A stretch of 64,000 bases of DNA, from NCBI RefSeq assembly GCF_964204645.1, contig NC_134027.1:5240485-5304484 (forward strand). The letters are read 5' to 3'. The position numbers and the translations under genes were made by a program. The notes beneath the pieces were generated by a model. The model saw nothing but the letters and a program-made list of their open reading frames with translations, searched no databases and was not told the origin of the DNA. Shown here piece by piece: positions 1 to 64,000 of the stretch. Origin of the DNA: Tubulanus polymorphus (Eukaryota > Animalia > Nemertea). The first letter of the stretch is position 1. The number at the start of each line of letters is the position of its first letter.

Positions 1-3000
1 GATTGATAATCGTGATGGTTTAGTTACACCGAGAAAGTCCACCGTTTTGGGTCAATGAAGTTGTTTTCTAAGGATGATCAGTGACTCTTGACGCAATGTA
101 GTATATGTACTATTCGGACCAAGTACTTAGTTGAAAAACTGGGATTTAATGTGATAGTTATGCGTGTGAATGGCTTTCATCTCTTGACTTGAAATCAATT
201 GATTTGAATTCGATATTGTTAATCAATTAAACTTGTGTAGAAAAGTGCACATTATAATTCAGTTTAATATGTTAACATTTCGAGGAGTTTCCCATCATTC
301 TAAATTGACGTTATATATTATAGAAGAAATCCATGTATGTATTTATTTAATTAACGTTATGGGTTCAAAATATCAACAGGTGTTTCGTTGTTAAATGTCG
401 ATATATTTTATCGATTAAATATATTATTTATTATATACACAATATCTACACACCAGCTGTTAACACTTATTTCGATGTACATCTAGATATGTATTTTGAA
501 AATTCCTAGAAATGCGACGGTTACGACGGTTACACCAGCGCCATCTTTTGTATTCGAACTCGAACCGTTTTAGCTCTGAAATGGCGATCGTCCTGATCTG
601 AAACGGCGACAGTACTGATTGGACACACGAATGGAGAATGTACTTGATGACATGAGGTGTATATTGACACTGAAACAGTTGCTATATGATGCTATTAATG
701 GAGACGGGTTACTCTCGTCAATCCAGTTGTTTATTGATCACGATCTCCCGTAAATGTTAATTTCAAATTCTATTACCGGCACGGATATAAACAGTAATGA
801 AAAGAAAGTGAATGAAATAGTCAGCGCCTCTGTGAGTCTGGTTCACAAACATGAGGAAAATCCACCGTCTATTTGCACACTTTCCGCTTATATCGATTCA
901 ACATTTCTAACGATCGTTTGTTTCAAACATTAACTGTAATAGAAACCTTATAGAGTACAATCGGCGATAACAGCCAAGAAAACCATAGAATTTAATTCTA
1001 AACCGTAGAAATCTTATTCGAAAAAAATCATTATGGCAAACCAATCTATCGTTTATTGAATGTAGAACCACAGTTTGGATTATACAGAAAAACCCTAGCC
1101 CTCGCGCTGCAGCTTTTTGATGATGCACAGAAAAGCACTTATATGATCATACACTTCAGACCCTACATCAGTTCCACGAGAGATAACTTAATAGATCCGA
1201 TGATTTAAGGTGTCGATTTCAGCTGTGAGAGAAAATCAATTCGCGATCACTTGTCTCTCAGCCGTCGGTGTGCTAGGAGTGGGGAATGAACGGAGGAGCG
1301 CACTGAGGGTGTATGTCATCATTGAGCAAAATGACTTTGATATCTGTCATATTCAGTTCATAAAAAGGTAGGTCTCAGATGAAGCTTCATATAGATTTTT
1401 TGCGAACATCTCCAAGAGCGTCCATAAGTGTATGTGTTATAGTTATATATGCGTTGATTTCTTTCTATTGTGCAAAAGGTGACTTAAAAATATGTATACC
1501 GGGTAAAATTGATTGGTTATTCATATTACAATGTTGTGGGTTGATTTATTTATTGATCATTATTTCATATCTTATACTGTGTCGGGTTACTTACGATTAT
1601 TTCGATTTTTCGATTATTTTTGTACCGAGTTTATCAAAAGAATTTTAAAAAACAGGATATACCATATCCATATTAGAATCGAGAGAGAATTGAGATACTA
1701 ATACTAAGAAGAAGGTTCAAGATTCATAGTCAAATAAATGTTTTGTTGTCCTTGATGTCCTTGCTCTGCCTAATTACCAAACCGACAAATTATTCTATCA
1801 AACTTATGGAAGATATTAGCCATTCATCTTCAATATGCTAGTAAGCAATTTCAGTGCTAGTAATAATGTGATTCAATGGACCTCTCGTAGTTGATATGGT
1901 AGTTGATCCGATCGAATTGCCTCCAGCACTCGCTTATAATCTATCCAGAATATATATGATATGATGTTTGCTCCTGGATGTGGATGGATAATTTAGCCAT
2001 GCAGAATAGGCTTCATCGGAAATCGCCGTACAAGCCATAATGAAAAAACTAATATACAAGTATACGAAATATTCGGACTGATCTCTTTCGAGCTATGAAA
2101 AAGCGATCGTTTTTCTTCGGGAGAAAAGGAGAACGATTTTCGAAGAAACAAAACGCGAACTGAATCATTTTGCATCATAGTTGCCTTTTTGTTTAATGTA
2201 ACATATTCGTCTTTCGCTACATATTTGACTGCAGATAACCAGTAAAGTAGGCGACATTAAACGCTTCATTTATTTATGGTCGTTGATATCTTCTAGAAAG
2301 ATTAATGATTCTCAGTTTTCTGTCTCACCGACTTTCCAATCTTAGTTCTCAGCGATGATGAATCCGTCGTCCAATTTCACCAAGTCCTACGCCTTATAGA
2401 TAAACCTTTCAGACCCTTGAACGTATGCGTATCAAAGTACGAGTGGACAAGTACAAATTCTCTCATTGCAAGTGGGCATGGTTGAAGTTTTTATCCGAAG
2501 GCAGATATATAAATCGGATATTTATGCTGACAGTAACATCATTTGGAACGTGCTGCGAATTTTGGAAATAATAATGTAAACCATCTTCCAGTTGAATAAC
2601 CGACACCATGATGCATACAAAATCGAACCCGCTGCACAAATTTCTCGACAAATTGACGAGTAATCGGAATTCGGAGTGCCACATCGTTATTATGTACGTG
2701 AACATCAAGATTTACCCGACGATTCTCGAGTGCAATTTCAACACACGAACAATAATGAACGCGTGGGATTTTGTATGTCGTTGAACTTAGTTAGGAATTC
2801 GAAAAAATCATATCAAATACTTATTATGCATAACTGCTTCAATCGCGATGGCATTCTGTCACCCTGATATACATTTGAAAGGGGTTTTGAGAACATTCTT
2901 CGCCAACGTGTCTAATACTACTTGTCTAATACTATCATAACAATTTCTTTCCAAAAGAAAATTCTTTACGCTTTACCTTGTCTTCGGCGACAACATATCT

Positions 3001-6000
3001 TTTACTTCTTCGCTTGATATGGTAAATGGATGTCGGGTTTTCTTTCGTAGTTTGAATTGATGAAGGAATAAGCTGTTTGATATAGAGCAATTTCTCAAGG
3101 GATGCTATTTCCCATTTTGTCTGTTATTTCACGATATGGTTCGCTCCGTAGTCACCTGGGTCCCCGGTAAGTGGCGTTTATTTCCGCGTCGGTGCTGTCA
3201 CCGGGTTCAGTAACAGATAATTCTATTACACTGACGAATACCTGGGGAACTCAGAACATGATATACATTGTGCTCTTTTTGAAGCATTATTGATTTCAGA
3301 CGAATCTTATCCTGTTATATTTTCCTATAATTTCAACAAATGAAAACACATCTGAATGTTATTTAATGAAATTGTTAGCAATAACACATATTTATTGGAA
3401 GGGTTTATGAGAATGTACTATAGAATAGACTATTCAATAGGGGGTTACCGAGAGCGCTGTAATCTATTTCTTCGGACGATCACGTCTGGATTCTGGGGTA
3501 ATCATTCTATTTGCCAGAAGCCATGCCATTGATGTCGTAATGTCCATCAGTATTCATTGCTTATTCATAGCAACGCCGAAATAGTTCGTTTATTACCAAG
3601 ATATTCATAGTTTTTTGAACGGTACCAATCGTGCACAGGTAATAATACTGTGGCGCGATGGGCCATAGTCGGTGAAGATATAGCAAGACTCACTATTTGG
3701 AAATAGTGACAATAAATGGTTTATCATAACGTCTTTCAAAACATTGTTTATTATATAGAGGCGCAATTTCATGCTTTATTCAGACTTCCATTGCTTATTG
3801 AAGAACATTACTTCACGTACAAGGTCATTATTGCAGAAAACTGTCAATTCTCTATTCGCAATTCGAGTCGTGTTATAGATTTATTCGCATCAATTCTCTA
3901 TGTACTGTCGCTATGGAAGAAATTGTGCAAAGTATACGAGTCTCGATCTTACATATATTTACAGTATATATATTGGTGCTTGAATTAGATAGCCACGCAT
4001 TGTTCCCCATAAAATGATTTGCCAATGTAGACGCACTGATTGAAAAGGGCAAAAAGTGATGCAATTTACTCGGGAATAGGTCGCACTGTCCTTGGTCACT
4101 GATGGTGAAGCCGACAAAGAACGACAATAAGTGGTCACATTATTTTCAACCACTTTTTCATTTTCTTGACAAATGACAAAAGGTCGCACTTATATCCGTT
4201 AGATGAACGCTTAGTTTAGGTATCTGCCTTTCTTGCGGAACCTTTGCATCAGAGTCGTGTAGTAACCTTCCGAGCTTCCCAATCCCTGTTTTCTAAAACC
4301 CGGAAGTCACAAAAGATTTAGAAATCAACGTACGTATATCATATAACCATTCATTTTATGCGCTTAAACCCTCAAAACGGTTGAAAAACACCCTCCAGTC
4401 GGCCGTAAGTGCACTATTAAAACTGTAACTTAATAGCGGAAACTGTGAATGATGAAAGCTTGGGGAGAATTAATCGTCAGTATCCGCCTTGATATACTGA
4501 TGGCTTTATATGGCTGTTAATGGCTTAACACAAACGATCCCTAGCTGTCACATTACGTTGTCGAACTGCAAAAACAACCATATGATTAGAAATGCTTGTA
4601 TTACTCGGATTACGAGAAACTGTATTTTACTACATTGTTGATAAAACGTTAAATGTTAAACTACATTTACGCTTTACGTAAAATGGCCATAAATGTCCCC
4701 TTAGAAGCAGAGTATCGAGATATGAAATGTGAATCTTGGATTTTATTTTTGGCATAAACCAATTGAATCAAATATGCATTCATGTTGAGATAATCACTAG
4801 ACCTGAAATAGTTTTTTCCTTTTTCATAACACGATGTCTGCACTCCAGAACGGTTCTCTATCCTCAGCTTAGCTTATTGGGAAATACTCCTAAATAAAAA
4901 GGCTTTTTATTCTGTGTTGATAATGTCGTTATTAACCCGCTATCTATAAACCTTGCGAGATCAATATATTTTTGCACCTATTCTGTGTGATCTTCAAAAA
5001 ACCTAATCCCGATGGCAACCAGTAACGACAGCAGAAAATTCACCAGGAGGTTGAATCGATACATAGCACATAAAGTATTTATCTAACAATTAGAATGTAA
5101 AAGCTCATTCTGTGAACGATTTTCACGACCCGGACCATCGCGTGATGCATTTCCCACGAGAATAACGCGTTCAGGGGAGGGGTGTGTTCTGTGTTGATGA
5201 TACTAGTTAATTCAGTAGGATTTCTGTCACAGTAGCGCTAAAAACAGTCACTATCAACGTCATTATGAATACTACTGCAGCTACTAAAGTTCGCGCTGTG
5301 CAAAAAGAAAGGTAAACACATTCCGTATTGTATTTTAAGATTAAAAGATATCGATGGTTTTTAGAGATATAGGTGACGATTTATAATTGTACATATATAG
5401 AATTATTATAAGATGACTATCAGGTTATAGTCAAAACGTCGAATTGATAAATCATTAGCTTTTCGGACTTCATCTTCGTTATATTATATTCGTTATATTA
5501 GTGTGGAATTCTTTATCGTCACAACACGGACATAGTGTTTCACCAATTCATTATTTGTCATGACACAAGATTTCGTAACACTTCGATTCGTAAACAGATG
5601 CGTGTATCTAATAATGCCGAAAACATTTTATTTCAATTTATGTACGTGTTTTTTAAAGTGAGTTTCTATACGTTCTGTTATGCCGCCACAGCACTGCTTC
5701 CAATTAGTATGCACACGTTTCTATTAGGTTTCCATAACGTTCGTTTTTAAACATCGATATTTCACGCGAACGGCATGCGAAACGCTTCTTTCATTATTAA
5801 ATAAAGCTCGTTTCATTTATAAAGGGCATTTTATCACACAACTGATAGTGACGTATATGTTATCTGAACCTTTCTATCTGACATGTTTATCTAAAACTAC
5901 CGTCGCTCTCCACGAAGACTATATAGGTTTTGTAACCATATTAAATCCATGCAATTTTCAAACTCTCCCTGAAGTATTATTTTGTAATCAATATTCCAAG

Positions 6001-8285
6001 TACTTTCCTTCAACAGCAAGCCTCTAAATCAAATGAATGAGAATTGGTTGCCATTTTTTCGTGAGAAAATGTTGTAGCGGTGGATACGCTGCTATCGCAT
6101 TACTGAAAAACTAGACTTTGGTGCCGGAAAGAATGTAAAACCTATTTGAAATTAAACTATTCAAATTCGAGATATCGTAAAAGAAGTCAGATTAATGGTA
6201 TTTTCGATTTTCACCATTATGCCAAATCTGGTGCACGGGCCTTTCGGAGTGGTGTCCCTCGCACTGGAAACTGTTTGATGTTTGAAGTTAGTTTTGGTCA
6301 TACATTTGACGATTCATTAAGGTTTTATGTTTTTCGTGCACGCTTATTCCGTGGTCTAACCTTACAACTCTCCCGGGAAATGATCCAATAAATTGCTATA
6401 ATCAAATGCATCTTGGAGCTTCTTAATTGATAATTTGCTCGCATCGGCGAATTAAGTCAATTAGCCAAGATATTTGTGAGATGAGAGGACTGGTGTAAGT
6501 AAGGGACGAAGGTCGTATATTTATATCCCACTCGAGAGGCAGAAATAGCTATAATTGTATTAATCAACACACGGTTTCTATCGGGGCTTTTAATTCGATT
6601 TACTGAAAATTTCTCGTACGCAAACAAATTAAATCTGAGTATTGGGAAATTTTAATAACTTAACTGAATCGAGGCGTGATATTAATGCGAAATTAAATGC
6701 GTGTGTTTAACTCAATTCCAGCATACGAAGACGTTTGCTCAAATGATCGTCAGAATTCGTCTCCTCAATTTTCCAAGTAAACATCATTTTGAGAATCTGG
6801 CATGATTTGTTTCGGTATGATTTAAGATATGTGCTGCAACTTTCTATCGTTCGTCACAATGTTAAAACTGTAATCGTTATATATATGAATGTATAAATTG
6901 GTAGAATATGTATTTCCTGTGTTAAGCACCACAACTATGGGCGGTGCTGATGGGGGAGATTGGATTACACATCATGTAATATTGATTTGACTCAGTATTT
7001 AAGCTTCTGTCGCGCGCATACATAATTTCTCTATTTCATCTTTGCGTGTGAATTCCGATACAAAACTTCCTTCACGTTAGTCTGCGTGTTAGAGCTTTAT
7101 TCGTAAGGAGCCACCTCAATAAAACATCAGTTCCATTAACAATAGTTCATCAACGAATAACTGTCTTGTGTCGTTGAGAGATGATTCAGTTCGCTCAGTT
7201 TCTCCTTCTTAACTGTCGGCGATAAACAGAGATAAAACAAAAACAAATATACATGGCATTCATAGCATAATGAGCATGTGCTTGATCCTGGTTTGATTTT
7301 CCTCCTCTTTATTGTTAAAAGCCATGTTATCCATATATTACAGTGTAATAATAAATATAAGATTCAATCGTTTTGAATTGTTCGGACTGAACAAGTCCGG
7401 TAGACAATCCATAACAAAACTCGCAGCAATGCCATACATCCACGTGTTATACTTCAGGATTAATTCTGAAATTTTACGAATGAAATTACAATGGCAGATT
7501 AGAACATTGCACAGACAGGTGAAACTTATGATAATTAACAATATAATTGTAATATTAATATCTAATCATTATTTATATGTACCATCAATATCTTATCAAG
7601 TATCAATCGATTTTCTTAATCACCCGATGGTCTGAGATCGAATGAATCCCCGAATGTATGAAGTATACTTTTTCATACGTTTAGATGATCAAGGTGTTCG
7701 TTCGAGCTGATTAGATGAGAAGATATACTAATTAGCCTGCCCGTCATTGTCCCCAGATAGATTCATTAACTTCGCCTCCAGTTTCTGCATGACCACTCAC
7801 GACGGCTACTGCATTATCGGTCTACCCCGTAGTTTCTACGACTAATTTCTTCTTTCTAATAGTAAAAGACCGAGGATATGTGAGTGAGAGCATTTTTTTC
7901 CGCTCACAGAAAAACACGTTGAACTAATTTTCGTAATATGGCGGTTCAAAGATGTCGAATTCGTTTCGAAGGCGTATTAAAACACTGTCAAATACGAATA
8001 AATGTACGCGATGTAAACTCATCAGTAATATTATTATCTTGTTAATGTATACATAATTCAAAGCGCTGATAGTTATAGCTCTGCCGTCTCGTTGTTATTG
8101 CACAAAAGTCATCCAATTTTAATGCGGTGCTCGGATCGATGGCGCTCCACTGTTTCCAACCTTTGCGAAACATCCGCTGATGGTAAGTTGCATTACGATA
8201 TTGACACCTACATGTGTATACTCTCTCTCTCTCTCTCGTATGTTACAGATTGCCACTAGTCACAACCGAAACAAAACCACCGAGA

Positions 8286-11200
8286 ATGCAAGCACATGGA
8301 CCGGGGCGAAGCGTTCGCCAGTCGAGCATGGCTCAGCTTCACCGTTTCGTGAAGCTCCACGATCGTTTCGATACTCAGATATTTACGTTTGTCGTACCGG
8401 GAACAATTGTCAAGGAATACTCTCCGGACGTATATTCGCGGGACTTCATGTACGGATATCAAAAATGGGTAATTTGTTTCGTTCGATCGGACCTTCACGT
8501 CGGTACATTTCTATCGTTGCGAAATGTAACCGATGGCATGGCGTGCACCATCGACTATGCATTTACCATTCTCAATAAAGAACATTTCACAAAGAACGAA
8601 GGTTATTTGGAAAAAGATTGTAATTTCACCGCAAAAGAACATACCCGAGGTCGCAAAAATCTTATCGGTGTAAATGATTTGGTCGATCGACATTTTCTTC
8701 TCGATGAAGATAAGATAATTATCGAACTGGAAATGCGTAACATACGAACTTCATTCGAACAGATTCTACAACTTCCCCGTGATATAAGAGATCAACAAAA
8801 CGTCGCTAACAATTTTCAGAAATTCGAAACGTCGTATTTCGCTTTCGGCGGCTTCGACTGGGGTCTGTCGATATTTCCTAACGGTGACTGCTCAAGAAAC
8901 GAGGGCCGTCCGATGGTACATTTGAACCGGCAGACTAGCTTCGATCACTGCTGTAAAGTGCGTTACCAGGTCATTCTCGGACACGGCGACAAAGAACTCG
9001 AATCTGATGTTTTAGAGGACTATTTCGACGTCAGTGGAAGTGGCGTCGGGTCGCAGATCGGCGCCAACGTTTACTCTTTAACTACCAACAAGGGTAAACT
9101 AAAATGTCGCGTAGAACTTCTATCCGTGTCTGCTGTCAGCGAAGTACAAATATGTCCATTGGACAGACGGAGAAACCGGTCTCGTCTATATGACCGGGAT
9201 AAACAGGCTTGGCAATTAGAAGCTTTGTTGGATGGTGCATATCTTCACTTACAGTTAAACTATGCAGATATTTACAATATTCCTCGTCATTATGCTCGAT
9301 ATGTTTGCTGGAGCTGTAGCATTATTCCTATCTCCAAACCGGACACGACAAAACGACGTCCAATCAAAGCCCTGGGCACGCCATTCTACAATTACTACAC
9401 ACAAAAAGATGCAGATGAAGGCTTTGGTATGCTGACCAATATACCCGTCAAAGAGGTAAGGCGATAAAGCTACAGTTGTTGTTCAAGAATGAATTTCTCT
9501 TTTTTCATAATCATATATAAATATCAATTCAATTGTGAGAGTTTGATACTGACAGCCTCATCAAAAGTTGATTTGTCATCTCGTAGATTTTCAAATTTTG
9601 CAAATGCATTGTTTTTATTGTGTGAATCATGAGATCGATACAACTTAAGTCACAAGGAAAGTAGGAAGGCTACTTCAGATCCCACAAGAACTGAAAACAG
9701 TGCACAGGCTCATTAAATATTCATATATGCGCCTGTTGTCGTCAAGGTTTATTAACGCTAAGAGACCAAGTTTCGAATACAAAATGACAGTTTTCTAGTT
9801 TGCTATACTTCGCGTCGATATCTATTATGTATCGAATCTCGACAACGATTCTCTTCTCCCTGACAAACATCATGACGCTCACAATTAGCTGCTTAGCTAC
9901 AATTTTTCATCTGAAAACCCGATGAAATACACGTACGAATTATTTCAGCAGCACGAGCCTTGGGCTGCCGGGATTCATCAACGGAATGATTTACATGCGA
10001 CGTTGAAGAAATTAAAAGCACAATTTATAGCTATCGAATATGGATATAATTGATATTTATAACACGAGAAAATTACTGCTTATATAGTTTGCAGCCACAA
10101 GAGTATCAATCTCCACAAAGGCAAACTCATTTTTTTTCTAAAACTGTTATATCACTTGCTGTTTTATTACTTGCAGTGGTTCTCGTTGCTTTTACGATAC
10201 TATCGAAGACACGAAATGTCTCCCAATCGACTGAACGCGCGTTTAAAATGCATATATTACTGCATTCCATGACACGTAACTTAATGAAACTAATAGATAT
10301 CAAATTTTTTCTTCATGCCAACTATATTAGAAATATATCAGAATTCCCTGAATAATCAGCTCTACCCAGTCGAGCAAAGATAACGGCGTGAGTGTATTCT
10401 ATCGAAACAATCACACGGGACGTTATTTAATGCCAAGAATCTATACTCCTGAGACGATCGATAAAGACTAAATTCTATACATCGATTCTTTGAGAATCTC
10501 AATCGCACAGATAAGCACTCATAATGTCAATTCATTCAGAGATTTTTCAATCAAGAATTTCAACGGCTATTTCATAGATTATTGGTTTAACAGTGAAACG
10601 AGTACACAGATGTTAGGATGACGGAGTATTTCTATAGCGTCGGGCGTTCCCTGACATTTATGTATATTAAGATTTATATCGAAAACACGGTTCGATATTA
10701 AAACCTAATATCTATTCATAGACTCATTAGAGGTTTATTTAAACATTGGGCGTTAACCTCGGACAACATGAAACATCGTTTAGAAAATCAAGCGTATTGA
10801 AATACAACGTTAATTACACTACGTAAACTACCGTTCTATTTAGCCTTTTTATTTTCCAATTCCAAGAAAAACTAATCTATAAGACTTTATCCCGTGTATT
10901 CGTAAAATGCTAAAATCAGTTTTATAATAGTATGCGTGATGATTTGCGTGGTTGTCGTTCGTCTTCTAGTATTCTGAAGGTGATTAGTAGTGATCATCGT
11001 AAAAACAAAGTCGCCTGTTATTCTAAACATCGCGTGCGCGATTATATCCCTCCCATTTTTCTACTCATATTCCTGCAGTGAGTTTTTTCTTTCGTCTTTG
11101 CTATGAAACATTTAAACCGGCTTCAAAAGACCGTTTATCCGACATGACTGATTGGCGAAATGTCAGGTGATATTAAGTTCCGAAATCTATACACGCAATA

Positions 11201-14200
11201 ACGCGCGATAAAACTGAAGGAAGATACAACTACTCTAATGTAAGAGAATAGGTGAAAATATTGCTGGTATTTGCCTGATGCGGGCTTTCACTTTTTCCGG
11301 TGGTCATTTTTTGTTCGGCGCGAAACCGCACTTTAACCGATGTGTCTCGCTCGCGCTGTACTCGATATTTACACAGCTATCCAAGTGGAGAGTAACATCC
11401 TTGATCGATCCAATTAATGGCCTAAGGAGACCAACAAGTTTGTAGAGTGATAAATTATTGATACGTACCATTAACTCTACCAGACTCTGGTCTTTTCTCA
11501 ATTGATATATGGTAGATCTCTGTGTCTAGTGACTTATCCCGCATGTTCTTTGTTGTGACGTATTACGTTCGAATGTTCTGCGGGCATTTTGTGTATTTAC
11601 CAAGCGCAGAAGACGCTAATATCGGCCTCCTTAAACGACTAATGTTTAACAAAAGCATTTTCTTGTCATGATTAACCCTCGAGTTGTCGAGCCCCTCTCA
11701 ACGATGGGTGTGTAGATTCTGTCAACGAACTATAAAAAAGAAACCCACGAGACGAGAGTGGGCATATTATCTTTTCATGAATTATCCGACAATTGTTTTT
11801 ATTCAATATCAGCGGAACAATCACGAGTGTCTTAAGATGTCGTAAGGCTATCTATCGCTCTATCTCTAAATGAACGGATGGCCATCATCTGTATAGCCTA
11901 TCAAATTGGGTAAAATGAACGGATGGCCATCATCTAATGTAAAGCCTATCAAATTGGGTAAAACCTCTAGTCGTCTTTTCTTTTTTATTATGCTTTTTGC
12001 ATAAGCCAGCAGCTACCAAAAAACTCATCGTTTTTACATTCCAACATGGGAACATTATTTTGCTGAGACCCATCGTAGCCACGATTTCGTTAAATAATTT
12101 GTCTGTTTATGGCTACTTTCTGTGTAATGGTCTTTTTACGTGTCGATATAGCATCATATACCCAACGAAAGTAATGCAGTAAATCGTACCATAAACAACT
12201 TCGAAATGAAAGTAAAGAATTGGCCGGTCATTTGTAGGATACGAAATCGATAGCATATCAGCATATTTCAAGCATAGCCACAATGTAGGCTTGTTTCATA
12301 AACATTGAATTTTTCTCAGCTACAATTTTTTCTGCTTCCCCGAAGACATTTGTATTTGCCCATCCGTGAAATCGAGTCGATTAATCCACGTCGGATGGAT
12401 GACAAAATGTTGTTGCGCTGTTATCAATTTTTTTTGTGTACAAGGTTAACCAACACGTGGTGATGACATCACGGTATCGGTCATTACTCGACGTCGCGCC
12501 TAATTGGTAAAGCCTAATTCGGTGATAGCGTATACTCGAAATAATGTCATTCTCATTTGTATAACGTGTGGTATTTAGTTGTGTGTATACCTATAATCCA
12601 TATGTATATCTAGAGTCAGTGTGGTCACCGTGTTTAAATAAGCAGTACATACATTTGTCTCTGCATTGCGGTGGATCTATTGGCATAAAGCCTGGGGCTT
12701 CAGCAAACATGGGTGATGCGCAAACTTATCACGATCAATCAGAATAATAGATTGGTTTCGGCATGTCTGACATATTCATCATTGTTTTTGCTATCTAGAC
12801 CGTGATTGAAGGAAGTTCTGTAAGATATTGGCTCATTTTTCTCTCCCTGCCGATCATCGCCACGTCAGAAACTGGTCCGACATCGACTGTCGATACGTTG
12901 TGTAAACACAATACACAGATGATTAAATCTTTCGTCGACAAATCTCGGGGGTTTTCATTCGAGGCGATTTTTCGGCTCATTTCTTGCACGTCGCTGTAAT
13001 AAGAGGCCCGATATTAAGGACACTCGTGTATTCTACGATCACTCATCTCATATTATACAGACTTATGGGGGTAGTTTTGTAGAGTGTAATGATAATACTC
13101 AGGAGCCCTTTAAATAACCACTGATTTGCAATTGAGGGTTCGATTCTTCTTAAACATTCTAGTATGGTGGCTATGATTTTTTTCAAAGAAAATGTCGAGG
13201 AATTAAAAATGTGTTTTTTCTGGGTTTGATCCAGACCTTTTCACAGCACATCGAGATATGAAATATGCCGAGGCATTGTCGCCGTCATAATGAAAAATTA
13301 CTAATGTACTGATATCTTTAATAAGATAAAATCCCACTATTTACAGATTAAAAGAATTTAAAAAACAAGAATTTATTTATTAAATCTAAAATATTTAAGT
13401 GTCTTTTAAATATTTTAGATTTAATAAATAAATTCTTGTTTTTTAAATTCTTTTAATCTGTAAATAGTGGGATTTTATCTTATTATCCGTTCACCACGTT
13501 TGAGTGTGGTTATCGTTCTATTATACTGATATCTTTTATTCCGCAATGCACGAATTTCCTGGGAACTATTGATTGGGCGTTAGGCGTGCCAGTTACGAAA
13601 AAAGTTGCAAAATTTTTGATGTCGATAAAACGACGAAGACTTAGGCGTGTCGTTTCACTGATAGCAATTTGAGCCTGTATTTTCGTTTGAATGTTTTTGA
13701 TAGACGCTGTAAGCTGTGGGTAATCCTTAAGGCATGTACACAAACCTAGATAAAACGGTTTTTCTACGTCGAAGTAAACAACCCCGCAGTTGTCCATCAT
13801 TTTCGTTGGTTGATGTCTCGTTAACCAAATCGATTGATATTTATTGCTGAAATTATAGCTATATCGTATCAAAATCATTCGAAGATATCTTCAAATGAAA
13901 ATGAACGATAGAGCGTATTCGGTCGAAGCGTTTTGGGACTGTGCAATCTCAGTAAGATTTGTTATGTCTAACAATAATGTAACAAACCGGGCGAATTATT
14001 ACTGATAGCAAAACCATTCTGTAGCCTTTATTCCACGCGAACGTATACGGCTTGTATCAAGTGGCGTGGAAATGATTTCCATTGCCCTGTTAATGGATTT
14101 TTCAGCAGCATCCAGCGAACATCCAAGTTGATATTAATTGCAGTTTGAAATGTGTTCACTCAATTGTATCGAAATTATTCAATTTGCATGAAATGTCAAT

Positions 14201-17200
14201 CATTCATCTGAGATCGGTTTTTGTCGGTTGGTATTCGTCGGCGCCCACACGCGCGGTCTCCTTAATCTGTTGCAGCGCAAATAATCAATACAGGCAAAAA
14301 ACCCAAATCAAATTTCAACATTCCTGAATAAATTGTAGAAAATTAGATTAGGCACCAAAAGCTTCCGAAGAGCGGCCATATTGACATATCTTTTTAACCC
14401 CGCTCTGATGTTATATACTGCAAGTGAATCACTCCGTGTATAGTTCTCCTTCAATCAATAGCCAACTGATTCTTATGAAGAATCGTAATCAATGGATAAC
14501 ACGAGTGGACTTCAACTTGTATTTGCATCATAACCAGATCAAATAAACCAATTTGATTAGAGACTTTTTATAAACTTATATTTGAAAACCAGAATATTTT
14601 ATATAGAATTTGGTTAATATAAAAATATAAAACATACATTTTTGTGAACGCTGATATGATGAATTGGCCTTTCTATATAAACCGAGACTTCCATGTATTC
14701 ATTATCGGCTGGAATTGATTTAAGAATGTTGTTTTCATTTACTAAAAGGCAGCGCAATAACCGACTAGGTCTGGGTTGTTCTGATAACCAACCATGAAGC
14801 GACAACCATGGAAAATACAGACGTGCTTTCATCAAATGAGTCCTCTCATGAAAAGCTATTTATTCCCATAATGCGCTAGTCGATCGAAAGATGACGTCAC
14901 CATATAATGTAAAGATTACCTAGTTTATAACCCTACCCCAAATCATCTGATATGTGCCTGGCAATTCATAATTATTTTTCATTTTTTCACACTAAATCCC
15001 CGCCGGCTGGCGAGTATACTGAGAAATTACTATCGGGAATTTTAGCTTCTATCGATATGAAATAAGATATTCGTAGATGCGTATTCCTTGTTATAATTGA
15101 AATAAAACAGATACATTCTGAAAGAGTCGAAATAACTTGGGGGCTACGGATTGTAACCTACAAATATTTCAAGCAAACCTACGTAATTGTAATGAAAACA
15201 TACAAGGCTTTATACCTTGTTTCTCACTTCTACTGAGCTTAAAAAGTTGACCCTGTACATAACTATTCTAAGAACCATATATAATATAACCATAACAGAC
15301 ACTGCAGCTATAGAAATGAACTGATTTATTGCATTTTACAAAAGTGGCCCTGCCGATCAGGGAAAACAAGGTATTATTTTATTCTTGCCTAAGCATACGA
15401 ACGGAAATGATGTTCATCACAGAACCTTGTATGGAATATTGACCACCATTTTGTTAATTTTCGATTTTTTCCGGAAGCCGGTTACACGCTCAAACAAGAC
15501 GTGTCTGTACATACACTCCGGGGATCAAGTAATATCATATTCAAAATCAAGCAAACAGATGATTTCCTTTTCATTTTGCGTATCTTCTATTCAGCCTAAT
15601 GCAGACGCTGTTCGTTACCACGATCGATCATCATGATTCTTGACATGGTTTTTTCCCTTGGCCCCTTCACCCAATTAGAATGCTAAAAAGCTCATCAGCA
15701 TTGGAATTACCGTCGTTTCGCCGATCGTGGCCAGACTTGTGTCCCTCTTAAATTGGCTTACGGTTATTTTCAGCGAATGACGATTTATCTCAATAGATCG
15801 AATCAAGCATTCGTTACTATGAGTGTCGGCTGATGCTAGTAGTGCTGTTACCTTAATCAAAAACATTTGATTTAAAAAAGACAAGTAATATTTTTCATAA
15901 ATGATAAGGGGGCAATTAGTACGCACTATCAACTGATTTCACCGATTTACCTCTTTTGTCATTTTTTTCTGGACTGCGGCTGATTGTCGTTCTGACCCTT
16001 CTTAGTATTTATTTCTACTCTGATATTGATACTAATTATCGAATATAATTTCCCCGTCGAATTGACATTTTTGCGGGTTGCTAATCATTAGTCAGTTATC
16101 AGCAGCGCTGCTGTAGCGAACTACTGAAGTATCTTCTTACGATTATTTTATGACCCTACATAGGAAATAAATATAGACAGTTTGGTAATCCAGTGGCCGT
16201 GCACATGACGAGGCCACCTGAGATCAGATTTACTGTAGATTCTTGTCTCATATCGGTCAGTAACGTATCTGATCATGTAATAACAACACGGAAGTGTTCT
16301 TTCCCAATCTCGTGGCATTTGAAAATATCGTTCGAACTTCATTTCATGCGAGTCCTCCACTTTCTTTGTCGGGGCAACTTTAGTGTTGGGTAGAAAATGG
16401 AGGACAACTGTAAAACTGTAACAAAATCGGTAATACATGCACCTCGGTTTCTAATCTGTATTGTGCATATTTTCAGGACGCCATAACCCGGTGAAATCTT
16501 AAATTTATTTCAACCTAATGATTTTCACGTCGGTTTCCATATTCCTATCCTATAGATTTTCGATATGGTCTGTCATCTTAACATCTGTACTTGATCGACT
16601 ATCGAAGGAGCATTATGGAACAGTGATGTTCATATACACCAGGTCGTTGATACACTTCCGAAACTGCGAACACAAATATACCACGGTGGCTGATCCGTGA
16701 CATATCAATGTTTTTTCATCCTCCACGAAATCGCGCAAAAACAGGTCTTGCCGCACAAAAATGAATTTTACCGCGCATAAACAGATCTCAAGCGCTCAAA
16801 AACGCACGCTATATATCTGTTTTGCGCGTTCTCGTGAGTGATGAAAAAAATACTGATATATCCCGAATCAGCAACCATTGTATACAATACAAATAAACAT
16901 CAGGAACCACAACCCTCCCCATGTAATAATGCTCGCTACCCTTGCACTGAAGCTCGTGAAATAAGGTAATTCTACCATATTCAATTCCAAAAATCAGTTC
17001 CAGTTTGAAAATAACGAAAAAAAAACAAGATACGTGGATCCAGCATTTAGAAATGAACTTTACAAAAGTAACTTTGAAATTGATTTTCGATCGACTATCG
17101 GAAAAAGAATTATTCCATAAACACTCAATCATTCTTTTTCTATTTACCAACGGATAGAGCGCTTTGCGTTGTTTGATGTGATTGATTCGCCATCAAGTTC

Positions 17201-20200
17201 AATTGCTCGTGTGTATTGTTCACCCTAAGGCTAATATGAACTGCGGAGACTTCGAGGAAGCCAGAAAACCCGAGATCAAAAGCTACGATCACTAACCCAA
17301 TATAACAACGGATAATCTCTCATCGATCAACAACCGCACAGCCTGTCACAACCAGTGAAATGTGTTTTCGCAAACGTGATAGTTATTGAAATTAAGTTGT
17401 CAGTAACTGTAGACTAAATTTCACTAGATCTCTCCATACGTTCGCTTGCTGGCTAATTCTATATGGTTTCTGACTCCTGACAGGATATTTTGCATCCGTT
17501 TTTTACCAGAAACGATGATGTCGGGTATTGAATAATCTATTCAGATTCCATATAACAGCCATTCACTTTATACACGCCTATCTCTGGTGAACATTGGATC
17601 AACTTAGGAAATCATTGAAGAGCGGCCTTATCCCATATAATCACTTTTATCAAATGTTACTCAAGGGATTGTTATTTCCATTAAGTCATATACAGCACTC
17701 AATGTCTCATCCCATTCCATATAAATCCATCAGCTACTATGGTCGAAATATATTCAATACTGCAGTATTACGTAGATGACCGATTGTAGTTCCTAAGGCG
17801 ATCATAATTCAGCCTTTTTCGGTCATTTCTATCTCTACTTCAGTTACGAGCCGCAGAAAATTTCAAGTTTCATATCAACAATCGATCGATTTTCATTTAA
17901 ATGAAAGGGTAATCTTATCTCCGCACTGCCGCAACAAACCGAATATGCCTTGGGTATCCGCAATCGCGTCGTTATATTTCTTGTTCAACGCCAAGTTTAA
18001 TTCAGTCTATACAATATTCAATAGCATCATGATGTAAGTCTGGTTCCTTGACTTTCAATCCGAAATAGCCCCCAAGGGAGCTTTGTCAGTTTAAATTGGC
18101 TGAATTATTCAAATCTTACTCCGAATGTTTGACCTCAGGCGGGTTTCAGATTTGCAGAACGTAATGAAATTCATCGCTTTTCACGACGAATCCAAGGTTT
18201 CTTACGTGGCAAACATGAAGTATCTAAACAGTACTTTCTGTGACAGATTTCTGTGATTAGTGACTGTACAATTTGAACTTACATTTCAAGCCCACTTCTG
18301 AATTTATCACAAGAGGTCACAGGTGCGTCATGTAAATTGCCGATGGCCACGTGTAATAAGATTCGCACTGAGCTGCTGCAATCGTGTTTGTAGCTCGGGT
18401 AAACATGACAATGATTCATGGTCATATTCACAGCCATGACGACAAATCATTTGATAGATTGCCCGTACCGGTTCCTGTAACGTCATTTAGTATCAATATA
18501 ACAGTCATCACCAGACTTGATGAAGCTATCAGCCATGTATGATCATATTCTTACGCGCAGTTTACTGGATTATAGATACTAGAAGCCCATTTTTCTACTT
18601 TAGGAGCAGCTGCGATCCACCATCAGAACCAGACTCTTGTTACTAACAATATTATATGATCAATTTGTCAGCTTGAATGTGTACTACAACGTTCCATCCG
18701 AAGATTTATCTACATCTTCCTTGGCTCGTCTCTAACACATTCTGAATTACTCGTTTCTGTATACGCATCATAAAGTATCTAAATTGATCGCTCTCTGGTT
18801 TCAATCAACAAGTCCACCAGTCAATAATACCCAACACTATCGATCATTTATCTATGAATTATCCATAATTCAGAATTGCGCTAATCGCGTTTTAGCGAAA
18901 TAAACATTCAATAAAAATCTATTGAAAGTTGGTTTTTTTAATGGTTTTTTTACGACTGGGCGGCGTGTCCGGTTTTGTAGAGTTCCGGGGTATTTCATTA
19001 GGGATAACCGTCTTGTCTTGCAGGTGAATGGCCCAGATGGTGTTTATTTAGAACCAGGATCTCAAAAACTGACAATCCAAGTAGAATGGTTGGATTCACA
19101 TCTTCTTCTTTACGACGGCTACCATCCGTTTGACGACATTAGTAGACTTCATAAACACCAGATGAGGTAACGTAACATAATGAACCAGGGGCGGATCCAG
19201 ACCGTATTAGCCGTATTGCCCAATACGGTCTAGAATTTTTAAGTGCCCTTCGAAATTTCACCGGCAATATTTTTGACGGCATTATTTCAGCAACCGCTAA
19301 TTCCGTGTCCGTAATCCGGGCATAATTATAAAATTAATCGGTTAGTATATACTGCTGCCGAGAAAGTGAGGAGAGATAATCATATTTGTAAAGCCTTAAA
19401 TCATGATAAATTAAAAAGGGCACTTTCCTTTTGCAAGGGGCACTCATGCTTTAGATGAGGGCACCTTGTCCTTCCTTGCCTTTTCAGGGAGGGCTAAAGG
19501 GGCACTCGTACTTTAGAAGAGGGCACTATACGCGGAAAATGTTGAAGAAAAGGGCACTTTTTTGCCTAATTTTTAAAATTTTAGGGGCACTTTTGGTTTG
19601 GAAGATGGCACACGACATAAGGATAAATGTGAAGACGAGGCAATTTTTGCCGATTGTTAACAATGAAGGGGCACTTAGCCGTATTCTGTATAATTGTTAA
19701 GGGGCACTTTTAAAGATTATAGGGGCACTAGGCGAAGTTGACGACAACCATTCTTTCATGGGTTCGCCAGCTTCATTTTTTATCCGCATGTGTTGAAATC
19801 TTGTCTCGAATTCGTTTATTCTGGATTGCTCTGCTAGCCTCTAGACGCCCTCTAAAAGCCTTTAAATGGTACCATATTTTCAAAATTTTCTGGGGGTGGG
19901 CCCCCAGACCCCCCTCTAAGGACTTTGCGCCTTCGGCGCTCGCATTGACCTGGATACTGGGTGTGCCCTTAGATCAGAAAGGTGCCCTTAAATTTCCTTC
20001 CAATACTGTCTACCCATCCCCCTGGATCCGCCCCTGTGAACATCATTTATGGTTGAACATCTCAGAATGAAAAATACTTATTGAGCCTTTTTTTATGAAT
20101 GAATTAAGTTTAGTTGAGCATAGTTAAGCATTCATTCAACAAATGCGATGATTTAAAATATTTTGACAGGGAAACATTCACTTTCTGAAGTGACGTACCA

Positions 20201-20357
20201 TTTTATATCTTTTTTTCTAAATTGTAGACGTGAGATAATGGCCTTGCAAGCAGAAAACTATGCACTAGAGAAACAAGTATATAGTTATCAGCAATCAATC
20301 GCGAAGAAAGACTCTAAATCCCGTTATCCCGAGGACCATTTAGCGCTGAAAGATTGA
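8286..20357 (+). CDS. Uncharacterised tandem MATH/TRAF-like domain protein with C-terminal coiled coil (3 coding exons: 8286 or 8328-9455, 19024-19166, 20228-20357; about 466-480 aa)
   Basis: Long ORF with repeated MATH-type motifs (YSRDFMYGYQKWVICF...VGTFLSL...YAFTILN; FETSYFAFGGFDWGLSIFPNG; LYDRDKQAWQL). Donor GAG|gtaagg at 9455 (phase 0) joins acceptor ttgcag|GTG at 19024. Donor AG|gtaacg at 19166 (phase 2) joins ttgtag|A at 20228, reading REIMALQAENYALEKQVYSYQQSI (heptad-like) to TGA at 20357. The start codon is uncertain. Confidence 0.8.
11868..11963. repeat. Two-copy tandem duplication of about 45 bp
   Basis: aaatgaacggatggccatcatct..gta.agcctatcaaattgggtaaaa occurs twice head-to-tail. 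Confidence 0.85.
13319..13485. repeat. Perfect inverted repeat with 80-bp arms and a 7-bp spacer
   Basis: 13319-13398 (taataagataaaatcccactatttacag...aaatatttaa) is the reverse complement of 13406-13485; the loop is gtgtctt. Confidence 0.92.
19186..20036. mobile_element. Non-autonomous DNA transposon (about 850 bp) with 15-bp TIRs and a 5-bp TSD, in intron 2 of the MATH gene
   Basis: Left TIR caggggcggatccag and right TIR ctggatccgcccctg, flanked on both sides by TGAAC (19181-19185 and 20037-20041). Many internal GGGCAC(T)/GTGCCC motifs; no transposase ORF. Confidence 0.85.
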
Positions 20358-21466
20358 CAACGAACAAAAACAGATCACCGAGGCGAGAACTACCAACATC
20401 AGCGACAAGGAAACGAGACCACACCGCACATATAGCGAACAACTCAAATGATAGCAAGAACTAATTTTGGGAATATATCGAAATGCGAGTTGGTATTGTA
20501 TTAGCTTAAATGCTCAAGAAGGTTGAAAAGGGTAATTCGAGTAATCTTATTTTTTGCATCTATTGGGAAAGGGAAAAAGTCTGGTTCCTCAGAGATGATT
20601 TAATCATGCGGGGAGATGTTATTTCGGTTCCCGCCAGTGAGGAATTAAAAAAGCCCCTGCATGCTCCATGTGTTGAATAAAGCGTTAATTCAATTCATTC
20701 ATGTCAGAGTTTATGTTGTAGGGCCCTTCTTTGGCAGCAAAAATTAATTACGTACTGTCTTAAATGTTTTCATATAGGACCGTTATGTATGTGTTGATAG
20801 AAAATAATATTATATTTTAGAGTAATCACTCCTAGTGATAACGAAGGTAGGCGCACCTTAAAGTTATAACAACCTTTGTACGGGCGTGGATCGCTATCGA
20901 AAAGTCGTTCAAGTTTTATCTTAGTCTTTGTGAAAAGTGGATCCCTACGTGTACTTTCATTTCCCTAAATCAGATCAGTTTTCCCATTGCATTTAATATA
21001 TGATAACGTTTATCAAGGCATGTCTTCGATTCCTTGCGTCGGGAATTTTTCCAATAGACATATCATAATGTCTGATATATCACATGTTCGTCTAAGCTTT
21101 AGGAGACCAGTTCGTAAACCCTCATCGCATCGATATCGTTGTCGCTCAGTGATCTGTTTGGAGAAAGACAATTCAGTTTTTAGATCAATATATATCAAAT
21201 CTTTTTTATAATGATTAGCTTTTTAGTATTAATGTTAATTCGTGTTATTGAACCATTCTAGTGTCGTTTTACCTTGCAAAGGTACAAACACTATTTCTCT
21301 GCGTTCATGATTTACCGTTGTTTAATTAAAATACCGGCGAAGTATGCATGGATTAGATATCATATCGTTGTTTACACGTAGAATGAAATTGTAAAACTCA
21401 TCATTTTCTAAATTTCTTGGTGTATTGCAATCTGTCAACGTCCAGTTACGAATCTTGTGTAGTACA

Positions 21467-21543
21467 TCGGCATGGGATTCGAACCCGACTGCATCGCGAT
21501 GCTAGGTAGTCTTGCGATGGCTTCGGGTTCGAATACTCGCCGA
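21467..21543. repeat. Imperfect hairpin with opposed tRNA T-arm/B-box-like motifs; second copy at about 25635-25702
   Basis: ggcatgggattcgaacccga..catcgcga pairs with ttgcgatg..tcgggttcgaatactcgcc. Confidence 0.65.
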
Positions 21544-21953
21544 GGGAGGAAATAGATTGGTTGAACCAGATGATCTTAAAAATGGCAAAAGGCAGATAAT
21601 ACTGCCGCGAATATGTCATACTCAGGCTCCAACGAGCTGTGCATGAAGGTGATGCAATATTTTCAATCGACAAACAAATACACAATGTTAAACTACGTTT
21701 CGATTATTGTGATCTCTAAAAACACAGGCACTTTACTACAATTTAAGAAGCACATACATGTTGATATCTTGTAGAATGTTTTTATTAAGTCAATTTAATG
21801 CGATATTTTTATTTATATACATGTAATATAATTGTGTGTAATTTTATCTCGTTATTCAAACTTTTTAACTTAAAATAAATATAGCAATAAACATAGGCGT
21901 CATTTGTTTTATATCTTATCCATCGCATGAAAGACCTAAACAAGATTATAAGG

Positions 21954-24900
21954 TCAAGTTGTTTGAAGGTCACTGGACGCCACCGCGTCATTATTTTGGG
22001 CCTTTTGATCAGACGGTACTGGCGCATCAACCGTTTCTTTGTTGTTTGGGATTTTCCAACCGCCACAAGTCGTAATTATGATAGTTGACAAAAGACCCTG
22101 CAAATAAGGACATTCTCATAATTACCGATTCCAAATAAAAGATTGGCTATATTCAAATATAGAATCGATATGGAAACCAGATGGGTTTTATTACTTGTCC
22201 ATGAACTAGTATACCCAATATTGTCTTCACACGGACGACTAGATACCAACAGGTTTGAATCTTGTCGAGAAGATACAAATACTTACGAAACATATCAGAG
22301 ACAGTCCTACGATAGTGCATGACCAGGGGAAACCAATGGCATCAGTCATATAACCTCCTAGAAGTGGGCCAATTATATAACTGGAACAAGTAAAAACTGG
22401 TTTATGAACCACTTCTAGGTGTGTTTCATATATGTTGACGATTTTGAGTCACGTTTAGACTGAAATAGCTTTGATTCAAAAAGACATGTAGATTTATTGA
22501 TGATATTGTTACTGACAGTAATAATGGGACAGTCGTTTGATTTCGTAATTTTCATATATTCTTACCCAGCAGAGTCAGCGATAAGGAACAACGACGCTAT
22601 TAAACCGTTGAGATTTATATCATCGGCATATTTAAGTTTTTCCCTACAAATTGATATAGTATGTGTGAATTGATACGATACCAGTGTTTCAATGTTGAAA
22701 TGGAATATTTGTACGCACGTTGCATACGCCTTAATGATGCCAGGCACTGGAACTGTACCAAATATTAAACTAGCACCAACTAAAGAAAAACCTAATATAG
22801 GCAACCATATCTGATGTCTGAAATGTAGATAAACATAAGCATATTACATACTGATAACGTCCAACGAATTCCTATGAAAGAGGCCATCCATCGAGATTCG
22901 AATCACGATGAAGCTAAGAGGGGAATCCACAAACCCCGGTGTTATCCCGAACAGTGGTGTTTCACCGATTTGCATCGTTGATAATCCTGTCAGACACAAA
23001 CCAATTACCATAAACGGCTTTCCCAAATCCTAAAAATAGAAAATCATCAATATTCTTATATTCTAAAAACCACATCAATATGTATAAGATATGGTAATCC
23101 GTCTAATTACCTTTCTACGCTATGAAAAGAAAATGTATTTTCTGTAAATAGTTACTTACCACTTTATCTATAAGTAAACCAACAGGAATACTAACGATGA
23201 TGTATATTAAAATTGATACCAGGTAAATAAGTCCAATCATAGTTGGTGAAAGGTGATAGTACTGAAATATATTGAGATGGCATTATTCGAAATACCTTAG
23301 AACCAGAAGTTGTGGATCGAACTAATTACGACGATCAAAAAAAGGAATAAACGTGAAGAAAAATACATCCACCATGATTTGATTCGATGAGAATAACGCA
23401 TTATTACCCGCTTCAGGTACACAGCTACTGTTGGTTCTACAAATCCGAAAAATAGGCCGTGGGCCACGACCACCATCGTCGTAAGAACGACAGGACAACA
23501 CGTCATGAGTTTAAAAAATTCTAATGGTGGATATGGTGATTTTTTTACATCGGCTGAAAATTAGAGCAATTTAGTGATTACTCGGGTAAAATGAAAGATG
23601 CCGCAGTCGAAACTATCATCGAGTTCATGTTGCAGCTTAGAAAGTGATTTGACGGGAAATGAGCTATACTACCGAAACAAACACGATTAGATCGACGATC
23701 AACGTACACATAGATGGCATGACGATGAGAGATACTAGAAAAAACAGCATGCTGATGCTTCCCAGTACGAGAAACGGCAATTCAAATCCAGATACCTATA
23801 GAAATACACCAAAATGTATATCAATTGAATATTGTAAAAGTAGCGAAACACAATATTCCATTCGTTTTGAAACTGAACTTACATCATAGAGTGCTCCGGC
23901 TATGAGTGGTCCTAACATACTACCAAAACTAATAACCGTCTCAGTAATAGCCTGAAAACAATGTTCTTTTCTTCAACTTTTGAACTATAATTCAGAAGTG
24001 CTATCTGTGTAAACAGTAATGTGCTAAACTCTGATAATTGAAATAACTTTGTCATCAATACTGATTTTAAAAATGGCTTACGGGTTGAATGAAAAATTAT
24101 CTGATACCGTCGATATCTATTCATCATACGAAATAGAAATATGAGAGCATTATTTTTTTCATAAGTAAGGGACGATGTAAGGGACGATGTCAATAAGGGT
24201 ATCTATGTCAAATGAGTTGTTTTTAGAAGAATTCCATGTATTTTTAAGTCAATGTAACAATGGGCGTACGTGGTTTTTAACACAATATGGTGTAATATAT
24301 TATAATAGAAATAGTAAAAAAGGGAACTTACAACAACTGTGTTGATTTGTTCAGAAAATAACGTGACGATCACGGTCGCTCCAGTCGCAGTGGTTAAACC
24401 AACTCCCAGTGCCATAGTTATCCGTAGAACTATGCTCAATGATGTAAAGACTACATTGGACCGCGAATATATCACAAACCTTCAAAAAGAGAGGGGTTTG
24501 ACCTATCTTATACGTCCAGCATCAAAATTCGGGAGAGCATCCCCGATTCCACCCGCCCCTTGCATTTAAGGATGTAAAAATAAAAAAATAAAATCATATC
24601 ATATTCTCCATTGAAAAATACTCTGGTACATGCAAGCGGTTCTGATATCATACCCGAATGCTACAACGGATATAGAATTGATAAATGCTCCACCACAAAA
24701 CATCAACTTAACCCCTACACGAGTCATCTAAAACAGATTTTAAGAAAATATTCATGAATTATTTTACGATTTAAAAATATAAAACCTAACTATTATGCCT
24801 CAAAATACTCACATAAACGCCGGCAAAATAGGACGAAAATAGTTGTGAAATTGGAAATACGGCAATAATCCAGCCAATCGTACCATGCGATAAACCTCTC

Positions 24901-25268
24901 TTGATGGCCTGTGAAATTCAATATCGATATGATTAATTGAAGAATTCTCCGTAAATATGTTATCCACAAGTTCATTAAACGGCATTCGAAAATACCTCAT
25001 TCGGATAAAATGGCACCAGGGCAAAGAAGGACATCCATTCCAAAAGATTCATCGTATTCATTACTCCTAATAAAATGTACTTGTTTCTGGTGTTTATCTT
25101 ACTGCCCGTATTTCCATCTTTTTCTCCTGCTGTATTTTCTGTGGTGTTCTCTGAATTTTTGTCAACATCAAGATTTTCAATTTTACTTCCGTAATCTCGA
25201 TTCGTATCGGAATTATTAGCGTTAGTGACTAAAGGTAATGATTCTTTCCTGGGAATATCTGAAGTCAT
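21954..25268 (-). CDS. MFS-type transporter, SLC18B1-like (multi-exon)
   Basis: Spliced minus-strand exons read MTSDIPRKESLPL...MSFFALVPFYPNE | AIKRGLSHGTIGWIIAVFPISQLFSSYFAGVY | MTRVGVKLMFCGG... | ...LSIVLRITMALG... | AITETVISFGSMLGPLIAGALYD | VSGFELPFLVLG... and later exons with FVEPT and GPLLGGYMTDAIGFPWS. These are typical SLC18B1-family MFS motifs. Stop TGA at 21956-21954. Confidence 0.82.
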
Positions 25269-26800
25269 ATTATTCACACAAACTTTTATTCTGGAAATGC
25301 ACGTTAGACTGCGCTATATGCCATATGGGAGAATGCAAAGTTTACTATGAAATGACAGGTGCGCGGCAAAGATTATGGTATTCAGTCAGTGGTATCCACC
25401 TGTCGCAACGTAAAAGTTAATGCATAATTGTATGTAAAAACATGCGGTTTAGATAATGCTATAAATAGGGTGGACGGAAATCGTAAAGAATAATTGATAT
25501 ATATGTAACATGAATTAGTAATCGTATCGTTGTTTATACTTAGAGTGAAATTGTAAAACTCGTTTTTTCCTAATTTCCCTGGTGTATTTTAATCTGTCAA
25601 CGTCCAGTTTTGGTAAATCGGCATCCTCCCAGCTGGGATTCGAACCCGACTGCATCGCGACAAGGCAGTCTCGCGATGGCCATCGGGTTCGAATACTTGC
25701 CAATGGATATAGATTGGTAGACAGGCACTTCACAATTTAAGATGCACAAACGTGTTGATATCTTATAGAATGTTTTTATTAAATGAATTTAATGCGATAC
25801 TTTTACTTATATACATGTAATATAATTGTGTGTAATTTTATCCCGTTATACACTTAAAATAAATATAGCAATAAACAAAGGCTTCATTTGTTTTATATTT
25901 CATCCATCGATTGAAAGACCTAAACAAGATTAACGAAGTCACGTTTTTTGAAGGTCGCTGGACGCCACAACGTCATTATTTTGGACCTTTTGATCAGACG
26001 GTAACTGGCGCATCAACCGTTTCTTTTCTGTCCGGGATTTTCCAACTGCCAAAAGCCGTAATTATGATTGTCGACATAAGGCATAAGGACCAGTGATGTT
26101 ATCAAACCGTTGAGGTTTATATCATCAGGATATCTAAGTTTTTCCCTACAAATTAGAAAAATGATTGTGAATTAATTCGATACCGGAGCTTTCAATGTTG
26201 AAACGGAGTGTTTGTACGCACCTTGCATACGCCTTAATGATGCCAGGCACTGGAACTGTAAAATCAAACTAGCACCAGCTAGTGAAAAACCTTATATAGG
26301 CAACCATATCAAATGTCTGAAATGTAAATAATCATGAGTATGTTACATACTGATAACCCCCACGAATTCCTATGATAGAGATCATCCATTAAGATTCGAA
26401 TCACGATGAAGCTAAGAGGGGAATCCACAAACCCCGGTGTTATCCCGAACAGTGGTGTTTCACCGAGTTGCATCGTTGATAATCCTGTCAGACACAAACC
26501 AATTACCATAAACAGCTTTCCCAAATCCTAAACATAGAAAATCATCAATATTCTAATAGTCGAAAAACCCCATTAAGTTGTGTAAGATATGGTAATCCGT
26601 CTTATTACTTTTCTACGTACGTTGTGTAAAGAAAATGTATTTTCTGTAATTAGTTACTTACCACTTATCTATAAGAAAACCAACAGGAATACTAACGATG
26701 ATATATATTAAGATTGATACCAGGTAAATAAGACCATTCATAGTTGGTGAAAGGTGATAGTACTGAAATATATTGAGATGGCATTATTCGAAATACCTTA

Positions 26801-26872
26801 AGGCGGGCGTAGGTCGGACGACAGCTTGCGAGTCACTACGACTCGCAACGACCCACCGACCTACGCCCGGCT
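26801..26872. mobile_element. 72-bp MITE with TTA target-site duplication (PIF/Harbinger-type by TSD)
   Basis: TIRs aggcgggcgtaggtcgg / ccgacctacgcccggct (1 mismatch), with TTA on both sides. The paralogous site in the intact copy (about 23291-23305, aataccTTAgaacc) is empty. Confidence 0.9.
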
Positions 26873-27889
26873 TTAGAACCGGTTGTTAAGGATCGAAATA
26901 TCAAACAAGAAACGACCATCAGAAAAAGGGATCAATGCGAGGAAAAAAATACATCCACCATAATTTCATTCGATGAGAATAATTCAATAATCACCCGCTT
27001 CAGGTACACAGCTACTGTTGGTTCTGTAAATCCGAAAAATAGGCCGTGTGCCACGACCACCATCGTCGTAAGAACGACAGGACAACACGTCATGAGTTTA
27101 AAACATTCTAATGGTGGATATGGTGATTGTTTACATCGGCTGAAATGGTACTATCCGGGTAAAATAAAACATGCTGCAGTCGATGCTATATCGAGTTCAT
27201 GTTATGGCTTAGAACGTGATTTGACGGGAAATGAGCTATACTACCGAAACAAACACGATTAGATCAACGATCAACGTACACATAGATGGCATGACTTTGA
27301 GAGATACTATAAAAAACAGCATGCCAATGCTTCCCAGTACGAGAAACGGCAATTCAAATCCACATACCTAAAGAAATACACCAAAATGTATATTAGAAAA
27401 GTAGCGAAACACACACAATGTTCCATTCGCTTTGAAACTGAACTTGAGTGCTCCGGCTACGAGTGGTCCTAACATACTACCAAAACTATCAACCGCCTCA
27501 GTAACAGCCTGGAAAATAATCGTTTTGGATATACTGAATCGTTCATACGATACGAATAGATTTCTAAATTTCTATTTCTATCCGTTTTTCATTCTGCGAT
27601 ATGGCATACGTTAATGTTATTTTCTTCGATTGTATGACTGTAATGTAGAAGTGCTATATCTATGTGAACTGTAACTCTGATTACTGAGATAACTCCGTCA
27701 TCTAAACTACTTATGAAAAAGCTTCCCGATTGAATGATAATACAATATTCATCGAACGATATAGAAATATAAAGGCATCGTTTATTCATAAGTACGAGAC
27801 AATGTCAATAAGGATATCTATGTCAAATGAGCTGTTGTTAGAGAATTCCATTGATTTTTAAGCCAATGCAGCAATCGACGTACGTGGTT

Positions 27890-28318
27890 CTTATTATGAA
27901 ATGGCGCGATGAATTATAACAGAAATGATAAAAAGGCGCCCCCGCCAAAATGAACTTTCATTTTGGCGCCCCCACCAAAACGAACTTTCAACCACGTAAA
28001 AAAATTCTTTATATGCAAATTTATGCAAATTACACATAGGATCAACGCACCAAATTGAAAAATAATTTTTCTGTGGTTGAATGCTTGTTTTGGCGGGGGT
28101 GCCAAAACGTAAATAACCGCGCCAAAACGAAATAATCTTTGATTTGGTGCGTCAAAACGAACAGAGAAAATTGGACGTTTTTCGTTGTTTATGCGGGGGC
28201 GCCAAAACGGAATTTTCTTTGTTTTGGCGCGTTGTTTTTCGTTCTGGCGTTCTGGCGTTCTGGTGCCCTCATTTACATACCAGGAATTTTACGCTATGGC
28301 CCTTATCAGCCACCATAC
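27890..28318. mobile_element. Probable repeat or transposon fragment inserted in the pseudogene, with reiterated (GGC)GCCAAAA(CG) motifs in both orientations
   Basis: Absent from the intact gene copy. Motifs cgccaaaa/ccaaaacg and ttttggcg recur many times. Termini not resolved. Confidence 0.55.
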
Positions 28319-29141
28319 ATTCATCATATTCATTACTTCTAATAAAATGTACTTGTTTCTGTTGTTATCTTACTGCCCATATTTCCATCTTTTTCTCCTC
28401 CTGTATTTTCTGTGGTGTTCTCTGGATTTTTGTCAACAACAAGATTTTCATTTTTACCTCCGTAATCTCGATTTGTATCGGAATTATTGGATGGAGTCAA
28501 TGACTAAGGGTATCGATTCTTTCCCTGGAATATCTGAAGTCATATTTTTCGGATAAACTTTTATTTTAGAAATTCATCCACGTTAGACTGCGCTATATGG
28601 GAGAATGCAACGTTTACTATAATGAAATGACAGGTGCGCGCCAAAAGATTAGGCTATTCATTCGGTGGTCACTCGTTGCAACGTATTAACGTCCATGCAT
28701 AACTACTGTATGCAAAAATATGCGGAATAGACATTAATGCTATAAAGTTGGTGGACGGAAGAATAATTGATATGTAACACTGACGCATGGGGAACTCGTG
28801 TTTTGGTAATTGACAACCCCCAAGTATCAACGGGGTATTTATTAACGGGGAAATCAATACTTGTATAAAATCTGCAAAAAACCACGCGCTAATATCTCGT
28901 GTAAACGGTGAACAACTCGAAACAACGATTTTCCCCGAAACTGAATTGTAACCCATGCTTCATCAGTTATGGCACTCCCTCCTAAACAATGATCGCTTCC
29001 TTTTTGGCCAATGGGACGCATATTTGACGCATGCGGGCTTTGGCTAATTGACATATATATCAATAGCCGTCAATCGAAGCTTATCACAGTTCGCTAACTG
29101 AAATCTCGCGCATAAACTGATTTAGCTCTCGCAACATAATC

Positions 29142-31785
29142 ATGGATCAGAACGGATCTACAAACTGGAAGTGTAGCAATGGAGATCATCATCAGTACGA
29201 TGAGGATTGTCAGGCAGATGCCGTTATGATCAAACATACGTTTGAACCTGATGACGCCCTCATTTCCGTTGTCTCTAACTCATCAAGCAGATGTCATTCC
29301 ATGCCGCAGAAGACGACAAAAGAGCTGAAATTAATCCCGTTCAAACGTGCAGTAAGTATACGTAATTCACATGAGCTATAGCTAATAATAATGATGATAC
29401 CGAAATCACTATTCAAATATTCAAACTATATTTCATTTACAGGACACAGCATCGGAGTTTAATACGCAAATCGATACTATCTTTATATTCGATGAATGCT
29501 TTTTTGGTGCCCAGATCAAAACACAAAAAAGGGGATTTGAGTTTTTCCATACATTTGAAGCGGTTTCCAAAAATTCCGTAGCAGAAGGTCTCGATATAAA
29601 GTGAGTAAATCATTATAAGCAATAATCTTGACTATTAACATGAAATGATTAATTTAGTGCACTTCATATGGCCATAGATAACGACGTGGGTCAACTGATA
29701 AAGATAGCTTTCCCGAATTCCCTTAATTCGTCATTAATCGTGAATCAAAGAGATAATTTCGGATTTTATAGCCAGATAGAAAAGTAGTAACCCGTAACTG
29801 GGTTTTCTAATCGTCTTGTAAAACCCAGCTATACTATAAAGTCAGAAACACAGAACTCCGGTTAACATTGATCGAGAGCAATTGATCGAACACATCTACA
29901 AGTGCTTTTTTTACAGAGACGGCGACTATCTACTGATGATAAATGAGAAAAATGTTTGTGACATTGATAACAAAGGGGTCGTGGAAAAATTCAATCAGTT
30001 GCAGACGGATACAGACATTAAACTGGTAAGGTCAACAGCTTTATCGCAACAATATTATTTTCTATTTGTACTATTCATTATCGGTTTTAACCAAAAAAGG
30101 CAATATAATCCGTTAGTTCATCCGGTTTACTAGGTAGTACTTAAACTATATATTTCCGCTCGTGATGCGGGTGCACTAGAACATCTATCAAATTATCACT
30201 ACATTCAAGGACAATGAACGAACTTCGAGTGGCTTGAATATTGTGCAGTAACAACGTGCCACATATCATTTTGTTATGTACTGTTTTGTCCAGGTGACAT
30301 GGCAAGAATCGGAAGTTTCGCAACCACCTTTCACTACCATCAAGTTCCAATTGCATCGAAATTCGGGTACGACTTATTTTTGGTTTTCTATTAGATATGA
30401 AACTATGTAACTGGTAATGTGAATGTTTTCAATACAACATCCATCGGAAGGTCAATTAGTTTTGAATTATAGGCGTCATTTTGGTTTACTTTCTAGCTTA
30501 AGAGATAAATGGGGTTTACAATTTCATGAAATGTGGAAAGGCAGTTCAAGAATCATCCCTAAAACTGAAAAACCTGTTTGATACCATAAAATCATCCTGA
30601 TATTCACGATGACTTATTTTTTCATAATAGAGATAGGGGTCCTTTAATCGGATTTCGCGCAAAAAATTAATAGACATATTAATTTTTTTAGGTATTATAG
30701 CGCCCTGTGAAGATATAACAGTGAAACACGTTACGCAATTGCAATCTCAATCTGTACCCATTGTCAGCAAGATTTACCTGTCCAATACTACACATGAGAT
30801 GCGACAACAGACGCTATATATAGTACCACGTCGTGGGGCAGTGTATCGAGAGGAACGTAAAGCCGGTGACAAATCTTGTAAGCATATTGAATTATTATGA
30901 TCTATACTGGTTTTGTGCATGACTGAGAACGACGACTTTCCGACGTTTTACCTACAATTTAGTAGCGATATTTTGGAGCAAAGGAAATGTTGCAAACACG
31001 AGCTAACAGGGTCAATCCCTATTTTAGGATTAAAGAAAATACAATGGGCCATATCAATTAAATATAAACTTTCATCGAGCGTGTATTTACAATGTACTAC
31101 TCGTGCAAGCATTATTTCTTATCCATAAAACCAATTGTACCTGTATTATGATATTATGAACTATCAATATTTAATCATTATGTCTCGATTTTTAGTTGAA
31201 CTGTATCATACGGCAATCTATGCGATTGCAAAAAACAATTTCTCATTGATTGAGCGGCATCAGTTCTCAACGAGAAATCCAGACAGCGGCAAAGCACAAT
31301 TCCTTTGCTACCCAGACGATGGAAAGCCCAACTTAAGGTTTGCGGTACGTACAAAATCATGATCCACTTAAATTCTTGTAAAATTGTGCTAAAAACCAGG
31401 TATGAACCACAGCATTGAAAGATAATCATCAGCAATTGATACCGTTCGTTTATAGAAGAAAGGAAAAGATGATCCAACCACCTTCTTCGAAAAGAAAATG
31501 GACTCTGATGTAATAGGCGGAGAATTCTACTTGCGATGCGCTGAAGGTAAAAAACGGTGCATATGAAAAGAACGCCCGATTTTGATGGAACTCCGTGTAG
31601 ATTGTGATACTATTTTCCTGTTGTTGATTTCTATTTCACTCCTAGGTTCGGACGATGGCGAAATATTTGTAAGTGCCCACAATCCGGAAGACGTGCAATC
31701 ACTTTGCAATCTAAATGTTAAACGCAGCGAGGGTATTCTGATTTTCGAAATTTTGAAAATCACTAACGATGGTAACGCTCGTTGA
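29142..31785 (+). CDS. PDZ-domain plus putative IL-1-like beta-trefoil protein, 371 aa, 8 exons (29142-29351, 29443-29600, 29917-30025, 30294-30366, 30692-30877, 31196-31344, 31456-31546, 31646-31785)
   Basis: All seven introns are GT-AG and the phases chain (0,2,0,1,1,0,1) into one 1116-nt ORF with no internal stop. The PDZ signature VSKNSVAEGLDIKDGDYLLMINEKNV spans exons 2-3. The C-terminal ~170 aa has short beta-strand patterns resembling IL-1 (QFLCYPDDGKPNLRF; DPTTFFEK; IFVSA; ILIFEI). The gene structure is well supported; the IL-1 assignment is inference. Confidence 0.75.
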
Positions 31786-31828
31786 TCTGAGAAAATATCA
31801 TTATATTTATCAACATATTCATGTTGAT

Positions 31829-31912
31829 ATCATTATTACGATTATTATTATCATCATCATTACCATTATTATCACCATTGTTATTACAATTTTTGTTACC
31901 ATCATTATTATC
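31829..31912. repeat. Degenerate (ATT/ATC/ACC)n trinucleotide microsatellite just downstream of the PDZ gene stop codon
   Basis: atcattattacgattattatcatcatcattaccattattatcacc...; it explains the poly-Ile ORF 31769-32056. Confidence 0.85.
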
Positions 31913-34900
31913 ATGTTAGTATTGTATTTTTTCCATCATGTACGTACCCTGGGTACAGCTAACTTGGTTCAAAGAAAAACACACGATACGTTTTATTGTA
32001 CAAGATTCAATGAAAATAACGTATATAGTGAAAAAATGTTTTATCATATTACGTAAAGGTGTGATAAGTGTGTTTTCATGTGTCAACTGCCAAACAATTT
32101 TCAATAAAATTAAATTGTAATTGTTCATTTTGTATTTTGTATTGTTTATATGTCCATTTAAATGAATTCAAAGTTTATCCAGGAAATAAAAAAGCGGATA
32201 CAATTCTATACACTTGGTTTCTTTTTGTTTGGCAACTCGTTTCCAAGTAGAAAGTACCGAGCAAGTTCTATAGGATATGACGTCACACACCACGCTACTC
32301 GCGGAGATATGTCTCGCGGTCTACAAGAGAAATCCCACAGAATGGGCATAAAACTATTAGCCATTATATGAGTAACAAACGTTGCTAACAATGTGTACTC
32401 TTTTGCTATGAACTTTCTTCATCTTTTGGCTGATTTATTGTGGGATTTCTCTCGCATATTCATCCTACACGGATATTGTTCATCACCTCGATTTGTCTCA
32501 CGGTCGTTTCTCCATTTGTTGTAGCGTATTTAGTCGAAATAACTGAAACGTAACAATTCTAGATCTGCCTTTAATAAAATCATGTTTAAAATGTCACACG
32601 GGCAAAAAGTGCTGTAAACCAATTTCTATACTGAAATAAATATTTTTTATATGAATAAACCATCCATCAATAGATAACCTTACATTCGCGACTTTCCATT
32701 CTGAACATTCGCAATATCTGACGAAAGTGAAATACAAGTTACTGTTGTTAGTCGCTATAATTCTTGATTCTTAAAAGTAGAAAAAAAACTACTTTAGACT
32801 GAATATGTATGAATACATGTGTGTGTTATTTATAGGGGTGGTATATAGCAGTAAGGTATTCTGGTCCGCGGGATCGAGTTAGGTTGGTGTCGATTTAGAT
32901 CATTTCGATACGCCCCCATATTCAGTTGATTGCGAGCTGTTCCCTTTAGTAGCCGTAGGTCATCTTGTATATACTTACGTGTATTACGTTGTTGTATAGG
33001 CCAGACCAGCTGCCGCGGAGCATTTCGCGTTTCACTGAAGCCTTTGTCCGTTCCGTTTGGGTGTTGGCTCGGGAGTATTCTATGAGGTAGGCTCTGACAA
33101 ATTTCAACTAAATTTCTATTTTCACATTGAATAAATTTAACTATGTATACTTAGTAAAGTGTTAAATTTGAAACCGTCTTGCTAAGGTTAATGCTCTGTG
33201 AGTAAACTAGGGCCAAACTGTTGCAATGGAAAATTGCGTCGGAAATCTTTTGGCTGATAGATGTTTTCAGGTTCTATAGTTCTATATAAGTTCAGCAAAG
33301 TAAAAATCAACTTTATTTTGTTGATATCTCTCTGGTATCAAATAATTAATTGCTAATTATGTTATATAAAACGCCGCTTAGGGCGAGAAAGAAACGTTGG
33401 ATAGATCTTTTAGTAGTCAAATGATTACTCCAAGGGTATACATATAGATATATTGTTTCGAAAAAGTCAAAAGCTAAAAATATTTTGATCTCTTTTAATA
33501 GCGAATCTTATAATTTTCAATGCATACGTAAGCCAGTTATTTTAAACCAGCTAAGCAAATTCATGTTAAGCTTCTATCAGATATGAATTGATAAACATGG
33601 GGAGAGTTTCGTCTTCGTTTTGTAATTCGCGGAATCATAAGCCCTATAGCATTCTGAGCAGAAACCATAAAACGTTTTTACGTCAATCATTTCTGGTTCC
33701 TTTGTTGCGTCGTGTTCAATTTTGCATCCGACCTTGAAATGATAATTGTATTGCAATTGAATAGACTTGACCGTTTTTGGCATCATGACACATGTGGGTG
33801 TCATTCCGTGTTACGTATGTATATATTTATTAAGATATTGGTAGGCGAGTTGGTACTAGAAGGTATTTTGTTTAAGCCTAATGCCTAGAATCTTGTTTTC
33901 TAAACTATTTCTTGCTACAAACTTTAAGCATTCCACCATGTATTTCATTGCAAACAATTTTTATTTTACTGGAATATGAACATTCCGTAAGCTTTCTTAA
34001 CTTGTGAAAAATTGATATTGCTTTCTGTATCGTATTTGACGTAAACCACTTTTTAGCAGGTGAACCTGACCTTGGTGTAATGAAGACCTAATGTACGCGC
34101 ATCATTCATGTGAAGACCGACACCTTGTTTGTAGGTTGAAATTAAAGAATCTCGTAGAGAATCAACTCGTAAACGGGATGCATTTAATATGGTCTCATTT
34201 ATAGGAAGCTAAGCTATGCTTTCGTTTATACTGCACTATGTTATTCACATTTGGCTTGAGGTTACGCGTACTTTGTTATTCACTACGTAATGGTATGGAA
34301 TGGTATAAGTATTGATTAGGTATTGCAAGCGAGTTCAAAAGTGCATTGTCCAGTTCGCCCTGACAGTACTGTCGCCAAGGCGACATATTCCGCGATTACG
34401 TCATGAATCGATCGCCCGTTTACATTTATTATTAAAGATTTAGCTGTAATCGCGGTTTAGTCGTCTAAATTTTAAGCGCGTAACAGAAATATGCTGATAT
34501 TTTATCCCAAAGCCTAGAAGACATCATTTCACACGATAGTATTTATTCACTGCCTTCTGTGGAGAATAACCTTCGGTTACATTTCCAGCCCTTTTTGTTT
34601 CCACCCTTTCATTCGCCGCAAATTATTGTTCAAGATTCCAGGCTGCTTAATCAATATTTCACGATGCCCTTTGTTTGTGCGCGAAAGTTGCGTCGTTTTG
34701 GCGCAAGTGAAGCGCATAAATAATTTGCGTTATTGTTGTGAATAATTTATCAAGCGCATTTGATATATTTCTAAGATGTGTTCACGTATATATAACAACT
34801 ATTGTATTGCCTGTAATAGGGGAACAATTTTCACTCGGGAGTATGTTTGGAAATTGTTGCTTGATTGTGCGCGCCAGTAGGTTTCACGATGTCATTAACA

Positions 34901-36773
34901 CGCATGTACGTACGTGTAGGACGAGGTGACCGGATGCTGAATGAAGCTTTAGATGTATGAAATGTTCTAAAAGTTTGGATTTGATTATTGCATGTTCATT
35001 GTGATATTCCTCCACAGGAAAGCTACTCGGTACACACGTAATCACACGCACTGTATTTGCTTCTATAATATCTGCACAAATCTCTCATATCTCCATAGTT
35101 ATGTATATACCTTTAATTTTGCAGCTAAATTAAATCTCCACGCCATGCTTATCGCTTGTTCAACCCCTGAATGGCACTAGTAGAATTCACGGTGATACTG
35201 TGTCCGTGGATTCACCAGTGTCGTACAGGGTTTGCGCACCCTTTCTGCTTGCAAGTCACCCGACAGAGCCTTGGTATTGCTGTTGCCGTAGCGAATTCAG
35301 CTTTGAAGACCTGAATAAATATATTCTGGTTATGGAATTTACAGTGAGCGACTGGGCGTAGTTCGATTGCTATCGATGGTGAGGTGTTTATCTGATCATA
35401 CCCTCTGGGGCCGATTTTATTTCAGTCACGAATCGAACGAGTAATAATTCTGATCGGAGTTTCTAAAAGTTTCTTCATTCTTGGCACTGACAGAATTCAC
35501 TGATAGTTTTGGGTCAGTAATTCTTCAGTTCCATCAATCGTATGAAACACTAATCAACAATGAAGATATGATGGTGCATTTACTCGCCGCCGCTAACAAC
35601 CATCCAGGATGCCGAATTAAAGAATAATGGCTAATTTGGTATCTTCCCATTTTGTAAAACGTGAATATGATTGTAAAAATAGATGGTTTGAATAAAGAAA
35701 CTCTCTTCGGAGAATTACATAAGGTGATTCAATAATTGTCGTATAACTCAATCAGTCAAATTGTTGTTCGATAAATGGGTTTTCTTGGAAAATATCTCCA
35801 ACAAAGGCACAATTAGTTCAGACAGAGCGGTGGAAACGAAATAGTCGAATGCGTACACCAGGTCCACGTATCAATCACGACGATGATAGCCTTAGCCTGT
35901 GCGTTCCCACGATTTATATAGTACAGATAATCTCGAAATTATTGGCTGTACTAATGCAACAATGAATAATAACTTCGAAGAACCCAATTCTCGGATGGAG
36001 GATAGTTATTGTCCGGTCGATTTTGACATGGATTATCGACTGCGTTGCTGTTCACATGAACAAAGCGCGTGTTTTCTCTTTCCCGCGTAATCAGAAGGCG
36101 CGGCACAACATTCACTGCGCTCACGGCCAATTGATGCCGAGTCGAATCACCATCGTGGTCAGCTTGACGTGAGTACGCTTGAGTTGAACGTACGTAGCAA
36201 GTAAAGTGCGACTTTTTGGAAAACATTGTCAAGCCCGATTTGTGCTGCCGTCAACAACTTAACAGTTAGTTCCGTCATTGCGAGAAAATACATAAGAATA
36301 CAGGCACCCGTCGCTCTTTCCCAAACAAAAGTAGGAAAGTTGTCAGTTGAGTAGTTTCAGTGTTGTTGTCAGAGATAATTCGGAATCCGGCCCGCTAATC
36401 GGTAAATGGTCTGTCCACTACGGCCGTTTAATGACTCTGGCAAGCGAGTATTATGTTAGTTCACGTTTCCCCCGCTAACGTTATACATAGGGGCAGCATT
36501 AGACGGTCAGATCTCTGACCTCCCTATTTTTGCCGTCACGCGCTTATGATTTAGTCAATTGAGATTATCCTCGAAATTAATCAGGACATTGAAGCCTCTT
36601 TCTAAATAGAAATGATTCTTAATCTACTTTTGATTTTGGTCGAATAGATTCTTCTATAGAAGAAGTAGCACCGCCCCGCTTGCCTTCCAAGGCTCCGCGA
36701 CCATTAAAAGCTAGCACTGGCATGTGAGATTTTTAACGGTGATAGATTAATCTACTGTCAGCGACAAATAAAG

Positions 36774-39700
36774 ATGGCAGTGAGATGGAGCAGCGAAAAT
36801 GTAGTTGCAGAATACAAAGATTTGCAGGTAATTAAACGCATTTTACTGCAATAATTCTACATCTGGAAATGATTAAGTTTTATTTTGATAGTTAATAGAT
36901 ACTGATTCAATGATTAGTCATACTGTCACAGAGATCCCTTAAAAACATTTTATTTACCTCAATACAATATCAACTCAACTTTATTGTCATTGAACTTGAA
37001 TTAAATCTTTAAGTGTCACCCTATCAGTGAAACATTTAGTGCCAGGTACCGGTGGTGGGATTGATCTATCAACTATAGATATATATTAAACTTGTTTAAT
37101 TCTGACTGACAATTCATTTAGTTCCGAACGAAGCCGTAACCCTACTTTTATAGCAATAAGCAATGATCTCGGTTCATCTCGGTAAAATACGTCATCTCGG
37201 TAATAAGGATGACCGCTTTGAAATGATATAAAATGGAAATGCACCAGTGATAAAACATAATTCGTGATTCATAAAACATAAAACATAACCTCTAAGTTAT
37301 AATCTAATCCACAAATAATTAGTCTGAATACCAGTTGTTGTTACGGTTCCGTACAACGTCTGACGCTAAAGTATTATATAGAGGTTAACTCCTGTTAATT
37401 GCAATGCAACAACTGATTTTAGTGTCAAATCAAACCTTTGTACTAAAATAAATTAATTAGTTACCTTGTTGACTTTGAAAACGTGTTTTATAATAAAATT
37501 TTTGATGATTTAAATCGCGAATCGGAGAATTTATTGATTTGATTTGAATTGAATTGATTGCCACTATCGGGATTTCCAATACAGACTAAATTAATAAAAT
37601 GTGAAAATTCAATATGTCTCTCTAAAATTACTCTAAATGTTATTTTTTGTTGATAAAACACTTAAATTTTGGTCAATTTTAACCTTAAAATTTTGAAACA
37701 AGAATAACATCTGCATTGGTATCAATGTCAGTCCAAGTTAAGTTCGAATCCGTAATTTACACTCCCATCATGCACCACGAAAAGCCGCCATATTTGTTAT
37801 GGTGCCTCACTTCAACTAGTCAAAAGTTTTGAGCTACTACGATTGTCAAAAGCTACTTAGGATTACAAATTTATGCACAAACAATAGTTAACTTCCATCT
37901 GATTACAGAACAGTCAGTTTGAGGTAAGTTGATGGTGTTTTAATGGGTGAAATAGACGCTCAAAGCCTCATCCCTCAAAATGAGGGACGAAAATTAACCT
38001 TATATGAGCACTTTCGCCCTTGACGTTGTTTCAGGAACAACGGCTAGGTACTAGACTAATAAATAATATGTCCTACTTGATAATATACCCAACTTTACCA
38101 CAACCCTTAGCTAAAAGATGACTTAAACTGCTCTTGGCTTTTTTACAGGCCAATTGCATGGCAGTAGACTGTGTTGGCCACTATGGACTTCTTGGAGGGT
38201 AAGTTTTTGATGATGAGAATTCTGTATAATCCCACAGACCGACAGCAACACTTTGATTTGATTTGTCTCAGTTAACTATATCAAAACCTGCCTAAGCCTG
38301 ATGTCATTGACATTGGTGCCTCATTTGACATTTTTAGGAGAAGATTGTTGGCGTTGGTTGACCTTCACAAGCCATCCGATGCAGTCAAGAAATTTGCACG
38401 GAACAGCAAATGGGAGATCAGTGCTATGCGCTGGAATCCACATCAGTCGCATGGAAATCTTTTTGTAACCGCTGTATGTAATGAACATTATCAATGACGT
38501 TTTATGAATAGGGCTTTAGGTACCTAAGTAATATCCTGAATGTGTAAGTGGTTTTCTTTGATTTCTTGATTCCAGTCCAATCAAAGAGCAGATATATTTG
38601 CCTGGGCTGAAGGCCAGGCTGGTACAAAAGCTGGTTTAAAATCTCACACTAGAGTTATAAGGTTTGCATCATACTGCGATATATTGGCATTTATATTTGC
38701 CATAGGCCTGTATACCGGTATATGCTGTAATATATTATAGCATCTTTTATTTTTCAATTCTCCAGTGATTTGGATTGGTCACCGTTTGATCCAAATATTC
38801 TTGCCACATGTTCAATGGACACATTCACCTTTCTGTGGGATATCAGGTAACTATATCTTCGAAAACCATCCATCATGTGTGTATTTTGCCTGCATTGAAA
38901 ATGAATTGATGATTTCAATAAATTTATAGGGATGCTCGACGACCTCATGTATCATTACAAGCTGTAGGTACGTTTTAGAAATACGAAGTCTATAGACACC
39001 CAAACCTGTAGAGGCCATAATACAGTTTTCAGATAGGATATCAACCTATGTTGAGATATAATCTCTATTTTTCAGCTGGAGTCTCGCAGGTTAAATGGAA
39101 TAAAGTGAATACCAATCTGCTGGCTACAACACATGATGGTGACATCAGAATATGGGATCCTAGGGTATGTTAGCTCTTACACTTGTATAGTATACTTATT
39201 GTTGAACAAGTAAAACTTGTTGCGATTGAAAGTGTTTCATTGTTAAATTGTATATAATGTTTAGATGTCATACCAGCCTTTATTTATGGTGGTAAGTATT
39301 GATTAGAATTGGTGCTTCAAAGCGTTGCATGCTACAAAATTCAGATTTAGATGCACCATCCATTTCCGACCAAGCAGTTATCATCCTAGCAATGGGTCTA
39401 TAAAACTTGGAAGATTCATTTCATGATATGATTATCATAGATATACATCATAATGCGTTTTGAATGAATATTTTTTTTGGTGAAGGCTTTTGTGAAATAG
39501 AAAATGATTGATTGTAATTTATCAACATTGCTGAAAATAATCAGATTTTTGTATGATTTCTTAAACCTTAAATAAGTACTTTCAATCATTATTTTGTCAC
39601 TTCAAGGTCTGTTTGTAAATCTATGTTTTCCATTACATTTCCAGAAAGGTACTTCTCCAGTGCAATATATCGCAGCCCACTTGTCAAAAATACATGGCTT

Positions 39701-42700
39701 AGATTGGTCACCGGGGAATGAATTTACGTTAGCAACTTCTAGTCAAGATTGTACAGTCAAGGTGATTTTTATATTTTCTCTACTTGAGTCAAAGATTTCA
39801 CCCTTTAATTTGAATAGAATTTCATGTTTCTTAACATTTTACTATTGATAACACTGAATTATGTTATTTACTCCTAGTTTTGGGATGTTACAAGTCCTCG
39901 TAAGGCAACTAGTATGCTATCATCAAGCGCACCTGTATGGAGGGCTAGATTCACAGTATGTTCATTTGAAAGACTGCATTTCTGGAGATTCTGAATAAGA
40001 AGAATTTTAATCAGTCGAGTAATGTCAAACCGTTTATTCCAGCCATTCGGTCAGGGTATGGTGACTGTTGTCGTGCCACAACTTCGTCGCGGTGAAAACA
40101 GTTTACTGCTTTGGAACAAAAATGACCTACTTCAACCTGTTCATACATTTGTTGGCCATACAGACGTGGTTTTAGAATTCGAGTGGAGGAAACAAGTTGG
40201 AGGTGAGGCATTGAAAGTTCCTGGGTATATAATTTGCTTCATTTGATATACAATGTCATGTAACAAGCATTTCATGCTATTCATTTTGTATTCTAGTTGA
40301 TGGTGGTGATTATCAGCTTGTAACCTTCATGCTATTCATTTTGTATTCTAGTTGATGGTGGTGATTATCAGCTTGTAACGTGGTCGAAAGATCAAAGTCT
40401 ACGTATTTGGAGGATTGATCCACATCTGCAGAAAGTACGTTTGACATCACTTAATGATAGATTTGTGTTTCCCTATGTGAACGATTTTATACGACTCAAA
40501 CGGGTAATACTGGTATCTGTAATAACTCGCTTGAATTGTATTGCAGTTATGCGGTCCAGATTCAAACGATGAACTACTGTTGGATAATGTGGACGATATG
40601 GAAGAAATTGATGGAACAAACATTCAGTCAGTCATAGGAATAGCCGATGGCGAGAGATTGAGTCCAGATGATCTCAGTCCGTTACAATCAACTCCTCCAT
40701 CAAAACAGATTCCGTCGATGACTGAGCAAATTTCACCGCATCAACCAAAAACTTTACACCAAGAATTCTCCCTTGTTAACATAAACATTCCAAATGTCAC
40801 TGTTGATGAGGTTTGTAAAATATATCTGTTAAGAGAGCGTCCAAATTCGAGCAATACAAATATGGATCAAACATGTTTTCACATTACAGATGGATGCGTT
40901 TAAAAGGACATGTACTGTGTCAGTGGTTAGCAGTAAACATTTGGTGAAACTAATCATGTCGTTTCCCGTGACATATCCGAACAACGCTGCACCGACATTC
41001 CAGATTGCGCAGCCTACAACTATCGACCAAAATAATCAAACAAAACTGCTTAAGGTGCTTAAAGATACATCGCTTCAACACGTGAAGAGAAATCGATCGT
41101 GTTTGGAACCGTGTCTACGTCAGCTTGTCTCTTGTCTCGGGAATATTACGGTAGGTTTCTGGTTATATTTACATTCACAAATGATAAAACCTGATGGCAC
41201 CGATCGACTTCCAAGTTTTGTTTTTCACATATATGTCAGTTACCGAAAGAGTGCCAGTTTATCTTTTGAATTGTTTGAAGCAAAGAAACCTTCAGCTCAA
41301 CGGTATAAATTCTGTGAATCCAGCTTAATTTAAACACTGTTTTAGTCAATACTATAGCAGTTTCTTGATATGTACCAATTAGTGGGTTAAGAAGAGTTCC
41401 TCGGGACACATCTAAAGACCTTCCTATTCAGGCAGTACTGTTGTAAATACAATACCTGCGCTATATAAGTTAACATTTATAATTCATTTTCAAATCTGTC
41501 TTGTAGTTGGAAGAACGTGTAACGCCCGACTCGGATACACCGTATAACTTACAACAACCTGTTATTCAACAACCCACATTTCTACCTCTGTATTCTTACG
41601 GAAGTTTTCAAGATTCTTCAATTCCATTTCCTCGAACGTCTGGCGCTCGTTTTTGTGGGGCTGGTATGTTATCGTTTGCAGGCATTATCGATATCAAATA
41701 TAGATTTCGCTTTCATTTGAATCGTTCTTGCTTATCATTACTAGGTCATCTCGTAACGTTTACTAGAAGCTCTGATCTGAAGAAAAGTACAACAGAAATA
41801 ACACCTAAGTAAGCAGCGGTGTAATGAATATGTTTCTAAGTTCTAAATCACCGCATTCGTACTGGAATTTTTCAATTCATGGTGATTGGTATATTTCAGA
41901 TCATTGTCTGCTCTATCGGCTTACACACAAAGCCATTACAATGTGCGGACACCTCAACAGTCTCAACCATTCAATCTTATCTTCAATATGCCTCGCAGTC
42001 CTCCGAATAATGACGGCGTATCAATCAGTAATTTCTACAATTACAAAGGGGTAAGAGTTTATCAATATCTGATATTTTGAAGTGAACAACAATCGAGTTC
42101 CGAGATATTATTACGTTTGATGTAAATTCACCATTATTTTCAGAAACAAAGACTTCGTCCAAAAAAATCACTGAACAAGGAGTCGAGTGAACACAGTTCA
42201 CGTTCAAAGAAATCCTCTTCGTCTAAAATGTGTCGAGTGATGATTTACGACGCTAGTGTTTTATTGCCGATTCATAAATACCTAGCTGAAAATTATGTGT
42301 AAGATCGAATTCCACAACATCGAAAAAGTTGACTTGAAATTGAACCGTATTTCGCAGTTGCTATTTTTCTATTTCATCGCAGGCTGAATCCGAGTAACGT
42401 ACAAGAAACTTGTACTAAGAATGCCAGCGTAGCTGCATCTATTGGACGTAAGGACTTAGCTCAAATGTGGTCGTTGGCAGCTTTATCAGCTAGTCCAATG
42501 TTATCGTCAAGTCCCAATCCTGATGCAGGTCCGCCATGGGCTTATATGCCATTTGGAAGGAACCTTATCAAATCATGGTATGTAAATCAATCGTATAGTT
42601 AATGTAGCTATTTTATGATTGATGTCTTGATATCTGTTGATTATATATTCAAATAGGTTAGATCATTACAGTATAATGCATGATGTGCAGACATTAGCTA

Positions 42701-45700
42701 TGATCTGTTGTGTATTCGGAGCAAAGGACGGCAAACCGAAACAAATAAGCACTACTTCATCTCCTGATAGATCACAGTTTACGGACAGTGGAAGTGATTA
42801 TAGCACGGTGAGTCTTCGATCCGTTTCATTTTACACATAAAATGATAAGCTCAAATTGTCTACAATACGCAATCAAACCTGATGCTGAACTATTCCTAAT
42901 GTTTAATCTCGAGTCTGTTAATTACTGTATAACAATTCTCATAATGTGTGTGTGTCAGTCAGTCGCATCTGTTTGTGTTGTAGCATCATTCATCTAGTAG
43001 TAACATAGTCAAGGTGGGCGTAAAAAATACTTGCCGTGTTGCTTGTTGTTACTTCATTACGACTAAAACACCATTTTGTTTAGTTATTTGAATTGGTTTC
43101 AAGATCATTTCATCGATGACATTTCTATTTCCAGAAATTGGCGTCGATAACCTATAAACCAGAAAGTAGTTGAAAAATTACCCTCTTAATTAATGACATA
43201 ATTTGTGTTGACTACAATTTGAACGTTTTAATCAATTTTCAACTGTAAAACACACATTTTATCTGCTGCTTTGTGGTTTTAACAGGTTGGATTATTTATT
43301 TGTTTATAAATTGCTGTTGATATATCTTAGACTAACTGAAACTGATTCAATCAATTTGCAAGATATTGTGATGTTTGTTGTTCAGATCGTATCTGCTGAA
43401 GACGAGTTTGCCAGTTCTTTTTCGCACAGCTGGAGTTTTCGTAAGTCCTGTCACCGACAAGAGTGTCTCTCAAAATGATTGATTGCTGTGCTTAAATTCA
43501 GTGCTTCCAGTAATGCCTGCCCTGGAAGATACTCGACCAACCACCAATAACTAGAGAAAATTTAACCTTGAAAGCAAATTATCATCTATAATTGAAAATC
43601 ATTTTAACCGCAGAAGAAAGCAGAAATGAAAGTTGATGATATGGCTTTCAGTTTATCATTCCAATTTCAAACGATTTTAGCTTATTTTGTGGAAGTTGAA
43701 GCCATTATTCTTGCCTATAATTAAAAGTGATAGCAAAAAGTGGAGTCCAACGAGATCATTTTACTAGACACTACGTATATACAGATAAACCTGAATCATG
43801 ATCTATATATTATCCATACTTTCGATAAATTGCTGAAGATTGCTTTGCCATTATGAGTATACTACTGTCATAGAGTATTCTGTCAATTTGTCATAGAGCA
43901 TGGCATCATGTATTTTATCAGTTATACCGGGTATGTTGGCTGTGAGGTGTATGAAATATCACTGAAAACCCAACCATCATTGGAGCTCATACAGAATCCT
44001 TTGATATATTATTCAAAGATGAACGTCATAAACATTCCTCACTTGGCTCCATTACCAAGATCAATATGTGAACATTATCCTCTCTTCTTGATACCTTTAT
44101 GCATTTCTACAGAAACTGAAATTGAGTAAACAGTCCTATATTCCATGAGTAAGCGCTGCGTGTATTTATTTCAGGAAACATTGTCCTCCTCATAATTTTC
44201 ATCACCAGATTCATCATCCTTCTCTCCTTATTGTTTCCTCCCGTAGCCTGAAGAAGAAATACCAATACAGTTAAGCCCTGTCCTTGTCTCTCGAAGTTTA
44301 AGAAGACGGGGAAGTTTAATGCCCGTCATTGGCCCTATATTACCCACTCTTCGAGGTAAGATCACTACAAGTCCGTCCTGTATTAAGAAGTGGTTATTGT
44401 TTCATGGTTACCTCTTAGATTTATTGATAATTAAGTAACTTTAAACCCTTGAAATATGAAGAGTAAGGCATGTATAAACTTTTGTTTATGCTATTCTTTT
44501 AAATTTCATCAGGGTGAATTGTAATGACCACTTCTTCAGTAGCCTTGCTAAACTGAACGTGCTTCTTTGCTTTTTCTTTGCGCTTTCGCTGCAATGCTGC
44601 ATCCGTGCTTTGAAGCTAAGTTTATTGGTCATTTACTGAGAAAAATTTTGATTTAGTATCTTGCAAACTTCCCTCCGTATTTTATTTCATTAGATTGTCA
44701 TACTTGGGGTATTTACAAAATGTGGCTTCACTGATTACTTGGTTGGAGATGACTAGAGATTTAGTTAGTTCTTTTCACTCTTTGTTTCGTGGATGAGTGA
44801 GCAAGTTACAACTAATGCTACTTTCTTTTCAGAATAACCCTCACCCTTCAAAAATCACTAAGTTAGCAGCATAGTTTCAGTAAATACTAATGTTTAAATC
44901 TGTAATCTATCTAGAATGATTCACTGGATAAATCATACATAATCGTGTTATGAGATAATGTCTGCTTTGTTGATTTATCAAGGGTTTTTATCAGCTCATG
45001 CCCTGATACGTATTAAAACAACAAACACTCTATGTAATGTACATGTTAATGCTTGCGACATTCTCCTTAATTATTTATCATTTTACCTTTAACAGTATAG
45101 TCAATACCACACAATCCACCCTGGTGACACTGGACTACGAGAATTGTTACTGTGTAAGTGACCAACCCATTAGCAATATGCCAATACTGTATCTATGACC
45201 AACATTAGTTTATAACCTTTAACATCAAATTGGAGAAGAAAAGTTCAAAAATCTATATACATCTACTGGAATCTTTATCCCCGTTCTTTCTGGTGGTCAC
45301 AATGAAACACCCACCTTTTCTCAATGCACCATCAATGAATATCATGCACATCTTTTTCAAGTCGATACATTTTTGAACTTTTATCATACATATTGTACAT
45401 TTTGTAACATAGCATGCTCGGAGCATAGGAGGTTTAGCTCCTATAAACCTTTACTTACGGTGTGAAATTGTGTTCTGTAAAACCTACAGTTGCCATAATG
45501 TATCCAGTAAATCTAGTACGTCAGTGATGAGGGATGTTTCAATTATTATGCATGCACTGGTTTATGGTTACCATTTTGTAAATACCCAGTAGCGCACAAT
45601 GGCTGCATATGGGGGTAAGAATCAGTAATAAGTGAACAATCCCTGTGAATTATGAATTATAAACGTACTACCTGGTACTTAGATATGTCATTTTCTTTTT

Positions 45701-48700
45701 CCCACATGATTTTACCTACCGGTAACACTACATGAACATTATACTTAGGGATCATTCATTTATTATGTACGCATGAATTTTACTTTTTCAACCCCCCCCC
45801 TCCCCCTGTACGCAAAATCTGCCATTTTTTCATATACATTAAGCATTACAGTACGCAATTGCACTTACCCCTCCCCCTCCCCTAATGCGTACGTAATAAA
45901 TGAATGATCCCTTATCATCATCAATACGTTATCATGAAAATAATCTTAACATTAATATTTTGGTATAATATGTATATACGTATTAAGTCTGGTGGTAAAG
46001 GATTATGATTCATGATAGCTTTTACATTGTTCTTTGTGTGTTTGAATCGCCTAGTTTGAACTAGTCTAGATACATATTAAATAAGATTTTTATTTCTTTT
46101 CAGGTATCCTGCATATTACAGTTTCTTTTTGTTTTCTTTTTTGTGTACTTTACCCTATCCATTAAGTGAATGTTAGCCTCGGTGAACACAAACAGGAACC
46201 TCCTCCAATCAAACTCATCTAATCTATTTTTCAGCCCCCAGTAACACTAATATTTTTTGGCAAGTTCTGGTTGTTGGATGCAACGTCATGCAAAGTGCAT
46301 GAATATAAGCTAGATATCTGGAACTAGTTTGTGATATAAAGTTGCACCGGTAATATAAAATCGGCATGTGCTTTTCAGGACAATTTCGAATACAATCATG
46401 GAAGTGCTAGTTGGCTTAGTACTGATTCTATTCTGCTGAACAAAGGTAGCTTCAGTATTTTTCCTACGCATTGAAAAATCAAACATTTAAGTTGTAGTGT
46501 GTATGTGTGTGTGTTTGAAGTTATTCAGGCCTTCTCTGTCATTCAGTTTCTATCTGTCAGTCTGGAGACAGTTTCATAAAAACCCTACGGTACCAGTACT
46601 TATATTTTGTAAAAACAATGATGAAATACAACGGAAGCTCAATCACAATTCGATTTATACGATATTTTCTCCAGATTTTTACTGTTCTTGGCAGCTGCTT
46701 ACATTATATGAGGCTTCAATGTTTGATTTTGAGGACTTCAATGTTTGTTCTATTGTCACCTACCTACAAATGTATATTAGGTACAAGTCTTTACTGATGC
46801 AAGTTGCTGTTTTAGTGACTTCAATTAGGATCTCATTACGATAAAATCTCTAATCAGATTCAAAATGTCCCCGGAGCTCTGGATTTCAGCTATCATGGAT
46901 CAAACTAAATAAGCCTAATTTAAATGAAATGTATTCATTCCCTTTTATTTGGATTCCTATGATTAACTGCTTTTTCTTCATTTTATTTCTTGTATGTTTT
47001 AGAGTGATACCTGTTTATCAATATCATTTTCAATATTTTCCATCAAGTAGCCTTGAAGACTTTAAACATTGTAAAAAGCAGACATCGATGAATTTAGTTC
47101 TTTTCTTGACAATATGTTAATGAAAAAATATTATTTGACAAATTTCACTTTGCTAAGCTAATTGTTCGATATCTTTCTGTTGCTTAAATAAATCACATGT
47201 GTTTTAAAAAACAATGGATCCAAACTTCAGCTACTCAACTGGTTCAAATTCATCACCAAATCTTGGCATGTTATTTAATTTTGCGCTTCTGGGCTTTTAT
47301 GTTGTCATTTGCTTTTTACCTTCAATTATTTTGAAATTCATGTGCATATTTGACCATGTCTGATATATCTGGTTGGTTATAGATACATAAGTTGGCGTAC
47401 CGTTTTCCTGCTCAAGTTATCAGTGGAGACCCATTTGGTAAATGTTCACTAATCCAAGTTTATGTTTGGTTTATGTGATAATTTCTAACAAAATAGCAAA
47501 ACCAAACTCTAACTTTATTAACGATAAAAAAAAATTGCTTAATAAAGTCTTTGAATTTGCATGAATAATGGTCTGATTAAAGGTCTCTGGGTTGTAGTCT
47601 AACATTAATAACGTATGAGTTTGTTTACACCATGCACCATGAAACAAGCATCAGAGTTTGTTTTTAGTCGAATTGTCTTACAAATTCACATATTATGAAG
47701 TAACTTGTATTTCACAGTGGTGGAATCAAAATGCGTGATCACTTATATCAAAACTCGAAGTCTAATGGGGCACTTCATAACCACAGCATTATTTGCATTG
47801 GATTGCACTAAACTACACCCTTCGTTCAGCCAAGTCAGTCAAGTCTGAAACCTTTGAGTAACTTCTTCATCCTACATTTGTATAACCTGTCTCTGCATGT
47901 GAATAAAAGCTTTGTCCACCTTTTGACCCTTCTAACACTGGGTCCTAGGTTAACCAGCTCATGTAACAAAGATGTTTTGAGAATCAATATTGATTTGATT
48001 ACCGTGTTCCTCTGTTCAAATCAAAGTATTAAATTGTATCAGTTACATTAGTAAAATCATTTAGAAGTATATATTTTGTTTTTTGAATATGAACTGTCAA
48101 TTGCATTTCCTTATTTGTACAACTTGGTATTTATAGCTGGAATCAAGTTGAAACGTTCAAATAGCTGGTCAGATTCATTCGAAGATTACAAGTTTTCCGA
48201 AGTTAGAGATCCTGCTGATATTGAACGAGAAAAACATGAAGAGAACATGAAGTAAGTTTTTCTATTTTCATGTCCATTTCACACATAGCCTCAAATTGCA
48301 TATTTCTCCATACTGGGCTATATTATAGATTTCTAGACTCTTCGGTGATTTGTCAGTATGACCAGTTCAAGATTGCCTATGCACGCATTCTCTATCTGTG
48401 GGGCCTACATAACAAAGTCGCTGAAGTTTTGAAATATGTGTCTACACCCCCTCCTGGACATAAGGGGATTGGTAAGTCAAATTTCTATCAGCATTTCAAC
48501 GACACATTGGAAATGCTTATTCTCATACTTATATGTGAACACTATTTTTTCAGAGTTTGTGACTTTGTGTCAGATTTGCCACAAAGAATCCCGAGGAGTT
48601 CAGTGTGGACATTGTAAGAATTATGCTTTTCAATGTTCCATTTGTCATATTGCAATCAAAGGTACAAAAAATTGTCTAAATGATCAGCTCATCTATTTGT

Positions 48701-48892
48701 AAATCCATCTATACTGTGTGATTAAATCTATGAAGGGAAATATTTTTCTATTAAGGCGCTTCAAATTTTTGCTTGGCGTGCGGACATGGTGGGCATGCGG
48801 AACACATGAAAGACTGGTTTATAAAACATACAATATGTCCAACTGGTTGTGGCTGTAATTGTCTCAAAGATAATCCGATGGTTGGAATTTGA
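36774..48892 (+). CDS. WDR59: GATOR2 complex protein WDR59 (WD40 repeats, RWD domain, C-terminal zinc finger/RING), more than 20 exons
   Basis: N-terminus MAVRWSSENVVAEYKDLQ|ANCMAVDCVG; YIAAHLSKIHGLDW; PFGQGMVTVVVPQLRRGENSLLLW; IPFPRTSGARFCG; DVQTLAMICCVF; C-terminal CQICH..CGHC..FQCSICHIAIKGASNFCLACGHGGHAEHMKDWF..CPTGCGCNCL, stop at 48890-48892. These match WDR59/Sea3 orthologues as I know them. Confidence 0.96.
40271..40379 (+). repeat. Tandem duplication (55-bp period) spanning a WDR59 splice acceptor
   Basis: ttcatgctattcattttgtattctag|ttgatggtggtgattatcagcttgtaac is present at 40271-40324 and 40326-40379. Confidence 0.93.
42984..47437 (+). other. Cluster of candidate alternative WDR59 exons: one 30-nt phase 0/0 microexon and at least five phase 0->1 exons
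   Basis: AG/GT-bounded stop-free segments at 42984-43013, 43386-43440, 44247-44355, 45096-45153, 46379-46445 and 47383-47437, lying between a phase-0 donor (42807) and a phase-1 acceptor (48137). Confidence 0.6.
45748..45911. mobile_element. 164-bp MITE with TTA TSD (PIF/Harbinger-type by TSD), intronic in WDR59
   Basis: TIRs gggatcattcatttattatgtacgca / tgcgtacgtaataaatgaatgatccc; TTA at 45745-45747 and 45912-45914; internal C-tracts. Confidence 0.88.
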
Positions 48893-49292
48893 CGTGATAT
48901 TAATAACTGTCACATTTTGTTTGTGCTACTTTGGAACCTCATCACACCCAGATAATTATTAACTAACTTTATTACATGATAACTGATTGTATGGCAGGTG
49001 TCTTTAGGATTCTGTTGATTTAAGAACGTATCATGTAGCAATATATTATGTGCATGTTTTTCCTTATGTTTGAATAAGGTTGTTTCATTGTTTGAAAGAA
49101 TCTATACATGATGAATGATATATTAAGTTTGATTGCCCAGTATTGCCTAATTGTTCAGAAATAATTGCTGGATATTTTTTACTGATTAAACATTTCATTT
49201 ATAATATGAATAGTATTTATCTGTCATCTATCATAAACGTTGTTATTCTTTTGAAATAAAAAGTCTTGTTGATATGAATGCAAACTTTGATT

Positions 49293-49424
49293 TTAATTGC
49301 CTATATTCATAGGGAGTTGTTAATTGCCTATTCAGAGGGAGGTGTTAATTGCCTATTTATAGGGACCGCAGCGAATTCAGAGGGAGGTGTTAATTGCCTA
49401 TTTATACTATAGGGACCGCAGCGA
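49293..49424. repeat. Complex short tandem repeat between the WDR59 3' end and SLC35C1
   Basis: ttaattgcctat occurs four times, interleaved with attca(g/t)agggag(g/t)tg three times and tatagggaccgcagcga twice. Confidence 0.8.
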
Positions 49425-49783
49425 TGAGCCTGGCGCAAAAACTTTTTGAGACCCTGGAATCCTGGATACTTTGGTCGAAAAGTTATGACGCAAGGCTCAT
49501 GTGATGGGTATTTCAATTCACGACGTTTCATCGGATATGAGTACTTTCATTTTATGCCCACAGATCGGGAGACAACCAAGCCTGGCAAGCGAGGGTGGTT
49601 CAGGTGAATTCAATATAAAGTATTGAATTGTCTCACTGTGCCTGGTGTATGAGAATCTCCAGAATTGGGACGCGACACTTCCGCGTTCTGCGTAACATTC
49701 CCGATTTAGGCCCTAATGCAAATATTTCCTATCCTGACGGTGTCAATCGTTTAGAACACGACGTACATAGCCCTACGTAGACC

Positions 49784-51931
49784 ATGATGTCTGGGAAGGA
49801 GGAAACCTTTCTGACTAAAACAATTCAGATAGGAATTGTAGTGGCATCTTACTGGTGAGTCTCGACCCTCTTTCCTCCACACACACACACAGTACACGTC
49901 ATATTCACGGCGTCGGCAACAACAACAATCAACCAAGTCCAAGATTATAAAAGCAAAACTTCCTTCCACCACAATGATAATAGTAATAGCCGGCACAAGG
50001 GTCCAAGCTTCTTCCTTCGCTGTTTTTTTCCTTGGCTCTGTCTAATTAAGTATTCTTCACCTCAATCTGAAGTGAATCAGTTCAAACAAGAATTCCTGGT
50101 TTTTTGGTAAAATAAAACAACAAATTGATAGATCTTGCAGGGTTACCCCTTGGCCTTAGGCTTAGCCTTTTTAATTTTGTGCCTATTGATATGGTAAAGC
50201 AACCCAACCTTCTCTTGGACTCTATTTGAACCTGGACCTTCTAGACTCAAAACCCTTGTTTTCTGCCGCCATTTGGTTTTCTCGCCCTGCTTGAATCTGC
50301 ATAGTCAGTAACCTGTCTGTGTTTAAGTTTCACGATCGGATATTTTCACAAACCACATCGGTATAAGCCCATCCGATTATAAAAAGCTTGCCACCAACGA
50401 TTAGGTAACTAACTAGAATCTGCGCTGCCCTAGATTAATTCTCTTTTTTGTATTATATAGGTTTGTTTCTATTTCCCTTGTGTTTGTCAACAAATATCTT
50501 CTAAGTAGTAAAGATCTTAAGGTGAATAGGTTGAATTTTTATTCAGTTAAGAGAAACTGATTATATTGATTATATGTGGTCTTTGATTTCAATGTCATAA
50601 TTTGCGTATTTTAGTTGGATGCACCGTTCTTTATAACATGGTACCAGTGCGTAATTACCGTGGCTCTGTGCGCCGTGATAGGAACTATTTCAAAATTATT
50701 CCCAAAACTGATTTCATTCCCTCCATTCAGAATTGACCCAAAAATATGCCGAGAGGTAAGGTTTTTTGAATTCTCAATATTTTTCCGATGAAATAAATGG
50801 GGTGTGTGGTACTGGCACGATGACAAGATTGCTACATAAAGGGTAATTTAGCGAATCTGGAAACAAATTCTTTTTAAACAGTAAAACAAGCAATTTTTAT
50901 CTCTTTATTTCAGATCCTGCCATTATCAATAGTTTTCGTTTGTATGATAACATTCAACAACTTATGCCTGAAATATGTAGGAGTTGCATTTTATTATGTT
51001 GGACGTTCATTGACTACAGTGTTCAACGTCGTAAGTAGAAAGTAAAAACATTCAAAAGTCATCTGAACCCGAGTAGGTGAACCACGTTCTCTATTCACGC
51101 AATGTTATGAAACTTCATTTTAGATTTTGTCCTATCTGATTTTGAAAGCACCGACGTCGTATAAAGCAATGATGTGCTGTGGTATAATTGTGGGTGGATT
51201 TTTTCTGGGCGTTGATCAAGAAGGAGTGACAGGTTAGTTGTGGTATTTCTCAATCAGTAAAACCAAAATATATCTCATGCATTACTCTGTGAAGCACTTA
51301 TAGTTTTATTTATTTAGGCTTTTAAACCATTGTATTAACATTATGCATTATGCTTTCATTGGCAGGGTCGTTATCATTGATTGGAGTTTTTTATGGCATT
51401 ATGGCCAGCACCTGCGTGGCACTGAATTCCATCTATACAAAGAAAAAGCTGCCAATAGTGGAAGAAAATGTCTGGGTCCTTGCTTTGTACAACAACGTCA
51501 ATGCTTGTGTCTTATTCATGCCGCTGATGTATATTTCTGGAGAGATTTCGGTCGTGTTGGCCTTTCCAAAAATTGCCAACCCAACATTCTGGGGATTGAT
51601 GACGTTGGGAGGAGTTTTTGGCTTCGCGATTGGCTACGTGACTGGTCTACAGATAAAAGTTACGTCACCTCTCACGCATACCATATCTGGAACGGCGAAA
51701 GCCTGCGCTCAGACTATCATAGCATGTATTTATTTCCACGACGTGAAACCGTTTTTATGGTGGGGCAGTAATGCTGTTGTGTTGGCCGGTTCGTTTGCTT
51801 ATACCCTTGTGAAACGTGGTGAAATGAGACAGAAACACGATAAAGATTTATTAGCCCTACAACAACGACGCGATGAGCAAGATGAACAAGCAGAAGCTGA
51901 TACACTACTTAATGTAAGATATCTAAGATAA
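49784..51931 (+). CDS. SLC35C1: GDP-fucose transporter 1 (exons 49784-49854, 50461-50521, 50615-50755, 50914-51030, 51124-51232, 51366-51931)
   Basis: VVASYW|[14 protein letters not shown]; [12 protein letters not shown]; [29 protein letters not shown]; [10 protein letters not shown]; [33 protein letters not shown] are SLC35C1 hallmark motifs, and the exon phases chain. Confidence 0.95.
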
Positions 51932-53705
51932 CACCATTTCGATCTCGTGTATAAAGGAAATTGATTTATATTTATCATTTATTTTTTATTTGAAACCTTG
52001 ATACCGGTAATCAAAATAATCAATGTTGAAAACAGGTCAACAATTTTTTTTATGATTTAATTTAATCTTGCCAGGCTAAGGAATCACTACAAAAAGTGTA
52101 AGTACTCGGTAATTGGTCGACTCCCAGATGATGAACAGAAATCGTATATCGGTATCAGAATATAGCGTGTTCACTTTCATGTACTCTTGTTATACACAAA
52201 TCTTGTTTTTATTTTTGATGGAGTATTATTTTTTTCTAATAAAATGGTGCGGGAACTACATATCTTTAAAAAAGCAACTGTAAAGCACCACAAGTATTCT
52301 CAATACTTCAACTTGGCAATACATTTATGTTTGAAATCATGTAAATGTATCAGAGTTTTGGATCACCCATATTTTGTTGAATCATCACTGAGAAAAATAC
52401 TTGTACTAATGACAGTTTTTATCAGTCTCGGATGATATTGACATTATAGTGTTTCTGTTGGCTAGATGCACACACATGGCTGTTGCTTTACTGAATCTAT
52501 ATTGCTATATGTACTCATAGATATAGACTCATACCTACATTGGCTGTCTATAAAATCCCCATGACATTGTATTTGTCATAAATTATCAAAAAGCTATGCA
52601 GGGTTTTATGATGACCGCTATTGCTGAATGGGTCAATATAGAATAATGTTGTGAGTAGTTTAATTGGCTTAATTACTTAACACAGTAACATGAGCACCAG
52701 TAATGAAAACAAGCAATTCGATTAGCGAGTTTAAAGCTACATTTGTATTTTCCAGCAAATTCGATACATCACTCAAAATGTCACAATATGAATGTTTGAA
52801 AATAGTACTTCGTTTTTCATAACTTTTCAGTTGAAGTTTCAATATGGATTTTGATTATTTGTAATATGGTCCTATTTTCTTCTTCAGGTGAAGTTGAAAT
52901 AACAATTCTGTGCTCATCTAAACTATGTTAAGTACTGATGTTATCCACTGCTTATCCGCTATGCTATTCTATCATACTTCACCTGGGACAATAGAATTTC
53001 ATGTGAAATCTATCTGGATGGTCTATGTACTTCACCATGAATATAAAATCTCGAGATTGATAATCAATGACTATAGACTTTCGTCATTCGGTGATAGTGT
53101 GGTAATGAAAGAAAATCATGTCTCATGGTGAGATCAATGCTTTACATTGATATGTTGATTTTCTCAAAAATTCATGAATTACTTCCTGATTTACAATGCG
53201 AGAGGATCTCATCATCTCTTAAATATGTCTGTGTCGTTTCGCTTAGAAAATTATGTGTATCTATCACTCGTCTTAAATTACCAAAGCTCAACGAGTCCAT
53301 GCTTAGGAACTTTTCTAGTTGATGACACTGTTGAGTGTATCATCGATGACTTCATGAACAAATTCTACACTGATTTAAAGGATTGAAGGATTGAATATTT
53401 TTATACAGCTGTATTACTTTAGTTTACAAACACTTAATACTTAATTTATTTTCAATACTATTATGTATATATTCAAAGTAATTGTACTTGCATCAGTTAG
53501 CCGGTATATTTAATAATACATAGTACTTTTTTCAGTCTAATTGGTGATCCAAGAATGTTTACTTTAATGATACCGAATATTGGTAATAGTGAAAATTGTT
53601 ATTACAGAAGAAAAATTATTAAACATGTGAGCACAATACTGTATTTTGAATGAATGCAGAATGGAAGACTCCAATATGATTGTTTAATCCTGGATCTGCC
53701 AATCA

Positions 53706-53954
53706 AGGTGGGCATAGGTCAACTTGCAACGTGATCTGTTGCAGTTGGTCGCGAATGGGTGTGTAGGTAGGCTGCGATGCAATTGTTGGCAACTTGTCAC
53801 TGTCGCCTGTTGGTTTTGACTGGAATGATTGTAGAAAGTAGAACATGCGCGACTTGTTGCGTCACTGGCGATCTTAAGATCGATTGGTCTTTGTGATGTG
53901 ATCTTAGCTGGCACTCGCAGAGAATCATGTCACAAGGCTGACCTACCCCAGCCT
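53706..53954. mobile_element. Degenerate MITE (about 250 bp) with termini related to the 26801 element
   Basis: Left end aggtgggcataggtcaacttg; right-end reverse complement aggctggggtaggtcagccttg; flanks TCA/TTA. It forms a GC-richer island in AT-rich sequence. Confidence 0.55.
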
Positions 53955-54681
53955 TTAGTCTTAATGGTAAATTAATCTTAAAGGATTTTAGTGAAGATAT
54001 TCAAACAATGGGTTACATTTTAATGGTCATGTTTAGGTATTTTACTGTGATGCCATATTAGTAAATTATTATTTCTGTTTGTATTTGTGAAAATTGAAAG
54101 AAGTCTATTGTAAATCTATTGGTCCATGGTTGAACAATAAATCTTTTCTACTGTAATTACATTTTGTTGATTACTGACAGTTTTGTTGAATAGAAGCTTC
54201 ATGTAGATTCATGGATGAAGGTTTTGTGGTGTAAAACATAACCGGCGTCTTCGGATACTACTTTGAATCTTTTCCTTCAAGTCCTTCAAATATGCTGGAT
54301 ATATTCCTGACAGGATCAGATTTCGGAATAGTTAACGAGTAATCATGCATGTGCATTATAACCATTTTATTTTAAATCTATCATTTTTCAAAGATTCCAT
54401 TTTAAATAGATATTTTTCATAATATTAAGAATAAACGACACCCATTCAGTGTATAAAATCATTTCACCCCAAGAATAGATTGCTCTTTAACAGGTTTGGA
54501 CGGAGTCTGTCGATTGAATACGCTTGCACCATTCGCTTAACCAGAAACAGAGATTCTATTTATTTACAGTAGAGGTACCAGATATATTGAAATTGCATTA
54601 GGATGTTTATTGTTGAGATTTAGCAGCCTCGCTGGCCTAAAGATTCTTCAAATCATGTTTTTGGGCATTATTAACATTGGA

Positions 54682-58926
<4,245 letters not shown>

Positions 58927-59394
58927 TTGCGAACCATTTTCCTGCCCTGAAAGTATCCATATGTATTTCATGCACCAGTTAATGAAATGCACTGCTCCCT
59001 TTGGGACAGGAACTCAATGAGAAGCGCCTACTTTCACCCCCTTCTTTCTAGATGCGACCCAGCGGCTAAAAATGTGGATCCCTTGCAGTTAGCGCGTCAT
59101 AGCCTAGTAGTTGTCTGTGTAGGCCTACATAGTAAGACCAAGTTACACTATTGATCTTTGCGATAAATGAGCAGCTTTTGGTTGATTAAATGTCGGTAAT
59201 CAGTCGGTTAATATTAGGCCTAAACTAAAGTGGGAAATATCGCTGTTTTTGGCAGTTTATTCGACAAACTTCAGACACATAGGATTATCGGTAATTTTCA
59301 TGTATTGTCACGATTTCAGCAACCAACCATATTACCGCTAAATCGGTCCTCTCTGGAATAAGTGGTAGACCTCTCTCCTCACTCTCATCAGAGC
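58927..59394. promoter_or_regulatory. Probable bidirectional promoter/5' UTR interval between CFAP100 and RAD52
   Basis: The predicted start codons diverge about 470 bp apart. Transcription start sites cannot be located from sequence. Confidence 0.5.
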
Positions 59395-62300
59395 ATGGAG
59401 TCAGACTCGCATCCATCCACTCTCTCTCCAGGACCAGACAGTGAGTATTGTTTAGATTCATGCTATGACTTTAACTTACTCGATTTTTTACCAAAAACAT
59501 TAGACACGGCTGGAGATGCTCGATCAGATCTGGGAGTTTCTTCTCGAACTTCAATCATGTTGTCGATAGAATTGATATAATTTTGTAAACGAATGGAATA
59601 TTCTTCACTTCCTACTTTGCGTCAACCATACTTGACAACCAATAAACAATTATTGTATAGCTAAATGACGGATCAGTCCAGTCATCAGTCCACAGATGAC
59701 TATTAGTGTATACTAAATCCGGAGGTGGTGGAGGGCTTTTGAAAAATAGTAAATGGTTCAAATTTTACTTTTTGACGGTATTTCAATGTGAACCTGTGCA
59801 TCTATAGGCGTTGTTCTCAGTGTTTACTAATATGGAATCGAGATGTGCACCAAAATTCGGCCAGGTAAACCGTAAAGCAGTCATAAAATTTCAGACATCT
59901 AAAGAAAAGAATCAAAATTAACAAGTGACATAATCATTAATGGCAATGCAAAAAATGAATTAAATAAAAGTTCTTTTTACCTAATTTCATTTAATAGCAT
60001 GCCTACATATATCTCCTGGCTTTATTTCAGACCGAATTTTCGAATGAAGAGCATGCAGCCGTCCAGGCAGCTCTTCGCCAGAAGTTAGGCCCAGAATTCA
60101 TCAGTCAAAGATCTGGCGCTGGAGGCCAAAAGGTAAAACATCAGGCTTACTACGCTTGTAAAATAGCGATATGAAATCATGAGAAGATTATTATCTATTT
60201 AACTTGCTCTATTTGTAGCTCGCTTATGTTGAAGGTTGGAGGCTTATCAATTTAGCTAATGAGACATTTGGATTCAATGGTTGGTCACACTCTGTCACTA
60301 GTCAGACTGTTGGTAAGATTTGAGCATTGTAGGCCTACACTCTTTACATTTTCTCGTTTCATTATGAACTTTACTCCAGTGTGATACTCGCAGGGTTTGC
60401 TAGAATTAATTTCAAGTTACTGCGGATAGGACGAGCATGATAGGGACTGTTATTCAATTTCAGACTTTGTTGATCATCATGATGGAAAGTATTACGTTGG
60501 AGTCAGTGCATTTGTCAAAGTTCAGTTGAAGGTAGATTAATCATCATTTGTATTGAATTATACAATTCCTTGTTTTGTGATGGTGGAAGTACCACCTCGG
60601 CAACAATTTCCACACTGTACAGAATACGATGATGTAGACACAGCCTGCAGTAATTTTTACTTATGATGTTTATTTAAAGGATGGTATTTATCACGAAGAT
60701 GTAGGGTATGGCGTAAGTGAAGGCATGAGGTCCAAGGCTCTTTCGCTTGAGAAGGCTCGAAAAGAAGCCGTAACCGATGGCATGAAGCGAGCCCTGAAGT
60801 AATTTCTCAAAATTATAAATGAAAATTCATCGATTCTTATTTTTGCATGAGAACTTATCTAACATGCATATTATGAATTCTTTAAACAGGAGCTTCGGCA
60901 ATGCCTTGGGCAATTGTTTGGGAGATAAAAATTACCTGAAACTCATTAACAGAGCTCCAAAACCTGTAAGTTAAGTTAGCTCCACATGGAGAAGCTAGAT
61001 GGTTCTGTTTTTCTGAAGATCTTTGAAATATTTGTAATTTTTCAGGTTACCCCGCAGTGTTCGTTACAGGAAATGAAGCATACTTACGAAAATGAAGCAA
61101 TCGCTGCAAATAGATATATAAAGCCTCAGCAACCCACAATTTTCACTACTGTCTCCACACGTCCTCTAGAAAAACCTGTTACGACTGAAGATAATAAAGG
61201 ATTATCATCCGGTAGCGAAACAGACCCTGGCAGTCGGTCGAATAGTCCTAGTTTAATAACAAATCAAGTGGAAAATAATGACATTGGTAGTAAAACAATG
61301 AAACCACCATCATTAGATGATCGACCAATGACAAGACGAAGATCCAGTTTAAGCACGGAATCTACGAAATCGCCAGCCTTTGAAACACCAGCTGCTACAG
61401 ATCATAGTAAAACATGTAACCTATTAACCAAAACTGACAGCATGTATGTGTGTAGGCATTAATCATTGTTGCCTGTTATTGTCCGAATCATTTTTACATG
61501 TGACTCTATTCTGTTTCCATACCGGTAGTTCAAATGTGGATGTAAGTCCGGCTGAGATGGAAAGGTTGGAACGAAAGAAACGACAGGCATTGAAACAACA
61601 AGAATTCCGAAAAAAGATGACCAAGCAAAACATCGGTTCCAGTCCTCAACTTAATCGGTCGTCAAGTCCCGAGAAACATAGTAAAGATATTCCAGAAGGT
61701 TTGTTTAAATCCAAAAATAGATCATTTAGAAATGAAGGCAAACTGAATCAATCATTTAAAAACAACAATTATTCATTGTGTTATTTTAGATAACCCAATC
61801 CCAGTAGCAACGTCAACTCAATCAGTGAATGATAAAATCACAGATCCTTTACTTGCTCCAGATTGTTTTGGTGAGTCGCATTCAATTGTAATATTCCAGA
61901 AATAGAGATGTATGTTTAATTATATTTGTTGTAGATATTTGAACAGGGTATCGTTCAATATTGATGTACTGGTAGCAAATGCAATAGCTTTACTATGTAT
62001 TTAAGGTAAAAAGACAGGTCCTCTTGAATTCAGTCCACTACCAGATGGAGGTATTGCATATTTTCAATTAGGCTTGTACCTCTGCTTGGTGTACTGTAGC
62101 ATTCCTTGATTTACAGAAGTTGATGCTTTGATGCACTTTTTCCTATGCATTATTCTAACCTTTTTAAACATCTCTGCAATTGGAATTGATAATTTGAATG
62201 GAAATTGATAGTTGAAAAAATTTGAATGCATGTTGAAAAATGAATATTTGATTTCAGATGAGTCCGGTTTATGGGATGCTTTAGCTATGGCTGATGCTCT

Positions 62301-62578
62301 TGGCGATGATAACGCAACTGATTCAACTAGTCACAATAACAAAGCCGCCTGTAGTCATCGAATAACACGTAGTCATCATCCTGTAAATGAAGGAGTGGTT
62401 TTAATGGACCATATATTTCCTGTAACTAAAACGTTACAGTCAAGTCCACGGAGTAGTCTCGGTGAGCTTTCACTCTCTTTACCGCCTCTGTTGTTTGCTG
62501 TGTTTATTCGAAGAATAAAACTATCCCATCTTTTTTTCAGCAACAAAGAAAAGACGGTTAGAACATAAAGCACAATAG
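59395..62578 (+). CDS. RAD52: DNA repair protein RAD52 homolog, multi-exon
   Basis: FGQ|[34 protein letters not shown]|[26 protein letters not shown]; [14 protein letters not shown]|[40 protein letters not shown]|[10 protein letters not shown]; [13 protein letters not shown]; C-terminal basic NLS-like [11 protein letters not shown]. The upstream exon 59395-59440 splices in frame to 59821; an alternative start is ATG 59832. Confidence 0.95.
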
Positions 62579-63538
62579 AAGGGGTAAAACCATCTCTATG
62601 AAATGTTTTAGTTAATTTGATATGTAAGGTACACCCCTAACTTAAATGCAAATCAAACATACAGTTAAACTTGGTTCTGTCGTAATCATCACTTCAAGAT
62701 GTCATAAAATGTCACTTCATCTCTATTTTTTAGTCTCATTTTTACATGTACATGTATTTCCAATTACATTTACTGAGTGGTAGTCATCACCATAATGATG
62801 GTCCCGACTGACAATTTAGGCAAATACTGGTATAATAGCTGTATCTTATTTATTTATAATGTCAGATAACTTATCTCCGAGTGTATGATAATTTTGTATT
62901 ATATAATGAAAAGCAAGTGTGTGAACTTTGAAATGACTGTTTTATAATCTATTGCAATGCTTCAGAGTGATTGTGGACTTAAGTGATTTATGAACTGGTA
63001 TAAAGGAAATCAAGTGTATTTTCCTAGATACATGATTAGTTCAAATTGGTAGGTCAATGAAATTAGTCAGAAATACTAATGGTTTCAATATTTCATTGTG
63101 CATTGTCATACCTGTTCCTTTAAAACCTGTTTTACGCTATAGGTTGTCTTCAAACAAGTTTCCTTTTGTAATAGAACAGTTGGCTACCTTTTTATGCATT
63201 TGTGATACAGGCTACTCAGAATGCATGTTTCAGAGCTTCTTGCATTGAATTTTGTGTGATTTAGTTTTTTATTTTATTTTTCACATTGACCATGCAGCCA
63301 TATGTATTATATACATGTACATACACATATAATTGTTTTCTATTTTTAAGCCATAGTTTTACATGAATAAATGAAAAATAGAAATAAGACGTTTTAGAGT
63401 TCTTTATTGTCTAAATGAAGATGTAGATCATGAAATATTGCGGGTTCAAATGGTTGTGGAATGCTTGATTTTCTAAAAGGATCATGATTTTCAAAACTGG
63501 CTGTGCTGCTTTTACTGCACCATAAGGTGCTGCCACTA

Positions 63539-63945
63539 TGAACAGACTCTGGCAATCAACGTGCAGCCTAGGCCTTTTTATGAACACTCGATTAGTATAT
63601 TCGAGTATGCAAAACGTTTTTATGAGCATGGATTATGTCATAATCCGTCATTTTTATGAACATTGGTTATCATAATCGATTAGCATACTCAGCATACTCG
63701 CTCGGCGAGCAAGTATGCCGATTATCTAATCCAACCGATATGGTGTTCTCGGTAGAAGTCGCTGCTGAGTAGGCCATAATTGAATAATTTCTACCTGGCG
63801 TTTTTATCAACCAACATACCCGGTTATGCTAATTGACACTAATCGGCTATATAATCTAAATAGCTAATCTATTTCGATTTTGCTGGTTCATAAAAAGGCC
63901 TACGTTGTGTATAATTGTTGCCCATTGATTGCCAGAGTCGGTTCA
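63539..63945. mobile_element. Foldback/MITE-like element (about 400 bp) with imperfect long inverted termini
   Basis: tgaacagactctggcaatcaa...taggccttttta tgaac (63539-63585) is the reverse complement of gttcataaaaaggccta...ttgattgccagagtcggttca (63887-63945), apart from an indel. Internal cgattag/ctaatcg motifs. Confidence 0.6.
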
Positions 63946-64000
63946 GTGTTAGTGTATGAAAGATCCGCTAACGATAAATCTAGCGGCAGCACCAAATGGT

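What the first reader, a model, noticed from the sequence alone, without database searches (positions are those of the whole stretch)
29142..31785. Hidden 8-exon gene for a leaderless PDZ + IL-1-like beta-trefoil protein in an invertebrate
Seen in sequence: eight small exons, mostly missed by the ORF track, splice into a 371-aa ORF with no signal peptide, a PDZ domain (about aa 80-165) and a ~170-aa C-terminal domain: ...SKIYLSNTTHEMRQQTLYIVPRRGAVYREERKAGDKS/FELYHTAIYAIAKNNFSLIERHQFSTRNPDSGKAQFLCYPDDGKPNLRFA/KKGKDDPTTFFEKKMDSDVIGGEFYLRCAE/GSDDGEIFVSAHNPEDVQSLCNLNVKRSEGILIFEILKITNDGNAR. Comparison by eye with mature human IL-1beta recalled from memory gives motifs in the same order: QQTLYI ~ QQKSLVM; QFLCYPDDGKPNLRF ~ LYLSCVLKDDKPTLQL; DPTTFFEK ~ EKRFVFNK; EIFVSA ~ NWYIST; ILIFEI ~ ITDFTM. 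Established knowledge: IL-1 cytokines are leaderless beta-trefoils and have long been regarded as mainly vertebrate. I also recall that some fish IL-1 family members carry an N-terminal PDZ-like region, and PDZ-IL-1-like proteins may already have been reported from invertebrates. Inference: this is a divergent, ancestral-type IL-1 family ligand, a candidate partner for invertebrate Ig-TIR receptors.
Basis: partly seen in the sequence, partly recalled or inferred. Interest (0 to 1): 0.9.

Follow-up and report, generated by a model that had tools for sequence, protein, structure and literature searches.

The report
Ribbon-worm ancestral interleukin-1-like gene
This is a real, spliced eight-exon ribbon-worm gene whose protein is likely a very divergent member of the recently published "ancestral interleukin-1" immune-signal family, so it probably adds an unsampled animal phylum to a known group rather than revealing something new in kind.

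Summary
The gene is real. Eight exons (29142-31785) give 371 aa, and all 7 GT-AG joints appear in spliced contigs from two studies. It is not hidden: it equals RefSeq XP_074645683.1, 'uncharacterized LOC141901970', of the nemertean Tubulanus polymorphus. It has no hydrophobic leader, a weak PDZ match (E 0.0026) and a C-terminal domain that the ESM Atlas model places among beta-trefoils (TM 0.61-0.71). Leaderless PDZ + IL-1 trefoil is the published IL-1anc family (PMC13736523), known from cnidarians, molluscs, brachiopods, crustaceans and deuterostomes; no nemertean was sampled. The exon layout matches the reported one (PDZ on exons 2-3, trefoil on exons 5-8), and the intron phases include IL-1beta's 1,1,0. 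Against: no homolog among 1.84 billion proteins, no Pfam IL1 hit, no [F/L]ES motif, ricin-B-type trefoils as nearest Atlas structures, and both AlphaFold models failed (pLDDT 30). IL-1 over other trefoils is therefore inferred (about 0.85); an immune role is untested. This scan noted similar genes in sea urchins, an annelid, an abalone and a probable tunicate. Verdict: new member of a known kind, interest 0.3.

The parts
29142..29351 (+). Exon 1, aa 1-70: acidic/polar N-terminal region, no hydrophobic leader, no basic NLS-like cluster; intron 1 phase 0
   Evidence: joint 29351/29443 in X2 and X5; contigs cover from 29180 only
29443..29600 (+). Exon 2, aa 71-123: first part of the PDZ-like domain; intron 2 phase 2
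29917..30025 (+). Exon 3, aa 123-159: second part of the PDZ-like domain; intron 3 phase 0
30294..30366 (+). Exon 4, aa 160-184: end of PDZ and linker; intron 4 phase 1
30692..30877 (+). Exon 5, aa 184-246: linker with Asp191 (candidate cleavage site, inferred) and start of the predicted beta-trefoil; intron 5 phase 1
31196..31344 (+). Exon 6, aa 246-295 (149 nt): central part of the predicted trefoil; intron 6 phase 0 directly after KPNLRFA
31456..31546 (+). Exon 7, aa 296-326: DPTTFF motif and FYLRC at the likely place of the family's [F/L]ES strand; intron 7 phase 1
   Evidence: by-eye comparison with Table S2 rows
31646..31785 (+). Exon 8 coding part, aa 326-371 and stop: last strands of the predicted trefoil
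31786..32138 (+). 3' UTR, covered by transcript contigs to 32138; AATAAA at 32103

Best explanation
This is a transcribed, spliced eight-exon gene of the ribbon worm Tubulanus polymorphus whose 371-aa protein lacks a hydrophobic leader, carries a weak PDZ match and a predicted beta-trefoil, and is likely a divergent member of the ancestral IL-1 (IL-1anc) cytokine family. Shown: gene, splicing, protein identity, no hydrophobic N-terminus. Predicted: PDZ at about aa 80-165 and trefoil at about aa 200-370. Inferred by analogy with sea urchin, lamprey and mammalian IL-1: it is made as a cytoplasmic precursor (no basic NLS-like cluster before the PDZ), kept or positioned by the N-terminal/PDZ half, and released without the secretory pathway on cell damage or pyroptosis. 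It may be cut in the linker, where Asp191 is the only aspartate between PDZ and trefoil and would free a 180-aa, 20.5-kDa fragment. The trefoil would then act on an Ig-TIR receptor to drive NF-kappaB-type inflammatory signalling. Odds: family membership about 0.85; extracellular immune-signal role given membership about 0.75.
For: Joints 7 of 7 in two studies. Atlas model of this protein aligns aa 200-371 to beta-trefoil-type clusters with TM 0.61-0.71 over 131-148 residues, and the best hit with a Pfam family by features is an IL-18/PF00340 cluster (rank 4 of 30, score 0.87, 142 of 256 features shared, the most among the rows shown). Weak PDZ support from Pfam and PDB. IL-1anc is defined as N-terminal PDZ + C-terminal IL-1 trefoil without signal peptide, in proteins under 500 aa. 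The authors' reviewer response says ambulacrarian IL-1anc genes carry the PDZ on exons 2-3 and the trefoil on exons 5-8; this gene has that layout. IL-1beta genes end in intron phases 1,1,0 (PMC4880838); introns 4-6 here are 1,1,0, with a further phase-1 intron. Recalled, not from a call: the phase-0 intron of human IL1B follows the KPTLQL strand, the counterpart of KPNLRFA here. By eye, DPTTFF resembles the D-x-R-F-F motif ahead of the LES strand in mollusc members. Pro-IL-18 (8urv) shared the best Foldseek E-value (0.077) for the failed full-length model: a faint hint only. That sequence searches fail for invertebrate IL-1 is what the paper reports.
Against: No relative by sequence: only itself among 1.84 billion representatives at E 0.001 and among 862 and 423 word-search candidates at E 1 and 10, although published mollusc and brachiopod members are RefSeq proteins. 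No Pfam IL1 hit; no IL-1 chain in PDB at E 10. No [F/L]ES anywhere in the protein, whereas 9 of 9 mollusc and brachiopod rows read in Table S2 have it (by eye). The 10 Atlas structure rows are all bacterial, 6 of 10 in clusters with ricin-B domains and none IL-1; the feature score 0.87 is under the 0.9 bar and nearly level with clitocypin, ricin, fascin (0.86). Both AlphaFold models have pLDDT 30. Recalled: FGF genes also have a phase-1 then phase-0 intron at like places in the trefoil, so phases alone do not separate IL-1 from FGF. No IL-1R, GCC2, ESD or EIF2A domain was found among the window ORFs scanned. No kappaB-site or AU-rich-element excess. No data on induction, cleavage, release or binding.
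Confidence: 0.65

Rival explanations
1. It is an IL-1anc family member but does not act as a released pro-inflammatory signal; it works inside the cell (PDZ scaffold) or as a constitutive, tissue-bound or antagonist-type ligand.
For: In the paper several members were not induced (SpurIL-1.3, 1.4 in adults) and, of the sea urchin and lamprey proteins tested, only SpurIL-1.3 was cut by caspases; ligand-receptor binding has not been shown for any. Here the spliced transcript is present in two independent studies with no challenge on record; no excess of kappaB sites or AU-rich elements; [F/L]ES is missing.
Against: Lamprey, sea urchin and sea anemone members are induced by flagellin, Vibrio or cGAMP. 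Basal expression is also reported for the inducible SpurIL-1.2. Sample conditions of the runs are unknown.
Confidence: 0.2
2. The C-terminal domain is a beta-trefoil of another lineage (leaderless FGF-like, fascin-like or ricin-B/lectin-like) joined to a PDZ domain independently of IL-1anc.
For: Nearest Atlas structures are ricin-B-type; feature scores for fascin/FGF/ricin clusters are 0.86 against 0.87 for IL-18. No sequence link to any IL-1 or IL-1anc. FGF shares the 1/0 intron pair (recalled).
Against: PDZ + trefoil with PDZ on exons 2-3 and trefoil on exons 5-8 is the reported IL-1anc layout. No Pfam FGF, fascin or ricin hit, though these families are usually found by profile. The central exon is 149 nt, nearer IL-1 (about 131 nt, recalled) than the FGF exon (104 nt, recalled). 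No clear internal three-fold repeat as in lectin-type trefoils (best of 3 pairs: 4% of shuffles reach it). I know of no PDZ-FGF or PDZ-ricin family in animals (recalled).
Confidence: 0.12
3. The C-terminal domain is not a beta-trefoil at all and the IL-1 resemblance is chance.
For: AlphaFold gave no fold; the Atlas model is only moderately confident (pTM 0.58, pLDDT 0.61).
Against: Both Atlas searches point to the trefoil clan over the whole 170-aa stretch (one source of evidence); single-sequence AlphaFold failure is uninformative.
Confidence: 0.03

Closest known systems
IL-1anc family (Fontenla-Iglesias et al., Nat Ecol Evol 2026, PMC13736523; preprint PMC12338702), with brachiopod (Lingula) and bivalve members as the nearest sampled animals
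   Same: Leaderless, under 500 aa, variable N-terminus + PDZ + linker + C-terminal trefoil; PDZ on exons 2-3 and trefoil on exons 5-8; undetectable by BLAST/HMMER across phyla.
   Different: From Nemertea, a phylum absent from the paper's genome list; [F/L]ES replaced by LRC at the likely position; no sequence-detectable link to listed members in library searches; no IL-1R/GCC2/ESD/EIF2A neighbour seen in 64 kb; single copy in the window.
Fish nIL-1F (lumpfish, Eggestol et al. 2020, PMC7144542)
   Same: PDZ domain + IL-1 family domain, similar length (352 aa against 371 aa).
   Different: Seven coding exons against eight; nIL-1F is recognised by the IL-1 family profile, this protein is not.
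Vertebrate IL-1beta / IL-18 (Pfam PF00340)
   Same: Leaderless precursor with C-terminal trefoil (predicted here); intron phase run 1,1,0; IL-18 is the best named Atlas feature hit.
   Different: No PDZ in these; FES-PG-WF signature (PMC12108812) absent here; an extra phase-1 intron; no significant sequence similarity.

Membership tests
IL-1anc | N-terminal PDZ domain | tested here: met
   Weakly: Pfam PDZ_6 E 0.0026, under the curated cut-off; 8 of 9 PDB hits at E 0.25-1.2 are PDZ domains over aa 101-165.
IL-1anc | C-terminal beta-trefoil fold | tested here: met
   Atlas model, aa 200-371, TM 0.61-0.71 to trefoil-type clusters; model pTM 0.58. Own AlphaFold models failed, so this rests on one source.
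IL-1anc | Trefoil closest to IL-1/IL-18 rather than FGF, fascin or ricin-B (12 strands in IL-1 order) | tested here: inconclusive
   IL-18 cluster best named by features (0.87, lead only) but ricin-B-type clusters nearest by structure; Foldseek on failed models gave nothing at E 0.001, pro-IL-18 at E 0.077.
IL-1anc | No signal peptide | tested here: met
   Highest hydropathy 11-mer in the first 40 aa is 0.2; 5' end upstream of 29180 not covered by spliced contigs.
IL-1anc | [F/L]ES motif in strand 9 (called 'often conserved' by the authors) | tested here: not met
   No [F/L]ES in the protein; FYLRC at aa 319 is the likely counterpart. Published cnidarian and crustacean members also deviate (FRS, FQS, LRN, IKH by eye), so the motif is not required.
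IL-1anc | Exon layout: PDZ on exons 2-3, trefoil on three to five exons (5-8) | tested here: met
   Exon-to-residue map against text of the paper and reviewer response.
IL-1anc | Conserved phases of the two central trefoil introns and of the PDZ introns | tested here: inconclusive
   Phases 0,2,0,1,1,0,1; 1,1,0 matches IL-1beta. The IL-1anc phases are in a figure that is not held; FGF shares the 1/0 pair (recalled).
IL-1anc | Sequence similarity to listed members | tested here: inconclusive
   No hit in library searches; direct alignment or profile search with the Table S2 sequences was not done. The paper reports that such searches fail across phyla.
IL-1anc | Linkage to IL-1R, GCC2, ESD, EIF2A or TRAF3 (seen in cnidarians and ambulacrarians only) | tested here: not met
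   None among 336 of 581 stop-to-stop ORFs of 42 aa or more plus 27 chosen ORFs; small exons can be missed; the paper says microsynteny often does not extend beyond clades. Macrosynteny could not be tested (no genome held).
IL-1anc | Immune induction, proteolytic processing, receptor binding | not testable with these tools
   Only assembled contigs without sample conditions are available.
Classical vertebrate IL-1 (PF00340) | Pfam IL1 match and FES-PG-WF signature | tested here: not met
FGF / fascin / ricin-B trefoils | Pfam match to FGF, Fascin or Ricin_B | tested here: not met
   No family at E 10 for aa 201-368; only structural nearness of the fold.

The most novel reading that the evidence does not exclude
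The first nemertean IL-1-superfamily gene, and not an ordinary IL-1anc orthologue but a separate, deeply diverged PDZ-trefoil branch without the FES strand motif whose trefoil is nearer IL-18 than IL-1beta, which would put the IL-18-type branch before the split of protostomes and deuterostomes.
Probability: 0.07. Interest if true: 0.6.

Novelty: new member of a known kind. Interest (0 to 1): 0.3.

Why it matters
It fills a gap in the map of ancestral IL-1 genes: Nemertea was not among the genomes surveyed, and a palaeonemertean with the full eight-exon, PDZ-bearing layout supports that layout as ancestral for lophotrochozoans. It also names a function candidate for an 'uncharacterized' RefSeq protein with no sequence relatives, and shows that members lacking the FES motif would be missed by the published motif-guided screen. 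It does not change the main conclusion, which is already in print: IL-1-like ligands exist across invertebrates.

Tried and rejected
Pfam scans of the 8 exons one by one: nothing meaningful. Three word-index searches and one full phmmer search: only the protein itself, so no alignment could be built for folding. AlphaFold on the whole protein and on aa 201-368, single sequence: pLDDT 30, unusable; Foldseek on these models: 0 matches at E 0.001, not used as evidence beyond noting pro-IL-18 at E 0.077. The whole-protein Atlas search and the VIA-align second look did not complete, so the PDZ+trefoil architecture was not searched as a whole in the Atlas. No RNA holder is listed on record; X6 gave no contig. 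X3 and X4 (same sample label as X2) show no joints for this gene, but none for the WD40 neighbour either, so they say nothing on tissue specificity; contig depth was not used to rank expression. kappaB consensus (recalled pattern): 51 matches against 55.9 expected, one 1-mismatch site at 28789: rejected. AU-rich elements: 1 ATTTA in 353 nt against 2.7 expected: rejected. Paralog in the window: none by tblastn. Processed-copy explanation of the joints: rejected, X1 has none. No complex was predicted: no receptor candidate was in hand.

Full report
1. Observation. The region 29142-31785 holds eight exons on the + strand, all flanked by GT-AG introns of 91-325 nt, that join into one open frame of 371 aa. 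Local alternative splice sites give an open frame in 48 of 4608 combinations, so the frame alone is not proof. Laid contigs settle it: 7 of 7 joints are present in run X2 (study P1) and 7 of 7 in X5 (study P2), each ending GT..AG, while X1 crosses the introns in two long contigs with no joint. The runs are not on record as RNA; the spliced contigs are the evidence of transcription. They begin at 29180/29183 and reach 32138, just past an AATAAA at 32103. The ATG itself is not covered; an in-frame stop lies 8 codons upstream in the DNA, and an AG at 29124-29125 could be the acceptor of an upstream exon.

2. Identity. A search with exon 5 returned one protein, P0001, identical to the model: RefSeq XP_074645683.1, 'uncharacterized protein LOC141901970', Tubulanus polymorphus, a palaeonemertean. 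The gene is thus annotated but unnamed. It is an orphan by sequence: only itself among 862 and 423 word-search candidates, among 1.84 billion representatives at E 0.001, and its 90% cluster has 1 member. No second copy lies in the window.

3. Anatomy. Residues 1-78 are polar and acidic with no hydrophobic leader (highest 11-mer hydropathy 0.2 in the first 40 aa) and no basic cluster. A PDZ domain is weakly supported: Pfam PDZ_6 E 0.0026, below its cut-off, and 8 of 9 weak PDB hits are PDZ domains over aa 101-165. AlphaFold without an alignment failed twice (pLDDT 30) and Foldseek on those models found nothing at E 0.001 (pro-IL-18 shared the top E of 0.077 with an unrelated protein for the full-length model, TM 0.11, a faint hint at best). 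The usable fold evidence is the ESM Atlas: its model (pTM 0.58, pLDDT 0.61) aligns aa 200-371 with TM 0.61-0.71 to 10 bacterial clusters, 6 of 10 carrying ricin-B trefoil domains and none IL-1; by features the best hit with a Pfam family is an IL-18 cluster (rank 4 of 30, 0.87, 142 of 256 features), with clitocypin, ricin, fascin and FGF-like clusters at 0.86. All are under the 0.9 bar. The domain is therefore probably a beta-trefoil; its subtype is not settled by structure here.

4. What is known. A paper search found the family at once: IL-1anc, Fontenla-Iglesias et al., Nat Ecol Evol 2026 (PMC13736523; preprint PMC12338702). [quoted passage not shown] Lumpfish nIL-1F is the earlier PDZ-bearing example (PMC7144542). 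Some members are induced by flagellin, Vibrio or cGAMP, one sea urchin protein is cut by caspases, and receptor binding is not yet shown. No nemertean is in the genome list or tables: 0 hits for nemert, Tubulanus, Lineus, Notospermus, the LOC number or the accession prefix in the main text, 7 supplementary files and the preprint text. Searches for nemertea + interleukin-1, Tubulanus polymorphus + genome, IL-1anc, and invertebrate IL-1 structure prediction listed no paper on a nemertean IL-1 (listings only; subscription journals are largely not covered).

5. Membership. Met: PDZ (weak), trefoil (one source), no leader, length, and exon layout. The authors' reviewer response describes ambulacrarian IL-1anc genes with the PDZ on exons 2-3 and the trefoil on exons 5-8; here exons 2-3 give aa 71-159 and exons 5-8 give aa 184-371. 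Intron phases are 0,2,0,1,1,0,1; IL-1beta genes end in 1,1,0 (PMC4880838). Not met: [F/L]ES is absent though present in 9 of 9 mollusc and brachiopod rows among the 24 rows of Table S2 that I read; cnidarian and crustacean members there also deviate (by eye). Linkage to IL-1R, GCC2, ESD, EIF2A or TRAF3 was not seen: 336 of 581 ORFs of 42 aa or more (chosen by a composition filter) plus 27 chosen ORFs gave MATH, WD40/RWD/zinc ribbon, TPT, DUF4200 and Rad52 domains; the paper's text and supplements do not name these neighbours. A direct alignment with the published members and the phases in Extended Data Fig. 7 remain open. I put membership at about 0.85, because a leaderless PDZ + trefoil protein with this exon layout fits no other family I know.

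6. Mechanism. Shown: an expressed gene and a protein without a hydrophobic leader. Predicted: two domains. Inferred by analogy: a cytoplasmic precursor, released by damage or pyroptosis, possibly cut at Asp191, the only aspartate between PDZ and trefoil, to give a 180-aa 20.5-kDa fragment, acting on an Ig-TIR receptor. Nothing in the DNA supports inducibility: kappaB-like sites and AU-rich elements are at or below chance. Rivals: an IL-1anc with an intracellular or non-inflammatory role (0.2), another trefoil lineage fused to PDZ (0.12), no trefoil (0.03).

7. Novelty. New member of a known kind. The new parts are the phylum, the loss of the FES motif and the extreme divergence. This scan's earlier notes describe similar genes in two sea urchin windows, an annelid, an abalone and a probable tunicate (unchecked AI notes, read after I had found the paper). 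Interest 0.3.

8. What I saw of each paper. PMC13736523: abstract, outline, passages, sections 6, 7, 9, 11, 20, first parts of sections 12 and 63, parts 1-2 of 7 of supplementary file 4, term searches over all 7 held files, passages of the peer-review file; no figures. PMC12338702: passages; its supplements were not opened. PMC7144542: passages and section 18. PMC4880838 and PMC12108812: passages. All others: search listings only.

Noticed in passing
window 21347-25503 and 25509-28776: Tandem duplication of about 3.5-4 kb (six blocks, 70-89% identity) directly upstream of the gene; minus-strand ORFs look by eye like two copies of a membrane transporter gene (MFS-like, recalled), with no significant Pfam hit on single exons. 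Whether both copies are intact was not checked.
   Followed up: partly
window 8205-9464 (+), further exon near 18904-19167: MATH-domain gene (Pfam MATH_2, E 1.7e-8) about 20 kb upstream. Cnidarian IL-1anc genes are flanked by TRAF3, but here the MATH domain lies near the start of a 420-aa open frame and no RING or TRAF zinc finger was found, so it does not look like a TRAF.
   Followed up: partly
window about 38400-48900 (+): WD40 + RWD + zinc-ribbon gene, WDR59-like (name recalled from the domain order); five spliced joints at 38473-39264 seen in X2.
   Followed up: partly
window 51326-51928 (+), 55400-58600 (-), 60638-61800 (+): Nucleotide-sugar transporter (TPT family, SLC35C1-like by recall), DUF4200 gene (CFAP100-like by recall) and RAD52 (E 2.1e-14).
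   Followed up: no
window 30781 and 29255: Allele differences in laid contigs: 29255 is silent (Asp38); 30781, seen in unspliced contigs of X3 and X4, would change Ser214 to Pro near the start of the predicted trefoil.
   Followed up: partly
window 31005-31039, 32418-32479, 27900-28260, 37160-38060: Short dispersed repeats matched by many contigs, one inside intron 5 and one just past the 3' end; an ATT/ATC low-complexity run in the 3' UTR at about 31835-31910.
   Followed up: no

Follow-up and report, generated by a model that had tools for sequence, protein, structure and literature searches.

A ribbon-worm gene encoding a predicted PDZ and beta-trefoil protein, likely of the IL-1anc family, with two central trefoil introns that are probably not specific to IL-1

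The stretch of Tubulanus polymorphus DNA analysed here (the window, 64,000 nucleotides) carries an eight-exon gene on the plus strand at 29142-31785, whose 371-aa product is defined by spliced contigs and by an open frame over all eight exons. The spliced product agrees at 371 of 371 residues with a stored protein (P0001) that NCBI labels uncharacterized LOC141901970, Tubulanus polymorphus. Six public sequencing runs contain the stretch or are linked to it, and no run is recorded as RNA. Spliced contigs occur in two of these six (X2 and X5, from studies P1 and P2), and in each run the contigs skip all seven GT..AG introns exactly, which implies that they derive from spliced cDNA. The remaining runs gave an unspliced contig across the gene (X1), unspliced pieces without a joint (X3 and X4), or no cover (X6). 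The first-pass annotation had highlighted the last three introns, 30878-31195 (318 nt), 31345-31455 (111 nt) and 31547-31645 (99 nt); each has GT..AG ends, and four further introns lie upstream of them. An artefact or non-gene is ruled out by the spliced joints in two studies together with the identical annotated protein, and a pseudogene by the frame that stays open through eight exons; the one exon variant checked (29255, in both spliced runs) is synonymous. Taking the start codon to be the ATG at 29142, upstream of which lies an in-frame stop, the seven intron phases read 0,2,0,1,1,0,1. The features of the gene, all on the plus strand, are as follows, with trefoil strands numbered by eye.

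29142..29351, +, exon 1, residues 1-70: acidic, non-hydrophobic N-terminus without a signal-peptide core (spliced contigs)
29352-29442, +, intron 1, phase 0 (spliced contigs)
29443..29600, +, exon 2: N-terminal half of the predicted PDZ domain (spliced contigs, Pfam, PDB matches)
29601-29916, +, intron 2, phase 2 (spliced contigs)
29917..30025, +, exon 3: C-terminal half of the predicted PDZ core (spliced contigs, Pfam, PDB matches)
30026-30293, +, intron 3, phase 0 (spliced contigs)
30294..30366, +, exon 4: predicted PDZ end and beta extension (spliced contigs, Atlas model)
30367-30691, +, intron 4, phase 1, opening the 1-1-0 run (spliced contigs)
30692..30877, +, exon 5, 186 nt, phase 1-1: linker containing Asp191, then strands 1-3 of the putative trefoil (spliced contigs; strands by eye)
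30878..31195, +, intron 5, phase 1, in codon F246 at the putative strand 4 start (GT..AG, spliced contigs)
31196..31344, +, exon 6, 149 nt, phase 1-0: strands 4-7 of the putative trefoil (spliced contigs; strands by eye)
31345..31455, +, intron 6, phase 0, directly behind A295, where putative strand 7 ends (GT..AG, spliced contigs)
31456..31546, +, exon 7, 91 nt: strands 8-9 of the putative trefoil, with LRC at 31531-31539 (spliced model; comparison by eye with Table S2 rows)
31547..31645, +, intron 7, phase 1, in the loop between putative strands 9 and 10 (GT..AG, spliced contigs)
31646..31785, +, exon 8, coding part: strands 10-12 of the putative trefoil, then the stop codon (spliced contigs)
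31786..32138, +, 3' UTR: ATTTA at 31805, AATAAA/ATTAAA at 32103 and 32109 (contigs of a spliced run)

Several minor features accompany this structure. The lengths of the last three introns are multiples of three, which places exons 5-8 in one genomic frame; each of these introns contains an in-frame stop, and the lengths are probably due to chance. Short high-copy repeats lie in intron 5 (31005-31039) and downstream of the gene (32420-32480), where depth spikes and loose ends appear in X1, and ATT/CAT simple repeats occupy about 31830-31910 of the 3' UTR.

The N-terminal half of the protein holds a predicted PDZ domain at about residues 89-181, for which the evidence is weak but concordant. 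Pfam PDZ_6 matches residues 109-140 at E 0.0026 with 17.9 bits, under the cut-off of 27; eight of nine weak matches in a PDB sequence search are PDZ-bearing chains of NHE-RF3/PDZK1 or Shank1, aligned at residues 101-165; and all ten structure matches listed for the ESM Atlas model of the whole protein (pTM 0.58, pLDDT 0.61) are clusters carrying PDZ families. By a crude hydropathy test the first 70 residues contain no hydrophobic leader, the best 11-residue mean being 1.0, and the 371-aa protein appears to lack a signal-peptide core. An acidic stretch in exon 1 (29199-29255), with aspartates at residues 20, 22, 26, 37 and 38, lies upstream of the PDZ domain and may include protease sites.

A beta-trefoil is predicted at about residues 207-366. 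Residues 170-371 of the Atlas model match clusters of ricin-type trefoil lectins, with TM scores of 0.57-0.63 over residues ~201-371 that fall below the bar for naming a family. Two single-sequence AlphaFold2 models are of low confidence (pLDDT 30 and 33); with such a model Foldseek gave no match at E 0.001 and VIA-align a best Z of 3.9, and neither outcome is informative on IL-1 versus FGF. Twelve strands were placed by eye against the IL-1anc sequences of Table S2, themselves compared by eye only, at about residues 210, 225, 233, 246, 268, 281, 290, 305, 318, 332, 344 and 357; the low-confidence AlphaFold2 model of the domain (pLDDT ~30) has strands at places 1-3 and 7-12 and none at 4-6. 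No internal three-fold trefoil repeat is detectable in the sequence (p 0.09-0.69).

This domain layout is that of the IL-1anc family, whose definition combines a PDZ domain and a trefoil with the lack of a signal peptide (Fontenla-Iglesias et al. 2026, PMC13736523; preprint PMC12338702; both available to us in part). The spliced gene likely encodes a leaderless protein of 371 aa in which a predicted PDZ domain is followed by a predicted IL-1-type beta-trefoil. With the IL-1anc proteins it would share an N-terminal extension, a PDZ domain, a predicted C-terminal trefoil, the absence of a signal peptide and two central trefoil introns. Language-model features in the Atlas give leads in the same direction. 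For the whole protein, the best three named matches comprise one cluster of echinoderm PDZ proteins (0.92) and two clusters of chordate IL-1, 356-358 aa long (both 0.88). For residues 170-371, IL-18 ranks second (0.79) and IL-33 eighteenth (0.77). Scores below 0.9 are leads only, and with 130-155 of 256 features shared, the matches fall short of the 170 that family members typically reach. An unannotated bacterial cluster ranks first for the trefoil part, and no IL-1 occurs among the structure matches listed. Ahead of strand 9, DPTTFFEKKM looks similar, when compared by eye, to the DSRIFFEKMM of Saccoglossus IL-1.1.

Direct sequence comparison speaks against this assignment. Three homologue searches, with 3, 862 and 93 candidates, recovered only the protein itself, as did a search of 1.84 billion representatives at an E threshold of 0.001. 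Pfam IL1 (PF00340) gave no match at E up to 10, Pfam FGF (PF00167) gave none, and a Pfam search with each of the eight exons singly yielded nothing except one chance-level row. No IL-1 chain is among the PDB sequence matches of the whole protein, and the two matches of the trefoil part are irrelevant. The IL-1 signature pattern quoted in PMC3271213 is absent from the protein. So is [F/L]ES, a motif of strand 9 that the available text of PMC13736523 describes as 'often' or 'largely' conserved in IL-1anc; by eye, LRC stands in its place at residues 321-323. Several listed IL-1anc sequences, among them the crustacean ones and LpicIL-1.4, also appear by eye to be without FES, so the motif is not strictly defining. 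The Tubulanus protein differs from described IL-1anc members in this replacement, in having no detectable sequence similarity to any other protein, and in being encoded by a single copy in the window.

Gene structure offers a further line of evidence. In IL-1beta the coding introns have phases II,0,I,I,0 and the trefoil lies on the last three exons (PMC4880838, as far as its accessible part goes). Introns 2-6 of the Tubulanus gene read 2-0-1-1-0, equal to this full series. In both genes the trefoil starts in a phase 1-1 exon, which is followed by a phase 1-0 exon; we take the corresponding human IL1B exons to be 165 and 131 nt, versus 186 and 149 nt in Tubulanus. IL-1beta differs in having a propeptide rather than a PDZ domain and a trefoil on three exons rather than four, and the Tubulanus gene has in addition an upstream phase-0 intron and a phase-1 intron (intron 7, at 31547, splitting codon G326) in the putative strand 9-10 loop.

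The first-pass annotation had described a phase-1 intron before the FELY strand and a phase-0 intron after KPNLRFA, and had equated both with introns of human IL1B. Both introns are borne out by the contigs X2 and X5, which skip them: the first splits codon F246 and the second follows A295. We take the last two introns of human IL1B to lie at mature Val40 (QQ/VVFSM, phase 1) and after Glu83 (KPTLQLE/SVD, phase 0). The equivalence then holds for the order of phases and, judged by this position and the strands placed by eye, intron 6 would be in exact register. Intron 5 would lie two codons downstream of its IL1B counterpart should the conserved aromatic of strand 4 be F246, which the IL-1anc sequences suggest by eye; should it be L248, intron 5 would be in register.

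This argument is already published: in the available text of PMC13736523, intron phases are used to support invertebrate relatives of IL-1, and the phases of the two central trefoil introns are reported as conserved in all IL-1anc genes examined, with the trefoil on 3-5 exons. The Tubulanus gene, with central phases 1 and 0 and a trefoil on four exons, agrees with this description. In their reply to reviewers, also available in part, the same authors describe ambulacrarian genes with the PDZ domain on exons 2-3 and the trefoil on exons 5-8, an arrangement shared by the eight-exon Tubulanus gene. Intron 7 is therefore probably common to ambulacrarian IL-1anc genes and probably not special to this one; the earlier description of it as a further phase-1 intron that IL1B lacks was correct in that it is real and absent from the IL-1beta series.

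We considered whether the protein could be IL-1-like and its intron match a coincidence, phases 1 and 0 being the commonest and the alignment having been fitted by eye. A bare adjacent pair of phase 1 then phase 0 is cheap, with a probability of 0.66 of occurring somewhere among seven introns, and the possible two-codon offset of the phase-1 intron (by eye, against the human position given above) and the low confidence of both AlphaFold2 models leave some room for this explanation. Opposed to it is the extension of the phase run to five introns: 2-0-1-1-0 would arise among seven introns with a chance of ~0.014 (like the other chance figures, computed from assumed phase frequencies of 0.47/0.30/0.23). 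Agreement in phase and in position within two codons of two fixed targets would have a chance of ~0.0008, a figure that presumes an independent alignment, yet ours, like that of the first-pass annotation, was made by eye. Given also the reported conservation of the two introns throughout the IL-1anc genes examined, we regard coincidence as very improbable.

A different question is whether the two introns single out IL-1. The first-pass annotation had named an equally good match to FGF intron positions as the observation that would count against its reading, and FGF5 probably provides such a match for the two introns. From partial accounts of the two genes, the coding part of exon 1 in elephant FGF5 measures 364 nt and exon 2 measures 104 nt, which gives computed phases of 1 and then 0. 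In donkey FGF5, five of the twelve strands remain after a frameshift at residue 145, within exon 2, from which exon 2 (~codons 122-156) likely spans strands 4-7. All amphioxus FGF genes, in the available description, keep two core introns (ici1/ici2) that are taken as ancestral. Together, the FGF5 phases and the ancestral core introns of amphioxus indicate that the phase 1/phase 0 pair probably does not separate IL-1 from FGF. FGF genes would thus resemble the Tubulanus gene in encoding a beta-trefoil with two core introns, phase 1 then 0 in FGF5, that bound an exon likely spanning strands 4-7; the differences are a middle exon of 104 nt in FGF5 versus 149 nt here, a signal peptide in FGF5, and the lack of a Pfam FGF match in Tubulanus. 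The exon-strand layout of FGF1 and FGF2 agrees with the assignment of strands 4-7 to exon 2 of FGF5. To our knowledge, FGFs carry no PDZ domain.

These observations bear on a second alternative, in which the gene encodes a PDZ-fused trefoil of another branch, either a divergent intracellular FGF-like protein or an independent fusion, serving as an intracellular scaffold rather than a cytokine and owing its 1/0 pair to general trefoil or FGF ancestry. The same pair in FGF5 is compatible with this, as are the missing FES motif, the want of any sequence match to IL-1 in the Pfam, PDB and representative searches, and a fascin/FGF cluster among the Atlas features that at 0.77 comes close to IL-18 at 0.79. 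Yet FGF is not matched in Pfam either, exon 6 is longer than its FGF5 counterpart, some IL-1anc proteins lack FES as well, the upstream phases 2-0-1 match those of IL-1beta, and the combination of PDZ and trefoil is what defines IL-1anc. We consider this alternative unlikely, if less so than coincidence.

The balance of the evidence favours IL-1 by virtue of the PDZ domain, the IL-1 clusters among the nearest language-model matches and the 2-0-1-1-0 run equal to that of IL-1beta. The LOC141901970 protein is most likely a member of the IL-1anc family and, per the literature searches made, would be the first from a nemertean. The earlier proposal that the intron match is evidence of homology thus survives insofar as an IL-1 relative is most likely, and loses the claim that the pair points to IL-1 specifically; the stronger evidence, which the first-pass annotation overlooked, is the upstream PDZ domain and the five-intron run. 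No nemertean is included in Table S1 of PMC13736523, and 'Tubulanus', 'nemertea', 'Lineus' and the LOC identifier are absent from seven of its supplement texts; no paper describing a nemertean IL-1 ligand was found by title or abstract opening. The nearest lineages in the available text of that paper are Lingula (LanaIL-1.1/1.2) and bivalves (PmaxIL-1, CvirIL-1, MtroIL-1). Among vertebrates, the teleost nIL-1F, known to us from part of the lumpfish report (PMC7144542), likewise combines a PDZ and an IL-1 domain in 352 aa; its coding exons number seven rather than eight, and its IL-1 family domain, unlike that of the Tubulanus protein, can be recognised. The IL-1anc family, described only recently, would come to include ribbon worms. 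Such a member, too divergent for sequence searches to reach and without the FES hallmark, helps to define the features that are truly conserved.

The two central trefoil introns themselves are likely old, inherited from a common trefoil gene, rather than an IL-1-specific mark. In other words, the two-intron match on which both the first-pass annotation and the IL-1anc paper draw appears common to FGF genes, and dates the trefoil gene without identifying it as IL-1. We suggest, at roughly even confidence for and against, that the introns before strand 4 and after strand 7 are the same in IL-1, IL-1anc and FGF and descend from one trefoil ancestor predating the cnidarian-bilaterian split. If so, the published IL-1anc intron argument needs an FGF control, and intron maps would provide a direct test of convergence versus common ancestry for animal trefoils, including IL-18 and IL-33. 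In the accessible text of the IL-1anc paper (PMC13736523), mentions of FGF are confined to its being a further trefoil and to a structure alignment; the intron comparison does not include it. Common ancestry of the IL-1 and FGF trefoils is left open in the available part of PMC5861070, and common introns, if confirmed on structures, would bear on that question. We found no published statement of introns common to IL-1 and FGF; older subscription literature lay outside the scope of the search, and such a statement may be in print there. The literature base also included PMC4090809, PMC11733497, PMC13591910, PMC10054561, PMC2754481 and PMC4175617, each in part. A more speculative extension, that the upstream phase-2 and phase-0 introns of IL-1beta descend from PDZ-coding introns and that its propeptide is a decayed PDZ region, seems to us doubtful.

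By analogy with the IL-1anc proteins of sea urchin and lamprey, the Tubulanus protein may be made as a cytoplasmic pro-cytokine induced on infection. A protease may then cut the linker and free the trefoil; Asp191, the sole aspartate between residues 157 and 243, would be the only linker aspartate available. On the same analogy, the trefoil would leave the cell without the ER route and signal through an Ig-TIR receptor. According to the accessible accounts of IL-1anc, the pro-form is cut between PDZ and trefoil in some members only, just one of the published proteins tested is cut by caspase, and receptor binding is unproven even there. At the Tubulanus gene, no kappaB-like site is present in 27001-31800 and the covered 3' UTR (31786-32138) contains one ATTTA, so nothing here points to inducibility. 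D-x-x-D-G-like stretches, possible protease sites, were seen by eye in the N-termini of several IL-1anc sequences of Table S2.

The 64-kb window contains no second copy of the gene, which rules out a tandem cluster within it. Neighbouring genes carry MATH, WD40/RWD, TPT and DUF4200 domains, and WDR59, SLC35C1, CFAP100 and SLC18B1 are tentative gene names in this neighbourhood; IL-1R, GCC2, ESD and EIF2A were not recognised among the 22 neighbour ORFs scanned. Since IL-1anc genes have no microsynteny within lophotrochozoans in the available text of PMC13736523, the neighbours neither help nor harm the IL-1anc assignment.

Just upstream of the IL-1-like gene, 21347-25479 and 25509-28760 form a direct tandem duplication (79-90% identity) of a minus-strand gene resembling membrane transporters, presumably SLC18B1/MFS-like. 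With its frameshift and in-frame stop, the copy nearer the IL-1-like gene resembles a pseudogene, and identical kappaB-like decamers occur at 22048 and 26034 within the duplicated unit. A MATH-domain gene at 8205-19170 on the plus strand has a very long coding exon with a 420-aa open frame (Pfam MATH_2, E 1.7e-08), and its region includes a 167-nt near-perfect palindrome at 13319-13485, 97% self-complementary and possibly MITE-like. On the other side, an exact 54-nt tandem duplication at 40271-40379 lies at the boundary of an exon in the WD40/RWD (WDR59-like) gene.

Follow-up and report, generated by a model that had tools for sequence, protein, structure and literature searches.

Mutually exclusive exon clusters have been catalogued in C. 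elegans, where, in the available part of the report, 7 of 29 clusters consist of non-homologous exons and nonsense-mediated decay backs 14 of the 19 clusters whose exons are not multiples of three nucleotides (PMC4165533). The accessible sections of a study of Drosophila WDR59 describe a protein that links GATOR2 to GATOR1 and promotes or inhibits TORC1 depending on the tissue; the strings 'isoform' and 'splic' have 0 occurrences in the main text of that paper (PMC9910487). No description of a WDR59 cassette was found in literature searches; splicing tables in genome-paper supplements could list such events. Mutually exclusive clusters are already known as a class, and the WDR59 isoforms stand in RefSeq as unnamed X-numbers.

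The window analysed here is a stretch of 64,000 nt from the nemertean Tubulanus polymorphus (contig NC_134027.1, positions 5,240,485 to 5,304,484), and all exons and pairing elements given below lie on its plus strand. The gene was identified as WDR59 (GATOR2), a core component of the cellular amino-acid-sensing machinery. Its coding region (36774..48892) comprises 23 constitutive exons and one variable slot, and the exon chain is identical in every letter to RefSeq XP_074645023.1. Among the joints listed for the contigs of run X2, at least 11 GT..AG joints match WDR59 introns. The constitutive exon upstream of the slot (42657..42807) ends in a phase-0 donor, and the downstream exon (48137..48251), which encodes KRSNSWSDS, starts at a phase-1 acceptor and is joined onward in run X2 (48251 to 48329). 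The intron between them measures 5329 nt against a median of 98 nt for the gene, in which 16 of 22 introns are 70-120 nt long. A first-pass annotation had pointed to an outsized gap between out-of-phase exons at this place; the gap, and the coordinates, lengths, peptides and phases given for five segments and the flanking exons, were all reproduced on recheck. The intron also contains a MITE-like repeat with 37-nt terminal inverted repeats (45738..45921), which does not belong to the cassette and has a summed contig depth of 28155 in run X2.

Five alternative exons occupy the slot: A1 (43386..43440, 55 nt), A2 (44247..44355, 109 nt, with an RRRGS motif), A3 (45096..45153, 58 nt, encoding YHTIH), A4 (46379..46445, 67 nt) and A5 (47383..47437, 55 nt). 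Each is an open AG...GT segment of 3n+1 nucleotides that enters in phase 0 and leaves in phase 1. When the 32 possible inclusion combinations were translated, a full-length protein resulted from exactly five, the single inclusions, and in all of the remaining 27 a stop precedes the last junction by 351-650 nt. The mutually exclusive exon cassette in WDR59 is real: four of its exons are used singly in annotated isoforms, and all five share their entry and exit phases and are limited to one per productive mRNA. The sequence also has the features expected of a decay-backed cluster, with exon lengths that are not multiples of three and, on skipping or multiple inclusion, a stop well before the last junction.

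RefSeq holds eight WDR59 isoforms, which are automatic models, neither curated nor supported at the protein level. Four are full length and carry a single cassette exon (X1 with A4, X2 with A3, X3 with A1 and X4 with A5), and A2 is the sole cassette exon in 0 of 8. Three of the eight end exactly as double inclusions of A1+A2 (X5), A1+A3 and A3+A4 would. The end of X8 is reproduced by only one AG in the intron, an acceptor 23 nt upstream of A1, which gives a long form of that exon (43363..43440) with a stop at codon 3. The proposed mutual exclusivity holds for full-length protein by frame logic. Judged from these isoform models it is leaky in the RNA, so that frameshift followed by nonsense-mediated decay is its likely backstop.

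Transcript support was sought in the contigs of run X2, one sample that has no RNA label on record and behaves as RNA by its splice joints. A GT..AG joint leads from the upstream exon to A1 (42807 to 43386) in a contig of depth 60.9, compared with 63.3 for the upstream contig; among the joints listed it is the sole cassette junction, and none leads from a cassette exon onward to the constitutive exon at 48137. At 43414, 45124 and 46378/46407 there are contig ends that lie 29 nt beyond the base preceding the A1, A3 and A4 acceptors, respectively. The end at 43414 coincides with the listed A1 joint, 45124 would fit a branch at the A3 acceptor, and the contig start at 46378 would fit use of the A4 acceptor. 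That contig is unspliced from 46378 through A5 to 48164, and the A4 donor and A5 were thus not seen spliced in run X2. Runs X3 and X4 have no splice joints among those listed, and run X5 is nearly empty here.

The slot was then compared across animals. An exchange of a YHT exon for an SS..W exon was found in 14 of 17 lophotrochozoan species, the other three being represented by one sequence each. Each of the 14 has at least two interchangeable peptides, cleanly bordered on the left and with a junction residue that varies on the right side, and the annotated two-way swap spans Nemertea, Annelida, Brachiopoda and Mollusca; the core pair of an A1-type and an A3-type exon therefore likely predates these phyla, as far as the sequences indicate. 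A3 is a protostome-conserved exon (z 8.7 against six non-nemertean YHT exons), and the SS..W exon is itself conserved in gastropods and bivalves. A1 is likely its counterpart, to judge from a borderline similarity to the SS..W set (p 0.052). The segment 43135-43165 scored p 0.025 against the same set; this was 1 of 22 such tests and was treated as chance. Homology between the two core exons was significant in 0 of 9 species pairs (best p 0.055); Owenia (p 0.08) and Lingula (p 0.055) suggest that the pair may descend from an old duplication. By eye, the terminal peptide of Haliotis rubra X10 and X12 resembles an out-of-frame reading of the YHT exon.

Arthropods and deuterostomes have one exon at the slot. 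In vertebrates one canonical slot peptide was present in 160 of 166 sequences, and the other six did not have the look of a conserved swap. Arthropods and amphioxus vary the loop through optional segments that are in frame and precede an invariant exon. Four Homarus sequences and one from a millipede could not be anchored and were excluded, and of the 12 further Schistocerca members listed, those of two species were covered. When residues 700-900 were used as the query, just 4 of 657 candidates were hit. Since the swap was not seen in arthropods, it cannot be assumed to explain the tissue result in Drosophila.

The slot falls in a loop predicted with low confidence, at human residues 757-836, which lies between solenoid helices and before the zinc finger. 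Predicted pLDDT is below 50 over residues 764-831, with the slot at 791-810, in a model built on only 20 sequences, so that low pLDDT is a weak sign of disorder. The structure chain 9dx0_D passes from CSVFEAQ directly to SDPRERE, and residues 757-836 are reported as disordered in CASTOR1-bound GATOR2 (available part of PMC12136191). The earlier placement of the cassette in a loop just ahead of KRSNSWSDS and the zinc finger agrees with the pLDDT values, the structure gap and the reported disorder. The RRxS sequence is a PKA substrate consensus. On this basis the RRRGS of A2 may be a candidate PKA site; an RRxS-type motif is also present in the Lineus X2 exon.

How one exon might be chosen was approached through the sequence of the intron. 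Steric hindrance between neighbouring exons was not found, the gaps from A1 to A5 being 806, 740, 1225 and 937 nt and the AG-free zones 22-151 nt, and neither was incompatibility of U2 and U12 sites: compared with the U12 consensus, 6 of 6 donors are GT with U2-like hexamers. The exons are also not tandem duplicates, since they differ in sequence and in length (55-109 nt); at the protein level 0 of 10 pairs were significantly similar (p 0.20-0.92), and the best pair at the DNA level reached z 2.3. Their dissimilarity had been noted at first pass as unusual for such clusters; the dissimilarity is borne out, and its rarity has to be qualified by the C. elegans figure in the accessible part of PMC4165533. 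There were no convincing direct repeats between the alternative exons, and Rfam gave 0 matches at E 0.1.

A search for docking and selector pairings, proposed with the cassette, had a divided outcome. For the A1 donor region (43423..43457) the predicted partner is the 3' half of A3 (45121-45156), at -38.2 kcal/mol (0 of 60 block shuffles). The best duplex in the intron scan joins element E4 (45176..45207), 23 nt past the A3 donor, to the A5 acceptor (47366-47400), at -32.5 (0 of 60 shuffles) and -35.2 (0 of 60 block shuffles). Element E3 (44698..44740) has two predicted partners, the A5 donor region (47413-47465) and 45567-45594; with the latter it makes up a perfect inverted repeat of 16 bp whose pairing would loop out A3, a perfect 16-bp repeat being reached in 5 of 400 shuffles. 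An intronic element upstream of A1 (43207..43241) has its predicted partner in the first part of the downstream exon (48137-48173), at -27.6 (0 of 60 block shuffles), a duplex that is unexceptional in the whole-intron scan (-25.1 vs a shuffle best of -24.1 +- 2.1). The A1 donor and the acceptor and donor of A5 thus lie under predicted duplexes, as does the beginning of the downstream exon (0 of 60 shuffles in each case). The queries were picked post hoc, after the scan, and 4 of 8 were unremarkable: at the A3b donor, A1 acceptor, A2 donor and A4 acceptor, 8, 8, 8 and 30 of 60 block shuffles matched or exceeded the duplex. The splice sites of A2 and A4 had no outstanding partner, and a docking site common to all exons was not found, only E3 and the downstream exon start having two partners. 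Among the 10 best tiles, 6 are no more than 30 nt from a candidate splice site, compared with 18 of all 111 (p 0.001), and five pairs have a net gain of -16.9 to -25.3 kcal/mol, the lowest value for 128 random pairs being -15.3. In the same scan 4 of 8 control tiles taken as they stand from the window gave duplexes of -35 to -40 kcal/mol, beating the best of the intron, and duplexes under -15 were not enriched in the intron (count reached in 15 of 60 shuffles).

Taken together, the best explanation is probably a five-exon, one-at-a-time cassette with decay as the likely backstop, a choice that the predicted duplexes may bias, and a likely exchange of loop motifs in GATOR2. Its phases, frame logic, isoforms with A1, A3, A4 and A5 and upstream junction to A1 are observed. 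Decay probably enforces the exclusivity of the protein output. A more tentative element, on the doubtful side, is that the nested duplexes of E3 with the A5 donor and of E4 with the A5 acceptor would hide the downstream exons and favour A1/A2 or A3, and that the competing E3 stem would loop out A3 and free A5. The chances are about even that the swapped peptides alter the regulation or partner binding of the loop adjoining KRSNSWS. A2, A4 and A5 are likely later additions to the core pair.

That same division between old and later exons allows another reading, in which only the ancient A1/A3 pair is a selected switch and A2, A4 and A5 are young cryptic exons with no function of their own, which persist because a disordered loop can accept any 3n+1 peptide that is open. 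The intron offers ample raw material for it, as 156 AG..GT segments are 20-200 nt long, 3n+1 and open by chance. At three thresholds the required frame class had 42, 16 and 13 members, against 30-46, 7-23 and 4-14 in the other eight classes, and these counts were reached in 1, 17 and 2 of 100 shuffles, exceeding the shuffles at two of the three thresholds. Enrichment of the frame class was rejected as proof of a cassette, the required class being no richer than the other eight. From sequence alone the cassette pattern is not clearly above chance, and the exons are confirmed because RefSeq isoforms and RNA-derived contigs support them, not by such statistics. Two weaker candidates, 43135-43165 and 45593-45614, occur in 0 of 8 RefSeq isoforms.

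Counterparts of A4 and A5 were not found in Lineus or six other lineages (p 0.61-0.74), the extra exons differ between lineages (Lineus X1; short exons in Haliotis and Gigantopelta), and the A4 donor and A5 are unspliced in run X2, all as expected of young cryptic exons. A2 matches Lineus X2 in five residues only, with no significant overall similarity (p 0.20), but RRRGS stands at the same offset, 18 residues in, in these exons of 36 and 38 residues. By splice-site score the five exons hold ranks 1, 4, 12, 13 and 14 among the 156 segments. Also against functionless exons, A4 has the best score of all, A2 has a donor as strong as the constitutive ones, and both A5 splice sites lie under predicted duplexes. 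This alternative was judged unlikely.

A less probable proposal, to which we give little credence, is that the cassette mainly sets the amount of WDR59, with transcripts sent to decay by intron retention, by use of the acceptor upstream of A1 or by double inclusion under regulation, and the identity of the peptide being minor. Truncated forms make up 4 of 8 RefSeq isoforms, but these are listed without abundance; truncated forms are also found in Lineus, Liolophura, Haliotis and Patella. In the double-inclusion frame, no more than two full codons of A2, A3 and A5 are read before a stop (P 0.015 in a post hoc sum test), and the contig 46378-48164 would suit intron retention. Control of dosage would have no need of two core peptides conserved at the residue level across distant molluscs. 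That A3 is constitutive and the rest rare mis-splicing caught by automatic models is very improbable and already largely refuted: A3 alone is strongly conserved and the sequence statistics are unremarkable, but the listed run X2 junction is to A1, not A3, at a contig depth near that of the upstream exons, and 14 species have independent annotations of this swap. Nor is the YHTIHP exon the only one ever used, as the first-pass annotation had allowed: four exons occur singly in RefSeq isoforms, splicing from the upstream exon to A1 is seen in a contig, and other lophotrochozoans swap exons at the slot.

The one-at-a-time cassette likely exchanges short motifs in a flexible loop of WDR59, a growth regulator, in these animals, as judged from sequence. 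Since a splice switch has been kept in four phyla, the loop, which is not resolved by cryo-EM, is a likely place for a functional element, and YHT, SS..W and RRRGS are natural variants for swapping into human or fly WDR59. A bolder version, distinctly unlikely, is a GATOR2 switch of Cambrian age, YHT against SS..W in a loop disordered in the sensor complex, whose nemertean menu was enlarged by unrelated exons including one with a kinase motif and whose choice is made by competing helices docking on the splice sites of the last exon. If this were true, the choice of isoform would set the strength or direction of WDR59 amino-acid signalling to TORC1 in each tissue.

Human WDR59/Sea3 (7UHY and related entries) is orthologous over the whole length (1020.8 bits), with the slot at about residues 783-806; vertebrates differ from lophotrochozoans in keeping their canonical slot peptide with no conserved swap. 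Among docking/selector clusters (Dscam exon 6, 14-3-3 zeta, Mhc, MRP1 and the bidirectional pairing of srp, in the available part of PMC6071210, with which human ATE1 7a/7b (PMC7797038) was grouped for comparison), the likeness lies in a long multi-exon intron with predicted competing long-range pairs, E3 having two alternative partners; the predicted pairing with a 3'-terminal site recalls the downstream-docking type. Unlike in those clusters, the WDR59 exons are not look-alike duplicates, no site pairs with a selector for every exon, and the predicted helices cover splice sites and exon sequence instead of purely intronic docking sites. The C. elegans decay-backed clusters, such as unc-32 4a/4b/4c, share with WDR59 dissimilar exons of unequal, non-3n length and a frameshift on skipping or double inclusion; their dependence on decay comes from smg-2 mutants, whereas in WDR59 it is inferred, and the non-homologous clusters there have at most three exons against five here (all from the available text of PMC4165533). 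The WDR59 cassette, as a mutually exclusive cluster, seems to have expanded through the addition of unrelated exons.

An RWD-region exon of the gene gave a 100 percent match to GATOR2 complex protein WDR59-like of the nemertean Tubulanus polymorphus, and a 24-exon chain from 36774 to 48892 on the + strand reproduced RefSeq isoform X2 exactly. The 22 introns between constitutive exons have a median length of 98 nt, with 16 of them at 70-120 nt; the cassette intron, between an upstream exon (42657-42807) and a downstream exon (48137-48251), measures 5329 nt. As the first-pass annotation had proposed, a 3n+1 insert is needed here: with phase 0 at the end of the upstream exon and phase 1 at the start of the downstream one, direct joining shifts the frame. 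The five inserts it named, A1 (43386-43440), A2 (44247-44355), A3 (45096-45153), A4 (46379-46445) and A5 (47383-47437), were all verified as open AG...GT segments of 3n+1 length. Because 156 segments of the cassette intron obey the same rule (these five rank 1, 4, 12, 13 and 14), and because the required frame class was not enriched there over the other eight classes, the frame pattern alone is little proof.

The variable position, or slot, was compared across animals. Isoforms swap peptides at the slot in 14 of the 17 lophotrochozoan species examined (Tubulanus, Lineus, Owenia, Lingula, Liolophura, four Haliotis, Gigantopelta, two Patella, Mercenaria and Ruditapes); Solemya, Capitella and Physella were represented by one sequence apiece. 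Nemerteans, annelids, brachiopods and molluscs, the phyla concerned, diverged more than 500 million years ago. Swapped peptides share their left border and vary in the right junction residue, as predicted for a phase 0 to 1 exon. One partner is in every case the YHT exon, which in Tubulanus is A3 (z 8.7 against six non-nemertean YHT exons). Its counterpart, an SS..W or GW exon, is well conserved among gastropods and bivalves; likeness to the SS..W exon was borderline for A1 (p 0.052) and gave p 0.02 for Lineus X4. Four full-length alternatives exist in Lineus; RRRGS stands in one of them at the offset it has in A2 (overall p 0.20), and no exon matching A4 or A5 was found in the other species compared. 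The YHT exon is retained in every listed isoform of horseshoe crab, two locust species and Artemia, amphioxus has a single slot peptide, and 160 of 166 vertebrate sequences carry the canonical one, the other six looking like read-through, skipping, model errors or a pattern miss. Since YHT and a terminal W occur together in the YHT exons of arthropods and the brachiopod, it is plausible that the core exon pair arose by an old duplication with partition of the motifs; within species, similarity of the pair was never significant (best p 0.055).

The protein loop that holds the slot is also varied by in-frame segments, optional and immediately upstream of the slot. They are of GKWW type in horseshoe crab, locust and cockroach, with a related segment in Artemia (proteins P0152, P0269, P0282, P0273, P0181 and P0465); in amphioxus the segment is basic and 11 residues long (P0258, P0254 and P0262). 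Molluscs carry SHPNL-type segments, likewise optional and in frame, downstream of the slot (P0147, P0155, P0238 and P0169), and these combine freely with either core exon.

Use of the exons was assessed from eight RefSeq isoforms, which are automatic gene models, and from contigs of sequencing run X2. RefSeq X1, X2, X3 and X4 are full length with A4, A3, A1 and A5, respectively, and the termini of X5, X6 and X7 are exactly those expected of A1+A2, A1+A3 and A3+A4. A2 alone, which would give the longest form, is absent from the eight. RefSeq X8 is consistent with a second acceptor at 43363, 23 nt upstream of A1, which truncates the protein and is possibly a poison variant. Independently of RefSeq, constitutive introns accounted for 11 GT..AG joints among those listed in the contigs, which also joined the upstream exon to A1 (42807 to 43386, depth 60.9). 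Contigs ended at 43414, 45124 and 46378/46407, the places at which a 31-mer graph would fork, were spliced and unspliced paths to meet at the acceptors of A1, A3 and A4; the end at 43414 coincides with the observed joint, and the others may mark branches at A3 and A4. In this single sample, a contig left unspliced between the A4 acceptor and the downstream exon (46378 to 48164) counts against A4 and A5 being cleanly used. Its end at 48164 would fit an AG-ending donor, A2 or A4, joined to the downstream exon, and A2 would be the donor that the contig itself does not contradict.

Several further features were observed. Between A3 and A4 lies a MITE-like element (45738-45921) with 37-nt terminal inverted repeats and very high summed contig depth in runs X2-X4. 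At 46088-46112, a strong pyrimidine tract and AG directly followed by GTATCCTG resemble a recursive splice site or a U12-type donor; no isoform supported this site. A perfect 55-nt tandem duplication (40271-40379) takes in the WDR59 exon 11 acceptor together with the first 28 nt of that exon; of the two copies, the RefSeq protein uses the second (40352). The duplication is either young or an assembly artefact. A 25-nt tandem repeat of 2.8 copies lies downstream of WDR59 (49293-49365).

In a model from a 20-sequence alignment, the slot (residues 791-810) falls within a stretch of pLDDT <50 (764-831) between predicted helices 750-760 and 835-846, and chain 9dx0_D has no stretch matching the loop. 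A preprint passage reports that, with CASTOR1 bound to GATOR2, human residues 757-836 and 890-921 are disordered (PMC12136191). According to excerpts of other papers, GATOR1 binding and mTORC1 activation reach their full extent only with the WDR59 zinc finger, downstream of the loop (PMC12507694), and fly Wdr59 has opposite effects by tissue (PMC9910487); an excerpt of a review anticipates further GATOR isoforms and names none for WDR59 (PMC8534245). A search outside subscription journals and supplements found no published description of the WDR59 cassette; RefSeq already lists its isoforms, with no remark on them. The cassette noticed in the first-pass annotation is confirmed and its interpretation partly supported; the swapped peptides might act as linear motifs, and RRRGS might be a PKA site.

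To what extent RNA pairing could direct exon choice was considered from predicted duplexes. The best of the intron scan pairs 45178-45205, just past the A3 donor, with the A5 acceptor (-32.5; 0 of 60 shuffles), and another pairs the A1 donor with the 3' half of A3 (-38.2). Intronic element E3 (44698-44740) has two competing predicted partners, the A5 donor and, by way of a 16-bp perfect repeat, 45567-45594; a further prediction pairs 43207-43241 with the beginning of the downstream exon. The duplex queries were picked after the scan; these four beat 60 of 60 block shuffles, and four others did not. Of the 10 best tiles among 111, six had a candidate splice site no more than 30 nt away (p 0.001); in the same scan, stronger duplexes were predicted for four of eight real control tiles. 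Nested helices of E3 and E4 (45176-45207) with A5 would hide A5 and loop out A4. If E3 formed its alternative stem, A3 and E4 would be looped out together and A5 left free. Because any first splice would undo it, the pairing with the downstream exon could act to suppress skipping. As an account of exon choice, this model, predicted throughout, seems to us somewhat improbable. Neither steric hindrance, the exons being 740-1225 nt apart, nor U2/U12 incompatibility accounts for the exclusivity.

Frameshift with decay is consistent with all inclusion combinations. Only five of 32, the single inclusions, are full length, and the other 27 meet a stop 351-650 nt before the last junction. The proposed mutual exclusivity holds for full-length products; that double inclusions are annotated suggests leakiness of the splicing itself. 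An excerpted study reports that 14 of 19 non-3n clusters of C. elegans are backed by decay (PMC4165533). Ivanov and Pervouchine, in the passage concerned, place clusters of more than three exons beyond the reach of decay, since exon lengths may sum back into frame (PMC6071210); in WDR59, by contrast, all four-exon sums still hit stops. The evidence does not place the WDR59 cassette with the Dscam docking type; by frame and annotation, it belongs to the mutually exclusive clusters whose exons are non-homologous and backed by decay.
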